Shown here piece by piece: positions 1 to 64,000 of a stretch of DNA of 64,000 bases (within the stretch, counting starts at the first letter, position 1; the number at the start of each line of letters is the position of its first letter). The notes beneath the pieces were generated by a model that saw only the letters and a list, made by a program, of their open reading frames with translations, did not search any database and was not told where the DNA came from. This stretch comes from Candidatus Magasanikiibacteriota bacterium (lineage in GTDB: Bacteria; Patescibacteriota; Patescibacteriia; Magasanikbacterales; GWA2-37-8). The stretch covers positions 464,414-528,413 of the forward strand of contig DAIOHD010000001.1 in assembly GCA_036744835.1 (NCBI GenBank). Reading direction: 5' to 3'. The translations under genes and the position numbers were made by a program.

Positions 1-404
1 ATATTCTCGCAAATCTTCAGGCAAATAAATCAATTTGTAGTTAAAACTCAATGTCCCTTTTTTAGTACAACTCCCCCAACGACTTTTTTGATTCCCAATT
101 CTGATTTTGACAAATCGCAAACCCGTTTTTTCACATATTTCTTTTGTTTTTTGAGTGATGATTTTCCGCGCTTTTTCTTTATTTTTTAAATAATCCTTTT
201 TACCTCTAGGTAATATTATTTTTGTTTCTTGATTTTTGATTAAATTTATTTTATGCGTTATCCAATCTTTTTTTCTCTGCAAAAAATCCTCTATTTTGGT
301 AATACTTAACCACATAGGCGCGGAAACAGAAACTTGGCCGTCGTCTTTGATGGTAATGCGTAGATTTTTGATTTTAAAATTTCTTTTTAAAATATAGTTA
401 AGTG
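1..404 (-). CDS. YgjP/DUF45-like metal-dependent hydrolase, N-terminal part; gene runs off the window start
   Basis: Manual minus-strand translation from the ATG at 404..402 gives MTLNYILKRNFKIKNLRITIKDDGQVSVSAP...IGNQKSRWGSCTKKGTLSFNYKLIYLPEDL. The SRWGSC...N..L..LP motif is the YgjP/DUF45 signature. Not in the ORF track because it is truncated by the window edge. Confidence 0.5.
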
Positions 405-450
405 TCATATCACTTAAATCACAAGCTCAAAATTCCAATAATTTATTGTT

Positions 451-1845
451 TTACAAACCTACTTGCTGATTCATAAATTCCTTCACGATTGGGTCCGTAA
501 TAATATGTCTTTTGAGTAATGGTTGCTTAAGCACCAATCCAGACAGTGTTTCACACCGAGAAAGCGCTACATAGAGTTGTCCGTGAGCAAAAGTCCCCCA
601 ACCAATATCTAAAACAGCTTTTTGAAAAGTTTTTCCCTGTGCTTTATGGATTGTCACGGCCCAAGCAAGCTTGAGCGGATATTGCGTATAAGTCCCGACA
701 ATTTCAGTTTCTACTTTATTTTTTGCTTTATCCAAAAAATGTTTATAATTACTCCAAGTAAAAGGCAGTACTTCCACCATATTTCCTCCGTCCAGTTCCA
801 CCAAAATTTTGGCTCCTTTTATTTCTCTACCAATTTCTACTACTTTACCAATAGTACCATTAACCCAACGACTTTCTTTATCATTATTGAGCATCATCAC
901 TTGCGCACCAACTTTGAGTTTGAGAAAATTTTCCGCCGGTACGATCCTATCTTCAAAATCCCCTTCCATTTTCCCCTTGAAAACTCTTTCTATTCCCGGT
1001 AACTTACGTAATCTATTTTCATTAATTTGATAGGCCAATGCATTGGTAGAAGTTAAAGAAATATAAAAATCATTTTCCGGACAAATAAAATTAGGATCGT
1101 GACGTTCGTTTAAAACTCCCAAATCTCTTTCATCAGCTGTGTTTTCTCGCACTTTGTTCAAAATATCTATAAACCCATCGTCTTTTTGACGATATATTTT
1201 ATTCAGTTCAATAATACGAAAATTGAAATCATCACCGAGTAATCTTTTATCATTAAGTACTTTGGCACTGAAAAAATAAGGTGAAGCGTAATAATCATTG
1301 AAATAATCTCTTTCTTCATCAGTCACTACCGGCGGAAGTTGATAGAGATCGCCCAAAAATATCATCCTGGCTCCGCCAAACGGCCTTCCTGGTTCTTTAC
1401 CATTGAGACGCATAAACTTATCAATACAATCTAACAAATCCGCTCGAACCATAGATATCTCATCTATCACCAAAGCATCCAATTTACCATAAAGTGATTT
1501 ACTACCGTCCTTACTATATTTACGTACACTAGAGGGAGTAATTCCGGGACGAAAACCGAAAAATGAATGGATGGTTTGCCCACGGACATTGAGTGCTGCT
1601 ACTCCGGTCGGTGCTAACACGGCGATATTTTGTCCGGTTTTGGTACGCCAATATTCTAGCAACGTTGATTTCCCTGTCCCCGCTTTGCCGGTCAAAAAAA
1701 CATGGTCCCGACGATTTTCAAGCACATCCAAAGCAACAGCAAACTCATCGCTGATTTCGATATTTGAAAAACGATTTTTATCTTCCTTTTTGTCTTTAAA
1801 TTTTTCCTCATCACTCTTTTTCCGGCGGAGGGAATATTTGTGCAT
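451..1845 (-). CDS. PIF1/RecD-like ATP-dependent DNA helicase
   Basis: Walker A GKAGTGKST, DEISMV (Walker B), LAPTGVAALNV and a C-terminal HKAQGKTF...ALSRC motif are typical of PIF1/RecD superfamily 1 helicases. Confidence 0.7.
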   Translation of the reverse strand: MHKYSLRRKKSDEEKFKDKKEDKNRFSNIEISDEFAVALDVLENRRDHVFLTGKAGTGKSTLLEYWRTKTGQNIAVLAPTGVAALNVRGQTIHSFFGFRPGITPSSVRKYSKDGSKSLYGKLDALVIDEISMVRADLLDCIDKFMRLNGKEPGRPFGGARMIFLGDLYQLPPVVTDEERDYFNDYYASPYFFSAKVLNDKRLLGDDFNFRIIELNKIYRQKDDGFIDILNKVRENTADERDLGVLNERHDPNFICPENDFYISLTSTNALAYQINENRLRKLPGIERVFKGKMEGDFEDRIVPAENFLKLKVGAQVMMLNNDKESRWVNGTIGKVVEIGREIKGAKILVELDGGNMVEVLPFTWSNYKHFLDKAKNKVETEIVGTYTQYPLKLAWAVTIHKAQGKTFQKAVLDIGWGTFAHGQLYVALSRCETLSGLVLKQPLLKRHIITDPIVKEFMNQQVGL

Positions 1846-2020
1846 ACAACAACAAGTTATAAAGTTGAAAGTTATAAAGTTCCAATTGAGAGAATATTAT
1901 AACATTTTTGAGTGAAAAAAACAAAAACCGGCCTTCCGACCAGTTTTAATATTCAATCCGCCCTTCGTCCAGGCTTCGCTAAAACTACACCGGACTACGG
2001 AGAGGATAAGTATCCAATAT

Positions 2021-2491
2021 TCAATATCCAATATCTTTTATAAATTTTTCTAATTTTGATTCGAATTGACTAGTATTCATTTCCTTGTTGTTTATCACCA
2101 CGCTAGCCAGAGATTTCTTCCCGACTAGTGTTTCTATCTCTACTATGGCTTTGTCACTCCCAGAGCCTCCCTGGGTGCAAAAAACAGCCAAATTTAGCAG
2201 TTGCGCCCCATACTTGGTCACAAAAGCGCGCACCGGCGAGCTCATATTCCAACCCCAAATCGGGGTGCCGATAATCACCAAGTCATAAGTCTTTAAATCA
2301 CTTTGAATATTCTCTATCGGGGCGGAGATTTTTTTCATTGATTCTCTACCACATCGAAAATACCCCATCACTCCGGCTCTATCTGTCGGGTCTTTTATTT
2401 CCTCGATATCCGCGTTGAGTTTAGTTTTTAAATTTTCAGCAACTTTACGAGTCATTCCTGTGCGGGAAAAGTATACGACTAATGTGTGCAT
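2021..2491 (-). CDS. flavodoxin-like protein
   Basis: MHTLVVYFSRTGMTRKVAE N-terminus and a GTPIWGW motif; flavodoxin fold. Confidence 0.6.
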   Translation of the reverse strand: MHTLVVYFSRTGMTRKVAENLKTKLNADIEEIKDPTDRAGVMGYFRCGRESMKKISAPIENIQSDLKTYDLVIIGTPIWGWNMSSPVRAFVTKYGAQLLNLAVFCTQGGSGSDKAIVEIETLVGKKSLASVVINNKEMNTSQFESKLEKFIKDIGY

Positions 2492-2525
2492 ATAATTTTG
2501 AATTTAAAATAACTGTTGTCTAAAT

Positions 2526-2996
2526 TTAAAATCTTTCCGCCCATTTACCGACAAAATAAGTGACCATCATAACTAACATGGCAATAAACAAATGTTCAAA
2601 AATAACTCCTGAAGGCGAAATATTTTTTCTTTTAGCCAAAAAATAATTGAAAATTACCAATAAAATTATGCCCCAAATTACACAAACAATAACCGCAACG
2701 GTTAAATTAAAAAACAAAATCGGCAAAACAAAAGATAGGGCAATAAAAAATTTTGACAAAAAAGTAGCTAAGGTGGATTCCCAAACTTCTTTTTCCGTAT
2801 TACTACTTTCCGATTCTTGAGAAACATGGATCCCTAGAGCATCTGACATAGCATCGGCTATGGCAATCACCAAGATACCACTGATAATAACCGTTTTGGA
2901 ATGAGTATTGGAATACAGGCCAACCAATAAACCCAAAGTAGTAATAATTCCGGAAGTTAATCCAAAACTAAAACCCTTGCGAATAGATAATTTCAT
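2526..2996 (-). CDS. VIT1/CCC1 family membrane protein (iron/manganese transporter-like)
   Basis: SFGLTSGIITTLGLLVG and AIADAMSDALG motifs; multi-TM. Confidence 0.5.
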   Translation of the reverse strand: MKLSIRKGFSFGLTSGIITTLGLLVGLYSNTHSKTVIISGILVIAIADAMSDALGIHVSQESESSNTEKEVWESTLATFLSKFFIALSFVLPILFFNLTVAVIVCVIWGIILLVIFNYFLAKRKNISPSGVIFEHLFIAMLVMMVTYFVGKWAERF

Positions 2997-2999
2997 AAA

Positions 3000-3209
3000 T
3001 TATTTTTTCTTGTTGGTGTTGATACCAAAAAGCACATAAAAACTGCAAAACCCGGAAATGGCGGTGAATAATATCAAACCGCTAACAACATACAAAAACC
3101 AAGCAAAAGCACCACTAAAGGAAGTATAGGCCCAGAAAAATACGCCGACTGAAGCTAAAAAACGAATGACTCTGTCTAGAGATCCTTCGTTGCGTTGAAA
3201 TTTAAACAT
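3000..3209 (-). CDS. small DUF2892 (YgaP-like) membrane protein
   Basis: 69 aa, two TM helices, GFCSFYVLFGINT C-terminal motif. Confidence 0.4.
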   Translation of the reverse strand: MFKFQRNEGSLDRVIRFLASVGVFFWAYTSFSGAFAWFLYVVSGLILFTAISGFCSFYVLFGINTNKKK

Positions 3210-3214
3210 AAGCG

Positions 3215-3305
3215 TTAGATTATCCCCTCCTTTTATTTAAGAGGAGGGCTAGGGTGGAGTCTCTCCCACTCCCTCCCAACCTCCCTCTCAGGCAGAGGGA
3301 GGGGG
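3215..3305. terminator. twin CCUCCU/AGGAGG palindromic hairpin element downstream of 3309..3728
   Basis: ccctcct-tttatttaag-aggaggg and ccctccctct-caggc-agagggaggg read directly. A second copy of the same architecture is at 24575..24660 and a single hairpin at 47199..47225. Confidence 0.5.
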
Positions 3306-3308
3306 TTA

Positions 3309-3728
3309 TTAAATCTTTTTTAAAAGATCAGTTAAGTGCAGTTTACCAAAATTACCATTGTAAGTTTTGAGAGTTTTTTCCCATTTTTTGGGAAGCATTT
3401 TTTGCAATTCCGGCATTATAGTTCCGGGAGCAAATAAATAAACGACTTTGGCACTACTAACATTTTTGAGATTATTTTTGAAAGCAGTGAAAGATTCTTT
3501 TTGTAAAAAGTTTTTCATAACCCCCGCCTTATCACCGGACTGAAAAAATACATTACCATATTTGCCGGTTTGTTCCCTATCGGAAAATTTAGTTTTTTCT
3601 ACTGCAAAATCAGCGACTTTGTTTATTTCTCCGTCTTTTGCCAAATAAAAATCCGCGTTTAAATTTCCAGTCACGATAATCGCTGTACTATTTTTCTCAA
3701 ATTGAGGTAAGTTTTTTGGTATTTTCAT
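3309..3728 (-). CDS. hypothetical protein, possibly host-attachment / eRF1-like family
   Basis: N-terminal MKIPKN..TAIIVTGN.NADFYLAKDGEI and C-terminal LFAPGTIMPELQKMLPK resemble the Host_attach architecture; weak, from memory. Confidence 0.3.
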   Translation of the reverse strand: MKIPKNLPQFEKNSTAIIVTGNLNADFYLAKDGEINKVADFAVEKTKFSDREQTGKYGNVFFQSGDKAGVMKNFLQKESFTAFKNNLKNVSSAKVVYLFAPGTIMPELQKMLPKKWEKTLKTYNGNFGKLHLTDLLKKI

Positions 3729-3801
3729 AGAAGCTATGAATAGATTACAAAAATTGCAGAAATTGCAAAGATTGCAAAAATTAATAAAAAGAATAAAAAG
3801 A

Positions 3802-4257
3802 TTAAATATTTGAATCTGGGTTTTTAATATAACCAGCTTTTTTTTCCGCTTCCAAGGCCATTTGGTGTGCTTTCCAATAAATCATCCCTTTCTTCATTAA
3901 ATTTCTTTCTGTCATTTCATGTAAAATCAAACTTTTACGAAAATTTTCAGACATTGCTCTATTTTTAGGAACATTAGTGCATTTACAATCCAACGGATGA
4001 GTTGTCATCACCCAAATTTCATCAAGCGGAATATATTCACAAACATAACCATGACCACCATGATTAAACCAAGCCATAATATTATTTCTAATCCAATTAC
4101 CATCAACCTCGTATATTTTTACACCATTCTTTTTATAAAGAAATTTTTTCCAAGAACCAGATAATTTAAATTTTTTATCCTTTTTGTGTGCATTTTTTTG
4201 AATCTTAGCTTCAGTAATTGCCCAAAATTTAGCTCTGGTGTCTTTTTTAAATTTCAT
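3802..4257 (-). CDS. hypothetical protein
   Basis: ORF only; HGGHGYV and HEMTE motifs of unknown meaning. Confidence 0.3.
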   Translation of the reverse strand: MKFKKDTRAKFWAITEAKIQKNAHKKDKKFKLSGSWKKFLYKKNGVKIYEVDGNWIRNNIMAWFNHGGHGYVCEYIPLDEIWVMTTHPLDCKCTNVPKNRAMSENFRKSLILHEMTERNLMKKGMIYWKAHQMALEAEKKAGYIKNPDSNI

Positions 4258-4338
4258 ATTTACAATTTTTAATTAATTTTTAATAAATTTTCTAAACACC
4301 TGTCAATCTTTAAATCTTTTAATCTTGTAATCTAACTT

Positions 4339-5295
4339 TTATCCTCTATAAATCAAGAAACTAATATAAGCAACATACATCACTACAAACGTCACACCTT
4401 GCCAACGATCAATTCTTTTCTTGGTACCGATAAATAAAAAGATAAACAGTAATAAAGTGGCGATAATCTCCGCAAAAATATCAAAATTTATTCCTCCGGT
4501 AAAAGGCAGCGGTTTGATAGTGCTGGTAATACCCAAAATCCAAAAGATATTAAAAATATTTGAACCAACGATGTTGCCAACAGCGATATCAGCTTGCTTG
4601 CGATAAGCCGCCATCGCGGAAGTAACCAGTTCCGGCAGAGATGTCCCGACCGCGACGATAGTCAAACCGATAAGCGCTTCACTCATCCCGGCTAAACGCG
4701 CCAAAATAATAGCATTATCAACTAGTAATTTACCGCCCAAAAACAACAACCCAATACCGGCTATCAGAAAAACGATTGATCTTATCCAAGTAAAAACCTG
4801 CATCTCTTCTTGTTCAACCGCTCCGTTTTTGGCCAAATTGAAAACATAATAAAGAAAAATAATAAATACGGATAAAAGAGCCAGACCATCGGTACGAGTC
4901 AAAATATTTTCTCCCAAACCATCAAATAAAATATCATTTCCCATAAAAAGAATCATTACTCCAGCCAACATGGCAAAAGGAATTTCTTTCCAGGTAGTAC
5001 TTTCTTTTACCGCCAAAGGATAGATTATCGCAGAAATACCCAAAATTAAAAAAATATTGGAAATATTACTCCCAATAATATTACCCACGGCCAAATCCGT
5101 CGCTCCTTTAAAAGCGGAATAAATATTAACCACAAGTTCCGGCATAGATGTGCCAAAAGCCACCACTGTCAAACCAACGACTAATGTAGAAATTCCCCAC
5201 CTTTTAGCCAGTGATGCCGCACCTTTGACTAAATAATCACCACCGAAAACAAGCATTATCAGCCCCACTATGAGTAAAAGTATTGCCACGAGCAT
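4339..5295 (-). CDS. Ca2+/Na+ antiporter (CaCA family, YrbG-like)
   Basis: Two alpha-repeat signatures, GNIIGSNISNIFLILG and GNIVGSNIFNIFWILG; 10 TM. Confidence 0.75.
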   Translation of the reverse strand: MLVAILLLIVGLIMLVFGGDYLVKGAASLAKRWGISTLVVGLTVVAFGTSMPELVVNIYSAFKGATDLAVGNIIGSNISNIFLILGISAIIYPLAVKESTTWKEIPFAMLAGVMILFMGNDILFDGLGENILTRTDGLALLSVFIIFLYYVFNLAKNGAVEQEEMQVFTWIRSIVFLIAGIGLLFLGGKLLVDNAIILARLAGMSEALIGLTIVAVGTSLPELVTSAMAAYRKQADIAVGNIVGSNIFNIFWILGITSTIKPLPFTGGINFDIFAEIIATLLLFIFLFIGTKKRIDRWQGVTFVVMYVAYISFLIYRG

Positions 5296-5318
5296 ACAAT
5301 GAAATTTTTAATTAATTA

Positions 5319-6554
5319 TCAATTTTCAATTTGATTTCCTGCGAGGTACCCAGTACTCCAACAAACTTGGAGATTATATCCGCCGGTTGGACCATCAATA
5401 TCAAGAATTTCTCCAACTAAATATAGATTTTCAATAATTTTAGAACGCATTGTTTGCGGATCTATTTCTTTGAGATCAACCCCACCGGTGGTAATAATGG
5501 CTTTATCAAAACTATCCAGCGCTTTGATTTCCAAAGTAAAACTTTTTAATAACTTGAACAATGTTTTTCTTTCTTCTTTGGAAATTGTATTTACTTTTTT
5601 ATCCGCTTGAATTCCTGATAATTTTACCATAATTGGGATTAATTTTGAAGGGCAAAGTTCAGTGAGATAATTTCTAAATATTTTAGCGCCAAATTCTTTA
5701 AAATCTTTTTGTAAACGATCGTCCAATTTTTTATCATCAAGTACGGGTTTAAAATCAATTTTCAAATTTACATCTCCCGGCAACAAATTGCCCGCTGTTT
5801 TACTCAAATCCAAGATTATCGGCCCACTAAGCCCGTTGTCGGTAAATATCGCTTCACCAAATTCAGACTTTATTTTTTTATTGTTTTTATAAATACCTAT
5901 TTCTACATTTTTCAAACTCAAACCTTCCAATTCTTTTATCCATTTTTCTTTGACAATTATCGGTACCAACGCCGGGCGGGGTGCGACAATATGATGACCA
6001 AGTTTTTGCAACCAACTATATCCATCTCCGGTAGAGCCGGTCATGGGGTATGATTTTCCGCCGGTAGCGATGATAAAATTATCAGCCACCAACTCTTGCC
6101 CATCGGATAAAATTATTTTTTCTATTTTTTTTCCTTTTTTGACAATATCTTTGACTTGAGCTCTGGTTTTTATTTCTACTTTGGATTCTTTTAGAAACTT
6201 TTTCAAAGCGTTTAATACATCGATAGCTCTATTGCTTTGTGGAAAAACTCTATTTCCTCTTTCTACTTTTACCCCTACTCCATGATTTTCAAAAAAAGTC
6301 ATGGTATCCTCTACCCCAAACTTATTAAAAGCGGAAAAAAGAAATTTGCCGTTTACTCCATATTGTTTAACCAGCTCGGAAACTTTCAAAGTATGGTTGG
6401 TAATATTACATCTCCCCTTACCGGTAATCAATAATTTTGCTCCAAGGTTATAATTTTTTTCAATTAAAAGAACAGGACCGTCACTTTGTCCCGCAGTTGC
6501 GGCCGCCATCATACCAGATGGTCCGCCACCAATAACTATTGTGTTATATTTCAT
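5319..6554 (-). CDS. HI0933-family NAD(P)/FAD-dependent flavoprotein
   Basis: N-terminal IVIGGGPSGMMAA dinucleotide fold and a TGKGRCNITN motif. Confidence 0.65.
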   Translation of the reverse strand: MKYNTIVIGGGPSGMMAAATAGQSDGPVLLIEKNYNLGAKLLITGKGRCNITNHTLKVSELVKQYGVNGKFLFSAFNKFGVEDTMTFFENHGVGVKVERGNRVFPQSNRAIDVLNALKKFLKESKVEIKTRAQVKDIVKKGKKIEKIILSDGQELVADNFIIATGGKSYPMTGSTGDGYSWLQKLGHHIVAPRPALVPIIVKEKWIKELEGLSLKNVEIGIYKNNKKIKSEFGEAIFTDNGLSGPIILDLSKTAGNLLPGDVNLKIDFKPVLDDKKLDDRLQKDFKEFGAKIFRNYLTELCPSKLIPIMVKLSGIQADKKVNTISKEERKTLFKLLKSFTLEIKALDSFDKAIITTGGVDLKEIDPQTMRSKIIENLYLVGEILDIDGPTGGYNLQVCWSTGYLAGNQIEN

Positions 6555-6620
6555 ACAGTGATTATACCAAAAAAATTACAAGATTTAAAGACAAGTAAAA
6601 AAACACAGAGATAACAAACA

Positions 6621-6647
6621 AAAAACCACTCTTACGAGTGGTTTTTT
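6621..6647 (-). terminator. rho-independent terminator after the cold-shock gene
   Basis: aaaaaccactc-ttacg-agtggtttttt; perfect 11-bp stem with U tracts on both strands. Confidence 0.7.
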
Positions 6648-6670
6648 AATTGTTTTAAACAATTCTGAGA

Positions 6671-6871
6671 TTAAGCGAGTGTTACGTTGATAGCGCGAGG
6701 ACCCTTATCGGAATCTTCGGTATCAAAATTAACTGCATCGCCAGCTTTCAAATCGGTGAAGTTCACACCGTTAAGAGCAGATTCGTGAAAGAAAATGTCT
6801 TTCGCGCCGCCTTCTGGGGTGATGAAACCGAAGTGTTTCTCAGCAATCAAGGTTTTAATTGTACCTGTCAT
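6671..6871 (-). CDS. cold-shock protein (CspA family)
   Basis: 66 aa; GTIKTLIAEKHFGFITPEGGAKDIFFHESAL contains RNP1/RNP2-like motifs. Confidence 0.85.
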   Translation of the reverse strand: MTGTIKTLIAEKHFGFITPEGGAKDIFFHESALNGVNFTDLKAGDAVNFDTEDSDKGPRAINVTLA

Positions 6872-6959
6872 AGTGATAGAAATAAAGTGAATAGTTTACA
6901 AAACTTAGGCCGTTGTAAAGAAATTCGACTGTATTTCTACTACGGGATTTTGTGACCAT

Positions 6960-6988
6960 ATTATAGCACAATTAAGCACATTTGTCAA
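6960..6988 (-). promoter_or_regulatory. consensus sigma70 promoter of the csp gene (TTGACA-17-TATAAT)
   Basis: Minus strand reads TTGACAaatgtgcttaattgtgcTATAAT, leaving a 5' UTR of roughly 80 nt. Confidence 0.7.
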
Positions 6989-7266
6989 TAGCTTAAGTTT
7001 ATCTCTTCATCATAAAATTTAAGATTAGCGATTAAACCTAATAAACTTTTAACTCAAAACTCAAATGTCAAATCTCAAAACTACAATTTAAAACCTTAAA
7101 ACCCTGTCATTGCAAGGAATGAAATGACGAAGCAATACCACAAAATTCAGAAAGCAGTGGGATTACTTCATCCGCTTTGCGGATTCGTAATGACACTTAT
7201 CGTTAGTTTTGACATTTAAGGTTGTGGTTTTAACTTTTAAAATTATTAAAAATTGGGATTTTCACC

Positions 7267-7295
7267 TTGACAAAAGCAAGGAATTGCGCTATTAT
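7267..7295 (+). promoter_or_regulatory. sigma70 promoter TTGACA-17-TATTAT for the Cys-rich gene
   Basis: ccTTGACAaaagcaaggaattgcgcTATTATatg, followed by GGAGG 6 nt before the ATG at 7340. Confidence 0.65.
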
Positions 7296-7339
7296 ATGAT
7301 GATTGTTCATTATCATCAACGTTTTTTTTGGAGGTTCTC

Positions 7340-7606
7340 ATGTGTAAGAATTGCGAATGCGGTGGAAACTGCGGGGATGATTGCAAGTGTAAAAAACCCC
7401 GTAAACTTCCCAAGGGTAGCAGTGGATGCACCTGTCCGGCCAAAGATTCTCAGGTTTGCTGTTGTCCGCCGCCGGATGAAGGTAAAGACAACATCGATCC
7501 GCGTTGCCCCCAGCACAACGACAGACCCGAACCGGATCCCAAATGTCCGCTTCACGGCCATCTGCCGGTGTACCCGCGGGGAAAAAGAAAGCCGAAAAAA
7601 AAATAA
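7340..7606 (+). CDS. metallothionein-like cysteine-rich small protein (88 aa, 17 Cys, 3 His)
   Basis: MCKNCECGGNCGDDCKCKKP...CTCP...CCCPPPDEG...CPQH...CPLHGH. Has its own consensus promoter, a GGAGG RBS and a terminator. Local GC is far above the window background, so four shadow ORFs overlap it. Confidence 0.5.
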   Translation: MCKNCECGGNCGDDCKCKKPRKLPKGSSGCTCPAKDSQVCCCPPPDEGKDNIDPRCPQHNDRPEPDPKCPLHGHLPVYPRGKRKPKKK

Positions 7607-7619
7607 TTCGGCAAAAACC

Positions 7620-7652
7620 AAACGGCTCACTCGCGTGAGCCGTTTTTTTTAC
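7620..7652 (+). terminator. rho-independent terminator
   Basis: aaacggctcac-tcgc-gtgagccgttt followed by TTTTTTTT; preceded by a second hairpin gccgaa-aaaaaaataa-ttcggc. Confidence 0.75.
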
Positions 7653-7814
7653 CCCGTGAAATAATTTTTGTTCAAACAAAAATTGGCGCAAAGCACCATT
7701 TCACTGGGGTGAACCCCGTGAAATTTCGTCCGCCGTGACAAACAAACCTGCCTTTGGCAGGATTTCACCGGAGTAAATATCTAATATCCCAATATCTTAA
7801 TATCTCTCCGTCTT

Positions 7815-7862
7815 CTCGCTTTACGGACTTTATAGACTTTATGAACTTTATGGACTTTATGA
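7815..7862. repeat. about 10-nt tandem repeat (gactttatg)x4.5 in a convergent intergenic region
   Basis: ggactttatagactttatgaactttatggactttatgaact. Confidence 0.6.
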
Positions 7863-7863
7863 A

Positions 7864-8955
7864 CTAGTTTAAGTATTTCGCTCCCAAAAATGTCGCTATA
7901 GGCATAGACAGCGCCACTCCAATACTACCGGTCAACGTGCGGATAATTTCTGTGGCCACCATTTCATTATTTATCGCTTGTGCAAAAGTCAAAGCTTCGT
8001 TTTGTCCCAAAGTAAATAAAAGTAACAACGGCAAAGAAGCACCTGCATAAGTCAAAAACAAAGTATTTACTATTGCCCCCAGATGAGTATTGCCAATTTG
8101 ATACCCCATTTTAAAAACTTGCCGAAAAGGAAGATTCGGATTGGCTGTTTTAATCTGCTTGACCGCTTCAATTTGTCCGATAACCACATCATCAAGCACC
8201 CCAACTGCACCAATCAACATCCCGGCCAAAAGAAGTCCGCGAAAATCTATTGCTCTTTCCCCTGCTCCAATCAGAAAAACCGCTTCTTCACTAGCCAACC
8301 CAGTTAATTTGCTCAAAGAAACAAAAAGCCAAGACAAAAATAATGTTGCAACTAGGGAAATAAAAACACTTGCTAACCCTAAATTTGATTTTCTATTTAT
8401 CCCTTCGGTGATATATATCATCGCCACTAGAATAAAAAACGAGCCAAACAAACTGATAATAAGAGGGTTACTACCACCGATAATTTGCGGTAAAATAAAT
8501 TTTAAAATTATAAAAAAACTAACTATCAAACCAAGCATGGCGCGCCAACCTTTTTTTCCACCGATCACGGCAATTATCAATACAAACAAAAACGCCAAAA
8601 AAGCTAACTTACCAGAACGAACATAATCCATGACAAAAAATCTTTCTTCGTCGTCAAAATCAGCAATTTTTTGCACCAAAACTTTATCTCCAACTTTATA
8701 AATATTACTACCAGCAACATCAACTTCGGAAATTCCTTCGTATTTTATTTTTTTATCTTTGTAAAAACCCTCTGTGCCCAACAACAAAAGATTTTGTTGC
8801 CTTTTTTGCAAGCCGTCACCTCTGTCTATCTGTCGCTCTTGTAAAATTTCAATGACTCTGGCTTGAAAAACATCTTCCGCGGTTTGTGCAAAAACAAAAA
8901 ACGGGCAAAACAATCCGCCCAAAAAAATAATAACAAAAAACTTTTTTAAAAACAT
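7864..8955 (-). CDS. YibE/F-like polytopic membrane protein
   Basis: Signal peptide, an extracytoplasmic N-terminal domain, then about 8 TM helices; overall similarity to YibE/F. Confidence 0.45.
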   Translation of the reverse strand: MFLKKFFVIIFLGGLFCPFFVFAQTAEDVFQARVIEILQERQIDRGDGLQKRQQNLLLLGTEGFYKDKKIKYEGISEVDVAGSNIYKVGDKVLVQKIADFDDEERFFVMDYVRSGKLAFLAFLFVLIIAVIGGKKGWRAMLGLIVSFFIILKFILPQIIGGSNPLIISLFGSFFILVAMIYITEGINRKSNLGLASVFISLVATLFLSWLFVSLSKLTGLASEEAVFLIGAGERAIDFRGLLLAGMLIGAVGVLDDVVIGQIEAVKQIKTANPNLPFRQVFKMGYQIGNTHLGAIVNTLFLTYAGASLPLLLLFTLGQNEALTFAQAINNEMVATEIIRTLTGSIGVALSMPIATFLGAKYLN

Positions 8956-8958
8956 AAA

Positions 8959-9237
8959 TTAATTTTTGATAATTTTGATAGCTTTACCGTGTACCAAAGC
9001 ATCGGTTACTTTTTTATAAGCACTACTCAAAATACGCTGATAGGTACTTTGTGAAGTATTCATCTTTTTAGCCGCCTCTGTTTGTTCTAAATCTTTTTCA
9101 TGACGCAAACGCAAAGCTTCGGCTTCTTCCAAAGTCAATTCAACTACTTCCAAAAACCTCATCGGTATACCTTGGGGTTTGAAATAATCCGCTTTGGGGT
9201 CAAGTTGTATTTTACGAAATCCTCTGGGTCTAGGCAT
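8959..9237 (-). CDS. DUF134 (UPF0251) family putative DNA-binding protein
   Basis: MPRPRGFRKIQ N-terminus and an HTH-like LEEAEALRLRHEKDLEQTEAAKKMNTSQSTYQRIL segment. Confidence 0.6.
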   Translation of the reverse strand: MPRPRGFRKIQLDPKADYFKPQGIPMRFLEVVELTLEEAEALRLRHEKDLEQTEAAKKMNTSQSTYQRILSSAYKKVTDALVHGKAIKIIKN

Positions 9238-9340
9238 AGGGGTTGAAATTAAAAAAATTCTCTATTATTATTATACCACATAAAAGAAGGACCGCCTCGG
9301 GAATTTGTTTACAAACTCCCGAGAACTCATCGGCCTTCTT

Positions 9341-9595
9341 TTATTTTTGTCCTTTGTCAAGATTTTTGATCTCTTCTTGTACAGCTTTCAATTCAGCGGA
9401 TAAAAATTTTTCTGATTCTTGCAAAGAAGCTAAATCGTTGGTTGAAGCGTAGAAACGACGTCCAGCTCCAAATCCACGAGCGCATCCTCCTGCACCATAT
9501 CCACGACCTCTGCCTCCTCCGGCTCCACAAGGACCAAAACCTCGTCCTGTTCCCGGGCCAACTCCATTAGGTCCGGTACCATTTAATTGCGGCAT
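9341..9595 (-). CDS. DUF5320 family protein (Gly/Arg-rich N-terminus, coiled-coil C-terminus)
   Basis: MPQLNGTGPNGVGPGTGRGFGPCGAGGGRGRGYG; promoter TTGACA-17-TATATT on the minus strand at 9657..9685. Confidence 0.5.
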   Translation of the reverse strand: MPQLNGTGPNGVGPGTGRGFGPCGAGGGRGRGYGAGGCARGFGAGRRFYASTNDLASLQESEKFLSAELKAVQEEIKNLDKGQK

Positions 9596-9830
9596 ATATT
9601 TATAAGTTAAGAATTAATTATTGACTACCGACCTTTTTGTAAGTAGTTCTATATTGAATATATACCCAAAACTATATTTTGTCAAATTATTCCCCTGTGG
9701 ACAAAAAAAACAAACCTGTTCGGGTCTGTTTTTATTTTTTGTCATTCCCGCGAAGGCGGGAATCCAGTGGCAGTCAAGCAATCAAAATGGCAACAATTCA
9801 CCATACAAATCTTTCCACTCTAGTGTTTTT

Positions 9831-10379
9831 TTATTTTTTCCTATACACCCACAATAGACCCATAATTACCAACAACGCCCCGCCTATTATCCTAACCCTA
9901 ACATCTTCAAAAAAACCTTTCTCTTTGGGCTGAATGGGAACTGTCGATGAATTTGGGTCTTTTTCTTTTATTCCAACAATTTCCGCCACACTATCAGGAC
10001 AATCTTTTCTATGACAATACTCTATCCTATCGGCCAATTCCGCCGGGGTCATAGTTTCCAAAAAACCGGAAATCGGTTTATTCCCTATTATGACAAACGG
10101 GACTCCGTCAACTCGAATATCAAGCTCTTTGCCTATTTTTTGTAATAAAGAAGTGTTTTCATAATTTTGATAAACTTCAAAATCATATACTTTTAAATAA
10201 GGATATTTATTTTTAAACTGTTCAAGTAATGCTCTTTCTTTTTCACAATGAGGACAGCCTTTCCCCCAGAAGAAATACAGATTGACATCCGACTCCGCAG
10301 AAGCGGGAGCGGCGTATAGCAAACCAGAAGCGATTATTATCACTATAACAGAAATATTTAATAATAATTTATTGAACAT
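9831..10379 (-). CDS. membrane-anchored thioredoxin-like (CPHC) protein
   Basis: Signal peptide, WGKGCPHCEK active site, C-terminal TM anchor. Confidence 0.6.
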   Translation of the reverse strand: MFNKLLLNISVIVIIIASGLLYAAPASAESDVNLYFFWGKGCPHCEKERALLEQFKNKYPYLKVYDFEVYQNYENTSLLQKIGKELDIRVDGVPFVIIGNKPISGFLETMTPAELADRIEYCHRKDCPDSVAEIVGIKEKDPNSSTVPIQPKEKGFFEDVRVRIIGGALLVIMGLLWVYRKK

Positions 10380-10577
10380 AAGCTGTACGCAATTTTTAAT
10401 TTTACAATTTTACAATTTTTAATTAATTTTTAATTATTAATTTTTAAAATACTTATCATTCTAAAATCTTCACCCTGTGAAATAATTTTTGCAATCTTTG
10501 CAATTATTGTACCACACCTAAAAACAAAGAGGCAACCCTGGGGCCACCTCTTTTTATTTAAATTATTTATTGTTTGT

Positions 10578-11639
10578 TTACTGGTTTAATGCCGCTCTCG
10601 TTGCTGTATCCATAATTCCCGTAGCTGTCAAACCTTTGGCTTTTTGATAATTAACCAAAGAGGTTTTTGTCACATAACCGAAGTATCCGGTAATAGAAGG
10701 ATAATTGAAATATCCAAGATCTCTCAATTTTTGTTGTAATGCTCTAACCTCATTACCTACAGATCCAAATCGAATTTGTGCTGTGAATCTGAATAATTTC
10801 GGATTGGTACCGACAAACTGTTGCCAATTTGTTTGACCGATAGCCCAAGTATAGTTCTTGGCATCAGTAACACTAAACAATCTACCAGAATTTACCAAAT
10901 TGGTAATACCTTGTCTTTGTTTTTCAGTCAAACCAGCGCGGAATTTTACCGTCAAACTATCTACTTGATAAGTGGAAACCGCTCCAGTCACAACTAGGGT
11001 TACCGGAGTAGCTACAGCTACTGTTTTTGTAGTTTTGACAGTAGTTGGAGTTCCCGGAACATTCAACACGGCGAATTTGGTAAAATGATTAATAATAAAA
11101 ACTACCGTACCAGCAGCCGGATCAATGATAGAACCTGGGATCAACACCCATTCATTAGTGGTTTCATTCAAGAAATAAACACCGACATTACTGACATCAG
11201 CTGGCAAGCTCAAACCGCTAAAAGTAATGGTGAGATTATTGTTGAAATTAGTAACTGAATTATTATTGGCGTCAGTGGCTGAAATCATATAAACTCCACC
11301 ACCTATAGCAGAGCCATTGGTTGGAGAAAAATCTCCCAATGAACTACCAACGACTTTGAAAGTCGCGCTACCGGTAAAAGAATTTACAGGGATAACAATA
11401 TGAACAGAATCATCGTCTCCGGTATTGTAAGTCAAAGCGCCGGCCTGTGTTCCGTTGATAGTCAAAGGAACATCAATTGCGGTAATAGAAGTGATAAAAC
11501 TACTGGAAGATCCTCCTCCACCACCTCCGCCGTAACCGAAAGCGACACTAAACCCAAATAGAGAAAAACCCAAACAAAGAGCAAAAACAATAAAAGTTTT
11601 TGCTAAAGGATTTTTCAAAAAAATACTTGCTTTTTTCAT
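10578..11639 (-). CDS. secreted protein with C-terminal peptidoglycan-binding domain (PG_binding_1)
   Basis: Signal peptide, a Gly7 run, beta-rich middle, C-terminal VRALQQKLRDLGYF...TGIMDTATRAAL. Confidence 0.6.
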   Translation of the reverse strand: MKKASIFLKNPLAKTFIVFALCLGFSLFGFSVAFGYGGGGGGGSSSSFITSITAIDVPLTINGTQAGALTYNTGDDDSVHIVIPVNSFTGSATFKVVGSSLGDFSPTNGSAIGGGVYMISATDANNNSVTNFNNNLTITFSGLSLPADVSNVGVYFLNETTNEWVLIPGSIIDPAAGTVVFIINHFTKFAVLNVPGTPTTVKTTKTVAVATPVTLVVTGAVSTYQVDSLTVKFRAGLTEKQRQGITNLVNSGRLFSVTDAKNYTWAIGQTNWQQFVGTNPKLFRFTAQIRFGSVGNEVRALQQKLRDLGYFNYPSITGYFGYVTKTSLVNYQKAKGLTATGIMDTATRAALNQ

Positions 11640-11781
11640 AATTTGAGAGTTATAATTAAAGTAATTAATTTTAGAAAAATATAAACAAAAAATATTTCCC
11701 TAAAGAATATATTTATATTATAATACTTTTACTTCTTAGCTACAACCAGCCAAATAATATAACGGTGGATAACTTTTTAAA

Positions 11782-13293
11782 ATGAAACAAAAAATATTCT
11801 ATACAATTCTTTTTTTGACTATATTTAGCGGTTTTTTGCTACGTTTTTATAATTTAGACAAACAATCCTATTGGATGGATGAGGGCTACACCATAAATGC
11901 TGTTTTGTCTGTTTTAGAAAAAGGAAATACAATTTTAGACTCCGGACAAAATTATTTTTGTCCGATGTATTGCTATCCAACGGCCTGGGTTGCCCAAATT
12001 TTCGGATCAAACGCCACATCTTTTCGTATTCTGTCGGTAATCTTTGGTATTTTCTTGATATTTGCGGTTTATTTTATTGTCCGCAAATTATTTAACAAAA
12101 ATTCCGCCTTACTGGCTACATTTTTTGTTTCTTTTTCTTATTGGCAAATAGCTTGGTCTCGCCAAGCCCGTTGGTATACAATGCTCACTCTGTTTTTTTG
12201 GTTGGCAATTTATTTTTTCTATCAATTTTTACAAGAACAAAACAATCGGAAAAAAATTATTTATTTCATTTCTTCATTAGTAATAACTTTTTTGGCGGTT
12301 TTGACACATCGAGTTGCTTATTTCTTGATTCCGATTTTTATAACCATCTTAGCTTTGGATTTATTGAAAAATAGAGAAAAAATCAATAAAAAAGGCGTAT
12401 TTTTGACCTTTTTTTCTTTAATATTAGCCACTTTTTTACTAGAAACAATCTTCAATTTCGGTATAACAAATACCCTACTAGCCAAATTTAGCCTCTATTA
12501 TGAGCTACCTTATTACTTAAGTTTCTTCCTAGTAAATTATTGGTTTTTCATCATTTTGTCGCTCTACGCCTATTTTGGCGCTTCTGAAGACGAAAAGATG
12601 AAGTATGGTTTATTTTTAGTGCCTTTCTTGGTCTATTTGGTGCTTTTTTCCTTTTTTACCAATATCGTCCACTATCGTTACCTATTCGCCCCAGCTTTGG
12701 GCTTCCTAATCTTGGGAGCAGTCGGTGCTATGGATATTTTTGAAAAACTTTGGCAAAAAAACAAAATCATATCTTGGGGATTTTTGGGTATTATCGTAAT
12801 TGCATTTTTTATTTCCGGACAAGGTGTTTGGAAACCACTCCCCTTTTATATTTTGGAAAACGACAACATCACCACCGGCAAAACAGATCGTCCATACTTC
12901 GGTTATACTCCCCAACCGAATTTTAATGGCGCTTATGAAGTAATCGCTCAAAATTTAAAACCCAACGAAATTGTGATTTCCTCCCACCCACATTTCAATA
13001 AAATATTTTTGCAACAGCCGGGATATTGGTTGAGATACAACTATCTTGGATTTGAAAAAAAAGTTGATCAAGTTATGAATGGCAAAGAATATTATGTTGG
13101 AGCAAAAGTGATTAATAGTTTAGAAGAGCTAAAACAAATAGCGTCTAGCACTCACGGATATGTTGTTTTTGATTATATGTCTGCAACTGGACGCATTCCT
13201 CCGGAAATTGTATACTTTATCCGCAATTCGTTTGAACAAATATATTTTGATGAAATAAACGCTTATAGTAAAATCTGGGTTTATAAATTCTAA
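11782..13293 (+). CDS. GT39/ArnT/PMT-like membrane glycosyltransferase
   Basis: First extracytoplasmic loop YWMDEGYT (DE motif), about 11 TM, C-terminal soluble domain. Confidence 0.55.
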   Translation: MKQKIFYTILFLTIFSGFLLRFYNLDKQSYWMDEGYTINAVLSVLEKGNTILDSGQNYFCPMYCYPTAWVAQIFGSNATSFRILSVIFGIFLIFAVYFIVRKLFNKNSALLATFFVSFSYWQIAWSRQARWYTMLTLFFWLAIYFFYQFLQEQNNRKKIIYFISSLVITFLAVLTHRVAYFLIPIFITILALDLLKNREKINKKGVFLTFFSLILATFLLETIFNFGITNTLLAKFSLYYELPYYLSFFLVNYWFFIILSLYAYFGASEDEKMKYGLFLVPFLVYLVLFSFFTNIVHYRYLFAPALGFLILGAVGAMDIFEKLWQKNKIISWGFLGIIVIAFFISGQGVWKPLPFYILENDNITTGKTDRPYFGYTPQPNFNGAYEVIAQNLKPNEIVISSHPHFNKIFLQQPGYWLRYNYLGFEKKVDQVMNGKEYYVGAKVINSLEELKQIASSTHGYVVFDYMSATGRIPPEIVYFIRNSFEQIYFDEINAYSKIWVYKF

Positions 13294-13298
13294 AACTT

Positions 13299-14333
13299 AT
13301 GGCTTGGCTTCAAAAAATTCTACACTTTCTCAAATCAATCAATTACATCCTCGTTTTGGCCTGGGTACTGCCTATTGGTATTCTTTTGACAATCCTCTAC
13401 CTCAATTTTCTGCCTTTTGGTTATGAAAAAACCTTGACCATACATGCAGGAACCGAGGGAGACGATAAAGGCGAATTTTATTTGGAAAAAAATTCTATCT
13501 TAGGCGCTCGACAATCCATTGACGGAAAAAACTTCCGTTACCTTGATGGTTTAGTTTATGCGGTCTATAAACCAAAAGCTGTTTTGCAAAATGCGACTAT
13601 AGAAGCTACTGTTGAGGGAAAAGGTGTTTCTTTTATCCTCCCGCCTGATTTGGAAAATGTTGCTTGGGATTATATTTGGGACGCACAAACTATAGCTCGA
13701 GATTTCAAAACCTCTTCAACTATTGTTATAAAAGACGACTGTCTGTATTTTGATGGTAATACCAGGTATGAATTACCAAATACAGCTGATAAATTTGAAG
13801 ACGGACCTTTTGCGGTTTATGTGGAATGGATTCCAGAAGTGGCTACAAATTCACAACAAATCGTCGGCCATTTCAATTGGGAGATCGCTCAAAATAAAGA
13901 TAATATTAGTTTTCAAGTTGGACGTATGGACACTTCTACCGGACCAACGTTTAAAATTTCTTATCCGATTAACGAAAGTTTCTTTAATCAAAAGCACATT
14001 TTATTGGCAATTTATAATCCAATTGGTGAAAATAATACTGATGGATATGCTGAACTTTTTGTGGATAATATTTTTACCGGAAAGGTTATTTTTGGAGATA
14101 GGACTATTTTGAAAAATTATGGTAAATCAAACCTGGGAATTGGTTGGAGCACACGCAATGCTCATAAAAATCTTTTTTTTAAAGGAAGTATTTATCATAT
14201 TAAATTAATTTCTACTAATTTAAATTCCCAATTAACAAATACTTGGAATTTTAAGTTTGAAGAAAAAAATATAAAAATTCCTGTTTGGGGAACTGGTGAA
14301 TTATATAAAATTAAAATAAAAGTAACAAAATAA
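13299..14333 (+). CDS. exported hypothetical protein, concanavalin/LamG-like
   Basis: N-terminal TM; beta-rich; weak LamG-like features. Confidence 0.3.
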   Translation: MAWLQKILHFLKSINYILVLAWVLPIGILLTILYLNFLPFGYEKTLTIHAGTEGDDKGEFYLEKNSILGARQSIDGKNFRYLDGLVYAVYKPKAVLQNATIEATVEGKGVSFILPPDLENVAWDYIWDAQTIARDFKTSSTIVIKDDCLYFDGNTRYELPNTADKFEDGPFAVYVEWIPEVATNSQQIVGHFNWEIAQNKDNISFQVGRMDTSTGPTFKISYPINESFFNQKHILLAIYNPIGENNTDGYAELFVDNIFTGKVIFGDRTILKNYGKSNLGIGWSTRNAHKNLFFKGSIYHIKLISTNLNSQLTNTWNFKFEEKNIKIPVWGTGELYKIKIKVTK

Positions 14334-14334
14334 A

Positions 14335-16341
14335 ATGGAAAATTTCTTATTAAAATACAGAAAATCTTTTTTGATTCTGTTTCAGAATCTCTTTTTTATA
14401 TTTATAGGATTAATTATTTTAAATAATTTTTCCATTCTTATTATAGACAAATTTATTAATATTGCGTGGCTAATTTCATTATCTATTATTGCCTTGTTCG
14501 TTTGGTTTTTCTTTTTTATCCAAAAAAATGAACTTTATTATAGAAAAAAAACTAAAATTTTCTTTAAATATGGTTTGTTATTTGGATTGTGTCTGGTAAC
14601 ATTGTCTTCCCTGAACTTTGAATTTATAAATAATATTACGTTCTTTAACAATATTATCTTTTTTCTTAATAAACAAGCTGTGATTTTGACTGTTTTGTCT
14701 ATAAATCTGGGTTTCTTCACTTTTTACTTTAATAAAGAAAAAATTGGACAAATAATAGAGAAGCAGCAAGAGAAAGAAGATACTGAAGAACAAGAAAGAA
14801 TGGCTTCTTTGTCTAAAAATTTTCCAAAAATATCTACTCTTCCGCTATTAAAAAATTTATTGAGTTGGATTAATAAAGAAGGTTTTGGATACGTTACTTT
14901 ATTAATCTTTTCTCTAACATTATTTTGTATAATTTATTTAATAAACATATCATACACAAAATTCATTGACATCGACGAAACACGGTTATTTTATGATGCA
15001 ACGCTAATTTTAAACGGCTTTAAACCCTTCACTGATTTTGTAGCCAGAGCTCCTTTTGTTATATACTTTTTGTCAACTTTTATATACTTTTTTGGCCAAA
15101 AATTACTTCCTTTATATATATTATCCGTAATCTTGGTTTTATCTATTTTATTATTATCTTATTTCTTAATTAAAAGATTATACAACAAAAAAATTGGGAT
15201 AATCAGCGTAATCGTTTTTGGTTCAGCTCCAATAATACTAAACCTGCTTTATGTGAAAACACAAACTTTCTCCGTTTTTTTAATGTTGCTATCAGCGCTA
15301 CTCTTTGATAATTATCTTCTAAAAAATAAGAGGCTTTATTTTTTTATTAGTTTATTATTATTTCTCTTTTCGTTATTTACAAGGATTTCTTGCATAGTCT
15401 ATTTATTAATTCATATTTCACTATTCATAAAACGCAAAGAATTTAATATTCGACAAATAATAAAGACTTTTTCTTTATATTGTCTGGTTTTTATAATTTT
15501 TATATTAATAAATTCATTCTTTTTTCAAGGAGAAAAATCTAATGCGATTGGTCTATCGTCTTCTTCTAATTTAACATTCGATCTCAAAGAAGCAGACATA
15601 GCGCGACTAAGGCTCATTCCTGTTTACCTCTCTTCCTCTTTTGTTCTTTTTATTATTTTAAGCACACTCTCACTTCTATTTTCTGTTCCTTTTATATCTA
15701 ACAAAAAAAATAGGACTGTCTATGTGTTGCCGATTTTTGCAATTTTAATTTATATTTCATTATATACTTACAACATTCTAAGACAACATGGTTTTTGGCC
15801 ACAATATTTAATGGAATTTAGTTTTTTTTATATCATCCTTGTTAGTATTTTTTTGTATAAAATGTTTATTCTTTTCGAGCAAAAATATTTTAAATATTCT
15901 TTATTTATAATATTAATTCTATTTCTAATAATATCCCACATCCATTCCTATACATATCTTAAAAACGATGCCGGTTGGATAGACAAGGATGTTGCATCTG
16001 AAGTTTCTGTATATATAAATCAAAAAACAGACCCCGCTGATTATATTTTTGGAGGCGTCCCAATTTATTCGTTTCTATCCAACAGAAGAAATATATTAAA
16101 TTTATCCCACTCTTACTATAATGAAAATTCAGTATTGACCGTTACAGATTTTATAAAATACAATCCACCAAAATTTATTATTAGCGATATTTATTTAAGA
16201 AAATACTATATTACCAATGATAATTTCAAACAAGTTCTTGATGACAAATACGAACTGCTTAAAATTTTTGCTATCGGACCTAATAAAAGTATTTCTGATG
16301 TTGAAGTTTATGGATTAAAGACTAATCCGCTTTCTTTTTAG
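14335..16341 (+). CDS. large polytopic membrane protein (second GT39/GT83-like candidate)
   Basis: 668 aa, more than 12 TM; directly follows the GT39 gene and the exported protein. Confidence 0.4.
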   Translation: MENFLLKYRKSFLILFQNLFFIFIGLIILNNFSILIIDKFINIAWLISLSIIALFVWFFFFIQKNELYYRKKTKIFFKYGLLFGLCLVTLSSLNFEFINNITFFNNIIFFLNKQAVILTVLSINLGFFTFYFNKEKIGQIIEKQQEKEDTEEQERMASLSKNFPKISTLPLLKNLLSWINKEGFGYVTLLIFSLTLFCIIYLINISYTKFIDIDETRLFYDATLILNGFKPFTDFVARAPFVIYFLSTFIYFFGQKLLPLYILSVILVLSILLLSYFLIKRLYNKKIGIISVIVFGSAPIILNLLYVKTQTFSVFLMLLSALLFDNYLLKNKRLYFFISLLLFLFSLFTRISCIVYLLIHISLFIKRKEFNIRQIIKTFSLYCLVFIIFILINSFFFQGEKSNAIGLSSSSNLTFDLKEADIARLRLIPVYLSSSFVLFIILSTLSLLFSVPFISNKKNRTVYVLPIFAILIYISLYTYNILRQHGFWPQYLMEFSFFYIILVSIFLYKMFILFEQKYFKYSLFIILILFLIISHIHSYTYLKNDAGWIDKDVASEVSVYINQKTDPADYIFGGVPIYSFLSNRRNILNLSHSYYNENSVLTVTDFIKYNPPKFIISDIYLRKYYITNDNFKQVLDDKYELLKIFAIGPNKSISDVEVYGLKTNPLSF

Positions 16342-17194
16342 CAATAAAAATTATCGGGTAGTATAGATCAAATTTGATAAATAACCACGATACAAAACGA
16401 GTGATTCTTGTCTTTCTTAAAAAACCTATACACCTCCCTAAAAACTTATTACTAGTCCAATGCTTTTTTATCCTTTCCTCGGATAAATTTTTTTTGAAGT
16501 TTTTTTCTCCTAAATCCAATATTTCTAATCCCAGCTGTTTAGACCAATTTTTTATTTTCTTTAGAGTTATAAACTGAAGATTGTCTATAAAATTTGTATT
16601 TCTTCTAAAAATTTTAACATACCACTTAGCCATTTTTTTGTTTAGAAAAGGAAGCCAAAACAAACCAAAATGCCCTTCCCAAAACGAATGGTAATTGGGA
16701 ATAACAAAATAAATTATTCCTTCTTTTTTTAATACCCTTTTACATTCTTCCAACACCTTCAAAGGATTTTGTGTATGTTCCAAAACTTGAAACGAAACAA
16801 TCAAATCAAATGTTTCGTCACTATAAGGTAATTTTTCTCCAAAACCTTTTTTTATACAACTTTCCACACCATTCTTCTCAAAAAGTATTTCTGAAGCTTT
16901 AAGTGAATTATCCTCGGGTTCAATACCAAAAGCCTCAATACCTTTTTTTCTTAAATACATTACCAACATTCCTGATCCGGAGCCAATCTCTAATATTTTT
17001 TTATTTTTTAGTTGTTCTTCGTTAAAAATTTGCTTGACCCTTTCATATCTTTCTTCAATTCTTTCCAAATTAAACTGATTTTCTGCACCAAAGTCAACAT
17101 TTGCTTCTAAATTTTTACAAACATTTTTATAATCAACTTTAATATAATTTTTTATAAGATTTATACTTTCTTCCGGTATTATAATTTCTGACAT
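16322..17194 (-). CDS. class I SAM-dependent methyltransferase
   Basis: ILEIGSGSGMLVMYL motif I. Confidence 0.6.
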   Translation of the reverse strand: MSEIIIPEESINLIKNYIKVDYKNVCKNLEANVDFGAENQFNLERIEERYERVKQIFNEEQLKNKKILEIGSGSGMLVMYLRKKGIEAFGIEPEDNSLKASEILFEKNGVESCIKKGFGEKLPYSDETFDLIVSFQVLEHTQNPLKVLEECKRVLKKEGIIYFVIPNYHSFWEGHFGLFWLPFLNKKMAKWYVKIFRRNTNFIDNLQFITLKKIKNWSKQLGLEILDLGEKNFKKNLSEERIKKHWTSNKFLGRCIGFLRKTRITRFVSWLFIKFDLYYPIIFIAKKKAD

Positions 17195-17204
17195 ATCACT
17201 TTAA

Positions 17205-18152
17205 TTATTTTTTTAATATAAAGACTATTCCACCTAAACTATTAATTATCACCAAAATCGAAAAAGACAAAAAAGCGGCGGCAACAGCCAAAGTGGAAGA
17301 AAGGCCTATGCTGATAAAGAAAAACACAAACGAGGCCTCTCTTAAACCTATTCCGCTAATTGATATTGGCAACATTATAAAAAGTGTAGTGATAGAATAC
17401 AAAAGAAAAACAAACCAAATACTTAACTGGACACCCAAAGCACTAATTATAAAAAATGTATACAAAATCGATAAAAACTGAAAAACAAAAGATAGAACTA
17501 ATGCAAAAAAAATATCTTTGGAAAAATCTTTATAAACTGTCATGGCCTCATAATATTTTAATAGAGTACTTCTAAATTTACCTCGTGTTAAATAATCTCT
17601 TAAACGTAATGAATTTCTTGTCAAAAAAAATAAAAAAAAGAAACCTAAAACAACAACAAATATCAATATGGCTAAAATGATTATTTTTGGTGGGTAATCA
17701 AATTTTGTACCAGCAACAGCTCCAGCAAACGATAAACAACTTAGTGCAAAAAATCCTAAACATCTGTCAAAAAAAATTGAAGCTAGCGTCTTTTCAAACG
17801 GAGCCCCGTCATTACTGACAATCTTTGCTCTTACAAAATCTCCGCCTATAACCGTAGGTAGAAAAGTATTAAAAAACATACCTGAATAATAAGCGCTACA
17901 TGATTTACCCAAAGAAACTTCGATATTTTGTTTTCTAAGAAGAATTTTCCATTTAATACTGCTTACTATAATACCTATATAGATAATAACGACTGAAAAA
18001 AACAAGTAGTATAAGTTAACGTTTTTAAGCACAACTACCAATCTATAAAAATCTATTGAATGTAGAATAAAAAATAAAACTAGCAATGATATTGCTGCCT
18101 TTATAAAAATTTTTATCTTTTTATCAATCATATCTCGCTTATTGAATAGCAA
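17205..18152 (-). CDS. flippase-like / lysylphosphatidylglycerol synthase TM-domain family protein (UPF0104)
   Basis: FLPTVIGGDFVRAKI motif; about 8 TM. Confidence 0.5.
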   Translation of the reverse strand: MLFNKRDMIDKKIKIFIKAAISLLVLFFILHSIDFYRLVVVLKNVNLYYLFFSVVIIYIGIIVSSIKWKILLRKQNIEVSLGKSCSAYYSGMFFNTFLPTVIGGDFVRAKIVSNDGAPFEKTLASIFFDRCLGFFALSCLSFAGAVAGTKFDYPPKIIILAILIFVVVLGFFFLFFLTRNSLRLRDYLTRGKFRSTLLKYYEAMTVYKDFSKDIFFALVLSFVFQFLSILYTFFIISALGVQLSIWFVFLLYSITTLFIMLPISISGIGLREASFVFFFISIGLSSTLAVAAAFLSFSILVIINSLGGIVFILKK

Positions 18153-19459
18153 TATTTGCCACTTGGTAAAGGTGGTATATCATCCACAAAAACCCATCTT
18201 ATAACTAAATTATCATCTGACATTTCACCACGAATACAGGTTTCAATTTTTTCTTTTTGTTCTTCAAAAGAATTTTTATTTTTTAAAACCACTTTTATTT
18301 CAAGTAAATCTAAACTTTTTTGGATCAGTTGATATTTAAAAAAACAATTTTTATTAAAGGTAATTCCTACAAAAAGAATAAAAAACTCACAAGGAATCAT
18401 TTTGCCACTTTTTGTTTTTAACATATTCATTTCTCTACCTTCAATTTTCTCCAATTTCCCATAATTTGTCGAGAGTGTTGCCATATCACCAATATTATAC
18501 CTGATCAAAGGCATAATAAAATTATTAAGTGTTGTGATATAAACTTTACCAGACTGTTTTGATAAAACGGCTTTTTCATCATGATCTAATACTTCCACAT
18601 AATTGTTCCAAAAATTTATTCTTAATTCTCCACTATCATCGTTTGAACAGGCTATATTTCCCGCTTCCCTCGAACCATATCTATTAAAGACCTTGCAGCC
18701 GAAAACTTCCTCAATGTCTTTTTTAATTTCAAAATACAATGTGCCAGCAGATGTTGTTATACTTCTCGGAAAAAATATCTTTATTTGTCTATTCTTAATA
18801 AATCTCGCTAATTCATGTAGCGGATGGACATACGACTCTACAGAATTTGGTTTAAATTTATTCCATTTTAATACAAAATTGGTCAAAGATGTTTCAGATA
18901 ACTTAAAAGCATTTATCTCCGTACGATTATATATCCAATTTCTAACTCGAATAGAAAATTTCTCTTTTCCCTCCAACAAATCTCTTTCTGAACCCCACAA
19001 ACGTAATTCTTTATCGCCCACATTCTGACCATTATTTTTTTTAATAAAAAGTTTATCGGCCGTATTCCATTCATTATAATACTTATCCTGAAAAAAACTG
19101 ATGGGTTCACCTGTAGATCCTCCGGAAAGGTTTTCGTAAGCCCCTCTTCTTTTAATTCTAGAAATTAAATTCTTTTCCTCTCTTCTAATAATTTGTTTTG
19201 TTAAAATTGGAATTTTATCAAAATTTTCCAAAAATACTTCGTTGTTTTTTACAACACCCGCTTCTTTTAAAACTCTTTCATAATAAGGAACATTTTGGGA
19301 AGCATAAAGCAATAAAACTTTTAATTTGTTTTCTTGATATTGTTTTTGTTGTTCAATAGGGGCTGAGGATATTTTTTTAATTTCTTTAAAATAACGTGGT
19401 ATTTTACTGCCAGTTATGTAAAGTAAAAAATATATTAAAGGTTTTCTCCAATTAAACAT
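18128..19459 (-). CDS. phenylacetate-CoA ligase / CapK-like adenylate-forming enzyme
   Basis: GGSTGEPISF P-loop-like AMP-binding motif. Confidence 0.5.
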   Translation of the reverse strand: MFNWRKPLIYFLLYITGSKIPRYFKEIKKISSAPIEQQKQYQENKLKVLLLYASQNVPYYERVLKEAGVVKNNEVFLENFDKIPILTKQIIRREEKNLISRIKRRGAYENLSGGSTGEPISFFQDKYYNEWNTADKLFIKKNNGQNVGDKELRLWGSERDLLEGKEKFSIRVRNWIYNRTEINAFKLSETSLTNFVLKWNKFKPNSVESYVHPLHELARFIKNRQIKIFFPRSITTSAGTLYFEIKKDIEEVFGCKVFNRYGSREAGNIACSNDDSGELRINFWNNYVEVLDHDEKAVLSKQSGKVYITTLNNFIMPLIRYNIGDMATLSTNYGKLEKIEGREMNMLKTKSGKMIPCEFFILFVGITFNKNCFFKYQLIQKSLDLLEIKVVLKNKNSFEEQKEKIETCIRGEMSDDNLVIRWVFVDDIPPLPSGKYCYSISEI

Positions 19460-19460
19460 A

Positions 19461-20132
19461 CTATTTATTTACCTTAGCAATACAAATTATTGATGGCTGA
19501 AAAATTTTAGGTAAAGTTTTGACAGGATAAAGAAAATGCAAAAATCCTATTTTGCTTTTTTGTCCCAACGTCAATTTTTTCATCTTAATAAAAGAAACAT
19601 CAAACCCTTGATTCTCTAACTTTTTTTTAAGTGTTTTATGTGATTGTGAAGAAACATGAAGATCGTCATTTTTTCTTGAAAAAAAATTAAACAATCTTTC
19701 AACTATTAAATTCGGTGTGGAAAAAATATAAAAACCTTTTGGTTTCAAGATTCTCTTGACTTCATCAAAATGTCTTTCCAACTTTGGTAAATGTTCAATT
19801 AACTCACTACTTACAACAATATTATAAGAATTATCTTGTAAATTAATGTTTTCTGCATCAATTTCATTTAAAACAATCCCGTTGATTTCGCGAGCCAACA
19901 AAATATTTTGTGGATTAAAATCACTACCGTCAATATTAAATCCTTGCTTTGTTAACTCTTTAACTAAAAATCCCCTACCCGAACCAAGTTCTAATATTTT
20001 AATATTACTTTTATCTTGAAAATTTTCTAGATATTCTATCAAAGAATCCTGTTTAGTTCTCCATTTTTGGATTATATCTGAACCAGTGTTTTTTTGAACA
20101 AGATTAGAATATTTTTCCTTAAAATTATTCAT
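19461..20132 (-). CDS. class I SAM-dependent methyltransferase
   Basis: ILELGSGRGFLVKEL. Confidence 0.6.
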   Translation of the reverse strand: MNNFKEKYSNLVQKNTGSDIIQKWRTKQDSLIEYLENFQDKSNIKILELGSGRGFLVKELTKQGFNIDGSDFNPQNILLAREINGIVLNEIDAENINLQDNSYNIVVSSELIEHLPKLERHFDEVKRILKPKGFYIFSTPNLIVERLFNFFSRKNDDLHVSSQSHKTLKKKLENQGFDVSFIKMKKLTLGQKSKIGFLHFLYPVKTLPKIFQPSIICIAKVNK

Positions 20133-21240
20133 AAATTTGTGAATATTTTTTTACCACAAAATTCCAACTCATTTTCTCTGCTTTTTGCCTACTGACTATT
20201 TTCATTTTTTCTAGTAATCCCCTACTATTATAAAATTTCTCTAAAGCATTATAAATTTCTTCCTCGCTATTTTTGTCCACTATTATACCATTTTCTTCGT
20301 TAATGAGCTCTTTAGAACCTCCGACGTCCGTTGTTATTATAGCCAATCCGGATGCCATGGCTTCAAGCACAGAATTGCTCATACCTTCGTTCAAAGAAGG
20401 TAAAACAAACACATCGGCTCGTTGATAAATTTTAGGTAAATTTTTATGTTCAACTGAACCAAAAAACTCTACTTTTTTATCTAATCCGGCAACTTTTATT
20501 TTATTTACAAATTCTTCTTTTAAATCCCCATCACCAACAATAAGTAGCCGACTATTTTTATATTTTCTCTCAAAATCAACAAACGCTTCAATTAAATATT
20601 TAATTCCTTTTCTTTTAATCAAACGCGAAGTGGAAATAATAACAAATTCACCATTGTCTTTTGTAACAGGAAAAAATTGTGCCGTATCTACTCCGTTATA
20701 AATAACAGAAATTTCTTGGTGTGGTGTTATTTTTAAAGCCAGATCTTTAAGTCCTTGAGAATTAGCGATTATGGCCTTAGATCTTTTCCAAATTTCTTTA
20801 CTTAATCGTTTAAAAAATAATTTATCTAACCAATAAAATCTTTTATTATAAAAAGGGACATCCGAACCACGCAAACTAACAATATAAGGAATTTTTAATT
20901 TCATCGCAATGTATCCGCAAGGAATCCCAAAAAAAGCATGTACTAAATCAATTTTTTCTTCTTGCTTCAATTTTTTACAATAAAAATAAGCTTTTATCGA
21001 ATAAACTAGGAGATCTTTGATACTTTGGTAATGGAAATTTCCTTTTTTATTAATATCAAGATAATGAATACAAATATTATCACTAAATTGCTCAATTTTA
21101 AATTTATTAACTGAAGAGGTAACTAAATCAATCTTTAAATCGGGGTATTTCGCAAATTCTTTAAGTAGATAATGGGTAGCATTGCCTGCTCCCCCGCCAA
21201 GAGGCGGAAATTCATAATTTAATACAAGAATTTTTTTCAT
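20125..21240 (-). CDS. GT4 family glycosyltransferase
   Basis: EGMSNSVLEAMASGLAIITTDVGG (E-X7-E region). Confidence 0.7.
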   Translation of the reverse strand: MKKILVLNYEFPPLGGGAGNATHYLLKEFAKYPDLKIDLVTSSVNKFKIEQFSDNICIHYLDINKKGNFHYQSIKDLLVYSIKAYFYCKKLKQEEKIDLVHAFFGIPCGYIAMKLKIPYIVSLRGSDVPFYNKRFYWLDKLFFKRLSKEIWKRSKAIIANSQGLKDLALKITPHQEISVIYNGVDTAQFFPVTKDNGEFVIISTSRLIKRKGIKYLIEAFVDFERKYKNSRLLIVGDGDLKEEFVNKIKVAGLDKKVEFFGSVEHKNLPKIYQRADVFVLPSLNEGMSNSVLEAMASGLAIITTDVGGSKELINEENGIIVDKNSEEEIYNALEKFYNSRGLLEKMKIVSRQKAEKMSWNFVVKKYSQIYE

Positions 21241-21244
21241 GTTT

Positions 21245-22099
21245 TTATTTCTTTAATAAAACATTTGTTATCCCACATTCTACATTTTTTCCAAAAAACA
21301 TTGGATTTATTTTAACTTGTTCTATAGAAAAATTTTCTATCTCGCTGTTTATTAAAGACAAACCATTGTCTGCAAATACTTTTATGTAATCGTCATAACG
21401 CCAACGATTGGTGTAGGACACTCCTTCTTTGGTTAAATATTTATTCCAGGCATAATCTGAATATTTATAAAACAAAAAAGGAGAATTAAAATTATAATGA
21501 TCACGTAAATCAATGTGATGATACATATAACCACCCGATACCAAAATTTCTGCCAATTTTTTTATATTTTCCGTTATATTTTTTATGTGCTCAAAAACAC
21601 TGATGGAATAAATAAAATCAACACTGGTTTTGATATCGCTTTCCACAAGGTCTTTACTGATAAAAGTAATATACTCACTCTTAATATTATTACTTTTGTC
21701 TAGAAAAAATAAACTATCAATTTTGTATTTATTTTTTATATAATCAATCTCTTCTAAAAAATACTTCAGTTGTTTTTTTGTTTTTATTTGTCTAGGAAAT
21801 TTATCGATCAAAATGACTTTTTTTGATCCTTTTAATAAAAAATTATAAGCATTAATGTATGAATTACCTGGTCCCAATTCAAGAATTACCTTATCTTTCA
21901 AATTAATATTATTTTTTAAAATACATTCATACATCTTTTCAAATCTCCTGTCTAACTCAATAAAATTACTAGAATATAACTTCCAAAATAAAAATTTATT
22001 AAATATTTTACTAACAAACCCTAATTTACAATAACTAAATCGTATCGAAGCATCAAACTTGTCAAAAACAAAACTAGCAAACCTATTTTTAATTTGCAT
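21245..22099 (-). CDS. putative methyltransferase
   Basis: ILELGPGNSYINA motif I-like. Confidence 0.4.
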   Translation of the reverse strand: MQIKNRFASFVFDKFDASIRFSYCKLGFVSKIFNKFLFWKLYSSNFIELDRRFEKMYECILKNNINLKDKVILELGPGNSYINAYNFLLKGSKKVILIDKFPRQIKTKKQLKYFLEEIDYIKNKYKIDSLFFLDKSNNIKSEYITFISKDLVESDIKTSVDFIYSISVFEHIKNITENIKKLAEILVSGGYMYHHIDLRDHYNFNSPFLFYKYSDYAWNKYLTKEGVSYTNRWRYDDYIKVFADNGLSLINSEIENFSIEQVKINPMFFGKNVECGITNVLLKK

Positions 22100-23051
22100 A
22101 TTTATCTGTTTTGATTACTTCCCTAACATAATATCTTTTTTCCGTAGTTGAAGAATTAAACCTGATTTTCATAAGTAAACCGATAATTATACCAAAACTA
22201 AAAAACATTATTCCGGATAATAAAAAGAAAAATGTAACCAACGTCCAACCGTTTCTATTTAAACTCAAACCAAAAACCAATTTACCGTGGAGTGTCCAAA
22301 AACCGGAAAGACCGCCCAATAAAAATGAAATAAAACTTAAATAACCAAATAGATGAAGAGGTCTTTGTGAATATTTATTTAAAAACCAAATATAAATAAG
22401 ATCTATAAACCCTCTAATAGCTTTGGTACACCCATATTTACTTTCTCCTTTTACTCTCTGTCTATCATTTACAACCATTTCACCGATAGAAAAACCTTTC
22501 CAACGTAGCAAGGCGAGAATATAACGATGCATCTCCCCTTCAATATCTAGAGATTTTACCGCTTCTTTTTTATAAACCCGCAAAGAACAACCAGTATCGT
22601 GAACAATATCGCTGATAAATAATCTTCGCAGGCTTCTGCCGATTACAGTCAATATTCTAATACTCGCTTTATCTTGACGGTTTTTTCTCCAACCAGCAAC
22701 AACGTCCAGATTTTCTTCTTGTAGCTTCTTTAAAAGCACTGGAATGTCACTGGGATCATTTTGCCCGTCTCCATCCAGTGAAACCACCAAATCCCCTGTA
22801 CAGGCCTTAAAACCCGCATCAAAGGCCGTGGTTTGACCGTAATTGCGGTTAAAATTAATAATAGTAACGTTGGATAAGGACTTTAATTCGGAAAGTGAGT
22901 TATCTGTGCTTCCGTCGTTTATATAAATAATTTCAAAATTATCGGTTAATTTAGTAACCACTTCTTTGATTTCCCCGTCTAATTTTATAATATTCCCCTC
23001 TTCATTATAAATCGGAACGACCACAGATAAAGAGTTGATTTTGTTTTCCAT
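22089..23051 (-). CDS. GT2 polyprenyl-phosphate sugar transferase (GtrB/Ppm1/ArnC-like)
   Basis: VVVPIYNEE, YINDGSTDNS and DGDGQNDP motifs plus a C-terminal two-TM anchor. Confidence 0.7.
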   Translation of the reverse strand: MENKINSLSVVVPIYNEEGNIIKLDGEIKEVVTKLTDNFEIIYINDGSTDNSLSELKSLSNVTIINFNRNYGQTTAFDAGFKACTGDLVVSLDGDGQNDPSDIPVLLKKLQEENLDVVAGWRKNRQDKASIRILTVIGRSLRRLFISDIVHDTGCSLRVYKKEAVKSLDIEGEMHRYILALLRWKGFSIGEMVVNDRQRVKGESKYGCTKAIRGFIDLIYIWFLNKYSQRPLHLFGYLSFISFLLGGLSGFWTLHGKLVFGLSLNRNGWTLVTFFFLLSGIMFFSFGIIIGLLMKIRFNSSTTEKRYYVREVIKTDKYAN

Positions 23052-23199
23052 AAATTTGACTTTTTATTTAATACAAAAAATCTCCTCTTTCTCATGTTTT
23101 CAGGGAAGATTTTTCTCTTCAAACTATAACAAAAATCACGATTTTATGCAATATAACAAAAACGACCCGGTTGAGACGAGTCGTTTTTATATTTATGCT

Positions 23200-23862
23200 T
23201 TATTTCTTCTTTTTCCCTAGTGCTTTTTTCGTAGCCACTTTTTTTACTGCCTTAACTTCCTTTTTAACCTCTACAACTTTTTTTGGAGCAGCGATTTCTT
23301 TTTTAACTTCAGGTTTTATAGTTTTTTCTACAGGAGCGTTTGGAGCTAAGATTTTCATCAAACGATCGAGTTTGACGTGTAAACCTTTGACTTCAGCCAT
23401 GAGCTCTCCGGAATCTTTACTACCACCTTTTTTATCAAAACAGTTATCACAGAAAACATCTTTGCCTTGCATTGGTTTGAAAGGCACTTGGCATTTCTCA
23501 CCACATTTAGCGCAAACTGCATCGTGCATTCCACCTCTGTCTTCAAAGCGAGGTCTCTCTCGTCTTTCTCCTCTATCGCCACCTCCGAAAGAACCACGAC
23601 TTGGTCTATCAGAACCTCCGCCTTGTTTTTCAAAACAAGAACTGCAGAAAACAGGTCTGCTACCAGTCGGTCTAAAAGGAATTTCACAATCCTTACCACA
23701 TTCACTGCAAGTAGCCTGGTGCATTTGAGGACGACCTCCGTCCCTACCACCAAAACCACCTCGACCACCGCTAAATCCACCTCTGTTACCACCACCGAAG
23801 GATCTTCCTCCTCCGCCGAATGATCTACCACCCGGTCTTTTTGCTCGATTAAAATCTCCCAT
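23200..23862 (-). CDS. RGG-box protein with two CxxC-x17-CxxC zinc ribbons and a Lys-rich tail
   Basis: GGRSFGGGGRSFGGGNRGGFSGGRGGFGGRDGG; CSECGKDCEIPFRPTGSRPVFCSSC and CAKCGEKCQVPFKPMQGKDVFCDNC; C-terminal KKEVKAVKKVATKKALGKKKK. GC-rich, so three shadow ORFs overlap it. Confidence 0.55.
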   Translation of the reverse strand: MGDFNRAKRPGGRSFGGGGRSFGGGNRGGFSGGRGGFGGRDGGRPQMHQATCSECGKDCEIPFRPTGSRPVFCSSCFEKQGGGSDRPSRGSFGGGDRGERRERPRFEDRGGMHDAVCAKCGEKCQVPFKPMQGKDVFCDNCFDKKGGSKDSGELMAEVKGLHVKLDRLMKILAPNAPVEKTIKPEVKKEIAAPKKVVEVKKEVKAVKKVATKKALGKKKK

Positions 23863-24072
23863 ACGATATAGATTAAATTTTTAATTTTTAATTTAAAATT
23901 TTTAATTAATTTTTAAATCCCAATTTTCAATAATGCAACTTCATGGAAATTGGAGACTTTTTACATTTTAGCATACTTAAGCAAAAAAAGCAAGGTTTAG
24001 CTCTATTGCTTAAAAAGTAAAATTATTTTATCATACCTACAATCTATAATAAAATCTGAAATCATAAATTTT

Positions 24073-24570
24073 ATGCAGGTTCCTCATCGCAAACCCGGAA
24101 TTTATACTCACCAAAAACCCGATCCCTTCATTACACAGGGACGTTTTGACGAACTTACAGCTAAACTGAAAAGATTAAAACAAAATAAATTGCCGGCCAT
24201 GGAGGAAGTAAAGCGTTTGGCGCAAACCGGGGACTTTTCTGAGAACCACGCTTATCAACACGCCAAAGGACGTCTTCGTGGAATAAATCAAAGAATTTTG
24301 GACATTGAAAGTGAGTTAAATAAAGCTCAAATCATAGACACAAAAAAACACAGCGAAACAGTGACATTAGGAAGCTTTGTTACCCTAGAAACCGCTGGTA
24401 AAGCCCGAATTTATCAAATTTTGGGCTCTACACAAGCTGATCCGATAAAAGGAATAATTTCACACCATTCCCCGCTCGGGAGTGCTCTGATGGGCAAAAG
24501 TGTTGGAGATGAGATTGAATTAAAACTAGAAGATAAAGTGGTGAAATATGAGATAATAAAAATAGCATAA
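24073..24570 (+). CDS. greA: transcription elongation factor GreA
   Basis: GDFSENHAYQHAKGRLRGINQRILDIESEL and a C-terminal FKBP-like domain. Confidence 0.8.
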   Translation: MQVPHRKPGIYTHQKPDPFITQGRFDELTAKLKRLKQNKLPAMEEVKRLAQTGDFSENHAYQHAKGRLRGINQRILDIESELNKAQIIDTKKHSETVTLGSFVTLETAGKARIYQILGSTQADPIKGIISHHSPLGSALMGKSVGDEIELKLEDKVVKYEIIKIA

Positions 24571-24574
24571 AGGA

Positions 24575-24700
24575 TAAACTCCACCCCACCCCTCCTCTTG
24601 AATAAGAGGAGGGAGGTTTCCCTCTCTTCTATTAAGAGAGGGATTAAGGGAGAGTCAAAAAGACCCGCTTCGTCAGCGAGTCTTTTTTTGTATTGAGATT
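24575..24700. terminator. bidirectional terminator region: twin CCUCCUCUU/AAGAGGAGG hairpins plus a U-flanked hairpin between greA and the giant gene
   Basis: cctcctctt-gaat-aagaggagg; ccctctctt-ctatt-aagagaggg; aaaagaccCGCttcgtcaGCGagtcttttttt (short CGC/GCG stem, weak). Confidence 0.55.
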
Positions 24701-27700
24701 TAGAATCCTATCCTGGAAGTATACGCCAGTATTTTGGAAATTATAGTTTCTCCAAGAGCAAACCCGGACATGATAGTTGACGGTAAAGTTCGCACATAAG
24801 AGGTTTTGATATTGTTTTCCAACATCCCCAAAGCGGTTATTTCGCGCAAAGTTTTATCTTCATCTACAAAATAATTTCTTCCGCCGATTTTAGCAAGCAT
24901 CCCCGGATAAACCGTAGCTTGAGTGATGCTTTCGGAACTCTTCACATAATATGGCCATTCGGACAAGCCGATAGTTTTGGCTTTGAATTTATCACCAAAA
25001 ATAGTTTTGGCTGCAGATAGAGTGATTGGGTATAGAGTACTGTTCAAACCAACCACATACAATTTATCCGAACTTAGATATTTTACTACTTCCGAACCAG
25101 GACGATAAAACACATGATAAGGAGCTTCCATTGGTTGACTCAAACTATCAAAACAACTTTGCGTAATAGATTTATAATATTTGGAATAATTATCATCCGC
25201 ATTCCAAGATTTGAAAACATCACCATCGGAGAAATATCGATAATTCATGTTATTGTCAAGCACATAGATAGCCGGTTTGCCCTCAACTTTGATCATATCT
25301 CCAGGAGCCAAAATACTACAAGTATCTCCGACTGCAAAGGTTGATGTACTGACAGCATCCGGACTATAAGTAATACTGGAAAGATAAGTGTTGGTCATAC
25401 CACCATTGGAGGATCGGAACATCGCGTAAATAGTTTTTCTACCATTATTTGAAGAAAGGGTAAAACTTTTGGTAATAGCGTATTTTTCCCAAGTCGTATC
25501 AATAAAACTGGATTTTTCTGAAACTACCATTTCTGTAGCATTGGCAACATTGAAACTTACACTCACCGCTCGTTCCTTGGTGATAAGTGCGCCACCATTA
25601 ATCACTACCGGATTTCTACCAACTGTCGGGATAGTTAAAACAGGAGCCACGACAACAATCGGTGTACTACCGCCGCCACCACCGCCTCCGCCGCCACCAC
25701 CAACATAAGTTTGAGTGTAAGCGATGTAATCAGTAAAGTGCTTGGTCCAAATTACCAAATCAGAACCAACATTTATCCTACAATCACCTCCGGCAGATAG
25801 AGCATCTCCAACTACCTGAGTATCAGCGCTACAAGTAGCAGTAATTTTAGTGAAAGTTGTTCCGCGATAATAACCGGCAAGATATCCTGATTTACCAGGC
25901 ATCAAAATCCTGACTGCTTTATCAAAATTCAAAGCTGTGTCACCAAAGCCAAGAGATATTACCGTATTTACAGTTGCGCTATAACCGGAATCAGGAGTTA
26001 CCGATACAGAGCTGGTAGCTTCGATAATTGGTAAAGAGATAGTACCGTTCCAGGTGCTTGTTGGAGTTGTGACAGTCATACCAGCTGGGAAAGTTACTTG
26101 AACAATACCGATAGTTGTTGAAACATTAACAGTGATCGAACCGGGAATGGCACCAACTGTAGATGTGGTAGAAGTAGCACTAGTTGCCGAAATATCTAAA
26201 TATATTGTAGTTGTAATACTGTCTGATACAGTGACTGTGGAAGTTGCTGTACTGTTATCACCGATTAAAATAATTGGTGTAGTCGTATTACCCTGAGTAG
26301 AGGTTGTTAGATTTTGCTCATCCGAACCAACTGATAAAACCCAGACTGTTCTGGTGGTAGAAGCGGTGTTGGAAGAACCATCGGTTGCAGAATAAACAAC
26401 ATAATATGTTCCCGTGACGTTAGTATTGACTGGGTTAGTAACATCAACTGTTGTAGTACCGTAAACAGCATCATAAGCGGTAGCGCCAAAATCTGTATAA
26501 ACCGTACCTACATAAATCTTCATATCCTCGCCTATTTTGGTAATAACCGGAGGAGTTGTGTCTGGACCAACTTTACCGGCTTCAAAGGTATCAATAGCAT
26601 TTTGTAAAGTGATCACTTCAGCATCTACTGTGGCTTGTGAAGAAGTGTTAGTTACTCCTTGAGCATGAACAATTGCTGTATTCAATGTTGTTTTGGAACC
26701 AACAGCATATTGACCGGGCAAAGTTCCTTCTACAGCACTACCATAAATAATGGTCGCAGTAGCGATTTTTGCATCAAGAGATGAAGTGTTGGACAACGGT
26801 ACTTTACTGGCTTCAAAAATATCAATAGCTCCTTGCAAAGTAGTTACTTCAGCATCTACCGTAGATTGTGAAGAAGTATTGGTAACTCCTTGAGCGTGGA
26901 CAATAGCTATATTGAAAGTAGTTTTGGACCCCGCAATATAATTTATCAATGGAATATCACCTTCAACCGCTGCATCATAAGTACTGGTAGCTACGGCAAT
27001 TTTAGTATCAAGTGCGGACACATCAGATAGTCCTACTTTGCTGGCTTCAAAATTATCTATGGCGTCTTGTAAATCAATAACCGCTTGGTCAATGGTTGCT
27101 TGAGAAGAGGTATTGGTATAACTTTGCGCGGTTTCAATTTCCGGTAAAAATATTGCTTTGGATCCTGAAACATAATGTACAATCGGGATATCACCTTCAA
27201 CCGCTGTATCATAAGTGCTGGTAGCTATAGCGATTTTAGCATCAAGTGCGGACATATCAGATAACGGGATTACACTATCTATGAAATCACTTTCTGCTTG
27301 TTGTAAATTTAAAACTGCTCCATCAACTTCCGATTGTAAAGAAGTACTGGTATAACCCTCTGCTATTTGAATCGCTGATAAAAATGTATTTTTTGAACTG
27401 GTAGTATATTGTCCTGGTAAGGTTCCGGTTACCGCCACATTGTACATAGCGGTGGCAGTAGCAATTTCAGCATTTAATTCTGTCATATCCGCATAAGGAG
27501 CGATGTTCACAATGTATACTTTTTGTGTTCCATTTTCCGCAGTCACAGTATAATTTACCGAATTGGTAAAATTTTGAGATACATCGCTTTCCGGATTTAT
27601 TGTCGCCAAAGAGCTTTCCAATTCTATGCTTGGAGTCAAAGAAGTAACAACTGTACCGGTCGAAACACGTATATCAATAGTGGAGGTAATTCCTTCATTT

Positions 27701-30700
27701 ATTGTCCCATAGATAGTACCCTCTGTCGGTAAATAAATAGAAAAATTCTTGATATTATTATTGGAACTAGAAACTACGGTTAATGTGGCAATAGAAGGAT
27801 CGGAAACGTTGTCATATTGATCAATGAGATAAAGATAATAAATACCGGTACCAAACGGAACATCCACAAGAGTACTTGTCCCAAATTCATCATCAGAAAC
27901 ACGCATATAGTCACCTTTTGCAAACTGATCCGCAGAAGTTAATTCCGTTGAAGTGGCGAACCAAATATGACTATTTGGCAAACCAGAAGGGTTGATGACA
28001 ATTTGTACTGTATCTCCTGTTTTTTCACTAGTAGTATCTAATGGGAATACAGTATCTTGATTATATGGCCTAACAAAAAGTATAGCATCAGAAGGTTCGG
28101 AAACTCCGGTTTCATTATTTATAACATAAAGACGATAAGCACCAGAAATATCTGGAGCTTCTATAGTAGTAGAAGTTCCAACCGCCATAGTCATAGTCGC
28201 ACTTACTGCAAATGAAGAAGTAGTATAACTGACAGAATATGGAGCAAACCAAATAAAGTTTTCCGAAGCGGTAGAGGTGGTCAAAGGGATTATAGAATAC
28301 CATTCAACAGTACTTGAAACAGTAAAAAGTTCGTTTTGATCAGTAGGGGCCGGAGAATTAATAACGTTGATTTCCCTAAGATTTGCATCTGCACAATTGC
28401 CCGCTGTATCGCAAACCTGATAAACAATATAAAAAGTACCGGTGTTATTTGTATTAACGAAATTTATATATCCCTCAGGTAACTTTGCTGACCTAACTAT
28501 GTCAGATGATACATCTCCGTCAATATCATCTATAGCCGTAGCGCCAGCATCAACATAATTACTATTTTGATAAACAGTGGTAGTAGCTTCTCCAATCAAA
28601 GAAATTACCGGAGGGGTGTTGTCTACTGTTAGGGAAGCTATAGAATGAGTGGAAACATTGCCCACTATATCTACAATATAAATATAATAAATTCCTTCGT
28701 CACTTGGAACATTCATCCCTGTATAAGTACCGTCATAGGCCTTAGTCATAGTCGCACATTCATAAAATTGTTCCTGAGTAGTTAATCCGTCCGGAGCAAA
28801 CCAAACATTATTATCGGCATTACCAGAAGAGTTTATCTCGACCCAATTACCGCCAGAGATAATTTTTGACACTGGAAATACTACATCTTGAATTTCAGCG
28901 GTAAATACCGATACGGTATATTCTTTGGTAGTAACTTCGTCTTCAGCAGTTACCGTATAAATTTGCGGATTAGTAAAATCTTTTGGCAAACCGTCATTTT
29001 CCGGATATATAGTTGTTGATAAATATTTGCTTAGTTGTATTTCAGGTGTTAATGAACCTCTATCCGTTCCTAACGGCAAGTAACAATTGATATTAGCATC
29101 GGAAATATTACATTTATAATATGTGCTTGAAACAGTAAAACCAAAATTATCAATATTGGTACTATTGCTTGATAATATTGTCCAAGTAGCCAAAGATTGA
29201 TCGGAAACATTATTGTTTTTATCAATAATGTAAAGGTGATAGGTGCCGGTGGCTATAGGCGCCCAAGCTTGTCCCCCCATACCATCATCACCTTGATAAA
29301 AATTTCTCATATTTAAGGACTCTTCAAACTGCACACTAGAGGTTAGGCCAGCTGGAGCAAACCAGACATTGCTATATGGTAATCCTACAGGATTGATATT
29401 TATTAAAATATCCCCACCTGTTCGTATCGTGGAAGTTGAATTCGGAAAAACTTCATCTTGATTATCTGGTCCAAGCACAGTTAAAATCGCATTTGATGGA
29501 TCGGAAACATTACCATATAATATATCATCAACGACATACAAACGATAATTACCAGCTTTATTTGGAGCCTTAATCACATAATCTTCTTTCCAGCCACCTT
29601 TGGTCATATAATCATCTTCCACAAATTGTTCAACAGAAGTCATACCTTCCGGCGCAAACCACGCATTACCAACCCATCCTTCTATAGGGATAGTTATAGC
29701 AACATTTTCTCCAGGCAAACTACTGGTAGAAACTGGTAAAAATTCATTCTGTTTTAGTGTTTTTGTGACAGTAACCGAAGCATCCGATGGTCCAAAAATA
29801 TCGCCGACATTATTTATAACATAAACAAAATATTCTCCAACTCGTCCGGGAGCATCCATACCGGTATTTTGCCCGTTATCAGTTTTAGTGGTTGTCACAC
29901 CATTCAAATCAAACTGTTCTGTGGAGGTTAAACCGGCTGGAGCTAACCAAACTTGATTATCAAAATTACCGGAAGAATTAATATTAATCCAGCGATTTTC
30001 CGGATAAACAGTTTTGAAAGCCGGTAAAACTAAATTTTCAATATCTTCTTCAATTTCCACAGTCACTATATATTGTTTTATATCTCCACTTTCCGCTGTA
30101 ACTGTATAAACTACTGGATTAGTGAAATCTTGTTCAACCCCCTCTTCCGGACTAACTGTAGAATTAGTTCCTTTGGGGAAACTAATACTGGGAGACAAGT
30201 GTGTAACATCAATCTCTGGATCGTTTGGAATATAAACTTTGATGGTCGGACTCGGAGTAGCGGTTTCATCAATAACCCCCAAAATATCTCCGGTAAAATA
30301 AGAAGTTGAAAAATAAAAGTAAAAATTCCGAATACTATTATTCGCACTTGGTAAAATAGTCAAAGTAGATGTAGAAGCTTCGGAAACATTTCCGTATTCA
30401 TCAATCACATAAAAATAATATGTTCCTGTGGCAATGTTAAAATTAAAATTTATTTGATCTCCCATCGGACCAAGCATCCCCAAAGAAGTGGTAGGGCCAT
30501 CTTGGATAAAATCCGAAGAAGACACCATTCCCGCTGGTGCAAACCAAAACTGCATTTTCTCGTTTACGCTTGGATCAGATACTAAAACTAAATTTACATA
30601 ATTATAAGTGCTGGTAGATTCGGTAAATATTAAATTTTGATTTGTCGGGCCGGTGACGGTCAAAGTAGCATCAGAAGGATCGGAAAGCGCCACAGCTCCT

Positions 30701-33700
30701 GGGCCCTCACCTTCTCCACCTTCAGTTGCCAATAATACAAAGAATTTATATTCCCCGGCTAAAAACGGCACAGTGGTGGTAGTTGAAGAAGCAGTATAAG
30801 GAAAAACTGCCGAAACCCTGTCAGCTGAAGTTTCTCCTTCACCTATATCGGGAAAACCTTTAAATAAAGCTTCCAAATCATCTTTGTATTCTTCCGGGGC
30901 AAAAAATCCGCCCACCATAATATATTCATCATAAATCGCTAGATTTGGTGCAAAAGACACTACTCCACCAACAGCTTGAACTATGGTAGACGAAGAAAAA
31001 AGAGCATTATTTTCCGGTTTAACTCCAAGCAAAGCTAACGAAGGGGCTGAAACTATACCTTCTTCGCTAATCACATACAAACGATAAAAACCAGGTTGAG
31101 TAGGTGCAATAATCTCAATTGCATCCCCTACCGCCATGGTCATAGTAGCGCTTTGTACAAATTCTTCTACACTTGTAAACAAGGTAGTGGACGGAGCAAA
31201 CCAAATCTCATTATTAACATCTCCCGAAGAATTTATTGACACATTAGATCCACCGTTTACAGTTGTGTAATCTGGAAAAACTTGATCTTGAAGTAACGGA
31301 CGATCTATAACATTCACTTCTCTCCAAAATACACCACTCCAATTACCAGCCTCATCCCAAGTTTCATATCCTATACTGTAAGTTCCGGTGACACTGGAAT
31401 CTATATAATCTCCGCCTCTAGCGACTTCAACATCTATAGTAGTGCTGACTCCATCAATCAAATCCCAAACAATAGTGCCAGCATCTACTTCTATCCCTGT
31501 ATTAGTCAAACTTTCACCTTGGTAAATATAAGCCGGGTTATCACCTAAAATTTCTATAGTTGGTGGGGTTGCATCAACTGTCAAAGTCGCATTTGAAGGA
31601 TCACTAACAAAGCAGGTGGCATGATCATTGTTACAATCTATATCTGGAAATTCCGGACTGGGAGTTAAAACATAAAGCTTATAATGACCCTCAAGCGAAG
31701 GAGCATATAGAAAGGAAAAAGATCCATTTTCCGCCTTAGTCATTGTTGAACCGTCTATATAAAATTCGGTAGGGTCAGTTAAACCAGCAGGGGCAAACCA
31801 AACAGAATTGGAAACATTTAATGAAGGATTGATAGATACATAGCCACTGGAACCGACTCTTACTGGTCCTGGAAAAACAAAATTTTGCACTCCAGCCTCA
31901 AAAACAATTACCGTATATTCTCTTTGGTCGCCATTTTCTGCGGTAACAGTATAAACAACGGGATTAAAAAAATCCTGCAACACATCACTTTCCGGTTCAA
32001 CTGTAGCAAAATCGGAAATTTTAAATGTCGGTGTTACTGAACTGAGATCAGAGCCAGTTGGAACATAAACATTTATATTTGTTCCGCTGGTTATCCCAAA
32101 ATAATTAACATTATCAATAGAAAGAGAAAAACTATCAATATAATTACTCGCACTTGGTAAAACCGTCAAAATTGCATCAGATGGTGAAGAAACATTTTCA
32201 TACGGATCTATAACATAAAGATGGTATGTTCCAGTAGTAATGGGCGCTCTCAATTGGGTAGATAATCCACTTTGTGCCTGTGTCATTGTTTCTCCGGCAA
32301 CAAAATCCAAAATTGTCGCCATACCCGGAGGGGCAAACCAAACTTGGTTTAATTCATTTCCGGAAGAATTAATTGAAATAGAAGGCATTTTACTTGTTTC
32401 TTTGGTCACACTGGTAGAAGCGGTAAACACATCATTTTGCAAATTCAATCCGGTCACAGTCAAAATAGCAGTAGAAGAATTTGATAAAACATAAGCTTCC
32501 GGGCCTGATTCTCCCATAATAAAAGCAGCGATATAGATATTATAATCTTGTGCAGAATAAGGCGCTTGCATCTGATAAGTTTCAGAATTATATGAGAAAG
32601 GAGGCAGTGAATCAAAAGAAACCGTATTACTAACCATCTGTCCAGAATTAAAATCCGGTAAATTTCCCATTATATAAGCAAAAGGATTGTCTGTGTTTAT
32701 AGGTACCAAAATAGCCAAAAATGTTACCCCGTTTATTATTTCACTGGAATTTCCATTTATAGGAAACATTTCTCCAGAAGCGGAGCTAGTAGACGAAGGC
32801 AGGGTTATGTTTTGATTGTAAGGTTTAACACTCAATATTGCTTTTGAAGGATCTGATACCATCCCTGTATCTTCATTTACTAAATAAACTCGGTAAAAAC
32901 CGGCGGTGCTCGGAGAAGAAATAGAAGTTGCAGTACCTGAAGCTACGGTCATGGTAGCACTAACAACGAATTGTTCGGCTTGTGTAAATTCTAAAGTTGC
33001 CGGAGCAAACCAAATAGTGTTGGTAGCTGCAGTTGAAGTCACACTGACTGATGAAGAATGATCCACTTCCAAAGATATTGAAAAAACTTCATCTTGGTCA
33101 TTTGGTTTAGGAATGCTCGGACCAAAACCGGCCATGCTGGTAAAAACTCCAAAACCATTGGTATAAGAAAGATAAAGATTTCCGGTGTTACTTACAACAT
33201 TCAATACACCGTCATAATCTGTCATCGGTGAACTGACAGGATTTATAATATCAAACACAACAGGAGTAACAGAATTGTCAAATATACCGGAACTGGCAGA
33301 TGTCTCGGTTAAGGTAATATTTTCTATATCGCTTCCCGTGCCCCCATCTGTAGTGGTAATTGTAACATAAATCGTTTCAATAGTACTTGAAATAAAATTT
33401 GCAGTTGGATCAGTGATAGAAATAATAACAGAATCCGTATCGGTATTATAAGGTGCACTGTCAAAACCGCCAGAAGCTTCTTTGATAATTTTACCCGGCA
33501 TAGCTCCTGTAGAAAAAACCCTACCATTATTAATATAATCTCCTAAAACAACTAGATCGTAATCAAAAAAATCAAAATCTCCGTTATTAGTAAAATTGGT
33601 CGTGGTTATATTTCCTGCTAATATATGATTTCCTTCATTGCTAATAGTAAGACTATAGAAATTGACATTTCCTGATCCGCCCAAAGTTCTACTAGCAGGA

Positions 33701-34179
33701 GTAAAACTCGTGCTTAAAAAAACATTTGCAACACCACCGGTAGAATCAAAAGTTCCTCCATTAACAATAAAGTCTGAATATCCGATCGTTGAAAGTTGAC
33801 CACCGAGTAAATTTACTATACCAGAATCAATATCGACAGCGCTATCAACGGTAATATTACCGGAATTTAAAGTAACAGTACCGGAATAGCCGCTTTTCAA
33901 TCTTAAATATGAAAGGTTTAAATCTCCGGAATTGTTGGCGCTGGTATTGGTAGTTCCGTAAAAAGTAAAATTTATAGGTGAACCCCAAGGAAAAGTTAAA
34001 GGATCTCCGCAAGATCCATGCCAATTATCATAATTTTGCATGTTATATGGATCTGTACTGGACGCAGAATACCATACACATTCAGCAGCTGCGTTTACTT
34101 GCACTGGCCCGCTTAATAAAAACCAAACCCCGGCTAGTAAAATAAAGACGGCCGAGATCTTCGAAAAAGATTTTATCAT
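24700..34179 (-). CDS. giant (about 3159 aa) secreted modular surface protein / adhesin-like
   Basis: Likely start MIKSFSKISAVFILLAGVWFLLSGPVQVNA-AAE, a signal peptide. Eight or more repeats of a beta module pair (W/VWFAPAGLTS..EQF...TMTKA..G.Y.LYVID..GNVS.PS.A.LTV and QDFTNPVVYTVTAE.G....Y.V.V). Three DUF5011-like Ig domains (DTTPPVI...TGTYY..Y...D..GN). Four FIVAR-like repeats. A Gly11 linker and a unique C-terminal domain. Confidence 0.8.
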   Translation of the reverse strand: MIKSFSKISAVFILLAGVWFLLSGPVQVNAAAECVWYSASSTDPYNMQNYDNWHGSCGDPLTFPWGSPINFTFYGTTNTSANNSGDLNLSYLRLKSGYSGTVTLNSGNITVDSAVDIDSGIVNLLGGQLSTIGYSDFIVNGGTFDSTGGVANVFLSTSFTPASRTLGGSGNVNFYSLTISNEGNHILAGNITTTNFTNNGDFDFFDYDLVVLGDYINNGRVFSTGAMPGKIIKEASGGFDSAPYNTDTDSVIISITDPTANFISSTIETIYVTITTTDGGTGSDIENITLTETSASSGIFDNSVTPVVFDIINPVSSPMTDYDGVLNVVSNTGNLYLSYTNGFGVFTSMAGFGPSIPKPNDQDEVFSISLEVDHSSSVSVTSTAATNTIWFAPATLEFTQAEQFVVSATMTVASGTATSISSPSTAGFYRVYLVNEDTGMVSDPSKAILSVKPYNQNITLPSSTSSASGEMFPINGNSSEIINGVTFLAILVPINTDNPFAYIMGNLPDFNSGQMVSNTVSFDSLPPFSYNSETYQMQAPYSAQDYNIYIAAFIMGESGPEAYVLSNSSTAILTVTGLNLQNDVFTASTSVTKETSKMPSISINSSGNELNQVWFAPPGMATILDFVAGETMTQAQSGLSTQLRAPITTGTYHLYVIDPYENVSSPSDAILTVLPSASNYIDSFSLSIDNVNYFGITSGTNINVYVPTGSDLSSVTPTFKISDFATVEPESDVLQDFFNPVVYTVTAENGDQREYTVIVFEAGVQNFVFPGPVRVGSSGYVSINPSLNVSNSVWFAPAGLTDPTEFYIDGSTMTKAENGSFSFLYAPSLEGHYKLYVLTPSPEFPDIDCNNDHATCFVSDPSNATLTVDATPPTIEILGDNPAYIYQGESLTNTGIEVDAGTIVWDLIDGVSTTIDVEVARGGDYIDSSVTGTYSIGYETWDEAGNWSGVFWREVNVIDRPLLQDQVFPDYTTVNGGSNVSINSSGDVNNEIWFAPSTTLFTSVEEFVQSATMTMAVGDAIEIIAPTQPGFYRLYVISEEGIVSAPSLALLGVKPENNALFSSSTIVQAVGGVVSFAPNLAIYDEYIMVGGFFAPEEYKDDLEALFKGFPDIGEGETSADRVSAVFPYTASSTTTTVPFLAGEYKFFVLLATEGGEGEGPGAVALSDPSDATLTVTGPTNQNLIFTESTSTYNYVNLVLVSDPSVNEKMQFWFAPAGMVSSSDFIQDGPTTSLGMLGPMGDQINFNFNIATGTYYFYVIDEYGNVSEASTSTLTILPSANNSIRNFYFYFSTSYFTGDILGVIDETATPSPTIKVYIPNDPEIDVTHLSPSISFPKGTNSTVSPEEGVEQDFTNPVVYTVTAESGDIKQYIVTVEIEEDIENLVLPAFKTVYPENRWININSSGNFDNQVWLAPAGLTSTEQFDLNGVTTTKTDNGQNTGMDAPGRVGEYFVYVINNVGDIFGPSDASVTVTKTLKQNEFLPVSTSSLPGENVAITIPIEGWVGNAWFAPEGMTSVEQFVEDDYMTKGGWKEDYVIKAPNKAGNYRLYVVDDILYGNVSDPSNAILTVLGPDNQDEVFPNSTSTIRTGGDILININPVGLPYSNVWFAPAGLTSSVQFEESLNMRNFYQGDDGMGGQAWAPIATGTYHLYIIDKNNNVSDQSLATWTILSSNSTNIDNFGFTVSSTYYKCNISDANINCYLPLGTDRGSLTPEIQLSKYLSTTIYPENDGLPKDFTNPQIYTVTAEDEVTTKEYTVSVFTAEIQDVVFPVSKIISGGNWVEINSSGNADNNVWFAPDGLTTQEQFYECATMTKAYDGTYTGMNVPSDEGIYYIYIVDIVGNVSTHSIASLTVDNTPPVISLIGEATTTVYQNSNYVDAGATAIDDIDGDVSSDIVRSAKLPEGYINFVNTNNTGTFYIVYQVCDTAGNCADANLREINVINSPAPTDQNELFTVSSTVEWYSIIPLTTSTASENFIWFAPYSVSYTTSSFAVSATMTMAVGTSTTIEAPDISGAYRLYVINNETGVSEPSDAILFVRPYNQDTVFPLDTTSEKTGDTVQIVINPSGLPNSHIWFATSTELTSADQFAKGDYMRVSDDEFGTSTLVDVPFGTGIYYLYLIDQYDNVSDPSIATLTVVSSSNNNIKNFSIYLPTEGTIYGTINEGITSTIDIRVSTGTVVTSLTPSIELESSLATINPESDVSQNFTNSVNYTVTAENGTQKVYIVNIAPYADMTELNAEIATATAMYNVAVTGTLPGQYTTSSKNTFLSAIQIAEGYTSTSLQSEVDGAVLNLQQAESDFIDSVIPLSDMSALDAKIAIATSTYDTAVEGDIPIVHYVSGSKAIFLPEIETAQSYTNTSSQATIDQAVIDLQDAIDNFEASKVGLSDVSALDTKIAVATSTYDAAVEGDIPLINYIAGSKTTFNIAIVHAQGVTNTSSQSTVDAEVTTLQGAIDIFEASKVPLSNTSSLDAKIATATIIYGSAVEGTLPGQYAVGSKTTLNTAIVHAQGVTNTSSQATVDAEVITLQNAIDTFEAGKVGPDTTPPVITKIGEDMKIYVGTVYTDFGATAYDAVYGTTTVDVTNPVNTNVTGTYYVVYSATDGSSNTASTTRTVWVLSVGSDEQNLTTSTQGNTTTPIILIGDNSTATSTVTVSDSITTTIYLDISATSATSTTSTVGAIPGSITVNVSTTIGIVQVTFPAGMTVTTPTSTWNGTISLPIIEATSSVSVTPDSGYSATVNTVISLGFGDTALNFDKAVRILMPGKSGYLAGYYRGTTFTKITATCSADTQVVGDALSAGGDCRINVGSDLVIWTKHFTDYIAYTQTYVGGGGGGGGGGGSTPIVVVAPVLTIPTVGRNPVVINGGALITKERAVSVSFNVANATEMVVSEKSSFIDTTWEKYAITKSFTLSSNNGRKTIYAMFRSSNGGMTNTYLSSITYSPDAVSTSTFAVGDTCSILAPGDMIKVEGKPAIYVLDNNMNYRYFSDGDVFKSWNADDNYSKYYKSITQSCFDSLSQPMEAPYHVFYRPGSEVVKYLSSDKLYVVGLNSTLYPITLSAAKTIFGDKFKAKTIGLSEWPYYVKSSESITQATVYPGMLAKIGGRNYFVDEDKTLREITALGMLENNIKTSYVRTLPSTIMSGFALGETIISKILAYTSRIGF
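26570..27500 (-). repeat. four tandem about 235-bp DNA repeats encoding FIVAR-like units inside the giant gene
   Basis: Near-identical blocks seen directly, for example ttcaaaggtatcaatagc... at 26581 and ttcaaaaatatcaatagc... at 26821. Confidence 0.6.
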
Positions 34180-34295
34180 ATATAAAAATAGATAATTATT
34201 GAAATTTTTAAATAATATCTCTACTGCAAAGTATATCATATTTTGAATTTATGGTCTAATCTTTTTTTACTCTAAAATAGGCCAAAACTGTGGAT

Positions 34296-34327
34296 AAAAA
34301 ATCCTCACTTTTCAGTGAGGATTTTTG
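34296..34327 (-). terminator. rho-independent terminator
   Basis: aaaaaatcctcact-tttc-agtgaggatttttg. Confidence 0.7.
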
Positions 34328-34337
34328 TTTCTTTTAA

Positions 34338-35333
34338 TTACTGAGTTACGACTGTTGGACACGGAGCAAATTCACAATTTGGTCCTGTACGACCTACCGA
34401 ACTTCCATCCGGACAAATTTTAGCTTCTTGAGTACAAATCATAGGTTTTGCCGAATTATTTATTTTATTTTCTCTATTAACTTCTCTGATTTCTTTGACT
34501 TCCTGTCTTATTTCACTTTTAACTTCTTTTTTTTCTTCTATCAAAGATTTAATTTCATTTTTACGTTCTTCTCTAACCTGTTCTCTTTCTTGGCGAGCAT
34601 TTTTCAATTCTTCAATCGCAGTTGCATCACCAGCTTGGGCTTTTTCTAAAAGAGATTTCTTCTCTTCTAGAAAAATCTTTACTTCTTGCAAATGAGTTTC
34701 GATTTTACTTTTTACTTCTTCCAAATGCGCTTTGGTGGTAGTAGAAATATTTTCATTACCAATGGCATTTATCAATCGTTGGCTATTTTCCAAACCTCTC
34801 AAACGCATTTCTTCCAATCTTTGCATACTTTCCGGAGATAATTTTTCTTCCAAATGATTGATAACTTCTTGGCGCTTTTCTGATTGTTCAGCGGCTTTTT
34901 GTAAAACTTTTTGCGCACGTTCTGTTTGTTTTTCGGCAATTTTATCTTTACGATCAGTAATTTGTTGTATAAACTTTTCCGCCTTTTCCATCATCTGATG
35001 AGCTCTTTGTTGTAATTCTGGTTTATCCCCCGCTTTGTCGGCGAAAGATTGAGCCATTTCCATTCTACGTTCTGCAAATTCGGTCAATTTTTCTGCTTTA
35101 GCAACTGGATCAAGTGTAGTCAAAAGAGTAATTTGTTCTTTAATACTTTGCCACATCAGTTTCCAATTACTGATAATTTCCGCAGTTGTGGTAGTAACAA
35201 CCGCTGGAATGGTTTCCATAGCCGTCACTACCGGAGTGTCTGTGGTGGTAGTTTCAACTTGTGCCAAAACCGGACTGATGAACAAAAAACAGGCAAAAAG
35301 AGCTAATCCAAACAATATTTTGTTTTTAATCAT
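34338..35333 (-). CDS. secreted coiled-coil protein with C-terminal Cys-rich knot
   Basis: Signal peptide, Thr-rich stretch, long coiled coil, C-terminal CTQEAKICPDG...CEFAPCP. Confidence 0.45.
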   Translation of the reverse strand: MIKNKILFGLALFACFLFISPVLAQVETTTTDTPVVTAMETIPAVVTTTTAEIISNWKLMWQSIKEQITLLTTLDPVAKAEKLTEFAERRMEMAQSFADKAGDKPELQQRAHQMMEKAEKFIQQITDRKDKIAEKQTERAQKVLQKAAEQSEKRQEVINHLEEKLSPESMQRLEEMRLRGLENSQRLINAIGNENISTTTKAHLEEVKSKIETHLQEVKIFLEEKKSLLEKAQAGDATAIEELKNARQEREQVREERKNEIKSLIEEKKEVKSEIRQEVKEIREVNRENKINNSAKPMICTQEAKICPDGSSVGRTGPNCEFAPCPTVVTQ

Positions 35334-35432
35334 ATAGTTAAATTAAAAGTTAAAAGTTAAAAGTTGAAAGTACAAAGTTATAGGAAAACAGAATTATAAA
35401 ATTAAGTTAAAAGTTAAACAGAAAAAATTACA

Positions 35433-36404
35433 TTATTTAACAATAACTTCTCCGGGTGTTACTACTGTTCTTTCTTTGTCTTTATAATATTCCGGGTCTA
35501 TTTTTCTGTCAAAACAAACTCTGCCCTCTTCATGTTGCCAGTTTTCTTGATAATAAGGATCTGGATAATAACCGTATTTTCCCATATTATCTGAATTTTT
35601 ATCGTTCATGTTAGATGTGCCAAAATTAGCACAAAGACTGAAATTTAATTCATCATTCACAATATATTCATAATTCAATTGTGTGTCTGGATCTTGAGGA
35701 ATATAGTAACCAGCTACATCAACTTTCAAATCATCCAGAGTTTCTGGTAATTTATTTTTTTGCACCCAAAAATTGATAACTTGACCTTGCAATGATTGTA
35801 AATCACTTATTCTTCTTTCATCAAAACGACGATTACGTTGATCCATAGGTGTGCCGATAATAAAAAATCCAGCAATAATACTACCCAACACCACGGCTGA
35901 AACAACTATGGTTAAAATTTTCGGAATATTTGTTTTTTTATTATCTCTTTTCAATTCCCAAAAATAATAACCAAAAACCGCTCCGGCAATAAGAAGAACA
36001 ACTAAAACTTTCAAGAAAAATCTAGCAGAAATTTCTCCATCTAGAAAATAATAAACAAAAATCATCAAATCCACAATCATAGTGATGGCCGAAACAAACA
36101 AGGTAAAATAAATCAACCACTTACGTAATTTCAAATCTCTTTTTTCCGGTTGTTTTTTGATATCTCTACCAAGCATCCAGGAACTTACCAAATAAGCCGG
36201 AACTGCAACAAACAAAACCGAACTGGCCCAACGAACCCCGGTAGAAATCCCGGTAAAATAATAATTTAACGCATCCGGAAAAAGAGCATTAATATAATTG
36301 ACACAAAGTGTTATCAAGCCGATAACACTGAGATAAAAAGTCACAATATTGAAAAGATGCAAAAATACATCCTTGGGCGTGCTTTTGACATGGTTTTGTT
36401 CCAT
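35433..36404 (-). CDS. DUF5671-like integral membrane protein
   Basis: N-terminal multi-TM domain then a soluble C-terminal domain; family call from memory. Confidence 0.35.
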   Translation of the reverse strand: MEQNHVKSTPKDVFLHLFNIVTFYLSVIGLITLCVNYINALFPDALNYYFTGISTGVRWASSVLFVAVPAYLVSSWMLGRDIKKQPEKRDLKLRKWLIYFTLFVSAITMIVDLMIFVYYFLDGEISARFFLKVLVVLLIAGAVFGYYFWELKRDNKKTNIPKILTIVVSAVVLGSIIAGFFIIGTPMDQRNRRFDERRISDLQSLQGQVINFWVQKNKLPETLDDLKVDVAGYYIPQDPDTQLNYEYIVNDELNFSLCANFGTSNMNDKNSDNMGKYGYYPDPYYQENWQHEEGRVCFDRKIDPEYYKDKERTVVTPGEVIVK

Positions 36405-36436
36405 ATAGTTTATCGTTATTTTAAATTAAAATTTAA

Positions 36437-39154
36437 TTATTTCCTATTTTTTATATATTTAAATATTTCCGACGAAATCACTACACTGAAACTTAATAAT
36501 AACATTATAAACCATTCTTTTAAAGTAATAGGGAAAATTTTCAATAATTTAGACAAAAACGGATTATACATGGCGAAAATGTGCAAAACATGAGCGGCAA
36601 CAACAGCAAAAATCAATAATTTATTTTTGGTTAAAGAAATTTTAAAAATAGAACGACGTTCCGAACGACAATTTAAAGCGTTCACATTTTCAAATAAAAC
36701 CATCAATAGAAAAACTAAATTACGAACAACATTTTCTTCTAAATTTAAAATTCTCAATCCTACAACCCAAACCATAAAAGCTACTCCACCGATAACCAAA
36801 CCGGAAAGCAATGTTTGTTGAATCATCAAAGAATCAAATATACCTTCTTTGGGTGATCTAGCCGGTCGAGACATCACCCCCGGCTCCCCGGCTTCAAAAG
36901 CTAAAGCTACATATTGAACACCTTCGGTTACTAAATTTAACCACAGTAATTGTACAGCAAAAAAAGGAAGAGGAAAACCAGAAAAAATAGCGAAGAAAAA
37001 TAACATAATTTCCGCGCAACCGGTACTGATCAACAAATAAATAACCTTTCTAATATTGTCATAAGCAAATCTCCCTTCTTCCACTCCAGCCACAATAGAG
37101 GAAAAATTATCATCCATCACAATCATAGATGCAGTTTCTTTGGCCACATCTGTACCTGACCCCATAGCCACACCCAAATTCGCACGTTTTAGTGCAGGCG
37201 CATCATTGGCTCCGTCACCGGTCACAGCTACAAAATGTCCAGACTTCCTCAAAGCTTCCACAATTTGATATTTTTGAACCGGAGACACTTCGGCAAAAAC
37301 TCGACAAGTAGCTATTTTATTGTAAAATTCTTGGGTATCGGGAGGGCCTAACTTTTGTATTTGTTCCCCGGTAATTATTTGTGAATTATTACTAGCAATT
37401 CCAAGCTCTCTGGCAATAGTCAGCGCGGTAAGCGGATGATCACCGGTAATCATCGCTACTTCTATTCCGGCACCACGACATTTTTCTACCGCTTCCTTAG
37501 ACTCAGCCCGCAGAGGATCTATGAAGCCAACCAGTCCCAAAAACGTCATTTGTTTTAATTCCCTTTTTTCTAACAGACCGTCTTTATCTTCGGCTGTGGC
37601 TTCTTTTTTTACTAAAGCCAAAACCCGATATCCTTCTGATGCCATTTTTTTTACTTGTTTTAAAACTTCTTCTTTATCTATAACTTTCTTTTTACCTTTT
37701 ACTAAAACATGAGTAGACATTTTAAGCAACACTTCAACCGCGCCTTTGGCAAAAATTTCTTTTTCTTTTTTATTTTCTACCAAAACTGCAGAAAACCTAT
37801 TTTCCGATTCATAAGGAATAGAAAGAATTTCTTTATATTGTTTTTTTAATTTTTCTAAATCAAGTTTATTTTTTATCGCCAATGCCAAAAAAGCCACATC
37901 CATTGAATCGCCATGATGATGCCATTTATTTCCAACCTTTTTGAGTTCCGCTTCATTGTTTATTGCTCCGGAAATACACAGCTGTTCCAAATCTTCTAAA
38001 CATTCTTTTTCGCAATCTTTGCTATTGATAATTTTAATGTGCCCATATCCATTATAACCTTGGCCGCCAATTTCAAAGATAATCCCCTCTGGTAACCAAA
38101 CCATTTTGGCAGTTTGTTGATTGACGGTAAGTGTGCCTGTTTTATCACTGGCTATGAGAGTACAACTACCCAACCCCTCTACGGCATTTAATCGTCTAAC
38201 CAAAACGTTTCTTTTGGACATACGAAAAGAAGCAATAGAAAGAGCCACGGTTAACGCCACCGGTAAACCTTCTGGGATAACAGCTACAGCCAAAGCTACA
38301 GCCAAGAAAAAAACTTCCATTAATGGCATTCCTTTGCCCAAAGAAATTACTATCAAAATTAAACAAATAAACAACATTACTAAACTTATTTTTTGGGTAA
38401 AATTTTCCATTCTAATGATTAAAGGCGGTTTTTCACCTCTGGAGGAAGAAATAACTTTGGCTATTTTACCAATTTCCGTATTTAAACCTGTTTTTACTAC
38501 CACCGCCGAAGCTCTGCCGGTCATAACAGTAGTGCCAGCAAAAAGCATATTTTCTTGAGCATTTATAGGAGCACCTTCGTCTATCAAATCTAATTTTTGT
38601 TTTTCCACCGCTCTTGATTCTCCGGTTAAAAGAGATTGGTCAATGGTTAAGTTTTTTGTTTCTATCAAGCGAGCATCTGCGGGAATTTTATGTCCAGATA
38701 AAAGTTTTATTATATCTCCAGGAACCAGTTCCGCAGAATCAACTTCGGTTTCAAAACCGTTACGAATAACTGTAGTAGATATTTTCATCATTTTTTTTAA
38801 AGCCCCGGCTGTTTTTTCCGCTTTGTTTTCCTGCCAAGTTCCAACAATTGCATTTAAAAAAATAACAATAAAAATAAAAAAAGCATCCGACCATTCATGA
38901 AGCAAACCAGCAACCGTTCCGGCAAAAATCAATATATAAATCAAAGGACTCAAAAATTGACGTAAAAAAATAACAGCCAGGCAAGGTGGTTTGGCGGAAG
39001 GTAAAATATTGAGACCGAACTCTTCCCTTCTTTTTTTAATTTCTCTATCATTCAAGCCATTTTTGGTAACATCTAATTTCTTAAAAATTTCCTCTACGGT
39101 TATATTGTGCCAATGAGTTGTTTGATTGTTATTTAAAAATTCTATCTCTTTCAT
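36437..39154 (-). CDS. P-type Ca2+-transporting ATPase (type IIA/IIB-like)
   Basis: DKTGTLT, TGES, MITGDHP, VAVTGDGANDAPALKRANLGVAMG. Confidence 0.85.
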   Translation of the reverse strand: MKEIEFLNNNQTTHWHNITVEEIFKKLDVTKNGLNDREIKKRREEFGLNILPSAKPPCLAVIFLRQFLSPLIYILIFAGTVAGLLHEWSDAFFIFIVIFLNAIVGTWQENKAEKTAGALKKMMKISTTVIRNGFETEVDSAELVPGDIIKLLSGHKIPADARLIETKNLTIDQSLLTGESRAVEKQKLDLIDEGAPINAQENMLFAGTTVMTGRASAVVVKTGLNTEIGKIAKVISSSRGEKPPLIIRMENFTQKISLVMLFICLILIVISLGKGMPLMEVFFLAVALAVAVIPEGLPVALTVALSIASFRMSKRNVLVRRLNAVEGLGSCTLIASDKTGTLTVNQQTAKMVWLPEGIIFEIGGQGYNGYGHIKIINSKDCEKECLEDLEQLCISGAINNEAELKKVGNKWHHHGDSMDVAFLALAIKNKLDLEKLKKQYKEILSIPYESENRFSAVLVENKKEKEIFAKGAVEVLLKMSTHVLVKGKKKVIDKEEVLKQVKKMASEGYRVLALVKKEATAEDKDGLLEKRELKQMTFLGLVGFIDPLRAESKEAVEKCRGAGIEVAMITGDHPLTALTIARELGIASNNSQIITGEQIQKLGPPDTQEFYNKIATCRVFAEVSPVQKYQIVEALRKSGHFVAVTGDGANDAPALKRANLGVAMGSGTDVAKETASMIVMDDNFSSIVAGVEEGRFAYDNIRKVIYLLISTGCAEIMLFFFAIFSGFPLPFFAVQLLWLNLVTEGVQYVALAFEAGEPGVMSRPARSPKEGIFDSLMIQQTLLSGLVIGGVAFMVWVVGLRILNLEENVVRNLVFLLMVLFENVNALNCRSERRSIFKISLTKNKLLIFAVVAAHVLHIFAMYNPFLSKLLKIFPITLKEWFIMLLLSFSVVISSEIFKYIKNRK

Positions 39155-39163
39155 AATAAAATT

Positions 39164-39673
39164 TTATTTATATATCACAATCATACGGCGCAAAATAAAA
39201 TCTTTTTGTTTTTTGGGATAATCCTTAGGAAAATCAAACCAAACACTCATAAAATCTTTTCTTTCCATTTTACGTATTCGTCCAATTTCCGGATCGGAAA
39301 CATAAATATATTTTTGATCCAATCCGATTGCTACCGAATAATGCCCTCCGGCAACATCAAAATCATCATAGTCATTGCGTCCGCGAGTAAACCAATCCAC
39401 AATTACAGGGACACCTTTTTTAAACCACGAAGCAATATCACCAAAACTGCTATTATCTTTAATTTTAACTTTAAAACCAAAGTTCTCTACCGCTTTTTTT
39501 AATTGTTTTTCACTAGTCCCCTTTTTTTTGGTTGTGCCACACAATTTTACCAGTGTTTTCTCTGAAATTTTAAAACCATAATAATCCAAAACAACCTTAA
39601 GTGAATAAGGCCCACACCAACCTTTAAAAGGTGTACCTTGAAAAGGTTTGCTTTTTAACATTATTTTTTTCAT
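39164..39673 (-). CDS. C39-like papain-fold cysteine peptidase domain protein
   Basis: WCGPYSLKVVLDYYG (catalytic Cys) and GGHYSVAIG (His). Confidence 0.45.
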   Translation of the reverse strand: MKKIMLKSKPFQGTPFKGWCGPYSLKVVLDYYGFKISEKTLVKLCGTTKKKGTSEKQLKKAVENFGFKVKIKDNSSFGDIASWFKKGVPVIVDWFTRGRNDYDDFDVAGGHYSVAIGLDQKYIYVSDPEIGRIRKMERKDFMSVWFDFPKDYPKKQKDFILRRMIVIYK

Positions 39674-39678
39674 AAAAT

Positions 39679-41172
39679 TTATTTATCGTATTTTTTATTT
39701 ATCAACTCCGCAGCTATTTTCCCGGATTGATAAATGGTCGGTAAACCACTACCCGGATGGGTTCCCCCACCGACTAAATATAAATTTTTAAGCTCTTCAA
39801 AACGATTATGCGGTCGGAGCCATAACATCTGCCCTAAATTGTGGGCTAAATTGAAAACCGCCCCTAAATCAACATTGTAATCTTTTTCCCAATCATCTGG
39901 CGTAATAATTTTTTCTACTTCAATATTTTTGGACAAATCTCCTGTGTTCAATCTATCGCTCATCAATTCAAGCACTCTATTGCGAACTTCTTGCTTTTTT
40001 TCCGCCCAATTTATTCTGGCACGATTGTTGGCTACTGGCACCAAAATGTATAAAGCTGATTTTCCCTCTGGTGCCAAAGTCGGATCGGTTCGGGTAGCAT
40101 CACGGACATAGAAAGAAAAATCTTTTTCTGTCAATTTACCATTAAATACATCGGCAATATTTTGTCGATAATCTTTGGCAAAAACTATAGTATGATGATC
40201 AAGCGGTAGGGTTTTATTAACCCCTAAATAAAGCATAAAAATAGAACAGGAATATCTCTTTTTCTCAAGTTTTTCCGGTGACCATTTTTTTAAAATCCCC
40301 GGCGGCACCAAATTTTTCATAGCATAAGAAAAATCCGCATTAACAACCGTTTCATCAGCAAATTCTTTTTGCCCGTCTTGCAGCTCAACCCCGACAACTT
40401 TTTTATTTTCCAATATTAATTGTTTTATTTTTTTATTATAAAAAATTTCTCCGCCATTTTCCTTTATCACCCTGACCATCGCTTCGGTAGTTTGTGATAA
40501 ACCACCCTGGGTATGATAAATCCCGTCGGCATGCTCTACATAAGGCACCATCGTAAAAGCTCCTGGACATTCCCAAGGAGACATCCCGAGATATTTGGAC
40601 TGAAAAATAAAACTAAGTTTGGCATATTCACTTTTGAAATAACTTCCCATCACTTTATAAAGCGAACGACCGATAGAAAAAGCCGGCAAAGCACGCAAAA
40701 ATCGCCAACCAAAAACTTCAAAAATATTATTATTGTGATTTGATAAAAGCGGAAAAAGTTTATCAAGTCTTATCTTTTCTTTTTCCATGAATTTATCTAT
40801 TCCATTTTCTTCACCAGGAAAAACTCTTTTGAGCTCATTTCTCATTTTTTCTTTTTCATCATAAATATCCAAATGCTTATCTTCGAAATAAAGTCGGTAC
40901 ATCGGAGATAATCTAGTCATTTTTACATAATCTTCTAAATTGCGCCCGGTAAGAGAAAAAACTTCTCGCAAAACCCTGTCCATCATAAAAAAAGTCGGGC
41001 CGATATCAAATTTATAATCACCTAATTGCAAATATCCATTTCGTCCACCTGGAATACTTTCTTTTTCAAAAATTTTTACTTTGAAACCGTAGTGAGATAA
41101 AAGCATCCCGGCAACCAAACCACCTGGTCCGGCACCTACAATAACGATTGTTTTTTGACTATTATTATTCAT
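39679..41172 (-). CDS. phytoene desaturase-family FAD-dependent oxidoreductase
   Basis: IVIVGAGPGGLVAGMLLSHYGFKV Rossmann fold; CrtI-like length. Confidence 0.6.
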   Translation of the reverse strand: MNNNSQKTIVIVGAGPGGLVAGMLLSHYGFKVKIFEKESIPGGRNGYLQLGDYKFDIGPTFFMMDRVLREVFSLTGRNLEDYVKMTRLSPMYRLYFEDKHLDIYDEKEKMRNELKRVFPGEENGIDKFMEKEKIRLDKLFPLLSNHNNNIFEVFGWRFLRALPAFSIGRSLYKVMGSYFKSEYAKLSFIFQSKYLGMSPWECPGAFTMVPYVEHADGIYHTQGGLSQTTEAMVRVIKENGGEIFYNKKIKQLILENKKVVGVELQDGQKEFADETVVNADFSYAMKNLVPPGILKKWSPEKLEKKRYSCSIFMLYLGVNKTLPLDHHTIVFAKDYRQNIADVFNGKLTEKDFSFYVRDATRTDPTLAPEGKSALYILVPVANNRARINWAEKKQEVRNRVLELMSDRLNTGDLSKNIEVEKIITPDDWEKDYNVDLGAVFNLAHNLGQMLWLRPHNRFEELKNLYLVGGGTHPGSGLPTIYQSGKIAAELINKKYDK

Positions 41173-41270
41173 ATTATTAAAAATTTAGTATCAATATTAT
41201 ACCATTTTTCAAAAATAAACGCTAATTAAAAAACCGGCCCAATAGCCGATTTTTCTATTTATTTATTTTA

Positions 41271-42722
41271 TTAAAACTTACCCAAATCCAATTCATGATT
41301 AAACTTGATTTCTTTTACAAAATCAGGCATATGAGAAATAAGTATAATCGCTCCATCGTAATTATTTATCGCCTGAGCAATTATCGGAATATGTCGGAAG
41401 TTGATATGATTAGTAGGCTCATCCAAAACCAATAATCCGGGTTTTAGTAAAACTAAACGCGCAAAAGATAGTAATCCTTTTTGTCCTTCGGACAAATCCC
41501 CGACTTTGTGTCCCATCAATTCTCCGGTTATTAAAAATCCCGCAGCAATAGAGCGCATGTCTTGAAGATCAGTCCCATCGGTTAAAACACTTTTCAAAGA
41601 ATCAAACACTGTTTGATTATAATCCAAAGTCGCAAAATCCTGACTATAATAACCTACACGAGTATCTTTCAAAATCGAAACACCTTCACTAGTACCATTT
41701 ACTAATGTTCTCAGCAATGTGCTTTTACCAACACCATTTGGTCCGGAAATTATTAATCTATCTCTTTGGCGTAAAGTGATGTCTACTTCTTTTGTTTCTG
41801 CTTCATGATTTTTGATAACTTTGACAGACTTTATAACCACAACATTTCCAACAATTCCTTGATCCGGAATAATAAAATCTCTGATAGTTTTATCTTCTTT
41901 ACGCACATCAACTTTGTTCTCTTCCATTTCTTCAATCTCTTCTTTGAGTTTACTGGCGAGCTTTCTCATTTTACCACCTTTGTGTGAAAAAAAGTTTACT
42001 TTATCTTTATTGTCTTGAATTTCTTTTTCTAACTGTGCGTTTTTCTTTCTTTCTCTTTCTATTCTAGCGTTAATTTCTTCTACCACTGTATAATAATCTC
42101 CTACATAAGTTTCCATCTTTTTGGTATAAGCATCTAGATAAACCACGCCTTCGGTAAAACAATTCAAAAAATCCGCATCGTGAGAAATCACCATCACGGT
42201 TTTGTCATACATCACCAAAAATTCTATCAAATGATCAATACCAGCTTTATCCAAATTGTTTGTCGGTTCGTCCAACAATAAAATATCCGGATTTTGTATC
42301 AAAGCATAAGCCAATAAAATTCTAGCCTGTTGACCACCGGATAAATCTCCGATTTTCCTATCTGTTGGCACAGTTAGGTTTACTGCATTCATCACTTTAT
42401 TTATTTGACTTTTGATATTACCCGGAACTTCAAAAAAAGCTTTAGAAAAATATTCTTCTACAGTCAGATCAAAATCTTCTCTAGCAATAACTTGCAATGC
42501 TGTGGCGATAGATGCATTGTTAGTAATAAAAACATTGCCTTTGGTCGGCTTCAATTCACCTTTTATCAATTTGAAAATTGTACTTTTACCTGCGCCGTTT
42601 TGTCCCATCAAAGTTATTTTTGCACCTTTACGCACACCAAAACAAACCTCGTCAAGGATGGGTTTTTTTTCTGTGTATTCAAATACTACATTGTCAAACC
42701 TCAAAATAACTTCTTCGGCCAT
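41271..42722 (-). CDS. ABC-F family ATPase (two ABC domains, no TMD; EttA/Uup-like)
   Basis: Two Walker A sites (GQNGAGKST, GPNGVGKST), two signature motifs (LSGGQQARILLA, LSEGQKGLLSFA), and a charged linker. Confidence 0.8.
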   Translation of the reverse strand: MAEEVILRFDNVVFEYTEKKPILDEVCFGVRKGAKITLMGQNGAGKSTIFKLIKGELKPTKGNVFITNNASIATALQVIAREDFDLTVEEYFSKAFFEVPGNIKSQINKVMNAVNLTVPTDRKIGDLSGGQQARILLAYALIQNPDILLLDEPTNNLDKAGIDHLIEFLVMYDKTVMVISHDADFLNCFTEGVVYLDAYTKKMETYVGDYYTVVEEINARIERERKKNAQLEKEIQDNKDKVNFFSHKGGKMRKLASKLKEEIEEMEENKVDVRKEDKTIRDFIIPDQGIVGNVVVIKSVKVIKNHEAETKEVDITLRQRDRLIISGPNGVGKSTLLRTLVNGTSEGVSILKDTRVGYYSQDFATLDYNQTVFDSLKSVLTDGTDLQDMRSIAAGFLITGELMGHKVGDLSEGQKGLLSFARLVLLKPGLLVLDEPTNHINFRHIPIIAQAINNYDGAIILISHMPDFVKEIKFNHELDLGKF

Positions 42723-42806
42723 AGTATAAATTTATTAGTTTCATGAGAATATCATATTTTTGGCTAATTGTCAATAAAAAACATTGATTGGCGTTTTAAA
42801 ATCTTA

Positions 42807-42835
42807 AAAGCTTCACACGGCGCGTGAAGCTTTTG
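42807..42835 (-). terminator. rho-independent terminator
   Basis: aaaagcttcac-acggcgc-gtgaagctttt. Confidence 0.7.
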
Positions 42836-42901
42836 ATATGGCTAAAATAAGCTAAAACTAAATCATGCAAAAACAACGTCTTTTGAAGAAATTATTTAAT
42901 T

Positions 42902-43150
42902 TTACTTTCGTAGAAGTTTAACAATCCAAATAAGGACAACTGCTCCTAGCAGTGCCACTAAAAAACTATACCAACTGAAACCAACCACACCGCCTTTACC
43001 AAAAAAGTTCATAATCCAACCACCCAAAGTTGCACCGACGATACCGACGATAATATTTAATAAAATACCTTGTTGCGCATTGGTTTTCATAATCAAAGAT
43101 GCAATCCAACCAACCAAGCCGCCAAATATGATCCAAAAAATAATATCCAT
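42902..43150 (-). CDS. GlsB/YeaQ/YmgE family transglycosylase-associated small membrane protein
   Basis: [21 protein letters not shown]; 82 aa. Confidence 0.7.
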
Positions 43151-43204
43151 ATATTTAATTTTTTACTTATTAATTTAAATTATTACCTTGTTCAGAAAAT
43201 CTTT

Positions 43205-44260
43205 TTATTTCTTCCAAATATATCTTGCTGATTTCCAACTATATTTTGCTATAATCAAAACAATGAAGAAATAAATAACGTATTGCAAGATCACAAACAA
43301 TAGAGAAACAAGATTAATGGTGATATCTTGAACCACTTTATTGATATCACGCACAAAAAACTTAACCGCATCTTTCCAAGAATCTTTTAAATTTTGTCCA
43401 TCAATAAATTTATTTTCCAAAATATTAACATTAAAATAAATGTAGTCCAAACGATCGAGCTGTTCAGCTTTGGCGCGTCCGAGTCGTTCCAGTTGCGTAT
43501 TCACGTAAATACGTTGTTGAGTCAGTCTTTCAATGATAGCAATTTTACTATCAATAATTTTTGCCAAACTTTCCACATTTTGAGTTCTGATAGCAAGTCC
43601 AGTAATATCATCATAGGCCTTTATCGCATTAGCTAAAATTTCTTCGATAGAACTTAATTTTTTCTCCAATATTTCTACTTCACTAGTATAATCATCAACT
43701 AACCGTTTAATAGTATAGGTGTTTTCAATAAGCTCCTTTGGGTCCAGGGCCTCAATAACCGCTAAAATTTCCGTGACACTGTCACGCTTAACTTTAAAGT
43801 TATAATTACAACCTTTTTCATATTCATTAGCATTTTCAAAAATAACATCCGCACGTGATTTCAAATCAGAAATTTGTTTACAAGTATCTTCCAATTGGCG
43901 CGTTTCAATGTTAGCGTTGTATTCGGTCACTTCAAATTCTTCGGCATTATCACCAATAGTTCCTCCACCATCTACAACAGGAGGAGCAGATGGTGAAATC
44001 AAATTGCGAATAGACAAATCAACTGCAGCACCAGATTCACCGTAGGCCATTTCGCCTGATTTATTATATACTCCGCCGGTATCAAAATCCGCTGCGCTTT
44101 GGGACATTGAACTGTAAGTTCCAACTTTAGGAAACAACGCCACAAAAGACGAGCCGATCAAACGAAAACCTAAAACGACTACGACAAGCACAGCCAATGC
44201 CAAACCGGTAATTTTCAAAATATTTATCGGCTTAAAATCAAAATTATTTGGAAATTGCAT
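43205..44260 (-). CDS. bitopic membrane protein with coiled-coil ectodomain
   Basis: N-terminal and C-terminal TM helices; ORF only. Confidence 0.35.
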   Translation of the reverse strand: MQFPNNFDFKPINILKITGLALAVLVVVVLGFRLIGSSFVALFPKVGTYSSMSQSAADFDTGGVYNKSGEMAYGESGAAVDLSIRNLISPSAPPVVDGGGTIGDNAEEFEVTEYNANIETRQLEDTCKQISDLKSRADVIFENANEYEKGCNYNFKVKRDSVTEILAVIEALDPKELIENTYTIKRLVDDYTSEVEILEKKLSSIEEILANAIKAYDDITGLAIRTQNVESLAKIIDSKIAIIERLTQQRIYVNTQLERLGRAKAEQLDRLDYIYFNVNILENKFIDGQNLKDSWKDAVKFFVRDINKVVQDITINLVSLLFVILQYVIYFFIVLIIAKYSWKSARYIWKK

Positions 44261-44278
44261 ATGTTTTGTTTTAAAAAA

Positions 44279-44491
44279 TTATTTTTGAATTTCTAAAGCT
44301 TTCTTTTTACTGAAAACAAAAATATACAATATTTCCAATAAACCTACGGTGTTTATCACTAAAAGAGCAAGGAACCACCATTTTTCGTTTTGACGAGCGG
44401 ATTTCCAAAGTGCCCAACCCTTCCAAGGTAAAGTCCAAAGACCTAAAACGATTAATAACCACCATTGGTTGTTGGTCAAAAATTGTTCCAT
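44279..44491 (-). CDS. DUF5652-like small two-TM protein
   Basis: Start taken at the internal MEQFLTNNQWW; WKGWALWKSARQNEKWWF motif. Confidence 0.4.
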   Translation of the reverse strand: MEQFLTNNQWWLLIVLGLWTLPWKGWALWKSARQNEKWWFLALLVINTVGLLEILYIFVFSKKKALEIQK

Positions 44492-44546
44492 AAAATTTAT
44501 GTTAAATGAATAAATTAAGACTTTTTTATTATACCACAATATAAAT

Positions 44547-45329
44547 TTATTCTGTAGCCACAGCAATAAAACCGCATTTTGGTCTTATTTGAACAAGTAC
44601 TTTCATAATATCGTCTATCTTAGGCTCATAAACCTTGAGTTTATCACCATTTTTCAAATCCAGGGTTACAAGTTTATTATGTGTTTGAAAAACCCTTTCT
44701 ACTTCGCAATTTTCTAAAAATATCAAAGCCGATTCCCATTCTCCGTTACTTTCCTGGACAAAAATACGATCATCTATAGTAGTGCACTGCGGTGGATTAG
44801 ATTTCATGATAGCAAATCCGGCTTTAACACAATCATCAAAATTTCTAATAGTAGCTAAAAGTTCATTGCATCGTTCGTGACTGCCCATATCACTTTTTGG
44901 CAAACAATTGGCCAACTCGCGTACAAGATCAACCTCTATTTCCGCTAAATAAATATTTTCAAGATCTTCTGGAAAATTCCATAAGGAATAAAATCTACTA
45001 TAATAACGATGAGTAATTGCAGTGCCTATTCCCTGTTTCTCAAATACAAATCCGGAACCAAGCTGTTCTTTGAATATATAACCTTTTTGCAACATAAAAT
45101 TTATCACCACTTCCCTACCACCTTCGCTTTTGGTCATATACTTATTTTCCTGGTCAGAAATTTTGACAATCTCGTTTTTATTCATAGTCAATCGCATCAT
45201 TCCTTTGATTTGAGGCCAGGGATTTCCTTCTTGAAAAATAACCGGGGAATATAAAAATAGACTTAATCCAAAAATCAATACTACTAATAAAAAAATTCTA
45301 AGAAATGGTTTTGTGTAAAATTTGTTCAT
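44547..45329 (-). CDS. exported hypothetical protein
   Basis: N-terminal signal/anchor; ORF only. Confidence 0.35.
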   Translation of the reverse strand: MNKFYTKPFLRIFLLVVLIFGLSLFLYSPVIFQEGNPWPQIKGMMRLTMNKNEIVKISDQENKYMTKSEGGREVVINFMLQKGYIFKEQLGSGFVFEKQGIGTAITHRYYSRFYSLWNFPEDLENIYLAEIEVDLVRELANCLPKSDMGSHERCNELLATIRNFDDCVKAGFAIMKSNPPQCTTIDDRIFVQESNGEWESALIFLENCEVERVFQTHNKLVTLDLKNGDKLKVYEPKIDDIMKVLVQIRPKCGFIAVATE

Positions 45330-45338
45330 ATTTCTAAT

Positions 45339-45498
45339 TTATTTTTTCCTATTCTTTACAATACTCACGATACCGCTGATAACTACCAATAATCCGAGCC
45401 CTTGTGCTCCTGGGCTATCATCGTATCCGCCATAGATAAACAAAAATGTACCAAATAATATTGCTAAAATAAATAATATAATTTTAATAATTTTCATA
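45339..45498 (-). CDS. unlisted 52-aa small membrane protein
   Basis: Manual translation MKIIKIILFILAILFGTFLFIYGGYDDSPGAQGLGLLVVISGIVSIVKNRKK; fills the gap between neighbouring genes. Confidence 0.35.
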
Positions 45499-45512
45499 TA
45501 AAGACATTGGAT

Positions 45513-46088
45513 TTAAAAACCTCTTTCTTGTTCAGATGAAATAATTTTATCAACCTGTTCTTGAGTAAGATATTGAGCTGAATAAGATACGCCTAATCTA
45601 GAGAGTTGTTTAGTAAAAGACCTTAAATGATTTCTGGAACCTCTGGATAAATTATCATAAACTACCAAAATATCCTGATTATTTGTTTTACTGATTAAAT
45701 CTTGTAAATCTTTAATATCCAAATCTTCAATTGTAGCCCCTACAAATAATGCGTCCGATAATGAATTATTTCCTTTTTCGACTAATTCTCTATACAATTT
45801 AGAAAATATTTGATTACTAAAAATACCAACAGCATTGTCTTTTACAGGGTCTTCTAAATTATACCTTTCAATCAAATATCTAACTGCGTCAGTATGTGTT
45901 GATTCACTACTAGCAATGTTCCTAAATATATTATTTTGCCACTTTTCATACAAAGTAATATATACGTCGTGAGCCAACTTTTCTTCTTCACGCATCATAA
46001 CCAAACCATCTTTTTCTTCTTGACTTAGATTTTCAATTGGTAATGCACTGACCTGATTATGAGCAACAATATAATCGCTGGCATCCAC
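45513..46088 (-). CDS. DUF2202 (ferritin-like superfamily) protein; N-terminal signal peptide is out of frame
   Basis: EEEKLAHDVYITLYEKW...FRNIASSESTHTDAV. The annotated start is a GTG. An ATG-initiated signal peptide MKKNISIGIVVF... lies upstream in the +1 frame across an A7 run at 46164..46170. Confidence 0.55.
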   Translation of the reverse strand: MDASDYIVAHNQVSALPIENLSQEEKDGLVMMREEEKLAHDVYITLYEKWQNNIFRNIASSESTHTDAVRYLIERYNLEDPVKDNAVGIFSNQIFSKLYRELVEKGNNSLSDALFVGATIEDLDIKDLQDLISKTNNQDILVVYDNLSRGSRNHLRSFTKQLSRLGVSYSAQYLTQEQVDKIISSEQERGF

Positions 46089-46311
46089 TATATTTTCATT
46101 ATTTTGTACATTATTATCTTTGCTAAAATTTTGTATTAATAGAAATAAAATTATTGCAAGAATAAAAAAACTACAATACCAATAGAAATATTTTTTTTCA
46201 TATTTTGGATTAATTAATTATACTTTGTATAATAACAAAAAAACACCTTTTTGCAAAGATAATTTTGAATAAAAAAAGCCGTCAGAAAAACTGAACGGCT
46301 AAGCAAAACCC

Positions 46312-46635
46312 TTATGGATTCGGTTTAAGTTCAAGGATGTTCCGACAGATAGCAAGGAACATCTCTGAAGTCAGGTTAATACCGTGATGTTTAACATGGC
46401 CACGAATTTCAGGGTGTTGGTGTTGAATGTACTTTTGATAGTGTTTCTCCAGGATACTGAACACTTTTTCCACTTTACCTTGATCAGAAGCAAGGAGAAT
46501 GACGTTAGTAACGTCAAACGCCAAGTTGCTGCCATAGTTGTTGAAGATTTTCAGTGCGTGGCCATAGAGATCACCCAACTTTTCTTTCAACATTTTTTCA
46601 AAATCTTCGACCTTGATTTCCTTAATACTAACCAT
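46312..46635 (-). CDS. hypothetical small His-rich protein
   Basis: 107 aa ORF; no family recognised with confidence. Confidence 0.35.
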   Translation of the reverse strand: MVSIKEIKVEDFEKMLKEKLGDLYGHALKIFNNYGSNLAFDVTNVILLASDQGKVEKVFSILEKHYQKYIQHQHPEIRGHVKHHGINLTSEMFLAICRNILELKPNP

Positions 46636-46733
46636 TAAATTCTCCTTTAAAAAAACATTGAGGATGTTTAATTATACGCATTAAATAAAAACTAAGTCAA
46701 GATTTAAGGATAAATAAAAAAATAATACCCTAA

Positions 46734-46866
46734 GCTCCCGGGGTCGGCGCTTCGCTATTCGAAGTCGTCGCTACGCTCCTCTCACAAAAACCTTCGGGTT
46801 TTCGTGGACTTTCCTCAGCAAGAGAAAACTCCCGTTTTCTCCCTTTCCCGTTCGAATCCTCACCAC
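46734..46866. ncRNA. tRNA-linked structured element, copy A (3' of tRNA-Asn)
   Basis: Left end gctcccggggtcgg-CGCTTCGCT-ATTCGAA duplicates the tRNA-Asn acceptor-3'/T-stem and T-loop with a 9-nt insertion. Hairpin1 cacaaaaacc-TTCG-ggttttcgtg; CU-rich linker; hairpin2 gagaaaac-TCCC-gttttctc; cctttccc. Right end GTTCGAATCC is complementary to the left ATTCGAA. Confidence 0.55.
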
Positions 46867-46872
46867 AGAACA

Positions 46873-46908
46873 AAAAAATATCACCCCATAAATGGAATGA
46901 TATTTTTT
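46873..46908 (-). terminator. hairpin terminator immediately 3' of tRNA-Asn
   Basis: aaaaaaatatca-ccccataaatggaa-tgatatttttt. Confidence 0.6.
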
Positions 46909-46909
46909 G

Positions 46910-46981
46910 CTCCCGGGGTCGGATTCGAACCGACGACCAATTGATTAACAGTCAACTGCGCTACCGCTGCGCTACCCGGGA
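46910..46981 (-). tRNA. tRNA-Asn (GTT)
   Basis: Manual cloverleaf: TCCCGGG TA GCGC AGCGGTA GCGC A GTTGA CTGTTAA TCAAT TGGTC GTCGG TTCGAAT CCGAC CCCGGGA G; 72 nt, no encoded CCA. Confidence 0.8.
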
Positions 46982-47198
46982 ATTTGTTTAAAAAATTTGA
47001 AAGAATGTTGAAAAATTATTCTCTCAAAACAAACCGGCTTAAACGACCTACGTTACATATATTTCATTAATATACATTAACAACCTCGGCGAAAAAAGCC
47101 AGTCTCTTTCGAAAAAACAACTATTTTAAATAGCAGTGATAATTATAGTTTTTTTGGCTTAGTTTGTCAAATAGGCCAAAAAGAGTTATACACAATAA

Positions 47199-47225
47199 AA
47201 AAGGAGGGATTTAACCCTCCTGAAA
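47199..47225. terminator. AGGAGGG/CCCTCCT hairpin at the stop of the lipoprotein gene
   Basis: aggaggg-attta-accctcct. Confidence 0.5.
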
Positions 47226-47520
47226 ATTATCTTGACCTCCCCAGCCATCTGGTGGGCCAGGTTCGTCGTTTTCCGGTATAGAATCGTCGTCATCTTCTTC
47301 CGGCGGTTCACGATCTGGCATGGGGACACACTTCAGGTTGTCACCCTCACAATAACACTCCGGGTAACAGTTACAGATTCTTCTCGGAAGAATACACTTC
47401 CCCCCAAGCTCTCCGTCTTCGTTGGTGTACTCGGGTTCACTATACCACGAAGAATAGTTTGACCCAGAATCACAAGAAATGAAGAAAAAAACAAAGAAAA
47501 CAACAATAATAATCTTCATC
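47211..47520 (-). CDS. small Cys-rich acidic lipoprotein (about 103 aa)
   Basis: Start taken at MKIIIVVFFVFFFISCDSG (lipobox ISC), preceded by GGGAGGATAAG. The ORF-track N-terminal extension overlaps the upstream gene and is rejected. Confidence 0.45.
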
Positions 47521-47632
47521 TTATCCTCCCAAAAATAGTTTAAAGAACATTTATTAATGACACAAAACACCATTTTTGTCAATACAAAATAAAAAACCAA
47601 CCATTTCTGGTCAGTTTTTTGATAATTTGATT

Positions 47633-48964
47633 TTATAACAATTGAAAACTTTTGGCCGGGTCTTTTACACCATTGAAAACCACATCTTTGATATTGGCCA
47701 CACCAAATTGCCGTCCATCCAAAAATCCTGACATTGCCGCTTCCGCCAACCAACCGGAGTTTACCCAATCAAAAAGCCATTCGTGAGTATCGCTCGGGAT
47801 ATTTTGGGAAATTCCCGCCCCGACCATTTTAAGCCAAGTTTTGTTAAAAAATTCTTGAGAACCCAATGGTGGCGCCATGACAATCGGAATTCCTAAACCG
47901 CAATAAAAAGAAAGTTCTGATGGTTTAGTCCAAAGAATATCAGTTTTTCGTAAAGTTTGATTAAATGATCTAAAATAATCTTCTTTATGAACCTCAAAAA
48001 TAATATTTAAGTTTTTACCAAGATTTTTTTGCATCCCATGACGACAAATCTGTTTTTTAAAATAAAGATAAACATCGTTACGCGTTCCGGCCACTAAATT
48101 AAAATTTATTTCTTCGGTCAAAATCTTCTTTTTTAAAGACAACAAAATACTATGGGCCAAATCACGTTGTGCCCCAGCTCCCCCAACGGCAAATGTCAGC
48201 GTAAGAGGATGTTTATGTTTATCTTCTATTTTGATATCTTTTATAAACCGCATGATAGTATCGGAATATTTTTGACGATACATTTTTTCTGGATCAAGAT
48301 TGATGAGGCGTTCAGCCAAATCACTTTTTAAAATTTTTAAATCCTTACCGCCAAGATTTTCTTCTGGTAGTGGAAACCCGGTTAAAAATATATTTTCTTC
48401 CTTGACTCCGTATAATTTCAACCTTTCCACCACTCGACGACAAGGGGCTAAATATTTTATCCGACTTTTGGAAGGATCAAGAGCCACCCAAGCGCGTGAA
48501 ATATCTGCATCGCAAAGCACACAATAAATTTCATTTTTGAATCCGTGTTCCTCGGCAAAAAAAGCTACGGTAAAAAAAGTAGTAATAAGCGGAATATCTT
48601 CCTGATTGAGATAATTGACAAAATCTTTTCCCCAACCTTTTTTAATAAGTCGATAAATTTGAGTAACTTGTAAAATAGGTTTACTCAAATCACGACGAGG
48701 ATAAAACTTCGGAATAGCCTGAAGTTTGTCATAAAAATTAAATACTGGTTTTCCAATAAGTGGAATATGGGTAAACCGAGAAATGGCTTCATAAAATTTT
48801 CTGGTATTAACCCATATTTTTCTGTCTTTTTCCGGAATTCCCGGATAATTATTGGCATTTATCACTTTACCGTTGGGTGATAAATGACGTAGTGGATAAG
48901 CAGCACGTTGATGACCATACCCCATATCTACTGACACTATCCAAGCTTTTTTATTTTCTTCCAT
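47633..48964 (-). CDS. hypothetical protein, possibly GT-B fold glycosyltransferase
   Basis: N-terminal SVDMGYGHQRAA (G-rich loop like the MGDG synthase/MurG N-domain) and C-terminal FAVGGAGAQ; weak. Confidence 0.3.
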   Translation of the reverse strand: MEENKKAWIVSVDMGYGHQRAAYPLRHLSPNGKVINANNYPGIPEKDRKIWVNTRKFYEAISRFTHIPLIGKPVFNFYDKLQAIPKFYPRRDLSKPILQVTQIYRLIKKGWGKDFVNYLNQEDIPLITTFFTVAFFAEEHGFKNEIYCVLCDADISRAWVALDPSKSRIKYLAPCRRVVERLKLYGVKEENIFLTGFPLPEENLGGKDLKILKSDLAERLINLDPEKMYRQKYSDTIMRFIKDIKIEDKHKHPLTLTFAVGGAGAQRDLAHSILLSLKKKILTEEINFNLVAGTRNDVYLYFKKQICRHGMQKNLGKNLNIIFEVHKEDYFRSFNQTLRKTDILWTKPSELSFYCGLGIPIVMAPPLGSQEFFNKTWLKMVGAGISQNIPSDTHEWLFDWVNSGWLAEAAMSGFLDGRQFGVANIKDVVFNGVKDPAKSFQLL

Positions 48965-48965
48965 A

Positions 48966-49727
48966 TTATTTATTTTGTTTTTTTATTCTCTTATTACGGG
49001 CTAGTAAAAATCCCATGGTTTTGTCAAAATGTGACGGAAAAACCTCCACTGAAAAACCGTTTTCTCGCAAAATATTTTCTATAACTTTAAAATTTCTATT
49101 TTCACTTTGATGATACTCCAAAAAAATATTTTCTATTTGGGAAAAATTTTCTTTCTCCAGATTTTCAAAAATCTCATATTCCCCTCCTTCAATATCCATT
49201 TTGAGAAGGGAGATTTTTTTTATTTTATATTTCTTGATAAAATCCACCAAACTCAAACCTTTTATTTTTTGAACTTGGTCACTTATCGGTAAAAGTGAAT
49301 GATTGTGACTATCTTCACTTAAAAAAATATTGATTTCTCCTGTCTCCCTGGTCAAAGCTACATTTTCAGCTTTAATATTTTTGAAATTATTCTCGGCTAA
49401 ATTTTGTTTCAAAAAATCAAAGTTTTCTTTTACCGGTTCTAAGGCGTAAATTTTGATTTTTGAATTTAAAACTGCTGTCCAAAGAGAAAAATAACCGGCA
49501 TGTGCCCCAACATCTACTATCGCTCCATTAGAATTCTGAATAATCTCTTGTGCACTACGATATTCGCGAAATTTAAAAACCTCGTTGACAATACTCTCAT
49601 CAACGTCATCGCGCAAAATCAAATTGACTTTTTTACTATTAATAATTTGCTCTCTTTTGTGCATAACTATATTATACAGGAAATTAAACAATAAAAAAAG
49701 CCCCAAAAAGGGGCAAAAAAATATCAA
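48966..49727 (-). CDS. FkbM family methyltransferase
   Basis: VDVGAHAGYFSLW. Confidence 0.6.
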   Translation of the reverse strand: MIFFCPFLGLFLLFNFLYNIVMHKREQIINSKKVNLILRDDVDESIVNEVFKFREYRSAQEIIQNSNGAIVDVGAHAGYFSLWTAVLNSKIKIYALEPVKENFDFLKQNLAENNFKNIKAENVALTRETGEINIFLSEDSHNHSLLPISDQVQKIKGLSLVDFIKKYKIKKISLLKMDIEGGEYEIFENLEKENFSQIENIFLEYHQSENRNFKVIENILRENGFSVEVFPSHFDKTMGFLLARNKRIKKQNK

Positions 49728-50062
49728 AAATAAGCTTTGATGATCTCTTCGGGAAACACGATCTCCCCAAAGAGTTTAATCATGGTCTTGCCGAGCTCTT
49801 TGAGATTGGCAAGATTCGCAGAATTAAGCTCTCTAATCTCTTTTTCTAGAGAACTAAATTCGGCCACCATACTTTTGAAAAAACCATGATTTTCGATTTC
49901 TTGGTTGATCATTTCCCGGTACAAAACCAAACGGCGACGCAGTACTCTCATCCTCCTGACCACCCGCAATGAAGGCGTGGGTAGTAAAGAAAAGAGTTCT
50001 TCGGCCTTTTGAGAAAGTTGAAGAAGTTCTTCAAACTTCTCTTTTTCAAAATAATTGACCAT
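49724..50062 (-). CDS. hypothetical helical protein
   Basis: ORF overlapping the FkbM gene start by 4 nt (operon). Confidence 0.35.
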   Translation of the reverse strand: MVNYFEKEKFEELLQLSQKAEELFSLLPTPSLRVVRRMRVLRRRLVLYREMINQEIENHGFFKSMVAEFSSLEKEIRELNSANLANLKELGKTMIKLFGEIVFPEEIIKAYF

Positions 50063-50140
50063 GATGGATACCTCCCTAAAAATAGTAATGAACGATAATT
50101 TATAATTTTACTCTTAGAAAATTGTTTTGTCAAGATAAAC

Positions 50141-50165
50141 AAAAAAACCTTTGAAAAAGGTTTTC
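50141..50165 (-). terminator. hairpin terminator 3' of element B (copy of the tRNA-Gln terminator)
   Basis: aaaaaaaccttt-gaa-aaaggtttt. Confidence 0.55.
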
Positions 50166-50175
50166 TGTTTATAAG

Positions 50176-50318
50176 TTCCGAGGCTTGGCGCTTCGCTACT
50201 CGAAGTCGTCGGTCTTCGGCCTCCTCCTTGGAAAACCTTCGGGTTTTCCAATACCTTTCCTCCTCATAGAGAAACCTCCCGGTTTCTCCCTTCCCCAGTT
50301 CGAGTCCAAGCTCAAGAC
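50176..50318. ncRNA. tRNA-linked structured element, copy B (3' of tRNA-Gln), with its own minus-strand promoter and terminator
   Basis: Left end ttccgaggcttgg-CGCTTCGCT-ACTCGAA duplicates the tRNA-Gln 3' end with the same 9-nt insertion. Hairpin1 ttggaaaacc-TTCG-ggttttccaa; linker cctttcctcctca; hairpin2 gagaaacc-TCCC-ggtttctc; right end TTCGAGTCCAAGC. Minus-strand TTGAAA-16-TATAAT at 50320..50347. Confidence 0.6.
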
Positions 50319-50319
50319 A

Positions 50320-50347
50320 ATTATATAAACAAAAAAACCTTTTTCAA
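50320..50347 (-). promoter_or_regulatory. sigma70-like promoter (TTGAAA-16-TATAAT) oriented into element B
   Basis: Minus strand reads ccTTTGAAAaaggtttttttgtttaTATAATtgtcttgag; the -35 lies in the loop of the tRNA-Gln terminator hairpin. Confidence 0.45.
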
Positions 50348-50366
50348 AGGTTTTTTTGTTTATAAG

Positions 50367-50437
50367 TTCCGAGGCTTGGACTCGAACCAAGATAGACAGC
50401 TTCAAAGGCTGTTGTCCTACCTTTAGACGACCTCGGA
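50367..50437 (-). tRNA. tRNA-Gln (TTG)
   Basis: TCCGAGG TC GTCT AAAGGTA GGAC A ACAGC CTTTGAA GCTGT CTAT CTTGG TTCGAGT CCAAG CCTCGGA A; U1-A72; 71 nt. Confidence 0.8.
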
Positions 50438-50442
50438 ATATC

Positions 50443-51351
50443 TTAAACTTTCAGTTGTTTTCTCATTGCTAGGCCACTGCTAATAAAGGTCAACAACAGA
50501 ACACTGACAAATTGTATTCCAACCAACAAAATAATATGCGAATTATAATAATTTGTCAAGGTGAAACCATTGGAAAATACAATGGACAAATACGGATCCA
50601 ACCAATGTAACGCTAAATAAATAATACCAAAATTTACACTAACACTAAGTAAGGCAAAAATAAACGCTTCAATAATATAAGGTCCGCGAATAAACCAGGT
50701 AGAAGCTCCAACTAATCTTTTGATAGAAATTTCTATTCTTTGTGTATAAATAGCTACTCTGACAGTGTTAAAAATAATCAAAAAAGAAATAATTGCAAAA
50801 AGTGACGCCAAACCAAAACCTACTCGCTCGATACGGTTGGTAATATTTTGAATTTTTTCTATGCCCTCTTCGTTTCCTTCAAAACTTTTTGTTTCTATTA
50901 AAGCATCGTATTCCGGAACGTCTACTGCTTGTAATACTTTTTTATAATCTTCCGGTTCTCTAGTTTTTATAATCAAAGTTGGACCAAACGGATTTTCCTC
51001 TAATTCATCCAAAGCTAACAAAACCTCCGCACTTAACTTATGACGATTTTTAAAAGATTCCAAGACTTCTTCCCTAGAAACATCGGTCATTTCGGTAATT
51101 TCCGGCAACATGGTTAAATATTTTTTTATCTCTTCCAAATTTTTATCCGTAGTTTCAGCTTTAAAATACAGAGAAATATTAATCTGTTCTTTTACCAAAC
51201 CGGTAGCTTGTTTAGTCAAAATATCAACACTCCATAAAATATTTACCGATAAAAGCATGAGAACCAAAATAAAAACCGTCATGGAAGAAAGTCCAAAATT
51301 TCTTCCTAGGTCTTGTAAAGCATATTTTATTACTCGATAAATAGAATGCAT
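50443..51351 (-). CDS. ftsX: cell division permease-like protein FtsX
   Basis: Four TM with a large extracytoplasmic loop; immediately downstream of ftsE. Confidence 0.7.
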   Translation of the reverse strand: MHSIYRVIKYALQDLGRNFGLSSMTVFILVLMLLSVNILWSVDILTKQATGLVKEQINISLYFKAETTDKNLEEIKKYLTMLPEITEMTDVSREEVLESFKNRHKLSAEVLLALDELEENPFGPTLIIKTREPEDYKKVLQAVDVPEYDALIETKSFEGNEEGIEKIQNITNRIERVGFGLASLFAIISFLIIFNTVRVAIYTQRIEISIKRLVGASTWFIRGPYIIEAFIFALLSVSVNFGIIYLALHWLDPYLSIVFSNGFTLTNYYNSHIILLVGIQFVSVLLLTFISSGLAMRKQLKV

Positions 51352-51353
51352 AT

Positions 51354-52034
51354 TTATAAACGATATTTTCCGGTTAATTCATCACTTACTATTTCTCCAC
51401 CTCTTAAAGTAATAACTCGACGACGTAATTCATTCACTATTTCTCGATTGTGTGTAGCCAACAAAATAGTAGTGCCGAATTCATTGATTTTTTTAAGAAT
51501 TTCTATAATTTCAACGGTATTCAAAGAGTCTAAATTACCGGTCGGTTCATCGGCAATAATAATTTTTGGCCTGTGCACCAAAGATCTGGCTATCGCCACT
51601 CTTTGTTGTTCACCTCCAGATAATTGCCTTGGATAACGATCTGTTTTATTTCCTAAACCAACTATGTCCAAAACTTGAGGTACAATTTTTTTTATTCGAT
51701 AACTTTTTTCTCCAGCTACTTCTAAAGCAAAAGAAACGTTTTCAAAAACCGTTTTCTTCGGTAAAAGTTTAAAATCTTGAAAAATAACTCCTATCTGACG
51801 TCGCAGATAAGGAATTTCAGAACTGGAGATTTTGGTAATATCCCAATCACCTATTGTTATCTTGCCTTTGGTGGGTTTTTCTTCGGCTATCAACAATCTT
51901 ACCAAAGTTGTTTTTCCCGTTCCACTTTGTCCAACAATTGAAACAAATTCGCCCGCCTCTATATGCAAAGAGATGTTACGTAAACCAACCGATTCGGTTG
52001 AATAAATTTTGGTAACTCCATCAAGTTTAATCAT
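51354..52034 (-). CDS. ftsE: cell division ATP-binding protein FtsE
   Basis: MIKLDGVTKIY start, GQSGTGKTT, LSGGEQQRVAIAR. The ORF-track start 52055 is probably too long. Confidence 0.85.
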   Translation of the reverse strand: MIKLDGVTKIYSTESVGLRNISLHIEAGEFVSIVGQSGTGKTTLVRLLIAEEKPTKGKITIGDWDITKISSSEIPYLRRQIGVIFQDFKLLPKKTVFENVSFALEVAGEKSYRIKKIVPQVLDIVGLGNKTDRYPRQLSGGEQQRVAIARSLVHRPKIIIADEPTGNLDSLNTVEIIEILKKINEFGTTILLATHNREIVNELRRRVITLRGGEIVSDELTGKYRL

Positions 52035-52189
52035 AGTGATATTATTATAACACAAAAAAAATAAACGAGCTAATCCCGCTTATTGTGGACAAAATTTTAT
52101 TTAAACCATCGTTTAGCCCGTCATCACTTGAACCCTCTATCAGAATCATCAAACTGATGTTTGTGGTTTACCTGCCCGACATGCCTTTG

Positions 52190-52262
52190 AGCCATCTCGG
52201 GGATTCGAACCCCGGACCTACGGTTTACGATACCGTTGCTCTACCAACTGAGCTAAGATGGC
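52190..52262 (-). tRNA. tRNA-Thr (CGT)
   Basis: GCCATCT TA GCTC AGTTGGTA GAGC A ACGGT ATCGTAA ACCGT AGGTC CGGGG TTCGAAT CCCCG AGATGGC T. Confidence 0.8.
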
Positions 52263-52291
52263 GTGTCTTTGGCGGGCGGGCGCGATACCAT

Positions 52292-52316
52292 CGTTCTACC
52301 ACTGAACTAAAGGGGC
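52292..52316 (-). pseudogene. truncated tRNA 5' fragment (acceptor plus D-arm only)
   Basis: GCCCCTT TA GTTC AGTGGTA GAAC G, then no anticodon or T arm; followed by GC-rich filler and then tRNA-Thr. Confidence 0.35.
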
Positions 52317-52384
52317 TTAGGCAAAGGCGGGTAGGTCTAATCTGAGCGGGATAGGAATCTCACTGCTCGTCCGCCTTAAACGGA

Positions 52385-52465
52385 CTGCGCTTTGAGAAAC
52401 CTTCGGGTTTCTCAAGAACTCTTCCTCCTCAAGAGAAAACTCCTGTTTTCTCCCTTTCCCTTCAT
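52385..52465. ncRNA. tRNA-linked structured element, copy C (core only; directly 3' of tRNA-Gly)
   Basis: Hairpin1 ttgagaaacc-TTCG-ggtttctcaa; linker ctcttcctcctca; hairpin2 gagaaaac-TCCT-gttttctc; cctttccc. Lacks the tRNA-derived end pieces. Confidence 0.5.
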
Positions 52466-52492
52466 CCTTGCTTGCCCGCCAGGCTTCGTCTG

Positions 52493-52563
52493 AGCGAGTA
52501 ACGAGAATCGAACTCGCGTCTCATGCTTGGGAAGCATGCATACTACCATTGTACTACACTCGC
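52493..52563 (-). tRNA. tRNA-Gly (CCC)
   Basis: GCGAGTG TA GTAC AATGGTA GTAT G CATGC TTCCCAA GCATG AGAC GCGAG TTCGATT CTCGT TACTCGC T. Confidence 0.75.
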
Positions 52564-52590
52564 GCAAACGAAGCCGGCGGGAGAAGGATA

Positions 52591-52615
52591 CATACTACCG
52601 ATGTACTAATCCCGC
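52591..52615 (-). pseudogene. second truncated tRNA 5' fragment, just upstream of tRNA-Gly
   Basis: GCGGGAT TA GTAC ATCGGTA GTAT G (D-arm near-identical to tRNA-Gly), then TATCCTTCTCCCGCCGG with no anticodon stem. Confidence 0.35.
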
Positions 52616-52620
52616 ATTAA

Positions 52621-52651
52621 AACCCGCCTTATTTAAGGGCGGGATGTTTTT
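52621..52651. terminator. bidirectional terminator hairpin
   Basis: aacccgcc-ttatttaag-ggcggg-atgttttt. Confidence 0.65.
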
Positions 52652-52653
52652 AT

Positions 52654-53715
52654 TTATTCTGTAACAATTGGGACTGTTTGATTATTATCGAAAGGATTGT
52701 GAATTTTAGAATAAAATTTTATCTCCACATTTTTTAAATAAGCATTCATATACTTTTCAAAAGTTGGAAGCATGAAAAGGATATGACTGGCATTAACAGA
52801 AGTTTGATTAATCCATTTATCTGTTTCATCTTTTACTCTTTCGTTTTTTATATCATTTACTTTTACAATATGATAACCAAATTCGGTTTCCACTAAATTT
52901 TCCGAAAGCTCTCCTTTTTTTAAAGCAAAGACCGCTTCTTCAAATTGAGGCACCATTTCTCCCTTGGTAAACCAACCCAATTCACCACCTGTTTGAGCCG
53001 TACCATCTTCTCCGTAGGTCATAGCCATTTCTTCAAAATTAGCTCCGTTTTTAATTTGATTCAAAACAGCTTCGGCATTATTTCTTACTTCTTCTATAGA
53101 TTCTTTATCAGTTTGTATTTTTTCATTTACTTTATTTTGAAGGACAAAAGGCCTGATAACTTTTTCTTCATAAGCTTTCATGTTCCAACCATATCTTTTG
53201 ATAAGTTCTTTTTCTAAAACATCCGCCGATTCAAACTGCTCCAAAACCTGATTCTTCAACTCTTCTACATCTTTTTTTTCAACTTTTATTTCCATTTTTT
53301 TAGCAATCTGAGAAACCATCACGTTATTGACTAAACGCCAAACAACTTGATCAGACATTTGCTCCTCGGATAACTCCATCGCTGTCCCATTGGCTTCTTC
53401 TTCATAGGCTTTCATAATTTTAATAGCTTTCATATCATCAAGATAATTGGTATAAGATACTTTCTGTCCATCTACTGATAATAAGGATAAGTGTAAAGCT
53501 TTGGCTATAAAATAAGAAAAGCCGTCCATAGCCCCTGAACGAACACGCACGATTCCCCAAACACTTCCCAAAGTTAAAATAACTGCCAAAAAACCAACAA
53601 TACTGTATAAAAATAATTTTTTATTTTTATCAACTGTTGTAACTACTGGCAAAATCTCCTTGACCTCTTGGTCTAAAACCTCTTGTTGTTCTTTATTTAA
53701 TGGTAAATTTTCCAT
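52654..53715 (-). CDS. membrane-anchored parvulin-type peptidyl-prolyl isomerase (PrsA/SurA-like)
   Basis: GELGWFTKGEMVPQFEEAVFALKKGELS...FGYHIVKV. Confidence 0.7.
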   Translation of the reverse strand: MENLPLNKEQQEVLDQEVKEILPVVTTVDKNKKLFLYSIVGFLAVILTLGSVWGIVRVRSGAMDGFSYFIAKALHLSLLSVDGQKVSYTNYLDDMKAIKIMKAYEEEANGTAMELSEEQMSDQVVWRLVNNVMVSQIAKKMEIKVEKKDVEELKNQVLEQFESADVLEKELIKRYGWNMKAYEEKVIRPFVLQNKVNEKIQTDKESIEEVRNNAEAVLNQIKNGANFEEMAMTYGEDGTAQTGGELGWFTKGEMVPQFEEAVFALKKGELSENLVETEFGYHIVKVNDIKNERVKDETDKWINQTSVNASHILFMLPTFEKYMNAYLKNVEIKFYSKIHNPFDNNQTVPIVTE

Positions 53716-53723
53716 ATTTTTTA

Positions 53724-54119
53724 TTAATTATGGTTGAAAAAATAATTCCACCATTTTTTATAATTAGGCAAGTTTAATTTTATCATATCTTTTATAGCTT
53801 GTCCACTCCCAGTTGTACTACTAATTTCTTTGATTATAGCCACTTGTTCTCCGGGCTTAACTAGATTCATTTCTAAACGAGCTGTTTTTTCCATATGCTC
53901 TTCCGATCTAAAATATTCAAGCCAGCTTAATGATTCTATTTTTTTTGCTTCCAAAGCTTCAGCTTGTTTTTTAAGACTTTCTATTTCTTTTTTAATTTGG
54001 TAATCCTGATAATAAACTCGTAAAAACATTATCAAAAAAACAGAAAAAATAGCCGTCATTAGAAGTAAAAACCAGCAAGAATTAAAAAATTTTTTAATTG
54101 TTTTGTTATCTTGGGGCAT
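53724..54119 (-). CDS. FtsB/DivIC-like septum formation initiator (bitopic coiled-coil)
   Basis: TM then YYQDYQIKKEIESLKKQAEALEAKKIESL. Start moved to the internal MPQDNK to avoid overlap. Confidence 0.4.
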   Translation of the reverse strand: MPQDNKTIKKFFNSCWFLLLMTAIFSVFLIMFLRVYYQDYQIKKEIESLKKQAEALEAKKIESLSWLEYFRSEEHMEKTARLEMNLVKPGEQVAIIKEISSTTGSGQAIKDMIKLNLPNYKKWWNYFFNHN

Positions 54120-54123
54120 TTTT

Positions 54124-54747
54124 TTATTTATCTTCTCTACCGGAGAGTATATCTGCAAGATAATCTTTGATTTCAAGCAAATCTTTTGTTGCCATCAAAG
54201 AAATATTATTAATAAATAAATCAATAATTTCATCCACATTTAAATCCTTTTCTTTTAACCAAAAATTATTTTTAATTTTATTTATCGTATGAAAAGCATT
54301 TTCCGGATGACTGATCCTTGATAAAAATAACAATTCTTGACGCTGGTTGTTTTCCAATGATAAATTTCCAAGATTTAATAAATTGGCCAAAAATCCTTTT
54401 TTTGAAAGAAGTATATTTTGCACTTCATAAATATTTACATTTATCATCTCTTCATTGAAAAAACCTTGACTCTTAAAGTTAACAATTCTCTGGTCAGTCA
54501 AAACACTAAAATTTTTTAATCTTGTTATAAAAATCTTTGATATTAAAAGTAATCCGATAAAAATAGAAAGACCGAAAGCCAACATCCCAAATGTCCCTTG
54601 GTCAAAAAGAAAAAAAGAAAAATAAGATGGAACTAAAATAAAAAAAAGGGCTAGAAAAATTAAAAAAAATTGAGACCACCAACTAGGATAGAACAAATAA
54701 ATTATTTTTTCATCTTTTTCCAAATTTATTTTTTTTTCTAAAGACAT
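54124..54747 (-). CDS. two-TM bacterial PH-domain (bPH_2/YdbS-like) protein
   Basis: Two TM followed by DQRIVNFKSQGFFNEEMINVNIYEVQNI. Confidence 0.4.
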   Translation of the reverse strand: MSLEKKINLEKDEKIIYLFYPSWWSQFFLIFLALFFILVPSYFSFFLFDQGTFGMLAFGLSIFIGLLLISKIFITRLKNFSVLTDQRIVNFKSQGFFNEEMINVNIYEVQNILLSKKGFLANLLNLGNLSLENNQRQELLFLSRISHPENAFHTINKIKNNFWLKEKDLNVDEIIDLFINNISLMATKDLLEIKDYLADILSGREDK

Positions 54748-54776
54748 AATTAAAATTTGGGATTAAAAATTGCAAA

Positions 54777-56063
54777 TTACAGGGTTTTTAAAATTTTACG
54801 AGTAATTTCTCTATCGTCCCAAGGTATTTTTTTACCACCAGCAACAACTATACAGGGTTCAGTTCCTTTGGCAGTTATCGCTACTATATCTCCCTTTTGA
54901 GCCAAACTTACAGCTTTTTTTATCGCTTGTTCTCGATCTATTATAACAAATAAATCTTCTTCGTCTTTTTTTCCAGACATTCTAGATCCTCTTGCTAACA
55001 TTTCCGCAATTTCTTTCGGATCTTCATCAAAACAGTTTACGTCTGTTACGATCACAAAATCACATAATTTTCCGGCAATTTCCCCCATTCTTTCTCTTTT
55101 ATTTTTATCCCTTCCCCCACCATCACTGCCAATAACGGCAATAATTTTATTTTGAACAACCATTGTTCTCAGGTTTTCAAACAAAGCGTTTAAACTCATA
55201 CTTTCATGAGCATAATCTACGATTACTTTGAATTTTTGTCCTTCATCTATAAATTCCATTCTTCCTTCCACTTTTTGCACTTGAGAAATACCTAAAGCTA
55301 TTTTTTCTTCTGTCAAACCTACAGCTTTGCCAACTGCAATAGCAGCTAAAGCATTGTAAACATTAAAAACACCGGATAAATTTAATTCGTATTTAAAATT
55401 ATCAACTTCAAATATATTTTTTGTATTATTTGATAATAATCTAGCACAAATAAAATTTTCTTTTCCAGTTATATACTGATCTTTATAACCAAAAACCAAT
55501 TTTTTATCCGCTGAAAAATCAAAAAAATATTTTGCATTTTCGTCATCAGAATTAACAATAATCGTTTTTTCTATTTTTTCATTATTAATTTCTTTTCTTT
55601 TATCTTTTTTTAAACCAGCAAAAATTTTTCCTTTATCTTTACGCAAATTTTCAAAACCGCCATGGCGTTCTTGGTGCTCTGTGCCTAAATTGGTAAAAAC
55701 GCAAATATCGTAATGCAACCCAAAATGTCTATACTGTAATATGCCTTCAGAAGATGTTTCAATTACTGCAAAATGACAACCATTATACACCATTTTTTTC
55801 ATCATTTTTTGAATTTCCCCTCGTCCTAACATAGTCATTTTTTTATCATTTAACCAGCGCTTATCACCATCTTGAAATTCAACCGTCGACATCAAACCGA
55901 CTTTTTTACCGGTTTGCTCCAGCACAGATGCGATCAAACGACAAGTTGTCGATTTTCCTTTGGTGCCAGTCACCCCGATAACAACTAATTTTCTAGACGG
56001 TCGACCATAAAACCAATAAAAAAAACAGGCTACTAAAAAATGATAAAACTTTTTTAAAAACAT
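54777..56063 (-). CDS. Mur ligase family protein (MurE-like)
   Basis: VIGVTGTKGKSTT P-loop; Mur ligase middle and C-terminal domains. Confidence 0.6.
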   Translation of the reverse strand: MFLKKFYHFLVACFFYWFYGRPSRKLVVIGVTGTKGKSTTCRLIASVLEQTGKKVGLMSTVEFQDGDKRWLNDKKMTMLGRGEIQKMMKKMVYNGCHFAVIETSSEGILQYRHFGLHYDICVFTNLGTEHQERHGGFENLRKDKGKIFAGLKKDKRKEINNEKIEKTIIVNSDDENAKYFFDFSADKKLVFGYKDQYITGKENFICARLLSNNTKNIFEVDNFKYELNLSGVFNVYNALAAIAVGKAVGLTEEKIALGISQVQKVEGRMEFIDEGQKFKVIVDYAHESMSLNALFENLRTMVVQNKIIAVIGSDGGGRDKNKRERMGEIAGKLCDFVIVTDVNCFDEDPKEIAEMLARGSRMSGKKDEEDLFVIIDREQAIKKAVSLAQKGDIVAITAKGTEPCIVVAGGKKIPWDDREITRKILKTL

Positions 56064-56065
56064 AA

Positions 56066-56641
56066 TTATTCAAATTTTAAACTAACTTCATAAACCACCT
56101 GTTGTAATTTATTAAGCGCTTGTTTAGCCTGGTCAAATTTTTGACGATTATAACCAGTTAAGTTCATATCTACTAATTCATTGATTATCTCTTCCGCTAT
56201 TTTATAACAACGCCTAACTTCGGAAATATTTCTCTCAGTAGCCGATTTTATGGCAAATCTCAATATTTCACCAGGAACATCACACAAACCACCGATATAA
56301 ATATCGGAATCTATTTTTAAATCTTTAATTTTAGTTATATTTTTACTTTCCACAAAAGACAAAAAAAGTTCAGCTTCTACATATTCTTCCAAGGCAGCTT
56401 TAAAAGATCCTTCATCAAATAGATCAGCGGTAGTTTTATACTTTCTACTTAAATTTGTAAGTATTTTTTTAGCTTCAATTAAAGAATTTTTAGCTTCAAT
56501 TATATTTCCTCCCTGGAGAGAAAAAATGGTTTTTTTAGCCAAAAATTGAGCGTCGCCGGCAAATTTTATTACCTCTCGTCTCTTTTGTGCATAATTTAAA
56601 AGCTCTTTTCTAACTGTTCGAAAAAATTTTTTATCCAACAT
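56066..56641 (-). CDS. hypothetical helical protein
   Basis: ORF only. Confidence 0.3.
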   Translation of the reverse strand: MLDKKFFRTVRKELLNYAQKRREVIKFAGDAQFLAKKTIFSLQGGNIIEAKNSLIEAKKILTNLSRKYKTTADLFDEGSFKAALEEYVEAELFLSFVESKNITKIKDLKIDSDIYIGGLCDVPGEILRFAIKSATERNISEVRRCYKIAEEIINELVDMNLTGYNRQKFDQAKQALNKLQQVVYEVSLKFE

Positions 56642-56799
56642 ATAATATAGTAGAAATTAACTTATCCACTGTTTTTTAAATCAGGGACTTGATTTTTTTA
56701 TAAATTTAGTATATCATAATGAACGTTATTTTGTCTAATCCAAGCCAAAGACAAAATGGCGTAACTTTGCCAATAAAGGCAGAAATAATGGGCCGGTAG

Positions 56800-57080
56800 C
56801 CCCTCACCTATACCTTTATGTTTTACGTTTATCTTATAAAAAGTAAAATAGATGAGAGCACCTACATTGGCTATACAAACGATCTAAAAAGACGCTTGGT
56901 TGAACACAACAAAAGACTGAATAAGTCTACCAAGAACAAAGCGCCTTTTGAGCTCGTTTATTACGAAGCTTATAAAGAAATGGCTGACGCAAAACATAGA
57001 GAATTTAATTTAAAACGTTTTGCCAAAGCTTATCAACAGTTAAAACTACGCCTTAAGGACAGCCTAAAGGCATAGGTGAG

Positions 57081-57083
<3 letters not shown>
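56800..57083 (+). mobile_element. GIY-YIG gene cassette bounded by 12-bp perfect inverted repeats, inserted at the 5' end of tRNA-Lys with an 11-bp duplication of the tRNA 5' end
   Basis: IR-L cccctcacctat (56800..56811), IR-R ataggtgagggg (57072..57083). Direct repeat GGGCCGGTAGC at 56790..56800 and at 57081..57091, the latter being tRNA-Lys nt 1-11. Confidence 0.5.
56818..57075 (+). CDS. GIY-YIG nuclease superfamily protein (UPF0213/YhbQ-like, 85 aa)
   Basis: MFYVYLIKSKIDESTYIGYTNDLKRRLVEHNK; the stop codon lies inside IR-R. Confidence 0.8.
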   Translation: MFYVYLIKSKIDESTYIGYTNDLKRRLVEHNKRLNKSTKNKAPFELVYYEAYKEMADAKHREFNLKRFAKAYQQLKLRLKDSLKA

Positions 57084-57153
<70 letters not shown>

Positions 57154-57254
57154 CAAATCACATTATCTAAAATACAAGATAGTGTTGTTTTATAGGAAAA
57201 TAACAATTTCACCGGGATATTTTTATAAAGCTCATTAAAAAAACAGGAGGAAAA

Positions 57255-57503
57255 ATGTGCAATCTGCAAGTAGAGATCGCGAAGAAAAAGAAAAAACTTC
57301 GCGGAATCAAAAACGAAATTGCTAAGACGGGAAAAAGTCTTGACAGAGAGACGAATCAAAAAGGAGAGTTGGATCTGGAAAAAATTCAAGAGATCACAAC
57401 CAAACTCCACCAACTGACTGAAAAATCAGACAGATTGGAAGCGGATATCACTGAGATGGAAAACAACAGATCAGACAATCAACCGGAATTGTCTCCCGCT
57501 TAA
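57255..57503 (+). CDS. small coiled-coil hypothetical protein
   Basis: AGGAGG 5 nt before the ATG; intrinsic terminator follows. Confidence 0.45.
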   Translation: MCNLQVEIAKKKKKLRGIKNEIAKTGKSLDRETNQKGELDLEKIQEITTKLHQLTEKSDRLEADITEMENNRSDNQPELSPA

Positions 57504-57509
57504 ATTCCT

Positions 57510-57537
57510 AACCCGCTTGTTCAAGGCGGGTTTTTTA
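57510..57537 (+). terminator. rho-independent terminator
   Basis: acccgc-ttgttcaag-gcgggt-ttttt. Confidence 0.7.
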
Positions 57538-57538
57538 A

Positions 57539-57566
57539 TTGCCAAATCTGATTTTTTTGCTATAAT
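57539..57566 (+). promoter_or_regulatory. sigma70 promoter TTGCCA-16-TATAAT; GTG start 10 nt after the -10 (leaderless or near-leaderless)
   Basis: TTGCCAaatctgatttttttgcTATAATgaatccattGTG. Confidence 0.55.
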
Positions 57567-57575
57567 GAATCCATT

Positions 57576-58772
57576 GTGAAAATTTCTTATCTTACTTTCG
57601 GTTGTAAACTAAATCAAGCCGAAACCGACAATCTAAAACGTATTTTAGAAAAAAACGATTATCAAACCGTTCGTTTTGATAGTAAAGAAGATATTTGCAT
57701 TATCCGTGCTTGTGGCGTGACTTGCGGTGCGTCTTCTACCACTCGCGAGAATATCCGTCGCGCCAAAAGACAAGGCGCTTATGTAATTGCTTTGGGGTGT
57801 TTAGAAAACAAAGATCTGTCGGAAATAGATTTTATCGGACAAAACAATGACATTGTTTTGAAACATCTTTTAAAAAATTTTCCGCCGAACACCAAAAATG
57901 TTCAAGCTAAAAATATCGCTACAAATAAAACTAGGGCTTTTATCAAAATTCAAACCGGCTGTAATTTTCAGTGTGCTTACTGTATTATCCCCTCTTTTCG
58001 CGGAAAATCCCTAAGTCGTAGTAAAAAAGAAATCATTGAAGAATTATTAATCCTTCAGGAAGAGGGGTATCAAGAAATAGTTTTGACTGGAGTTAATATT
58101 TGCCAATACCAAGAAGGTAAAACAAAATTATCTGATTTATTAAAAGAAATTTTAGAAAAAACAACAATTCCTCGTTTTCGTCTCGGTTCACTTGATCCTA
58201 GATTGATTGATAATAAATTGATAAAAATCTATAAAAATCCACGCTTATTACCACACTGGCATTTATCATTACAATCGGGTTCAGATGGTGTTTTGAAATT
58301 GATGCGACGTGGCTATACCTCAAAACAATATTTACAAATTGTCCAAGAGGTCAGAAATCTAATTCCTAACTTTTCTTTTACCACCGACATCATTGTTGGC
58401 TTTCCTGGAGAAACTGAAAATGATTTTGAAGAAACTTTGGATTTTGTAAAAAAAGTCGGATTTACCAAAGTCCATGTTTTTCCTTTTTCTCCTCGTCCGG
58501 GAACTTTGGCACAAAAATTGAAACCCGTAGTACAAGATAAGATGAAAACTCAACGGGTAAAAATTTTATCTAGCCTAGCTCGTAAAATAGCCAATGATTT
58601 TGCTTCTAATTTTTATGGTCAAAAAAAAGAAGTTCTTTTCGAACAAAAAAAATCAGGCTTCTGGTATGGATATACGCCTGAATATTTTAAAATAAAATTA
58701 AGGTCAGCCAAAAATCTTCACAATAAAATCGTAACTGTCAAAATCACAAATGAAACTATCATTTTTGAGTAG
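57576..58772 (+). CDS. radical-SAM methylthiotransferase (MiaB/MtaB family)
   Basis: N-terminal MTTase domain and a radical SAM CNFQCAYCIIP cluster. Confidence 0.75.
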   Translation: MKISYLTFGCKLNQAETDNLKRILEKNDYQTVRFDSKEDICIIRACGVTCGASSTTRENIRRAKRQGAYVIALGCLENKDLSEIDFIGQNNDIVLKHLLKNFPPNTKNVQAKNIATNKTRAFIKIQTGCNFQCAYCIIPSFRGKSLSRSKKEIIEELLILQEEGYQEIVLTGVNICQYQEGKTKLSDLLKEILEKTTIPRFRLGSLDPRLIDNKLIKIYKNPRLLPHWHLSLQSGSDGVLKLMRRGYTSKQYLQIVQEVRNLIPNFSFTTDIIVGFPGETENDFEETLDFVKKVGFTKVHVFPFSPRPGTLAQKLKPVVQDKMKTQRVKILSSLARKIANDFASNFYGQKKEVLFEQKKSGFWYGYTPEYFKIKLRSAKNLHNKIVTVKITNETIIFE

Positions 58773-59841
58773 CGGCTATCTCATTTATCAAACTGATGAT
58801 TTTTTCGTTTTTAGTTGTAGGCAAAACCACATGTAAACGTTCGCCCAATTTTTGACATTTATTCTTATTTTCTATTAATTCTTGCACTGTTTTACTTAAT
58901 TTCAAACCATTATCCCAAATTTCATTCATCAATAACACGGCATTTTTTTGTGCTAAATAAAGTGCATTTTCCAACTGATGAGAATCAGAAATTGGTAATA
59001 AAATTGCCGGTTTAGAGAGTAGAGCCAATTCAGTAATAGTTCCAAAACCGGCTCGACTTATGACCAAATCCGCAGATGCATAAGCATATTTCATCTCTTC
59101 ATCAAAAAATTTAGACATTTTATAATTTGAAAAAAATTTTAACGCTGTTTTTGCCATATCGTCAGGTCTTTCTTTACCGACTAAATGGATAATATGCCAA
59201 CTTTTTGGCCAATGATTCATCGCTTCCAAAATCATTTTATTAACTTTAAAAGAACCGGTTCCTCCACCTAAAGCAAAAATCACCGGCTCACTATCATTTA
59301 TTCCCATTTTTCTCTTGGCTTGTTCTTTATCTTCTATTTTCAAATCTCGTACTGGATTACCTATCCACTCTGATTTGTTTTTTGGGAAATATTGCAAACT
59401 TTCATTTATAGCCACGGTTACTTTTGTTGCTACATGACTCATCAACCGATTAGCCAAACCCGGACGTACATCTTGTTGATGAACCCAGGACGGAATGCCT
59501 AAAATTTTTCCCGCAAAATGTACTGGCACACTAACAAAACCTCCGGCGGAAATTAAAATATCAGGTCTTTCTTTGATAAGAAAAAACAAGGAATGAAAAA
59601 AAATAAAACCAAATTTAAATAAATCATGAAGGTTGCGTAAAGAAAAATACCGGCGCCATTTGGCCGTAAAAATAGCGCGATATTTAATTCCGCGCTTTGT
59701 TATCATTTCTCTTTCAGGACCTTTGCGAGTACCTACCCAAACAAATTCTGTTTCCGGATAAGCTTCTTTGTAAGCATCATATACAGCCAAAAGAGGTACT
59801 ACCGGTCCCAATGTCCCCCCGCCGGATAAAACTATTTTCAT
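58759..59841 (-). CDS. murG: UDP-GlcNAc:undecaprenyl-PP-MurNAc-pentapeptide GlcNAc transferase MurG
   Basis: MKIVLSGGGTLGPVVPLLAV G-loop; GT28 C-terminal domain. Confidence 0.8.
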   Translation of the reverse strand: MKIVLSGGGTLGPVVPLLAVYDAYKEAYPETEFVWVGTRKGPEREMITKRGIKYRAIFTAKWRRYFSLRNLHDLFKFGFIFFHSLFFLIKERPDILISAGGFVSVPVHFAGKILGIPSWVHQQDVRPGLANRLMSHVATKVTVAINESLQYFPKNKSEWIGNPVRDLKIEDKEQAKRKMGINDSEPVIFALGGGTGSFKVNKMILEAMNHWPKSWHIIHLVGKERPDDMAKTALKFFSNYKMSKFFDEEMKYAYASADLVISRAGFGTITELALLSKPAILLPISDSHQLENALYLAQKNAVLLMNEIWDNGLKLSKTVQELIENKNKCQKLGERLHVVLPTTKNEKIISLINEIAATQK

Positions 59842-59862
59842 ACACTTTTTATTTTTTTATAA

Positions 59863-61215
59863 CTAGTAATCTCTTAGTTTACCGATAATATTCATACCTT
59901 TTATTCTTTCTAAAGCCTTGGCTTCAATTTGACGAATGCGTTCACGCGTTACACCAAATTCTTGTCCAACCTCTTCTAAAGTATGGGTCACTCCGTCACT
60001 CAACCCGAAACGCATTTCTAAAATCTTTTGTTCACGAGGAGCTAAATCTTTTATCGCATCTTTAACATAGTCGCGTAAAATTTGCAATCCGGCCGCTCTA
60101 TCAGGTGAAACGTTTTTGACATCTTCAATAAAATCTTGCAAAGAGGAATTATCATCATCATCCCCAACTGAGACTTCCAAAGAAACAGTATCTTGTGAAA
60201 TTTTGATAATATGATTGATTTTACTAACTTCCTCACCCATTTCTGCAGCCAATTCTTCAGCTGTCGGATCACGACCTAAATCTTGTAATAAACGACGTCT
60301 GACCTGCTGAAATCTGTTAATGGTTTCCACCATATGTACGGGAATACGGATTGTACGTGACTGATCAGCCAAAGCTCTGGTTATAGCTTGACGAATCCAC
60401 CAAGTAGCGTAAGTGGAAAATTTATAACCTTTGCGATGATCAAATTTTTTAACTGCACGAAATAAACCAATATTTCCTTCTTGAATCAAATCAAGCAAAG
60501 ACAAGGTTTTGCCAACAAATTTTTTAGCAATAGAAACTACCAAACGTAAATTTGCTTCAATCAACTTTCTTTCCGCCGCTTTTTCTCCTTTTTCTTTTCT
60601 TTTAGCCAAGGATACTTCTTCCTCCATATTTAAAAGAGGAATTTTACCTATTTCTCGTAAATACATTTGAATAGAATCAGAAGAAATTTGTCCCAAATCA
60701 AAAGGCAAAGGTGTATCAGGTTGTTCACCCTGAAACTCTTTTAAAGTTTCTTTATTGGCTTCTCTGTTACCGAGCAGACCAGTTTCATTTTCTACCAAAG
60801 AAAGACCGTTCTTATCAATTAATTCCAGAAATCCTTCATATAAATCCAAATATCTTTCAGGTCTGTTAAAAACAGTATTTAATTCGACTTCGGTAATAAA
60901 ACCACGACTACGACCCTTATTTATCAAAGCCCATACTCTTTCTTCACTTGGCTCTTGTACTTCTTCCAAAACAAAGTCCTGTTTTTTCTTCGGTTTAATT
61001 GTTTTTTTTATTATTCTTTGTTTTTTAACAATCTTTTTTGTCGTTTTCTTTATCAATTTTTTTACTTTTATTTTTATTTTTTGTTTTGATTTATTTTTTA
61101 CCTGTTTTTTATTTTTAACAACTTTTTTTTGTAATTTCTTTTTAACAACCTTAACAGGAGCTTTTTTAGCTTTTTTAATTTTCATCTTTTTTTGTTTAGT
61201 TCCGTTTTTTTTCAT
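59863..61215 (-). CDS. rpoD: RNA polymerase sigma factor RpoD with Lys-rich N-terminal extension
   Basis: Region 2 [16 protein letters not shown]...[13 protein letters not shown]; region 4 [23 protein letters not shown]; the first 80 aa or so are about 50% Lys. Confidence 0.85.
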
Positions 61216-61222
61216 AAAGCTG

Positions 61223-63016
61223 TTAAATTTTAATTTTATTTAACTCCGATAATTCTAAAAAATAATTTTCTACCGCAACTAAGTCATTTTTTTGTTGCGC
61301 ATCGTTTAATAACATTTTTACTTTATTTTTTTCATTTTTCAACCACTCTTTACGTATCTCTTCAAAAGTTTTCAAAAAATCGACACGTAACTCTTTGTCT
61401 TCTTTTTGACCAAAATCATTTTCGCTTTTCATTAACAAAAGCTCAATCAAATCACTATTATTTTCTTCTCTCCAAATAGAAATAATTTTCTTTAGATTAA
61501 AATCAGCTCTGTTATTATAGCTCTTTTTAATGATTTCGTAAAGTTTTGAAAATTCTAAAACGGAAAAGTATTTTTCTTCCATTTTACTATCAACTTCAGC
61601 AAAAAAATTGAGGTTTTTGAGTAACATCGTTAAAAATTGTTCTTCCAACTCTCTATTTCGATTATGAAACAATTCGGACACGTTTTTATTTTCCGGTAAT
61701 CTTTCTTTATTTTGACGATTTATCTTGTTTTTTTCTAAAGTTCTCATGGTTTGACGTAAGAGCTCAGTTTGAACTCCAAATTTATCGGACATTTTTTGTA
61801 ACCAAAAATCTTGTTCTATCGCTTCAGGAATTTTATTTATTTGTTCAAGTAATTCCCCAGCAGCTTTCTTTTTTTCTTCAGAGCTTTGCAAAGAATATTT
61901 TTTTAAAATATTTTCAAAAAACCACTCCATTATCAATTTGGCATTATCAACACAATCAAACCATACTTTTGGGTCTTTTTTTAAACATTCATCAGCATCT
62001 TTACCCGCACCTTCAGGAATTTTTATAACTTTAACACTCAAACCTCCCGCAATCGCCGTATCAATTCCTCTCTTAGCCGCATTTTCACCGGCACTGTCAG
62101 CATCAAAAGCCATGGCCAAATTACGAGTAAATCTTTTTATTAACGCTACCTGTTCAGATGTTAATGCCGTCCCAGAAGCAGCAATAACATTTTTCATTCC
62201 CGCTTGGTGACAAGCGATAACATCCATTTGTCCCTCTACTAATATAACTAAATCCTTTGCTTTTATTTCACTCTTAGCTTTATTAAGACCATAGAGAATT
62301 TTAGATTTATCATAAATTTCCGTTTGCGGAGTATTAACATATTTACCACCGGAATTCTCTTTTTCTATTAAAATTCTACCGGTAAAACCTACAGTATTAC
62401 CGTGAACATCCCAAAGGGGAAACATTATTCTACCTCGAAAACGATCAAAATATCCTGATCCTCTTTCTTTTTTTAAAGACAAACCGGTTGCGATAATATC
62501 ATCTATACCAAAACCTCTTTTTAATAAATATTGTGTTAAAAGATCCCACTGATCGGGTATAAAACCAATTTGCCAATCTTTGATAGTTTCAACTTTTAAT
62601 CCTCTTTTTTCCAAATAATCTCGAGCTGCTTTACCACCGGGCATTTCCAATAAAAATTGATGAAAAAAATACAAGGCTTTATTATTTACTTCAAACAAAC
62701 GACTGCGTTTATCTTTGTTTATATCACTTAAAAAACTATTTGTTAATTTTACTCCAGCGCGATCAGCCAAAATTTTTAAAGCTTCAGAAAAATCAATACC
62801 TTCTATTTCCTGTAAAAAAGAGAATGCGTCTCCGCCTTTTCCGCAACCAAAACAATGCCAAATTTGTTTTTCCGGAGAAATCATGAAAGAAGGAGTTTTT
62901 TCGTGATGAAAAGGACAATTGGCTTTCCAATAAGCCCCAGCTTTTTTCACCGGCAAATATTCCTCTATCAATTGCTTTATATCTATTTTATCCTTAATCA
63001 ATTGAACATCAGACAT
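61223..63016 (-). CDS. dnaG: DNA primase DnaG
   Basis: CHC2 zinc finger [30 protein letters not shown]; [14 protein letters not shown]. Confidence 0.85.
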
Positions 63017-63173
63017 GTAGAAAAATTTTTAATTTTTAATTTTACAATTTTTAGTGAATTTTTAGTAAATTTTCAATTTCGTATCCCATCTAATCTTTAA
63101 ATCTTTCAATCTTGTAATCTTACAATTCTCAAATGTACTATGGCAAATTTAAGCCAAAAAGTCAATCTACATG

Positions 63174-64000
63174 CTATTCTTTCCTCAACGCTTCCATCGG
63201 ACTTAAATCAGCGGCTTTTTTGGCTGGATAAATACCAAAAATCAAACCGATAACAGCAGAAAAACCAACTGCTAAAAAAATAGAATTTATTGGTATCGAA
63301 TAAATCCAAACAAAACCATATGAAACAGCCACCCAATAGATAATTAAAGCAAAAATTGCTCCAAGAATTATACCAAAAAAACCTCCTCCAAGAGTCAACA
63401 TTATAGCTTCTCCTAAAAACTGCCACAGAACATCTCTACTTGTAGCTCCGACCGCTTTACGCAAACCTATTTCAAAAGTACGTTCCGTGACTGAAACATA
63501 CATAATATTCATAATACCTACTCCACCAACCAAAAGAGAAATACACACAAGAGCCACTAATAAAAAAGTCAAACCATCAACTACGGCACCTAACATCTCT
63601 GCCGCCTCTTCCATTGTGTTTACGGCAAAATCATCTTTACTCGGATCAGTAATATCGTGATTTTCTCGCATAATTTCTTCTATTTCCGCCACTGTTTCAT
63701 TTATAACGCTTCTATCTTTTACTTTAGCTATAATTTGCAACATATAATCAATTCCTAAAATTCTTTTTTGCATAGTTTTGGTAGGTAAATAAACCATACT
63801 ATCCATATCAAAACCAAAAACAGCGCCTCTTTTTGCAGCCACTCCAACTACTCGAAAAGCTTTTCCTTTAATATAAAAAGTTTTTCCAATCGCTTCATCT
63901 TCACCAAATAAAGATTCTTTGACAGCATGACCCAAGACCGCAACTTGTGAAAGCGATTCTTCTTCATCTTTAGTAAAAACCCTACCTGATTCTAATTCAA
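63174..64000 (-). CDS. MacB/FtsX-family ABC transporter permease, C-terminal part; gene continues past the window end
   Basis: Frame stays open to 64000, reading ...ELESGRVFTKDEEESLSQVAVLGHAVKESLFG; C-terminal FtsX-like 3-TM domain. Confidence 0.6.
   Translation of the reverse strand, partial: ELESGRVFTKDEEESLSQVAVLGHAVKESLFGEDEAIGKTFYIKGKAFRVVGVAAKRGAVFGFDMDSMVYLPTKTMQKRILGIDYMLQIIAKVKDRSVINETVAEIEEIMRENHDITDPSKDDFAVNTMEEAAEMLGAVVDGLTFLLVALVCISLLVGGVGIMNIMYVSVTERTFEIGLRKAVGATSRDVLWQFLGEAIMLTLGGGFFGIILGAIFALIIYWVAVSYGFVWIYSIPINSIFLAVGFSAVIGLIFGIYPAKKAADLSPMEALRKE

Follow-up and report, generated by a model that had tools for sequence, protein, structure and literature searches.

Free-standing homing-endonuclease cassettes lie in the tRNA gene regions of T4 (SegB) and T5-like phages (PMC2330249), and REPIN/REP-RAYT and tagged-REP sequences are small hairpin elements (PMC3116915, PMC3733652). 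The tRNA genes of Patescibacteria are rich in group I introns (PMC13011429). Here we describe element A, located beside a tRNA-Asn gene in a 64 kb window (the whole stretch of DNA that was analysed) from a Candidatus Magasanikiibacteriota bacterium. Element A is a copy of an uncatalogued family of structured non-coding modules of 135-150 nt, found in Patescibacteria at the 3' side of tRNA genes. A literature search found no description of this module.

The module shares several properties with tRNA-targeting integrative elements (attL/attR, CIME): the tRNA is kept intact, a direct repeat of the tRNA 3' end starts from the T-loop region, empty sites occur in related genomes, and there are tandem partial copies. 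It differs in having no nearby integrase, in an insert that in every copy is a terminator plus ~140 nt, in a 9-nt insertion inside the repeat and an inverted copy of the repeat at the other end, and in loci with 5' remnants, replacement tRNA alleles and a covarying fold.

With the phage cassettes, and with homing of the intron/intein type, it has in common GIY-YIG genes tightly beside tRNA genes, a split target gene whose halves flank the insert (L095, also window copy C and L109), a high-identity tract that ends inside gene sequence (element B against L076), and tRNA alleles that replace each other. However, the hosts are cellular CPR genomes and not phages, the GIY-YIG proteins have 81-94 aa, function is kept by a whole replacement tRNA instead of splicing, the structured module has no counterpart, and the link between nuclease and module is here a candidate one.

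REPIN/REP-RAYT sequences and MITEs are likewise short non-coding hairpin elements, presumably moved in trans, with compensatory changes, and the same hairpin module is found flanking a nuclease gene in Flavobacterium. In contrast to them, the module is low-copy, divergent and tied to tRNA genes, its ends are target tRNA sequence, and the protein is a GIY-YIG protein and not a Y1 transposase. Finally, like the guide RNAs of mobile elements (TnpB/IscB omega RNA, IS110 bridge RNA; PMC13565253), the module is a structured scaffold of ~120 nt with ends matching the DNA of the insertion locus, and in L092a and window copy C the 5' arm fits the invaded allele. Unlike in those RNAs, the two "guides" of the module pair with each other, no TnpB, IscB or IS110 gene is present, Rfam has no match, and L098 shows the opposite pattern. 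We regard this likeness as a resemblance only.

Copies of the module in the window

The features of element A and its tRNA gene are:

46909..46981, minus strand: complete tRNA-Asn (GTT) (ARAGORN; Rfam tRNA, 72.2 bits; sequence)
46873..46908, minus strand: terminator-like hairpin separating tRNA-Asn and element A (16-pair stem, then a T run)
46735..46870, minus strand: element A, the entire structured module (covariance model R1, 149.9 bits; alignment; fold)
46850..46859, minus strand: 5' arm GGATTCGAAC, the reverse complement of tRNA positions 53-62
46822..46841, minus strand: hairpin 1, GAGAAAAC-GGGA-GTTTTCTC (8/8 pairs covary in the family)
46783..46806, minus strand: hairpin 2, CACGAAAACC-CGAA-GGTTTTTGTG (covaries; G.U pair on the minus strand only)
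46748..46766, minus strand: hairpin module GAC-TTCGAAT-AGCGAAGCG, a T-loop-like sequence and the invariant 9-mer
46735..46747, minus strand: 3' arm CCGACCCCGGGAG, which with the next C (46734) makes a 14-nt copy of tRNA-Asn 61-74

Element A thus runs from the 5' arm through two hairpins and the hairpin module into the 14-nt tRNA 3' copy, in all ~136 non-coding bases. Two further copies, B and C, lie beside other tRNA genes:

50366..50437, minus strand: tRNA-Gln (TTG), with the T-loop variant TTCGAGT
50176..50320, minus strand: element B, the second module copy (covariance model, 130.7 bits; 99% identical to L076)
50140..50175, minus strand: second copy of the tRNA-Gln terminator, downstream of B (sequence; empty site in L109)
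52492..52563, minus strand: tRNA-Gly (CCC), allele GCGAGTG...CACTCGC, the replacement allele at its locus
52342..52490, minus strand: element C, a third, divergent copy without the 9-mer (covariance model, 58.8 bits)
52583..52615, minus strand: 5' remnant of the resident tRNA-Gly (nt 1 to ~34), GCGGGATTAG..., upstream of the complete tRNA-Gly (aligned to the empty alleles L101/L107)

According to the first-pass annotation, the element ends are built from the T-loop and the acceptor 3' sequence of the adjacent tRNA plus a 9-nt insertion, and for A and B the sequences bear this out. The tRNA-Asn gene terminates in TTCGAAT-CCGACCCCGGGAG, its positions 54-74 (TTCGAATCCGACCCCGGGAGC) recur as the 3' end of element A, and the element terminates on the minus strand (46766-46735) in GACTTCGAAT-AGCGAAGCG-CCGACCCCGGGAG. 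Likewise, tRNA-Gln terminates in TTCGAGT-CCAAGCCTCGGAA and element B in GACTTCGAGT-AGCGAAGCG-CCAAGCCTCGGAA (50207-50176). The opposite end is, as had been stated, the inverted T-loop, GGATTCGAAC in A and GCTTGGACTCGAAC in B (50311-50298). Two occurrences of the 24-mer GACGACTTCGARTAGCGAAGCGCC are present in the window, whereas 100 shuffles gave an expectation of 0.00.

The three copies are divergent, with a mean column identity of 77% between A and B over the aligned tRNA and element regions. The same 9-nt insertion had been described for A and B; both carry it, C does not. Around B the target is duplicated over ~62 nt, from the T-loop through the end of the terminator. Element C ends in GATTCCTATCCCGCTCAG, the sequence that forms the 3' terminus of the other, resident allele of tRNA-Gly.

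Downstream of A and B are ORFs of 107 aa and 112 aa, respectively. Neither has a Pfam match and the 112-aa gene is also found in relatives without the module, so no protein is linked to the module. The 107-aa protein has three database matches only, the window's own sequence and two homologs, and the two proteins look unrelated when their translations are read by eye.

Family anatomy and fold

Pattern scans and a covariance model identified ~16 distinct loci in Magasanikbacteria, Nomurabacteria and other CPR contigs. Over the family, the 5' arm is the reverse complement of tRNA positions 53 to ~66 and follows three T-loop variants (AAT, AGT, ATT). The two covarying hairpins are joined by conserved purine-rich linkers (GGGAAAGG, GAGGAAAG, GGAGGAG), and the invariant hairpin module, CG-A-CUUCG-AAUAG-CGAAG-CG (a possible fold of this part of element A), is followed by 14 nt of tRNA positions 61-74. 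Past the 9-mer, the identity to the tRNA is exactly these 14 nt in A, L029 and L067, 17 nt in L014, and extends through the terminator end in B. The duplicated tRNA segment is also longer in L094 and has a different start in C-type copies.

By predicted pairing, the 5' and 3' arms are able to close the element into a single helix. The 13-bp closing helix proposed in the first-pass annotation is found in B, while A has 9 contiguous pairs only; over the family the helix has 8-17 bp. In a covariation test with 18 sequences, 96% of the cells are paired and 13 pairs have double changes, and either value was reached in 0/500 shuffles. One pair is U.G in 10 sequences, compatible with the tRNA-sense strand only, and these G.U pairs indicate that the tRNA-sense strand is the one that folds. 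Of the earlier suggestion of an RNA mimicking the tRNA 3' end, the folded tRNA-sense strand and the strong covariation make "structured RNA" reasonable. However, the 3' end is no minihelix-type tRNA mimic, since it has no 5' acceptor strand and no T-stem 5' strand.

In Rfam 15, including tRNA-like RNAs, Y RNA/YrlA, RNase P, ribozymes and omega RNAs, only tRNAs reach the gathering threshold in the window. At E<=10 there are weak overlaps, all below the gathering score (best E=0.057), and the best of them overlap the tRNA itself. Three identities suggested by short motifs were rejected. For RNase P, GAGGAAAGUCC resembles CR-I in A only, just GAGGAA(A/G)G is conserved, and there is no CR-V partner. 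For a hammerhead, CUGAGGA is present in A, yet CUGA is not conserved. For a small ORF, Shine-Dalgarno-like runs are not followed by a consistent start codon.

Empty sites, displaced tRNA ends and GIY-YIG genes

The comparison with relatives that the first-pass annotation had suggested does turn up sites without the element, at tRNA-Gln and at tRNA-Gly/Thr. In L101 and L107 (FtsX 88-89% identical) tRNA-Gln has no module, and tRNA-Gly and tRNA-Thr are just 6 nt apart. In L109 (FtsX 87%) the same tRNA-Gln allele is directly followed by terminator and promoter, a clean empty site for B. The module is also missing in L103-L105, and its distribution among close relatives is patchy. Empty sites in relatives this close (FtsX 87-89% identical) show that the element is an insertion. 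For A no empty site was found in the relatives, because synteny breaks past the DUF6938 gene.

The ftsX genes of the window and L076 are 80.1% identical, against ~99% for tRNA-Gln, terminator and element B. This tract begins 4 nt ahead of tRNA-Gln and continues to CCAAGCCTCG in the 3' arm, and beyond it the sequences are unrelated. The near-identical unit shared by these divergent genomes thus includes a complete tRNA. The 99% identity of B could alternatively reflect purifying selection as strong as that on the tRNA and not recent transfer.

Copies at non-tRNA sites without tRNA-specific ends had been named as an observation that would speak against integration at tRNA genes. Non-tRNA sites do exist (L092b/c, L093, L094, L064), but the copies there keep tRNA-type ends. 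The ends were also said to track the neighbouring tRNA, which is the case in A and B; in L098, L092a, L095, window copy C and L109, however, the 3' tRNA piece mismatches its neighbour. In window copy C and L109 the 5' remnant of the resident tRNA-Gly comes first and is followed by GC-rich filler, by a complete tRNA-Gly of another allele, by the module and finally by the resident 3' end. In L095 the resident tRNA-Ser is split in the T-loop, and ARAGORN recognises the two joined pieces as tRNA-Ser. The halves enclose a GIY-YIG gene with a frameshift, a complete tRNA-Ser whose acceptor stem differs, and a truncated copy of the module. In L028 a 12-nt 5' remnant and GC hairpins lie upstream of the tRNA-Asn.

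Since the allele differs from the adjacent tRNA and a matching 5' remnant is located upstream, the partial copy in several loci is the displaced end of an invaded tRNA gene. For A and B a 5' remnant was looked for and none was found, their partial copy does not differ from the tRNA beside it, and these two copies are explained just as well by a simple target duplication or by gene conversion. In L092a and window copy C the 5' arm corresponds to the invaded allele and not to the element's own tRNA; L098 is the opposite.

GIY-YIG ORFs are located directly upstream of a module-bearing tRNA in L014 and L095 only. Another (56818-57075) is found at tRNA-Lys in the window, and none at A, B or C. The proteins (81-94 aa) have no DNA-binding domain. 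Co-occurrence at two of the ~16 module loci could be due to chance, both targeting tRNA genes. An obligate unit of GIY-YIG gene and module was considered and is weakened by 12 loci of the window's GIY-YIG subfamily without module.

Proposed mechanism and alternatives

Our preferred reading, which we put forward tentatively, is that the module is a non-autonomous, structured part of cassettes that invade tRNA genes. Being insertion-polymorphic, it would be mobile DNA without an enzyme of its own. The tRNA-derived 14-mer would be target DNA, i.e. the duplicated or displaced 3' end of the invaded tRNA gene, and the working tRNA upstream would be either completed by duplication or a replacement allele that arrived together with the module. 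On this reading, tRNA, terminator and module may travel between genomes as a gene-replacement cassette. Integration may proceed by recombination or double-strand-break repair, with the tRNA as homology on the left and the copy of 54-74 on the right. Whatever makes the break or carries out the strand transfer would act in trans, and the small GIY-YIG nucleases at the same tRNA loci are the best, unproven, candidates for the enzyme. The fold may be required in cis for propagation, or be that of an expressed RNA that uses its closing helix to sequester the orphan tRNA 3' fragment.

Some points stand against the cassette reading. The duplication has a fixed end (exactly 14 nt, 61-74) in three independent loci, which is more like a fixed target duplication or recombination core than variable homologous crossovers, and a nuclease recognising the T-loop/3' region would not spare the intact proximal tRNA of filled alleles. 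Further, no simple crossover model accounts for the position of the invariant 9-mer between the T-loop-like sequence and the 14-mer.

A possible but rather unlikely alternative is a hairpin transposon like a MITE or REPIN, with terminal inverted repeats ATTCGAAC ... CTTCGAAT and a 14-bp target duplication at tRNA 3' ends, moved as folded ssDNA by a Y1/HUH or GIY-YIG protein in trans. Every copy has an inverted repeat of 9-17 bp. The exact 14-nt duplication in three loci agrees with the transposon reading, and so does the minimal form in L067, where the tRNA is directly followed by ATTCGAAC...AGCGAAGCG with the 14-mer on both sides. As DNA, GCGAAGC reportedly forms a mini-hairpin of exceptional stability. 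The GIY-YIG unit of the window is itself bounded by inverted repeats (CCCCTCACCTAT / ATAGGTGAGGGG) and by 11 duplicated nt from the 5' end of tRNA-Lys. These ends recur in L112, a locus that lacks the module and contains a weak Y1_Tnp ORF. No transposase is linked to the module, and this ORF is the sole candidate. In Flavobacterium the same hairpin module flanks YhbQ-like GIY-YIG ORFs. However, copies within one genome are old and divergent (A against B 77%) with no burst of near-identical copies, the duplication length varies (B, L094, C-type copies), the inverted arms reach into target-specific sequence, unlike transposon ends, and a further process would have to account for the replacement alleles and 5' remnants.

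The "T-loop copy" and the 9-mer are contained in the hairpin CUUCG-ARUAG-CGAAG-CG, which is also seen in repeats of Flavobacterium that have no tRNA close by. This part may therefore be a module in its own right and not derived from the T-loop. The Flavobacterium repeats were rejected as a homologous family, as the covariance model matches the 16-nt hairpin only; a shared module is claimed, not a shared family.

We consider it doubtful that the copies are miniature integrative elements of the CIME type, moved by a tyrosine integrase in trans, with a core from the T-loop to the 3' end, an attL that rebuilds the tRNA and an attR that is the partial copy. Direct repeats of the tRNA 3' end do flank the insert and start in or just past the T-loop, reportedly the classical layout for T-loop-targeting integrases. 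The repeat extent fixed at 14 nt in A, L029 and L067, the empty sites, and the tandem partial copies in L028, typical of repeated integration, point the same way. Of the tRNA-targeted site-specific integration proposed at first, the insertion at tRNA genes, the empty sites and an attR-type, junction-like copy stand, but neither an integrase nor a free form was found. No HxLRH[TSA] motif was found in ORFs of at least 120 aa in the window or ~30 loci, the genes called around the loci have no integrase Pfam, and no recombinase is in or near any copy. Nor did the search for integrases or larger elements with the same core, as the annotation had envisaged, give any in the ~30 loci or in phage, plasmid and IMG/VR sequences: there is no full-length larger element among the ~16 loci, and phage/plasmid blastn and IMG/VR pattern scans gave no match to an extrachromosomal form. 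Moreover, ~200 bp of inserted DNA is very little to form a circular intermediate, the supposed attR core is broken up by the 9-mer, integration at the 3' end does not generate 5' remnants of resident genes, and the whole terminator is duplicated in B and L094.

It is likewise improbable that the module is a resident small-RNA gene, transcribed together with the tRNA or just after it, with a closing helix of anti-T-arm and tRNA 3' half and ends kept by gene conversion, which would act on the tRNA or its fragments, for instance by pairing to the T-arm/3' half or as a decoy for an enzyme or toxin that targets tRNA 3' ends. The strong covariation, the strand-specific fold and the tRNA-like conservation (99%) are consistent with such a gene. 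In L067 no terminator separates tRNA and module and the tRNA's own 3' end doubles as 5' arm. B is preceded by a promoter-like site, TTGAAA-16-TATAAT (50347-50320, 11/12 match), embedded in the terminator, and most copies are equipped with a terminator of their own. The 5' arm of L111 retains full complementarity to the T-loop although the 3' arm misses part. Against it are the patchy distribution among close relatives, the orphan-ended copies at non-tRNA sites, the truncated copies (L095, L111), the lack of an Rfam family, and the mismatches to the adjacent tRNA in several loci, which argue against simple homogenisation.

Very unlikely, in our view, is RNA-guided homing that replaces tRNA alleles, in which the module would be a guide/scaffold RNA (or folded DNA) for a minimal nuclease, the hairpin CUUCG-ARUAG-CGAAG-CG a protein handle and the 5' arm a programmable guide, complementary to 53 to ~70 of the tRNA gene about to be invaded, the two together giving an 85-aa GIY-YIG domain its target specificity. 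The remnant or miniature of a self-splicing intron, whose 5' arm would resemble an internal guide sequence aligning a 5'-exon-like UUCGAAU with a 3'-exon-like CCGAC... and whose 9-mer ends in G, is hardly tenable: the arm can pair with the sequence on either side of the 60/61 junction, group I introns are abundant in Patescibacteria tRNA genes (PMC13011429) and the hairpin loops accept large insertions (L028), but neither Intron_gpI nor another ribozyme matches even at E<=10, a group I core would not fit into so small an element, in which no P7/G-site equivalents were recognised, and the adjacent tRNA is complete without splicing while the joined flanks give no tRNA.

The tRNA genes of streamlined Patescibacteria appear to be hot spots for small selfish units, i.e. 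structured modules, GIY-YIG units, GC hairpins and whole replacement tRNAs, which split, duplicate and replace essential genes whose function is nevertheless retained. Both tRNA prediction and searches for genomic islands will be misled by such partial and nested tRNA copies. A conserved, covarying module with ends from its target sequence and absent from Rfam is a candidate for a new cis-acting mobility structure or small RNA, and the association of its hairpin with GIY-YIG genes across phyla leads to a testable hypothesis on the role of the widespread YhbQ-like proteins.

Layout, family and fold of the module

On the minus strand, tRNA-Asn is directly followed by a terminator-like hairpin and then by the 136-nt element A; element B is arranged in the same way after tRNA-Gln. 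Sequence reading, ARAGORN and Rfam show that the layout and the tRNA-type ends were described accurately in the first-pass annotation. The 13-bp closing helix proposed there exists in B, while A has only 9 contiguous pairs.

Features at two of the module-bearing tRNA genes of the window
46909-46981, minus strand: tRNA-Asn (minus-strand reading, ARAGORN, Rfam)
46870-46735, minus strand: element A, starting ...GGATTCGAAC, with the 3' end GACTTCGAAT-AGCGAAGCG-CCGACCCCGGGAG
50366-50437, minus strand: tRNA-Gln (minus-strand reading, ARAGORN, Rfam)
50320-50176, minus strand: element B, with the 3' end GACTTCGAGT-AGCGAAGCG-CCAAGCCTCGGAA

A 24-mer common to A and B occurs twice in the window, against an expectation of none from shuffles. 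No 5' tRNA remnant is present upstream of either element. In A and in two other loci, L029 and L067, the tRNA duplication is exactly 14 nt long (positions 61-74).

We scanned one genome collection and one metagenome set with the 3' motif. True relatives from both scans belong to Candidatus Magasanikbacteria, Candidatus Nomurabacteria and other CPR contigs, some of them mislabelled, and adjoin tRNA-Asn, Gln(UUG), Gln(CUG), Tyr, Ser(CGA) and Ser(UGA). For the window itself, homologues of its FtsX point to Magasanikbacteria/Patescibacteria. With a covariance model from 13 sequences we detected further copies in contigs L092, L109 and L111, as well as a divergent copy in the window, element C (52342-52490), which lies directly 3' of tRNA-Gly and is devoid of the 9-mer, the 9-nt insertion between the T-loop-like sequence and the 3' arm. 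The loci come mostly from metagenome-assembled contigs, and independent assemblies agree. No match to the family was found in Rfam, phages, plasmids or IMG/VR.

Some copies are not at tRNA genes (L092 3340-3702 and 8100-8486, L093, L094, L064), and these retain a 3' arm of tRNA type. Upstream of these copies stands a decayed piece resembling a T-loop/3' end, interrupted by 4-5 inserted nt, e.g. GGTTCGAA[CGTCG]TCCGCGACTCCGAGC, and then a terminator. The two L092 copies follow paralogous genes, which suggests a segmental duplication; by sequence look, the C-terminus of the gene products resembles a putative peptidoglycan-binding domain.

By RNAalifold and pair counting, two hairpins of the module carry extensive compensatory change. 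In an alignment of 18 sequences that had been fitted to the covariance model, 96% of the cells are paired and 13 pairs have changed on both sides; 0 of 500 shuffles reach either value, and the pairing falls to about 50-59% in slid controls. G.U pairs, among them one column with U.G in ten sequences, fit the tRNA-sense strand only; it is therefore this strand that folds, either as RNA or in the form of single-stranded DNA. The purine-rich linkers GGGAAAGG, GAGGAAAG and GGAGGAG are conserved.

Two pairings of the ends are possible. Either the T-loop-like sequence and the tRNA 3' copy form a single helix with the 5' arm, with the 9-mer bulged, or an outer helix is combined with a local hairpin, CG-A-CUUCG-AAUAG-CGAAG-CG, leaving GGAUUCGAAC unpaired; minimum-free-energy folding favours the latter. 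Across the family the arm pairing spans 8-17 bp and covaries with the tRNA-type sequence (CCAAGC/GCTTGG, CCTAGTCCGC/GCGGACTAGG, CCCAC/GTGGG, CTCAT/ATGAG). Three T-loop variants (AAT, AGT, ATT) are matched by the 5' arm, and the hairpin module tracks the AGT variant, in one independent event only.

Invaded tRNA genes and empty sites

The ftsX-tRNA-Gln neighbourhood of relatives was retrieved and compared with the window. Empty sites in sister genomes, the check proposed in the first-pass annotation, were found both at tRNA-Gln (L101, L107, L109) and at tRNA-Gly/Thr (L101, L107). In L101 and L107 (FtsX 88-89% identical) tRNA-Gln has no module, and the gap from tRNA-Gly to tRNA-Thr is only 6 nt. 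L109 (FtsX 87%) has exactly the tRNA-Gln allele of the window, followed directly by terminator and promoter, which makes it a clean empty site for B; in comparison, the window carries in addition the module and a duplication of ~62 nt, from the T-loop to the terminator end. The module is absent at the locus in L103-L105, and the module at tRNA-Gln in L111 is of the C type. L106 carries, at the same place after tRNA-Gln, an unrelated hairpin-rich insert of ~170 nt (3487-3680), then GATTCCAAGCCTCGGAA and a terminator, and then an orphan anti-T-loop arm, GCTTGGAATCGAAC; small structured inserts of several kinds therefore use the T-loop junction. The tRNA-Gln locus is a hot spot, since close relatives show at least five states of it.

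Compared with locus L076, the window has only 80.1% DNA identity in ftsX but is ~99% identical from 4 bases before tRNA-Gln, through the terminator and B, to CCAAGCCTCG in the 3' arm, beyond which the sequences are unrelated. The apical loop of the tRNA-Gln terminator (window 50324-50364) is TTTGAAAAA, flipped to TTTTTCAAA in L076, i.e. a loop inversion of a palindrome; a second terminator copy in the window (50140-50175) has the L076 orientation.

The window and L109 were aligned with empty alleles at the Gly-Thr locus. Both run from the resident tRNA-Gly 5' remnant (window 52615-52583) through GC-rich filler, a complete tRNA-Gly of a different allele and the module to the 3' end that belongs to the resident allele. 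The resident tRNA-Ser of L095 is interrupted within its T-loop (5' part nt 1-57, 3' part nt 61-76). Between these parts lie two GC hairpins, a GIY-YIG gene with a frameshift, a complete tRNA-Ser whose acceptor stem is different, and a module that is truncated; the outer pieces joined in silico are called as tRNA-Ser. In L028, two GC hairpins come after a 5' remnant of 12 nt.

The tRNA-type end had been thought to track the neighbouring tRNA. In A and B the 3' arm is indeed identical to the adjacent tRNA, but it differs in L098, L092a, L095, C and L109, as the split resident genes above explain. The partial tRNA copy is the end of the invaded gene, not necessarily a copy of the neighbour.

Nesting is also seen at tRNA-Thr(CGU) (window 52130-52316, minus strand), where the resident allele (5' part 52316-52283, decayed 3' part about 52171-52130) is interrupted precisely in the anticodon, between positions 35 and 36, by a GC-rich inverted repeat around a complete, different tRNA-Thr allele (52262-52189). 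L111 (1520-1700) is reciprocal to this: of the two alleles, the one that is complete in the window is split there, and the one split in the window is complete. Degenerate tRNA copies in L071 (about 1960-2100, minus strand) and L109 (3440-3520) contain small GC-rich hairpins of 29-32 nt, inserted precisely at position 35/36; a second tRNA-Ser copy has CCACCCTTCGGGTGGTCACCCGCAGGGTG, for example, and the tRNA-Gln 5' remnant has TCCGCCAGAGGGCGGATCCGCCTTAGGCGGA. This position is a reported group I intron site in Patescibacteria tRNAs (PMC13011429). Comparable GC hairpins lie upstream of GIY-YIG ORFs in L095, L109 and L028.

Candidate enzymes and a hairpin shared with Bacteroidota

No tyrosine-recombinase motif was found in any locus scanned. 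Small GIY-YIG ORFs (81-94 aa, Pfam PF01541) are often found at these tRNA loci. In the window one lies upstream of tRNA-Lys; in L101, L107 and L109 they lie down- or upstream of tRNA-Gln, and in L014 and L095 immediately upstream of the tRNA that bears the module. Twelve loci with the window's GIY-YIG subfamily have tRNAs and no module; GIY-YIG and module can therefore be separated, and a common preference for tRNA genes may be enough to explain why they co-occur.

The GIY-YIG unit of the window
56790-57091, plus strand: whole unit, with an 85-aa ORF (56818-57075) ending 5 nt before tRNA-Lys
56800-56811 and 57072-57083, plus strand: inverted repeats CCCCTCACCTAT and ATAGGTGAGGGG
56790-56800 and 57081-57091, plus strand: duplicated first 11 nt of tRNA-Lys

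L112 (1470-1790) has a 73%-identical ORF that is bounded by the same repeats; a tRNA-like 5' end, though a different one, is duplicated there in the same manner. Judged by sequence, the window unit looks like a discrete mobile insertion at tRNA position 11/12. Just upstream of a cluster of tRNA-Ile, GIY-YIG and nested tRNA-Ala, L112 also encodes a 239-aa ORF (599-1318) with a weak Y1_Tnp (IS200/RAYT-like) Pfam match, a possible single-strand transposase of these genomes.

In Flavobacterium and other Bacteroidota, the scan 18-mer ACTTCGAGTAGCGAAGCG also matched about 60 sites, which lie away from tRNAs. Together with its partner ACTCGAACTG it is exact in element B and in a multi-copy repeat of these bacteria, in which the hairpin CUUCG-AGUAG-CGAAG-CG and ACTCGAACTG give a 13-bp helix.

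Flavobacterium repeat loci
L038, 6640-7110
L012, 800-1600
L062, 2700-3900

In L038 and L012, YhbQ-like GIY-YIG ORFs (about 97 aa) have the 31-nt motif CGTCACTTCGAGTAGCGAAGCGTATCGAGAAG on both sides. The covariance model matched the hairpin alone in these repeats, which have no nearby tRNA and no Rfam match, and we found no literature on GIY-YIG-associated repeats. As the same hairpin occurs at tRNA-free, GIY-YIG-flanking sites, the apparent T-loop copy with the 9-mer may not derive from the T-loop but be a portable hairpin module in its own right, tied to minimal GIY-YIG nucleases.

Nature of the module

The module resembles att-flanked integrative elements, free-standing homing-endonuclease cassettes and REPIN-like hairpins, but lacks at least one defining feature of each; it is therefore a variant beside these three kinds and a member of none. 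Its mobility is compatible with homing-type recombination, trans-acting site-specific integration, or hairpin transposition with a 14-bp duplication, and its fold may act either as RNA or as DNA. The best supported reading is that the module is the non-autonomous structured part of tRNA-gene-invading cassettes, in which the 3' end derived from tRNA is target DNA and the 5' arm pairs with it.

Follow-up and report, generated by a model that had tools for sequence, protein, structure and literature searches.

A possible small insertion module with a conserved structured core at the 3' ends of tRNA genes in Magasanikbacteria-like Patescibacteria

Element B, a unit of about 190 bp located 3' of the tRNA-Gln(UUG) gene on the minus strand of the window (the whole 64-kb stretch of DNA analysed), is one copy of a family whose members follow at least 23 kinds of tRNA in their hosts, which are Magasanikbacteria-like Patescibacteria. 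The explanation we prefer, with a confidence somewhat short of even, is that B represents, without any cargo, a small non-autonomous module that settles at tRNA 3' ends by insertion or duplication and that would exist as a structured RNA mainly in the form of a tRNA trailer. As judged from Rfam, from phage, plasmid and viral collections and from the searched literature, the family is apparently undescribed. The parts of element B and of the tRNA gene in front of it are as follows.

50366..50437, minus strand: tRNA-Gln(UUG) gene (ARAGORN; Rfam tRNA model, 64.2 bits; repeat alignment)
50366-50379, minus strand: DR1 (direct-repeat copy 1), the final 14 nt of the tRNA-Gln gene
50325..50365, minus strand: trailer TTATAAAC and terminator hairpin 1 (terminator scan)
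50320..50347, minus strand: promoter-like TTGAAA-16-TATAAT directed into element B (scores 11/12)
50298..50316, minus strand: arm CTTGAGCTTGGACTCGAAC, antisense to the 3' part of tRNA-Gln
50289-50296, minus strand: conserved GGGGAAGG, directly before core hairpin H1 (alignments A2 and A4)
50269..50288, minus strand: core hairpin H1, GAGAAACC GGGA GGTTTCTC (alignments A2 and A4; pairing)
50252..50268, minus strand: purine-rich junction TATGAGGAGGAAAGGTA, including the family-conserved GAGGAA (invariant columns in A2 and A4)
50228..50251, minus strand: core hairpin H2, TTGGAAAACC CGAA GGTTTTCCAA (pairing, covariation)
50211..50221, minus strand: variable small hairpin H3, GGCCGAAGACC (differs between copies)
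50189..50210, minus strand: a' segment GACGAC-TTCGAGT-AGCGAAGCG (arm/a' pairing table, type i)
50198-50204, minus strand: sense copy of the tRNA-Gln T-loop within the a' segment, pairs with the arm
50190-50196, minus strand: GCGAAGC mini-hairpin within the a' segment
50175..50188, minus strand: DR2, displaced copy of the tRNA-Gln 3' end, CCAAGCCTCGGAAC
50135..50174, minus strand: second trailer and terminator (terminator 2, with the loop inverted against that of terminator 1)

An earlier, sequence-only reading of this DNA had described a 48-bp imperfect direct repeat at 50138-50185 and 50333-50385. The repeat does exist, but its limits had to be redrawn: the best local alignment pairs 50135-50188 with 50325-50379 (54/55 nt, 50 identical, a single 1-nt gap). 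On the minus strand each repeat copy contains CCAAGCCTCGGAAC, the trailer TTATAAAC and a long A/T-rich terminator hairpin, where CCAAGCCTCGGAAC is made up of the T-stem 3' strand, the acceptor 3' strand, the discriminator and one further base. The three central bases of the terminator loop are inverted between the two copies, and for this reason a 30-nt, 100% complementary inverted repeat (I5) was detected as well. The repeat is not a generic sequence, since the 13-mer TTCCGAGGCTTGG occurs exactly twice in the 64 kb; a 22-mer spanning the trailer likewise has exactly two occurrences. As had been proposed, the two copies flank the element, enclosing the conserved core between them, and at the end of B the tRNA-Gln 3' strand, trailer and terminator are repeated exactly. 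The suggestion that B is a duplicated tRNA-Gln gene with a replaced 5' body is not supported; the 5' end of B is not leftover tRNA body, it is the antisense of the 3' part of tRNA-Gln. The only tRNA-derived sequences in B are the T-stem 3' strand, the acceptor 3' strand and the T-loop; neither ARAGORN nor the Rfam tRNA model called the element as a tRNA, and there is no cloverleaf. Nor is B a one-off clone of tRNA-Gln, as each member of the family carries the 3' end of its own tRNA.

To search the window for the core we used a 24-base degenerate pattern. It gave exactly three matches (46791-46845, 50236-50292 and 52400-52456), all on the minus strand, on which the core, correctly placed between the repeats by the earlier reading, also folds. 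Each match lies directly downstream of a tRNA gene, and 100 shuffles gave zero matches. The two sister copies of the window are the following.

46734..46866, minus strand: copy A, behind tRNA-Asn (46909-46981); 104.8 bits
52343..52470, minus strand: copy C, behind tRNA-Gly(CCC) (52492-52563); 82.4 bits

Copy A has an arm, core, a' segment and a copy of the tRNA-Asn 3' end (CCGACCCCGGGAGC). Copy C has a decayed arm, and the acceptor strand matched by its 3' end belongs to a disrupted outer tRNA-Gly and not to the adjacent tRNA. Altogether the family amounts to 63 matches (51 distinct) in the window and 51 Patescibacteria loci: the three copies of the window, 25 copies from genomes (23 loci) and 35 matches from metagenomes (31 loci). 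The pattern matches in L007 and L019, judged by eye to be unrelated, were left out. The element is on the strand of the tRNA, and in most copies 35-108 nt separate the core match from the closest upstream tRNA. The common order of parts is tRNA, terminator, arm, core, T-loop remnant and tRNA 3'-end copy, the last one often decayed. The direct repeat of the tRNA 3' segment around the insert, 54/55 nt in B, is 9-24 nt long in most other copies.

The core consists of two or three hairpins, of which H1 and H2 are 99.6% paired across the alignment, with 14 of their 18 pairs altered on both sides. H1 is 100% paired (7/8 pairs altered on both sides) and H2 99.2% paired (7/10). This level of pairing and covariation was reached by none of 500 shuffles, and slid controls collapsed. 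The one-sided changes are G-U on the tRNA-sense strand, and in H2 the G-U variants occur on that strand only. At the position of H3 other copies have hairpins of differing sequence and length. The core contains several GGA and GGAGG motifs. Element B and its ortholog in the related genome L021 are identical at 255 of 260 positions, and between the B orthologs core and spacer are ~98% conserved, compared with 82-87% identity of the flanking genes. It must be noted that most copies were collected by a sequence pattern, thus the conservation of the core is partly an effect of the collection.

In B the arm reads as the reverse complement of tRNA-Gln from G53 through T-loop and T-stem 3' strand into the acceptor 3' strand, and throughout the family the arm is the reverse complement of the upstream tRNA's own T-loop and T-stem 3' strand. 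The exact antisense match has a median length of 11 nt for tRNAs with a core behind them and of 0 for tRNAs without; in the near-identical L021 ortholog the arm matches tRNA-Gln over 14 nt, and the duplex of the arm with its own tRNA has an energy of -31.2 kcal/mol. The mean duplex energy is -20.7 kcal/mol with the own tRNA vs. -12.7 kcal/mol with other tRNAs. The segment from G53 to the arm folds as a single hairpin (-15 to -61 kcal/mol across the copies); in B the trailer and terminator hairpin 1 are the centre of this long hairpin of tRNA 3' third and arm, whose folding energy is -46.1 kcal/mol. In 29 of 32 loci the sequence of the arm matches the upstream tRNA better than it matches the element's own 3' end. 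The helix between arm and a' segment is kept in 34 copies, and a tandem G-A motif is fixed in all 15 type ii copies; in L017 a longer hairpin takes the place of the a' mini-hairpin. We also considered that the arm might be a sense remnant of the T-stem 5' strand. This was rejected because the non-palindromic T-loops (B, L008, L015b) are antisense, and the arms of L047 and L036 are antisense to the T-stem 3' and acceptor strand for ~16 and ~25 nt, respectively. Arm mismatches have no clear wobble bias (9 wobble, 7 A-C type and 21 other in 13 positions of 29 loci).

Comparison of the loci revealed considerable variation. Copy C is absent at the orthologous tRNA-Gly(CCC) gene of L021, and the L021 ortholog of B is without the second copy of trailer and terminator. 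As with tRNA-integrating elements, there are thus occupied and empty sites among related genomes, and a direct repeat of the tRNA 3' segment flanks the insert. The tRNA-Gln gene of L001 is followed by another insert, between 18-nt repeats and devoid of the core. L005 has tandem copies of the element, L020 partial tRNA copies and L012 a glyoxalase gene between tRNA and core. The arm, core and distal copy of L016 are preceded, on their upstream side, by at least 7.6 kb with restriction-modification and toxin-antitoxin genes. Intervening genes of this sort may have arrived later, through unrelated insertions at a tRNA hotspot. In the core-less variant of L037 the frame of arm and a' segment is kept and the core is replaced by a simple hairpin. 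L014, L001, L040, L047, L002 and L018 all combine an intact core with a distal tRNA-end copy that has been truncated or has diverged, which suits the remnant of a displaced target better than a functional 3' end. The pair L047 and L039 hints that compensatory T-stem changes of the tRNA are mirrored in the arm and not in the distal copy.

Searches for known families and for linked enzymes were largely negative. At the gathering score, Rfam 15 found five tRNAs and nothing else in the window; E-value scans of 49900-50600 and 52000-52700 gave only weak matches, none of which reached two-thirds of the gathering score of its family. A Pfam scan of 10 neighbouring ORFs detected no tyrosine or serine recombinase, and all-against-all clustering of the ORFs of 22 loci yielded no recurrent protein family outside syntenic orthologs; neither approach found a transposase or reverse transcriptase linked to a copy. 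A recombinase was also absent from the eight ORFs scanned of the L016 island, a locus which stops short of the tRNA. Copies A and B are followed by ORFs that have no relation to each other. The element had no matches in viral, phage and plasmid collections, and we found no description of it in the searched literature, where the nearest topic is that of the group I introns at position 35/36 of Patescibacteria tRNAs (PMC13011429). A group I intron is not supported here: the Rfam scans gave no group I match, and the upstream tRNA is uninterrupted. The ends of the element pair as in a retron ncRNA, but there is no adjacent reverse transcriptase gene. For a hammerhead ribozyme, the CUGAGGA of copy A is variable in other copies and, by eye, the GAAA/stem II arrangement is missing. 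Copy A contains GAGGAAAGUCC, which we take to be equal to the RNase P CR-I motif; other copies keep GAGGAAAG only and no RNase P model matched, so we regard this as a coincidence. A 22-aa ORF in B (ATG AGG AGG ... TAG) was rejected as coding sequence because indels shift its frame in copy A and the hairpins covary.

It is instructive to compare the family with known systems. With tRNA-integrating elements and islands it shares the intact tRNA at one flank, the displaced 3'-segment copy at the opposite flank, the extent of the repeat from the T-loop to about the end of the tRNA, as well as tandem arrays, variable intervening genes and strain differences. Williams reportedly distinguished, in 2002, sublocation classes of elements inserting in the part of tRNA genes between T-loop and 3' end. 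Unlike such elements, the family has no integrase, mostly only ~130-190 bp are inserted, the conserved part is a structured non-coding module, the core goes with at least 23 tRNAs, and there is an inverted copy of the target, the arm. Similarly to sRNAs derived from tRNA 3' external transcribed spacers (3'ETS-leuZ of E. coli), the element is directly 3' of a tRNA, on the same strand and usually promoterless, and it could be released from the tRNA precursor; it differs from them by the usually intervening terminator, by being multi-copy and highly structured, and by its tRNA 3'-end copies.

An imperfect palindrome of ~100-140 nt with paired ends and a variable or structured centre is also typical of integron attC sites and of the CTX phage attP site, in which the folded strand can mimic a double-stranded target. 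In our family, however, the sequence of the centre is conserved. Visual inspection showed no fit of the ends (ATCGAAC ... GTTCGAT or GTGAGATT) to the RYYYAAC/GTTRRRY boxes, which type ii copies lack; there were no cassette arrays in the 8-kb loci (one copy per tRNA), no integrase nearby, and neither an IntI nor a Xer context. Like MITEs and the Rickettsia palindromic elements, the copies are short, numerous, gene-less and foldable, and some would be transcribed together with host genes. Their T-loop-derived ends of 8 nt are inverted, yet they vary with the tRNA, being copies of each target tRNA and not fixed terminal repeats as in MITEs, and all members of the family have a single orientation and a position strictly 3' of tRNA genes. 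If TCGA or TTCGAA were duplicated (4-6 bp), this would be indistinguishable from the palindromic T-loop itself. In tRNA-like mimics such as tmRNA and the bacterial Y RNA-like YrlA (for the latter see PMC4201824) T-arm/acceptor-derived sequence is likewise joined to another structured domain; our element, by contrast, is without an acceptor helix of its own, and it is multi-copy and tRNA-specific. The tRNA, tmRNA and Y RNA models of Rfam did not call it, and neither did ARAGORN. We know of no mobile element or sRNA class with a mirror-image arm matched to its target.

According to the insertion-module explanation, the distal tRNA-end copy would be the original end of the target, displaced as at the far junction of a tRNA-integrated element, and this would account for its decay beside an intact core. 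The arm and the proximal tRNA end with its terminator would form one long palindrome, which may owe its origin either to copying after the terminator hairpin folded back or to one palindrome half converting the other. The core would be active as a folded single strand, most likely as RNA; this would be, for the most part, a 3' trailer RNA produced when the tRNA terminator is read through, and in B a start at the local promoter is also possible. Spread from tRNA to tRNA could have relied on the near-universal T-loop sequence and on an enzyme encoded elsewhere in the genome. Our best guess is that the core RNA acts in cis, in maintenance of the element or in processing of the read-through transcript. 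Several observations do not fit easily. The lack of a linked recombinase, transposase or reverse transcriptase speaks against a mobile module, and so does the occurrence of one core with matched ends behind so many kinds of tRNA, compared to the one tRNA of a classical integrating element. The strong conservation at orthologous loci would suit a vertically inherited, host-beneficial RNA gene equally well.

The sequence-only reading had regarded B as a self-contained transcription unit producing a standalone sRNA. The promoter that it had noticed is indeed a good sigma-70-like site (11/12), with the TTGAAA in the loop of terminator hairpin 1, and together with terminator 2 it makes a product of ~180-190 nt possible for B; an own promoter is nevertheless not a feature of the family, nor is such a product a defining property of the element. 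Within 90 nt upstream a promoter-like site was present only in B and its L021 ortholog (10/12 there) and in none of the 26 other copies. In 19 of 28 copies the core match is preceded, at a distance of 12-34 nt, by the end of a terminator-like hairpin, and 10 of 28 have such a hairpin downstream by a crude scan, thus an own promoter plus terminator was not kept across the 28 copies examined. An efficient terminator directly upstream and the lack of a promoter argue against much RNA being made from the element, a point that counts against the insertion-module explanation, too; in L004 the element is joined directly to the CCA end of tRNA-Val with no terminator between them. The predicted fold of the isolated B transcript is only marginally more stable than that of shuffled sequence (z = -1.5). 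We consider it rather unlikely that B is a stand-alone gene, transcribed from its own promoter to terminator 2 into a trans-acting sRNA of ~180 nt, whose closing helix and 3' tail would mimic the T-arm and acceptor strand of tRNA-Gln, with the family being tRNA-specific partner RNAs kept by the host. The compensatory changes in the core, the retained arm/a' helix, the conservation of core and spacer above that of the flanks and the GGA/GGAGG motifs would all agree with such a gene. On the other hand, its tRNA-like 3' tail is lost or decayed in many copies with intact core, the arm fits the upstream tRNA better than the element's own 3' end, and one variant has exchanged the core for a simple hairpin.

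It is also possible, though we are doubtful about it, that arm, core and a' segment together serve, as a hairpin in the tRNA-sense strand of the DNA, as a site of recombination or priming, similarly to integron attC, the CTX phage attachment site or single-strand origins, and that the T-loop target is shown in double-stranded form to a recombinase encoded elsewhere. Inverted and direct target copies around a structured centre of ~110 nt would be expected of such a site, which would not require a promoter, and tandem copies, intervening genes and presence/absence differences would follow naturally. GCGNAGC mini-hairpins and tandem G-A pairs are stable in DNA, too, so their presence is compatible with this reading. 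It is less compatible with the absence of an integrase or HUH nuclease gene near the copies examined and of matches in the viral, phage and plasmid collections, and the G-T wobble variants tolerated in H2 are more typical of RNA. The orientation of the element always follows the tRNA, which does not discriminate, since the same would be expected of a DNA site if tRNA genes run with replication. Very improbable, in our opinion, is that B is functionless debris, a decaying partial tRNA-Gln duplicate left by unrelated rearrangements at a tRNA hotspot. The decay of the distal copy and the richness of tRNA 3' flanks in these genomes in partial tRNA copies, nested tRNAs and assorted insertions would be in line with this, but one core is shared by 63 matches that follow at least 23 tRNA kinds, two hairpins are held paired by compensatory changes, and the core is more conserved than the adjoining protein-coding DNA; for the core, this explanation is close to refuted.

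A further idea, which we regard as a long shot, is that the family represents a novel type of RNA or mobile module, coupled to tRNAs, which makes a copy of its target in place of a fixed end. A terminated or read-through pre-tRNA would fold back at the terminator, and its 3' third would be copied into the antisense arm. The RNA might then alternate between two folds, one with a normal tRNA and a separate four-way-junction RNA, the other with the tRNA T-arm locked in the long hairpin and the 5' acceptor strand paired with the distal 3'-end copy, i.e. a giant tRNA-like molecule with the conserved core in place of the T-loop. For the 311-nt read-through RNA of B both the centroid and the minimum-energy prediction have this second form (z = -7.3). 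If the idea were true, the module could be a read-through sensor, a functional RNA linked to tRNA and in broad terms similar to tmRNA, or the intermediate, in RNA form, of a mobile element that templates itself.

The genomes of Patescibacteria are tiny, and they have nevertheless retained many copies of the element, more conserved than the adjoining genes. Retention and conservation together suggest either active, unrecognised DNA spread among tRNA genes or an unrecognised RNA linked to tRNA production. The family offers a testable case for the nesting, duplication and disruption of tRNA genes in reduced genomes. To annotation pipelines the elements appear as 'intergenic', and they could mislead the prediction of tRNAs and genomic islands in metagenome-assembled genomes.

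Behind many tRNA genes lies a conserved, structured module of tRNA sense, placed between an inverted and a direct copy of the 3' end of the respective tRNA. Element B, the copy behind tRNA-Gln, had been described in the sequence-only reading as a stand-alone sRNA unit cloned from tRNA-Gln; the observation was confirmed, the interpretation was supported in part. The direct repeat flanking B is real, its best alignment (50135-50188 against 50325-50379) covering 54/55 nt with 50 identical positions. On the minus strand both repeat copies read CCAAGCCTCGGAAC and TTATAAAC and go on into a long hairpin rich in A/T; CCAAGCCTCGGAAC comprises the 3' strands of the T-stem and of the acceptor, with the discriminator and a single further base. 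The hairpin loop has opposite orientation in the two copies, and it is because of this inversion that a perfect 30-nt inverted repeat was also reported. The tRNA-end 13-mer and the 22-mer including the trailer each occur twice, and no more, in the 64-kb window. The promoter-like TTGAAA-16-TATAAT pointing into B is present (50347..50320, minus strand, 11/12), and the same scan detected terminator 1, the hairpin after tRNA-Gln.

Features of the element B locus, in minus-strand order
50366-50437, minus: tRNA-Gln(UUG), last 14 nt = repeat copy 1
50325-50365, minus: trailer and terminator 1
50317-50324, minus: spacer
50298-50316, minus: arm (antisense stretch before the core), CTTGAGCTTGGACTCGAAC
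50289-50296, minus: conserved purines, GGGGAAGG
50269-50288, minus: hairpin H1
50252-50268, minus: junction, with GAGGAA inside
50228-50251, minus: hairpin H2
50211-50221, minus: hairpin H3
50189-50210, minus: a' (T-loop remnant segment), GACGAC-TTCGAGT-AGCGAAGCG
50175-50188, minus: distal tRNA-end copy, CCAAGCCTCGGAAC
50135-50174, minus: trailer and terminator 2

The 5' part of B is not a leftover tRNA body: the arm repeats, in reverse complement, G53, the T-loop, the 3' strand of the T-stem and some of the acceptor strand of the tRNA. The terminator loop (TTTGAAAAA vs. TTTTTCAAA) is flipped between the window's copies at 50325-50365 and 50135-50174, and likewise when the window is compared with L021, the locus carrying the ortholog of B (orthologous terminator, 1800-1850). 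This small inversion alters the -35-like hexamer of the putative promoter.

Nor is B a single clone of tRNA-Gln, since it belongs to a family found behind many tRNA genes, with three copies in the window alone, of which A follows tRNA-Asn, B tRNA-Gln and C tRNA-Gly(CCC). A degenerate pattern of the core, which holds H1 and H2, had three matches in the window and none in 100 shuffles. In a collection with one genome per species the core pattern found 23 loci, 21 of them real members, mostly from Magasanikbacteria or Patescibacteria metagenome-assembled genomes, several of which had more than one copy. A looser pattern yielded 31 metagenome loci, and covariance model R1 gave 63 matches (51 distinct), including diverged copies in which H1 has another sequence or the loops contain additional hairpins. 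The strict core pattern did not match viral contigs, and BLAST found no match in phage and plasmid collections. Synteny with the window was seen for L021 and L001, which places the window in the clade of these family members.

H1 and H2 are 99.6% paired in alignment A5, with both sides changed in 14 of 18 pairs; A5 had been fitted to the model, and a pattern fixing the loop-adjacent bases supplied most of its members; the outer H2 pairs, at positions which the pattern left free, account for most of the changes. The observed covariation values were reached by none of 500 shuffles, and sliding one partner by 1-3 columns collapsed the signal. One-sided pair changes give G-U on the tRNA-sense strand and would give C-A on the opposite one, therefore the folded strand is the tRNA-sense strand. 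H3 varies among copies from GCGNAGC to hairpins of 20 nt. Arm and a' pair in type i copies as ATTCGAA with TTCGAAT, and the pairing is preserved in variants such as ACTCGAA/TTCGAGT and AGTCGAA/TTCGACT; in type ii copies (15/15) AAUCGAAC and GUGAGAUU form six Watson-Crick pairs, four before and two after a tandem G-A. The predicted fold of the unit is thus a closing helix capped by three hairpins.

The arm follows the tRNA in front of it. Its exact antisense match to the upstream tRNA has a median length of 11 nt and lies 33-62 nt beyond the tRNA end; for tRNAs without a core behind them the median is 0. The mean duplex energy of the arm was -20.7 kcal/mol with its own tRNA vs. -12.7 with other tRNA kinds, and the gap was smaller with the distal copy (own -14.6, others -11.9). 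The upstream tRNA is a better pairing partner for the arm than the element's own 3' end at 29 of the 32 loci. The segment from G53 to the arm end is predicted to form a single long hairpin with the terminator loop at its centre (dG -15 to -61 kcal/mol), in which the T-loop is paired to 99%, the T-stem 3' strand to 89% and the acceptor 3' strand to 55%. The distal copy is often diverged or truncated beside an intact core (L014/L027, L001/L044, L040, L002, L018). At L047 the arm matches the T-stem of the present tRNA, and the distal copy retains a T-stem variant found in the related genome L039.

By the criteria of the window promoter scan, applied up to 90 nt upstream, a promoter-like site was found only in B (11/12) and its L021 ortholog (10/12), and in none of the 26 other copies. 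The promoter proposed for B thus does not extend to the family. In 19 of 28 copies the core match is preceded by a terminator-like hairpin, which ends 12-34 nt ahead of it; behind the distal copy a crude scan found a terminator in 10/28, and it missed the weak-GC terminator 2 of B. At L004/L033 the element sits directly on the encoded CCA end of tRNA-Val, without a terminator, and the distal repeat is 24 nt, CCA included. From this pattern of promoters and terminators, the RNA, if made, must usually derive from the tRNA transcript.

Members of the family have been gained and lost, stand in tandem in places, and at some loci are separated from the tRNA by other genes. The orthologous tRNA-Gly(CCC) of L021 is a plain gene without the element. 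B and its L021 ortholog are identical at 255 of 260 positions from tRNA start to distal copy, three of the five differences being the flipped terminator loop; the flanking genes are 82-87% identical, and L021 lacks a counterpart of terminator 2 of B. Just behind B the window has a small ORF (49724-50062, 112 aa, without a Pfam match), in place of which L021 has unrelated sequence (49704-50134 of the window against 1153-1655 of L021); the genes on both sides are conserved, so the ORF region is a variable slot beside the distal repeat. L005/L029 have a tandem pair of elements, L008 and L018 extra partial 3' modules, and L020 the tRNA-Ser 3' end in three successive versions. A glyoxalase-family gene separates tRNA-Ser from arm, core and distal copy at L012, and at least 7.6 kb including restriction-modification, Vsr and HigB genes lie upstream of the arm/core/tRNA-Asn-end unit at L016. 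There, at ~450-1700 (minus-strand reading), a ~75-bp inverted repeat (ATTGGTTGCGGGGATATATTGGATTTAGTTCGAACGGAG...) surrounds a ~1.1-kb segment, which holds a YunG/deaminase-like gene immediately upstream of arm and core and may be invertible or mobile. L037 has no core: its tRNA-Ala precedes a terminator and an arm, and then come a simple hairpin, CGAGTGAGATT and a copy of the tRNA end. The tRNA-Gln of L001 carries a different, hairpin-rich insert, bracketed by 18-nt repeats of the stretch from T-loop to 3' end; terminator and arm follow, without a core. This insert (6990-7260, minus strand, tRNA-Gln(UUG)) is ~150 nt, with direct repeats GATTCCAAGCCTCGGAAC, and contains a CTGCCTGCCGGCAGGCAGG hairpin, which recurs with one base different in place of the core in L037; it may represent a second small-insert family at the same T-loop-to-3'-end site. 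No recurrent recombinase or other protein family was found adjoining the elements.

We tentatively read the element as a small non-autonomous insertion or duplication module, in which the distal copy would be the original, displaced tRNA end, and the arm would have arisen, and would be kept matching, by fold-back copying or conversion in a palindrome seeded by the terminator hairpin. The core would act as RNA, chiefly from read-through of the tRNA terminator, with the local promoter possibly used as well in B. For the 311-nt read-through RNA of B the prediction favours an alternative fold (z = -7.3), in which the long hairpin would hold the T-arm and 3' end of the tRNA, and the distal copy would pair with the 5' acceptor strand; this fold may or may not form in the cell, since the tRNA would fold first during transcription.

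A stand-alone, trans-acting sRNA is unlikely, as promoters are missing elsewhere in the family and the 3' tail decays. We regard as similarly improbable that the element is a folded single-stranded DNA site for recombination or priming: the geometry fits, but no enzyme is known. That it is inert debris is highly improbable, as the core's conservation contradicts it. The element fits best among tRNA-targeting insertion elements, as one that has a novel structured core. Like tRNA-integrating islands it has a duplicated tRNA 3' segment and varies between strains, but no integrase was found with it. Judged by sequence, its position behind the tRNA would be that of tRNA 3'-spacer sRNAs. Membership tests assigned it to none of the Rfam families, nor to tRNA, integron attC, retron RNA or group I introns, and no description of it was found in the literature searched.

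Other tRNA genes nearby are nested or decayed. An intact tRNA-Thr(CGT) (52189-52262) is nested in the anticodon loop (35/36) of a second tRNA-Thr(CGT)-like gene (52130-52316, minus; 5' part 52283-52316, 3' part 52132-52170), the insert being bounded by CGCCCGCCCGCC ... GTCGGGCAGG. At the L021 counterpart (3690-3935), where the insert is made up of three repeated CCCGCCCGCC...GGCGTGTCGGGCAGG hairpin units, the outer gene would form a perfect cloverleaf on removal of the insert; the outer gene of the window is in decay. Position 35/36 is where group I introns have been reported in Patescibacteria tRNAs (PMC13011429); by comparison with Rfam the tRNA-Thr insert is not a group I intron. An outer, decayed tRNA-Gly lies within 52343-52615 (minus), with the acceptor strand GCGGGAT in its 5' part (52583-52615) and the perfect complement ATCCCGC within 52343-52368, where element C ends. 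The outer gene is broken up by an insert whose inverted ends are CCCGCCGGCTTCGT / ACGAAGCCTGGCGGG and which carries the intact tRNA-Gly(CCC) (52491-52565); L021 has one uninterrupted tRNA-Gly at this position. It seems that a gene of the same identity came in and took the place of the resident tRNA-Gly gene.

Elsewhere in the window, 26570-33000 contains dense families of diverged direct repeats in apparent very large repeat-domain genes, with units of 127-140 nt and many of 40-60 nt spaced at multiples of about 300, 550 and 600 nt. The A/T-rich motif TTTACAATTTTTAATTAATTTTTAAT recurs intergenically (4244-4292, 10394-10442, 63026-63074 and others; repeat families D6 and D9) and could be a shared regulatory or promoter-region element.

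Follow-up and report, generated by a model that had tools for sequence, protein, structure and literature searches.

Nested tRNA-Gly and tRNA-Thr genes between a PPIase gene and ftsE in a Candidatus Magasanikiibacteriota bacterium, a probable product of successive gene replacement

In this bacterium, the interval that separates the PPIase gene from ftsE is very probably a stack of tRNA genes that were replaced one inside another. We found that the apparent tRNA fragments in the interval are halves of an older tRNA-Gly and an older tRNA-Thr gene, each split at the anticodon by a cassette carrying the same tRNA. The window, i.e. the whole stretch of DNA analysed, comprises 64,000 nt of contig DAIOHD010000001.1 (464,414-528,413), and coordinates are window positions; all features of the interval lie on the minus strand and are described from the PPIase gene towards ftsE. 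A SurA/rotamase-type PPIase is encoded on one side and FtsE/FtsX on the other. The original prediction had placed two intact tRNAs, a tRNA-Thr and a tRNA-Gly, between ftsE and the PPIase gene; ARAGORN and Rfam both agreed, and these were the only two intact tRNAs observed there. Two 25-nt 5' fragments had also been proposed. Their tRNA-like starts were present (52316 and 52615), but the pieces measured 33-34 nt and reached the anticodon. Nor are they isolated 5' stubs, since 3' remainders exist at 52459-52470 and 52343-52368 (Gly) and at 52131-52170 (Thr). Because these remainders follow the intact tRNAs, each older gene encloses an intact one and the arrangement is nested. Two further points of that reading held, the near identity of the second fragment's D arm to that of tRNA-Gly and the GC-rich filler separating each fragment from its intact tRNA. 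The cassette inserts are 112-123 nt and lack an ORF.

Syntenic Candidatus Magasanikbacteria loci, obtained from a protein search and contig look-up, served as relatives, while L001 was the sole useful relative from a PPIase scan of species-representative genomes. All loci share the gene order translin, Mur ligase, DivIC, PPIase, tRNAs, FtsE, FtsX. The simple state was observed in L191, which contains a terminator, tRNA-Gly(CCC), tRNA-Thr(CGT), a terminator hairpin and ftsE. Comparison with related loci, a check suggested at the outset, sets this simple state against the nested ones.

The terminator of the PPIase gene, located by a hairpin scan (CCCGCC..GGCGGG followed by TTTT; 52623..52643), is followed 3 nt past its T run by the start of the old tRNA-Gly, a layout also observed in L001, L186 and L191. 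The 5' part of this old tRNA-Gly(CCC) (nt 1-33; 52583..52615) contains the acceptor strand GCGGGAT, the D arm and the anticodon stem and loop as far as TTC. It was identical to the intact tRNA-Gly(CCC) of L191 at 32 of 33 positions and, by hand count, to that of L001 at 29 of 33. The Gly cassette opens with a left inverted repeat, CCCGCCGGCTTCGT (52568..52581), which pairs with 52475-52489 and forms a helix in the RNAfold minimum-energy structure. Its cargo is an intact tRNA-Gly(CCC) of another allele (52492..52563; acceptor GCGAGTG/TACTCGC; ARAGORN, Rfam 65.7 bits), and it closes with the right inverted repeat ACGAAGCCTGGCGGG (52475..52489); the helix between the two repeats has 8 uninterrupted bp, or 14 bp if one bulge is allowed. 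Compared with a 74-nt stretch of L001, the 72-nt inner tRNA-Gly had 58 identical positions, with differences chiefly in stems. The old gene resumes with CAAGGATGAAGG (52459..52470), which spans the anticodon loop (3' side), the anticodon stem (3' strand) and the variable region. Within this middle piece CAAGGAT matched the L191 tRNA-Gly at 7/7 positions and CAAGGATGA matched L001 at 9/9. The 3' piece, TATCCCGCTCA, likewise matched the L191 tRNA-Gly; the junction GAGCAGTGAGATT and the right arm CCT-ATCCCGC-TCA, a copy of an old-type tRNA-Gly 3' end (together 52343..52368), aligned to GACTCCGGTATCCCGCTCA in the same gene. RNAfold of 52335-52620 gave a cloverleaf within a cloverleaf (z = -6.3 against shuffled sequence).

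The old tRNA-Gly is damaged. Its T stem lacks the 5' strand, TGAGATT stands where TTCGATT is expected, and no ARAGORN call was obtained for the rejoined gene. One C of its anticodon is unaccounted for, and the insertion fits position 35/36 only if one C-to-T change is allowed. The junctions from the anticodon stem to the GC helix were, by eye, unpaired stretches of 4 nt and 7 nt, not the 3-4-3 pattern of a bulge-helix-bulge motif. L186 carries ACGAAGCCTGGGCGG, near-identical to the window's right Gly repeat, 1 nt past the CA end of its intact tRNA-Gly, and CAAGGATAA at the position of the old Gly piece, without the core element described below. The right repeat is thus present in L186 and the left one absent, with an old-type tRNA-Gly in the inner position, which indicates that the Gly history involves further steps (deletion or allele exchange). 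A decayed 39-nt tRNA-Gly copy was also observed upstream of the intact tRNA-Gly in L189.

The tRNA-Thr site gave an exact junction. The 5' part of an old type Q tRNA-Thr(CGT) (34 nt; 52283..52316) stops at anticodon nucleotide 35 (...AT CG) and shares 32 of 34 positions with the type Q tRNA-Thr that is intact in L186. It is followed by the left flank of the Thr cassette, CGCCCGCCCGCCAAAGACAC (52263..52282), an intact type P tRNA-Thr(CGT) as cargo (52189..52262; ARAGORN, Rfam 70.2 bits) and the right flank, AAAGGCATGTCGGGCAGG (52171..52188). The flanks pair at 7/8 positions through CCCGCCCG on the left and CGGGCAGG on the right, and the right-flank motif GCCCGACATGC (plus strand, 52174-52184) was also observed in GC-rich hairpins of L016 and L038 within tRNA-related DNA. 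Between the inner tRNA and the tRNA-Thr that stands alone in L191, 74/76 positions were identical. The 3' part of the old gene then follows (nt 36-73; 52131..52170) as TAAACCAC AAAC ATCAG-TTTGATGATT-CTGAT AGAGGGT T. The two halves rejoin exactly at CG|T, between nucleotides 35 and 36, with no loss and no duplication, and 70 of 74 positions of the rejoined gene agree with the tRNA-Thr that L186 carries intact. Its damage consists of a 3-nt T-loop insertion and two acceptor mismatches. The original prediction had considered that a complete, intron-containing tRNA might occupy the place of the fragments; ARAGORN made no such call at default settings, but the rejoined old gene was weakly recovered as tRNA-Thr(CGT) at the relaxed setting -ps80, which fits a recently inactivated gene. 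The intron mode of ARAGORN gave only spurious long-range calls in the window that reused real T arms. Reading the 3' end of the old tRNA-Thr as GAGGG-TTCAAGT..GACGGGC was wrong, and the relatives give a T arm ATCAG-TTCGATT-CTGAT and the gene end AGAGGGT.

Outside the type Q gene we observed GATTAGA followed by CCTACCCGCCTTTGCCTAA (52317..52342), the outermost tRNA-Thr 5' remnant together with the left arm of a type Q cassette. The decayed right arm of that cassette, CAAGTGATGACGGGC (52116..52130), matches CAGGCGA.GGCAGGCGGG in L186, L187, L189 and L193. In relatives a tRNA-Thr 5' fragment (..GGTAGA) joined to CCTGCCCGCCTTTGCCTAA stands directly ahead of the intact type Q tRNA-Thr; the window has lost the rest of the 3' part of the outer tRNA-Thr. 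The Thr site is composed of at least three layers, an outer type P remnant enclosing a type Q cassette, which in turn encloses a new type P cassette. The type Q cassette is intact in four relatives, and the new type P cassette inside type Q was observed in the window only. In those four (L186, L187, L189, L193) the intact type Q gene is nested within a split type P-like gene, the reverse of the nesting in the window. The outer acceptor stems were GTCATCT/AGATGAC in L193, GCCTTTT/AAAAAGC in L189 (6/7 pairs) and GCCATCT/AGATGGC in L186; these outer alleles differ yet stay complementary, as expected if the ends derive from resident genes still functional at the time of invasion. The GC hairpin in these outer type P-like genes is not cleanly at position 35/36, and it has, with a TCCAA insertion, destroyed their anticodon.

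Similar arrangements were observed at other tRNA genes. In L034 an intact tRNA-Asn lies between perfect 11-bp GC-rich repeats inside an older tRNA-Asn, and the nested gene adjoins the right arm of a still older tRNA-Asn (fold z = -6.3). Perfect GC-rich flanking repeats of at least 8 bp were found only at the window Gly and L034 Asn genes among 85 scanned tRNAs, 79 of them from distinct loci, a scan in which L006 and L007 are duplicates of the window and which missed the imperfect window Thr repeat. Insertion at 35/36 was exact in the window tRNA-Thr and in an old tRNA-Gln of L189, and within 1 nt in an old tRNA-Ser of L059. Several arms recurred: CCTGCCCGACATGC is shared by the window, L016 and L038; TCCGCC-AAA-GGCGGA lies both in the old tRNA-Gln of L189 and in the outer tRNA-Thr of the four relatives; and the right-flank motif of the Thr cassette has a single copy in the 64-kb window and occurs in 2 of 64 loci. 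A duplicated 19-nt 5' piece was observed upstream of tRNA-Leu in L016.

A third tRNA start had been proposed at 52061..52074, with the whole block bracketed by a 10-bp direct repeat, and neither proposal survived. The 14-mer in question actually lies at 52066-52079, within a conserved terminator-like hairpin (52060-52084; with its T8, 52052..52084) just upstream of the ftsE promoter. Relatives carry TTGGGATTAG, ACGATATTAG and ACGGAGTTAG at this hairpin, with compensating stem changes (L186, L189, L191), and this covarying terminator hairpin excludes the 14-mer as a relic tRNA start or left arm. The 10-bp repeat, GCGGGATTAG, occurs at 52070-52079 (the first coordinates had been 9 nt off) and 52606-52615, its downstream copy forming terminator loop and stem. 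The sequence is expected by chance 0.05 times per window, so that two copies were unexpected; we regard the repeat as a coincidence because the downstream copy belongs to the conserved terminator hairpin.

Downstream of the intact tRNA-Gly lies element C, which is a separate insertion and one copy of a family of structured elements linked to tRNA 3' ends. Its core (52369..52458) contains hairpin 1 (52433-52455), hairpin 2 (52392-52415) and hairpin 3 (52369-52385), with purine-rich linkers between them. The family core of hairpin 1 (GAGAAAAC..GTTTTCTC) and hairpin 2 (..GAAAACC-CGAA-GGTTTTC..) is present in C. Covariance model R1 matched 52384-52470 with 82 bits (E = 7e-18), compared with 104.8 bits for element A and 87.6 bits for element B, a score that C owes partly to construction because it was among the 55 sequences used to build the model; independently of the model, C fits the hairpin 1 and hairpin 2 patterns exactly. 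It had been described as fused directly to the tRNA-Gly. The model match in fact begins 21 nt downstream of that gene and the conserved hairpins about 37 nt downstream, with the right inverted repeat and the old tRNA piece lying between.

The family model gave 66 matches in the window and 57 metagenome loci. Hairpins 1 and 2 covary, with 99.4% of cells paired and 100 cells with double-sided changes against 34 +/- 5.8 in shuffles, and every wobble pair reads G-U on the tRNA-sense strand. A same-strand tRNA ends 50-79 nt upstream in 46 of 58 pattern matches (16 more distant or absent), and the upstream tRNAs span 16 amino-acid types. A typical copy lies about 50-80 nt downstream of a tRNA, with an antisense T-arm copy first and a direct copy of the tRNA 3' end last. 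Thirty-eight copies end in an 11-13/13 copy of the upstream tRNA's 3' end, and the direct repeat, which runs from the T loop through the tRNA 3' end, was observed in A, B and most loci. The junction motif of C also occurs in type I copies of the family. Element C ends in CCT-ATCCCGC-TCA and the adjacent tRNA-Gly in CGT-TACTCGC-TCA; the arm fits the old allele, so C bears the 3' end of the older tRNA-Gly and is a fossil of the earlier occupant. The arm itself may come from the split outer gene or from a former inner one. Mismatched arms of this fossil kind were also observed in L040 and L053. A terminator hairpin and an antisense T-arm copy ending in ..GAAC were not found before C, where the right inverted repeat is followed by the old Gly piece. 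That piece was considered as a decayed left arm of C and rejected, as L186 carries the stretch without the core.

Several other readings of the element were considered. Rfam 15 gave no match for copies C and A (best non-tRNA score at most 26 bits against thresholds of 40-123), and a gathering-threshold scan of five typical loci returned only tRNA and the L10 leader. A coding reading (peptide ..GKGRKREFSL..RKPEGF..) was rejected because the stems covary and the spacing of hairpins 1 and 2 changes by lengths not divisible by three (2 nt between A and B). A TnpB/omega-RNA-like reading, with the element as scaffold and its flank as guide, was unsupported, there being no such ORF nearby, as was an analogy to retroviral primer-binding sites, since the repeat runs into the gene trailer and not CCA. 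We observed nothing in support of IS200/IS605 hairpin ends. The element core pattern gave 0 hits in viral contigs.

No mobility enzyme is encoded in the Gly and Thr cassettes, and a nuclease ORF is absent from both. The 20 ORFs between 39.7 and 63.9 kb contained housekeeping families and one GIY-YIG, with no tyrosine or serine recombinase (Pfam). This 85-aa GIY-YIG ORF (56818-57075; PF01541, E = 1e-15) lies within a tRNA-Lys insert, where it sits between 10-bp inverted repeats and between an 11-nt tRNA-Lys 5' fragment and the intact tRNA-Lys; in L189 a GIY-YIG ORF lies between the old tRNA-Gln and the intact tRNA-Gln. The terminal inverted repeats of the cassettes are MITE-like (Gly 14 bp with one bulge, Thr 7/8 bp, L034 11 bp perfect), and a target-site duplication was absent at the Thr insertion. 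No group I intron or other ribozyme family was detected by Rfam in 52000-52700, where only the two tRNAs exceeded the gathering score. Cassettes in free or circular form and empty sites were not seen, and a 30-mer of the inner tRNA-Gly gave 0 hits in viral contigs. A 15-mer from the GC arm gave 120 hits in viral contigs, which we attribute to chance because all lay in DNA of about 64% GC with no tRNA nearby.

In the reading that we favour, the starting arrangement survives in L191. Each resident gene of the window was split in its anticodon by a whole tRNA gene that has this anticodon but is another allele, carried between GC-rich inverted repeats. The cassette tRNA now performs the function, and the split halves persist as decaying pseudogene pieces. 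Insertion into an essential and probably single-copy tRNA gene may be tolerated only if a working copy of the same isoacceptor is supplied, which would explain why every cassette lies in its cognate gene, and the host would thereafter depend on the cassette. Spread between lineages probably occurs by double-strand-break repair or homologous recombination with the tRNA halves as homology arms, and the breaks may come from the small GIY-YIG nucleases that adjoin tRNA genes in the same genomes. A more far-reaching version is that selfish replacement cassettes fight over tRNA genes, with insertion fixed at 35/36 and rival P and Q alleles overwriting each other in turn, and that together with the element family and GIY-YIG inserts they form an undescribed mobile-element ecology; we hold this to be possible but rather doubtful. 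If the position is fixed whatever the sequence, tRNA shape would be what is recognised, and this recognition could act on DNA hairpins, or on RNA through anticodon-loop cleavage, ligation and reverse transcription.

The nested genes might alternatively be functional, the outer tRNA being real and its "introns" removed, so that RNase P and RNase Z free the inner tRNA while the GC-rich helix keeps the halves together, to be ligated or to act as a two-piece tRNA-like RNA. The region folds far better than shuffled sequence, to the same degree as L034, the Thr insertion is exact to the nucleotide, and the outer genes of relatives retain complementary acceptor stems and intact T arms despite sequence divergence, a complementarity that could mean selection on the nested RNA. 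We nonetheless consider this improbable. The old tRNA-Thr carries its T-loop insertion and acceptor mismatches and drew no default ARAGORN call, the old tRNA-Gly is without its T-stem 5' strand and expected T loop and drew none, and in relatives the outer anticodon is destroyed. A second product would be redundant as the inner tRNA shares the anticodon, L191 and L001 do without nesting, and no group I intron or other ribozyme family was detected. Slippage or unequal recombination could also have duplicated the genes locally in tandem, with decay of the inner halves of the flanking copies and no mobile cassette; tRNA genes often occur in tandem arrays or as partial copies, and the 39-nt and 19-nt copies in L189 and L016 are of this kind. 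A tandem array would yield adjacent copies, however, not enclosing ones, and the Thr halves rejoin cleanly around DNA bounded by inverted repeats. Enclosed and enclosing genes moreover differ at compensated stem positions, the broken halves are close to the orthologues of relatives, and P and Q nest in the opposite order in four relatives, all of which make local duplication hard to sustain.

Genes for tRNAs are classic integration sites, with known sublocations in the anticodon loop and T loop, and the halves might be att-site scars left by integration and excision of an island or prophage through an integrase. This preference for the two loops favours such scars, and the repeat of the element family, from the T loop to the tRNA 3' end, has the geometry of attL and attR. 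Such integration duplicates a 3' segment and leaves no upstream 5' half, whereas here both halves enclose a whole tRNA; the lack of duplication at Thr, inserts of only 112-123 nt and the lack of an integrase among the 20 neighbouring ORFs also make scars very unlikely. An error of assembly, which had been raised as a concern, would take the form of a chimeric join of strains or tRNA paralogues. All three available short-read contigs do break inside the new tRNA-Thr: L006 and L007 cover 52660 down to 52219 and 52217, L065 covers 52245 down past ftsE, and the overlap is 27-29 nt only. These contigs come from two other runs and were 100% identical to the window on both sides (52217-52660 and 52020-52245), and five independent relatives have homologous nested arrangements, leaving an artefact scarcely credible. 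Serial replacement by cognate cassettes is the reading that we retain. The broader idea of the original prediction, repeated recombination at tRNA genes, was strengthened by the comparative loci; its details (the stubs, the third start and bracket, and the fusion of C to tRNA-Gly) were not supported.

Nested cognate tRNA cassettes and the sequence of the element were not described in the literature that we searched, but several known systems share features with them. Integrative elements at tRNA genes (prophages, islands) likewise target a loop flanked by a symmetric stem, restore the interrupted function and leave fragments of the old gene. They carry a replacement 3' segment; the cassettes here carry a whole tRNA gene of another allele, both old halves are kept, and there is no duplication and no recombinase gene. 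In AT-rich genomes, small GC-rich palindromic elements include Rickettsia palindromic elements, mitochondrial GC clusters and bacterial MITEs. As in these examples, short GC-rich hairpins, here in 34% GC DNA, enter RNA genes, and related arms recur across genomes; unlike them, some hairpins here hold a whole tRNA gene in the loop, in the cognate gene and at a fixed structural position, with no target-site duplication at Thr. The SegB enzyme of phage T4 acts in the T4 tRNA region, and the flanking tRNA alleles are preferentially inherited. SegB has been described as a homing endonuclease (PMC13096335), and the small GIY-YIG genes observed directly beside tRNA genes (window Lys, L189 Gln) resemble such free-standing enzymes. 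The Gly and Thr cassettes differ in having no nuclease gene and in lying on a bacterial chromosome rather than in a phage, and the 81-85-aa GIY-YIG proteins, putative nucleases, have no obvious DNA-binding domain.

Disrupted tRNA genes (multiple-intron, split and permuted) have been described in Archaea, where mobile DNA was proposed to fracture them and populations vary in the disrupted state (PMC3293823, PMC3218864, PMC4033280). There too the interruptions fall in loops and GC-rich complementary flanks lengthen the helix at the break, but a bulge-helix-bulge endonuclease splices the pieces to a functional tRNA. The present case is bacterial, with damaged outer genes, an insert that itself works as a tRNA with the shared anticodon, and a break at 35|36 and not at the canonical 37|38. 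"Fractured genes", in which a host gene is split by a homing endonuclease gene and rescued by split inteins (PMC2677866), also involve an essential gene split by a selfish insert and a rescue device that travels with it. Rescue there is by protein trans-splicing, whereas here a complete substitute gene is supplied and the split gene abandoned.

Small CPR genomes probably have about one gene per tRNA species, and such genes should therefore be among the most stable. Our analysis suggests instead that tRNA genes in this small-genome (CPR) bacterium have been repeatedly invaded and replaced, with as many as three successive versions of one tRNA gene stacked at the locus and lineages frozen at different stages. 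For annotation, tRNA finders return only the inner genes, the halves may be mis-scored as fragments, and short-read contigs break here. The 35|36 point and the 3'-end-copying element family offer handles on the mechanism of insertion. If the cassettes are selfish, they would be a gene-sized element that has made itself indispensable without encoding a protein, and would provide a route for the lateral replacement of core translation components.

ARAGORN and Rfam agreed on five tRNA genes in the window: tRNA-Asn (46909-46981), tRNA-Gln (50366-50437), tRNA-Thr(CGT) (52189-52262) and tRNA-Gly(CCC) (52492-52563) on the minus strand, and tRNA-Lys (57081-57154) on the plus strand. The intact Thr and Gly genes lie between a SurA_N/rotamase PPIase gene (52654-53715) and the FtsE/FtsX genes, in an interval whose features are all on the minus strand. 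Read from the PPIase terminator onward, this interval begins with the 5' piece of an old tRNA-Gly (GCGGGATTAGTACATCGGTAGTATGTATCCTTC, 52615-52583), followed by the left flank T-CCCGCCGGCTTCGT-TTGC, the intact tRNA-Gly and AG-ACGAAGCCTGGCGGG-CAAG (the tRNA-Gly call ends at 52492, and its final ..TC is left out of this string). CAAGGATGAAGG separates CAAG from element C, a GC-rich structured block reaching 52343 and ending in GAGCAGTGAGATT-CCT-ATCCCGC-TCA. After GATTAGACCTACCCGCCTTTGCCTAA come the 5' piece of an old tRNA-Thr (GCCCCTTTAGTTCAGTGGTAGAACGATGGTATCG, 52316-52283), CGCCCGCCCGCCAAAGACAC, the intact tRNA-Thr and, directly after it, AAAGGCATGTCGGGCAGG, then TAAACCACAAACATCAGTTTGATGATTCTGATAGAGGGTT (to 52131), CAAGTGATGACGGGC..., a hairpin (AATAAGCGGGATTAGCTCGTTTATT) with T8 (52084-52052) and the ftsE promoter and start. 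The two tRNA 5' fragments of the original prediction are real, since in minus-strand order each reaches the anticodon and has a partner downstream of the intact tRNA, but they measure 33 and 34 nt rather than 25 nt.

Species-representative genomes gave one useful match, contig L001 (PPIase 47% identical), with a single uninterrupted tRNA-Gly(CCC) immediately past the PPIase terminator. Its acceptor, GCGGGAT/ATCCCGC, is that of the window's 5' Gly fragment and of the end of element C, and differs from that of the window's intact tRNA-Gly (GCGAGTG/TACTCGC). The left part of L001 is Magasanikbacteria-like, while DNA of >60% GC begins just past the tRNA-Gly terminator (5120-5700) and the record carries the label Gammaproteobacteria; a chimeric or mis-binned contig is possible. 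Further relatives were found by PPIase protein search (homologues 60-72% identical, named Candidatus Magasanikbacteria wherever a name exists) and their contigs compared. The gene order is the same throughout (translin, Mur ligase, hypothetical, DivIC, PPIase, tRNAs, FtsE, FtsX), except that L187 and L188 have a different gene after the tRNAs. L191 is the simple state, consisting of the terminator, tRNA-Gly(CCC) with GCGGGAT..ATCCCGC, 5 nt, a tRNA-Thr(CGT) allele designated type P (GCCACCTTAGCTCAG...GAGATGGCTCA), the terminator hairpin and ftsE. The intact tRNA-Thr(CGT) of L186, L187, L189 and L193 is a second allele, type Q (GCCCTCTTAGTTCAGTGGTAGAACGATGGTATCGTAAACCACAAACATCAGTTCGATTCTGATAGAGGGCTCA).

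Both of the window's split genes align to these intact alleles. The old Thr pieces, joined exactly between G35 and T36 of the anticodon, match type Q of L186 at 70/74 positions, with two changes in the 5' and one in the 3' acceptor strand, and a 3-nt insertion and one change in the T loop; ARAGORN called the joined gene as tRNA-Thr(CGT) at a relaxed threshold only. The intact tRNA-Thr of the window is type P (74/76 identity to that of L191). The old Gly 5' piece is 32/33 identical to the tRNA-Gly of L191, to which the pieces CAAGGAT and TATCCCGCTCA likewise align. Joined, the Gly pieces gave no ARAGORN call; the T arm is damaged (TGAGATT in place of TTCGATT, stem shortened), and element C occupies the place of the T-stem 5' strand.

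The Thr alleles are nested in both directions. In L186, L187, L189 and L193, type Q is itself enclosed by a type P-like tRNA-Thr, whose 5' fragment ending ..GGTAGA is followed by CCTGCCCGCCTTTGCCTAA, intact type Q, CAGGCGA.GGCAGGCGGGG, GCAACGGTAT, a 15-nt GC hairpin (TCCGCCAAAGGCGGA), TAAAC-TCCAA and the type P-like 3' part (CCGTAGG...GATGGCTCA in L186). Three layers can be distinguished in the window Thr, since besides the left arm of the older type Q cassette (CCTACCCGCCTTTGCCTAA, 52335-52317) it retains a right arm, now decayed, and a vestige of the outer 5' fragment (GCTCAGATTAGA): the outer type P has been deleted for the most part, type Q is split and the inner type P is intact. We use cassette for an inserted intact tRNA with its GC-rich inverted repeats. 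The outer alleles of the four relatives are mutually different and their acceptor stems still complementary, at 7/7 pairs in L186 (GCCATCT/AGATGGC) and L193 (GTCATCT/AGATGAC) and 6/7 in L189 (GCCTTTT/AAAAAGC) and L187 (GTCAGCT/GGGTGGC, including two wobbles). The middle segment (cassette arms, type Q, GCAACGGTAT-hairpin-TAAAC-TCCAA) is common to all four. Because the outer alleles differ while the middle segment is the same, we infer that recombination carried one cassette, with a little flanking tRNA sequence, into distinct resident alleles; the alternative to such spread is that the nested RNA is under selection.

At tRNA-Gly, L186 has an intact old-type gene and then AACGAAGCCTGGGCGGACAAGCAAGGATAAAACAC, which is made up of the window's right repeat, CAAG and the old-Gly piece, with neither a left repeat nor a core element at this locus. 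Since these remnants are present in L186, cassette insertion into tRNA-Gly seems older than the split of the window lineage from L186. L186 would later have lost the left half by deletion, and the window lineage would have exchanged its inner allele and gained element C, steps to which we assign no relative order. The right arm of element C may belong to the split gene, as its original 3' end, or may have been copied from a former inner gene; under either origin it records a tRNA-Gly allele that is no longer the functional one.

Homologous nested arrangements are present in five relatives, making an assembly artefact at the locus very unlikely. Logan short-read contigs from two other runs were 100% identical to the window, with L006 and L007 spanning 52660 down to 52219/52217 and L065 spanning 52245 down through ftsE and ftsX. 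All three stop within the new tRNA-Thr with a mutual overlap of 27-29 nt, which looks like a repeat-induced graph break rather than a conflict.

A third tRNA start and a 10-bp repeat bracketing the block had also been proposed. The 10-mer GCGGGATTAG occurs at 52606-52615 and 52070-52079, the latter 9 nt from its first placement. Our scan identified a terminator-like hairpin at 52084-52060, followed by T8, and relatives carry the same hairpin at the same place ahead of the ftsE promoter (AATAATTGGGATTAGCTCAATTATT in L186, AATAAACGATATTAGCTCGTTTATT in L189, AACAAACGGAGTTAGCCCGTTTGTT in L191). Its stem has compensating pair changes (GC..GT to TT..AA and T..A to C..G) and its loop, (G)ATTAG, is conserved across the window and relatives; the supposed third start is this hairpin. 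Identity of the 10-mer with the tRNA-Gly start is seen in the window alone while the hairpin is conserved in relatives, so the bracketing is a coincidence and not a target duplication.

Element C is one of three related GC-rich blocks in the window. Element A after tRNA-Asn (46731-46867, minus strand) and B after tRNA-Gln (50172-50315, minus strand) are standard copies with a terminator, an antisense T arm, two covarying hairpins and a direct copy of the tRNA 3' end. The repeat of B runs on for about 54 nt in the trailer, and the loop of its second terminator copy is inverted (30-nt perfect inverted repeat, 50135-50164 and 50334-50363). Element C, after tRNA-Gly, is atypical: it lacks a terminator and a left arm, and it is the old tRNA-Gly allele that its right arm matches. 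A pattern spanning the two hairpins had no matches in viral contigs and 57 loci in metagenomes. A same-strand tRNA ends 50-79 nt upstream in 46/58 pattern matches (16 amino-acid types), the tRNA being much further off or absent in the remainder, and 38 copies end in an 11-13/13 copy of the upstream tRNA's last 13 nt.

The usual anatomy is tRNA, A-run, hairpin and T-run terminator; a left arm that is the reverse complement of the tRNA 3' region and always ends at G53 (..GAAC); GGGAAA, hairpin 1, a purine-rich linker, hairpin 2, a variable hairpin 3 and a junction; and a right arm copied directly from the T loop (about nt 57-60) to the tRNA end and running up to 58 nt past it. The junction is either GAGTGAGATT or GACGAC-TTCGAAT-AG-hairpin-CGC, the latter mainly with TTCGAAT or TTCAAAT T loops (window B, with TTCGAGT, is an exception). 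A covariance model detected 66 copies across the window plus the 57 loci, among them tandem arrays behind a single tRNA (L018, L045, L048) and copies with only a stub left of the upstream tRNA. The core hairpins are paired in 99.4% of cells and covary strongly (100 cells changed on both sides vs 34 +/- 5.8 in shuffles), and all their wobble pairs are G-U in the tRNA-sense strand. Repeat identity reaches 71/71 in L039 and 67/67 in L063, which we read as evidence for recent duplication. At the tRNA-Gln locus the window, L186 and L189 carry the core and L191 lacks it; the arms mismatch the present tRNA in L040 and L053, and in L027 they match each other and not the tRNA. We take the family to be insertional DNA whose arms would record the tRNA present at the time of insertion. 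No Rfam family matches the element, and its sequence was not found in the papers searched.

In the tandem pairs of L018, L045 and L048, each element closes with the 3' end of that one tRNA and a terminator. In L045 and L018 the first element combines a different or divergent core with the same CGAGTGAGA-type junction, which suggests a wider superfamily. Copies lacking a tRNA (L020, L022, two in L027, L029/L049, L033, L041, L046, L047) have, within the 45 nt before the terminator, a stub with the motif (A)GTTC.AAC.TCGT.C.. that ends in the 4-7 terminal nt of the tRNA that the right arm identifies; recurrence of the motif across genomes and tRNA types rules out random T-arm decay. L046, from the 378-kb contig ERZ795054 NODE-18 (the longest with PPIase homologue P0008), has an element A orthologue at about 2270-2700 with the same terminator as the window. 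Its tRNA-Asn site is taken by unrelated GC-richer sequence ending ..GGGCGAGC, and its right arm ends early, after TTCGAATAGCG.

Similar insertions were observed at other tRNA genes. At one site in L034, tRNA-Asn is present in three generations: the oldest survives as a right arm, the middle one is broken in the D loop, and the third, intact, is flanked by 11-bp GC-rich repeats. In L059 an older tRNA-Ser copy, with GC hairpins in its D region and its anticodon loop, lies after an intact tRNA-Ser(TGA). The old tRNA-Gln region of L189 (4381-4764) has two GC hairpins (TCCGCCAAAGGCGGA, TCCGCCTCTGGCGGA) inserted between T35 and G36 of the 5' part, then GAAGCT, an 81-aa GIY-YIG ORF and, 5 nt past it, the intact tRNA-Gln; in L191 a GIY-YIG ORF is downstream of tRNA-Gln instead. 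On the plus strand of the window, an 85-aa GIY-YIG ORF (56818-57075) lies between an 11-nt copy of the tRNA-Lys 5' end (GGGCCGGTAGC, 56790-56800) and tRNA-Lys, within 10-bp inverted repeats (CCTCACCTAT, 56802-56811; ATAGGTGAGG, 57072-57081); its stop codon is inside the right repeat, 5 nt ahead of the intact gene. Four insertions fall at anticodon position 35/36, exactly in window Thr and L189 Gln, within 1 nt in L059 Ser, and in window Gly only if one C-to-T change is assumed, while the hairpin in the relatives' outer type P-like Thr has no clean fit. Of the tRNAs scanned, window Gly and L034 Asn alone have perfect GC-rich repeats of at least 8 bp at their flanks; the window Thr repeat is imperfect. 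In L042 (about 640-1300), where ARAGORN calls no tRNA, intron-like sequence and an ORF of 102 aa containing an HNH-like motif (..CEVCGY..HHRN..CSNCHREIH) stand ahead of a tRNA-Asn 3' half that starts at the anticodon loop; an anticodon-loop intron with a homing endonuclease is a possible reading. Window positions 24700-34239 (minus strand) form a single ORF of 3179 aa.

At the nested locus a cognate tRNA with inverted-repeat flanks sits at an exact insertion point within an older gene whose outer halves decay, and states differ among relatives. Insertion into a probably single-copy tRNA gene would survive only when supplying the same isoacceptor, which would explain why cassettes always lie in the cognate gene, and the host would thereafter depend on the cassette. 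Spread would proceed by recombination with the tRNA halves as homology, with the GIY-YIG nucleases encoded next to tRNA genes as candidate sources of the initiating breaks. The 20 neighbouring ORFs include no recombinase, transposase or reverse transcriptase and are housekeeping genes (FtsX, DivIC, Mur ligase, a MurG-type glycosyltransferase, a radical-SAM/UPF0004 enzyme, a sigma-70 factor, DnaG primase).

The closest known systems are integrative elements that insert into a tRNA gene and restore it, GC-rich palindromic elements of AT-rich genomes, GIY-YIG homing of the T4 SegB type within tRNA clusters, the disrupted tRNA genes of Archaea and 'fractured genes'. To our knowledge, none combines whole cognate tRNA cargo, hairpin flanks, a fixed 35/36 insertion point and reciprocal allele overwriting. 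The original prediction, confirmed in part as an observation, had pointed to repeated recombination at tRNA genes, an interpretation that is partly supported. We rate the locus as belonging with tRNA-gene disruption by mobile DNA, as a new form of a known phenomenon, with a substantial chance that it reflects a new class of selfish elements specialised on tRNA genes.
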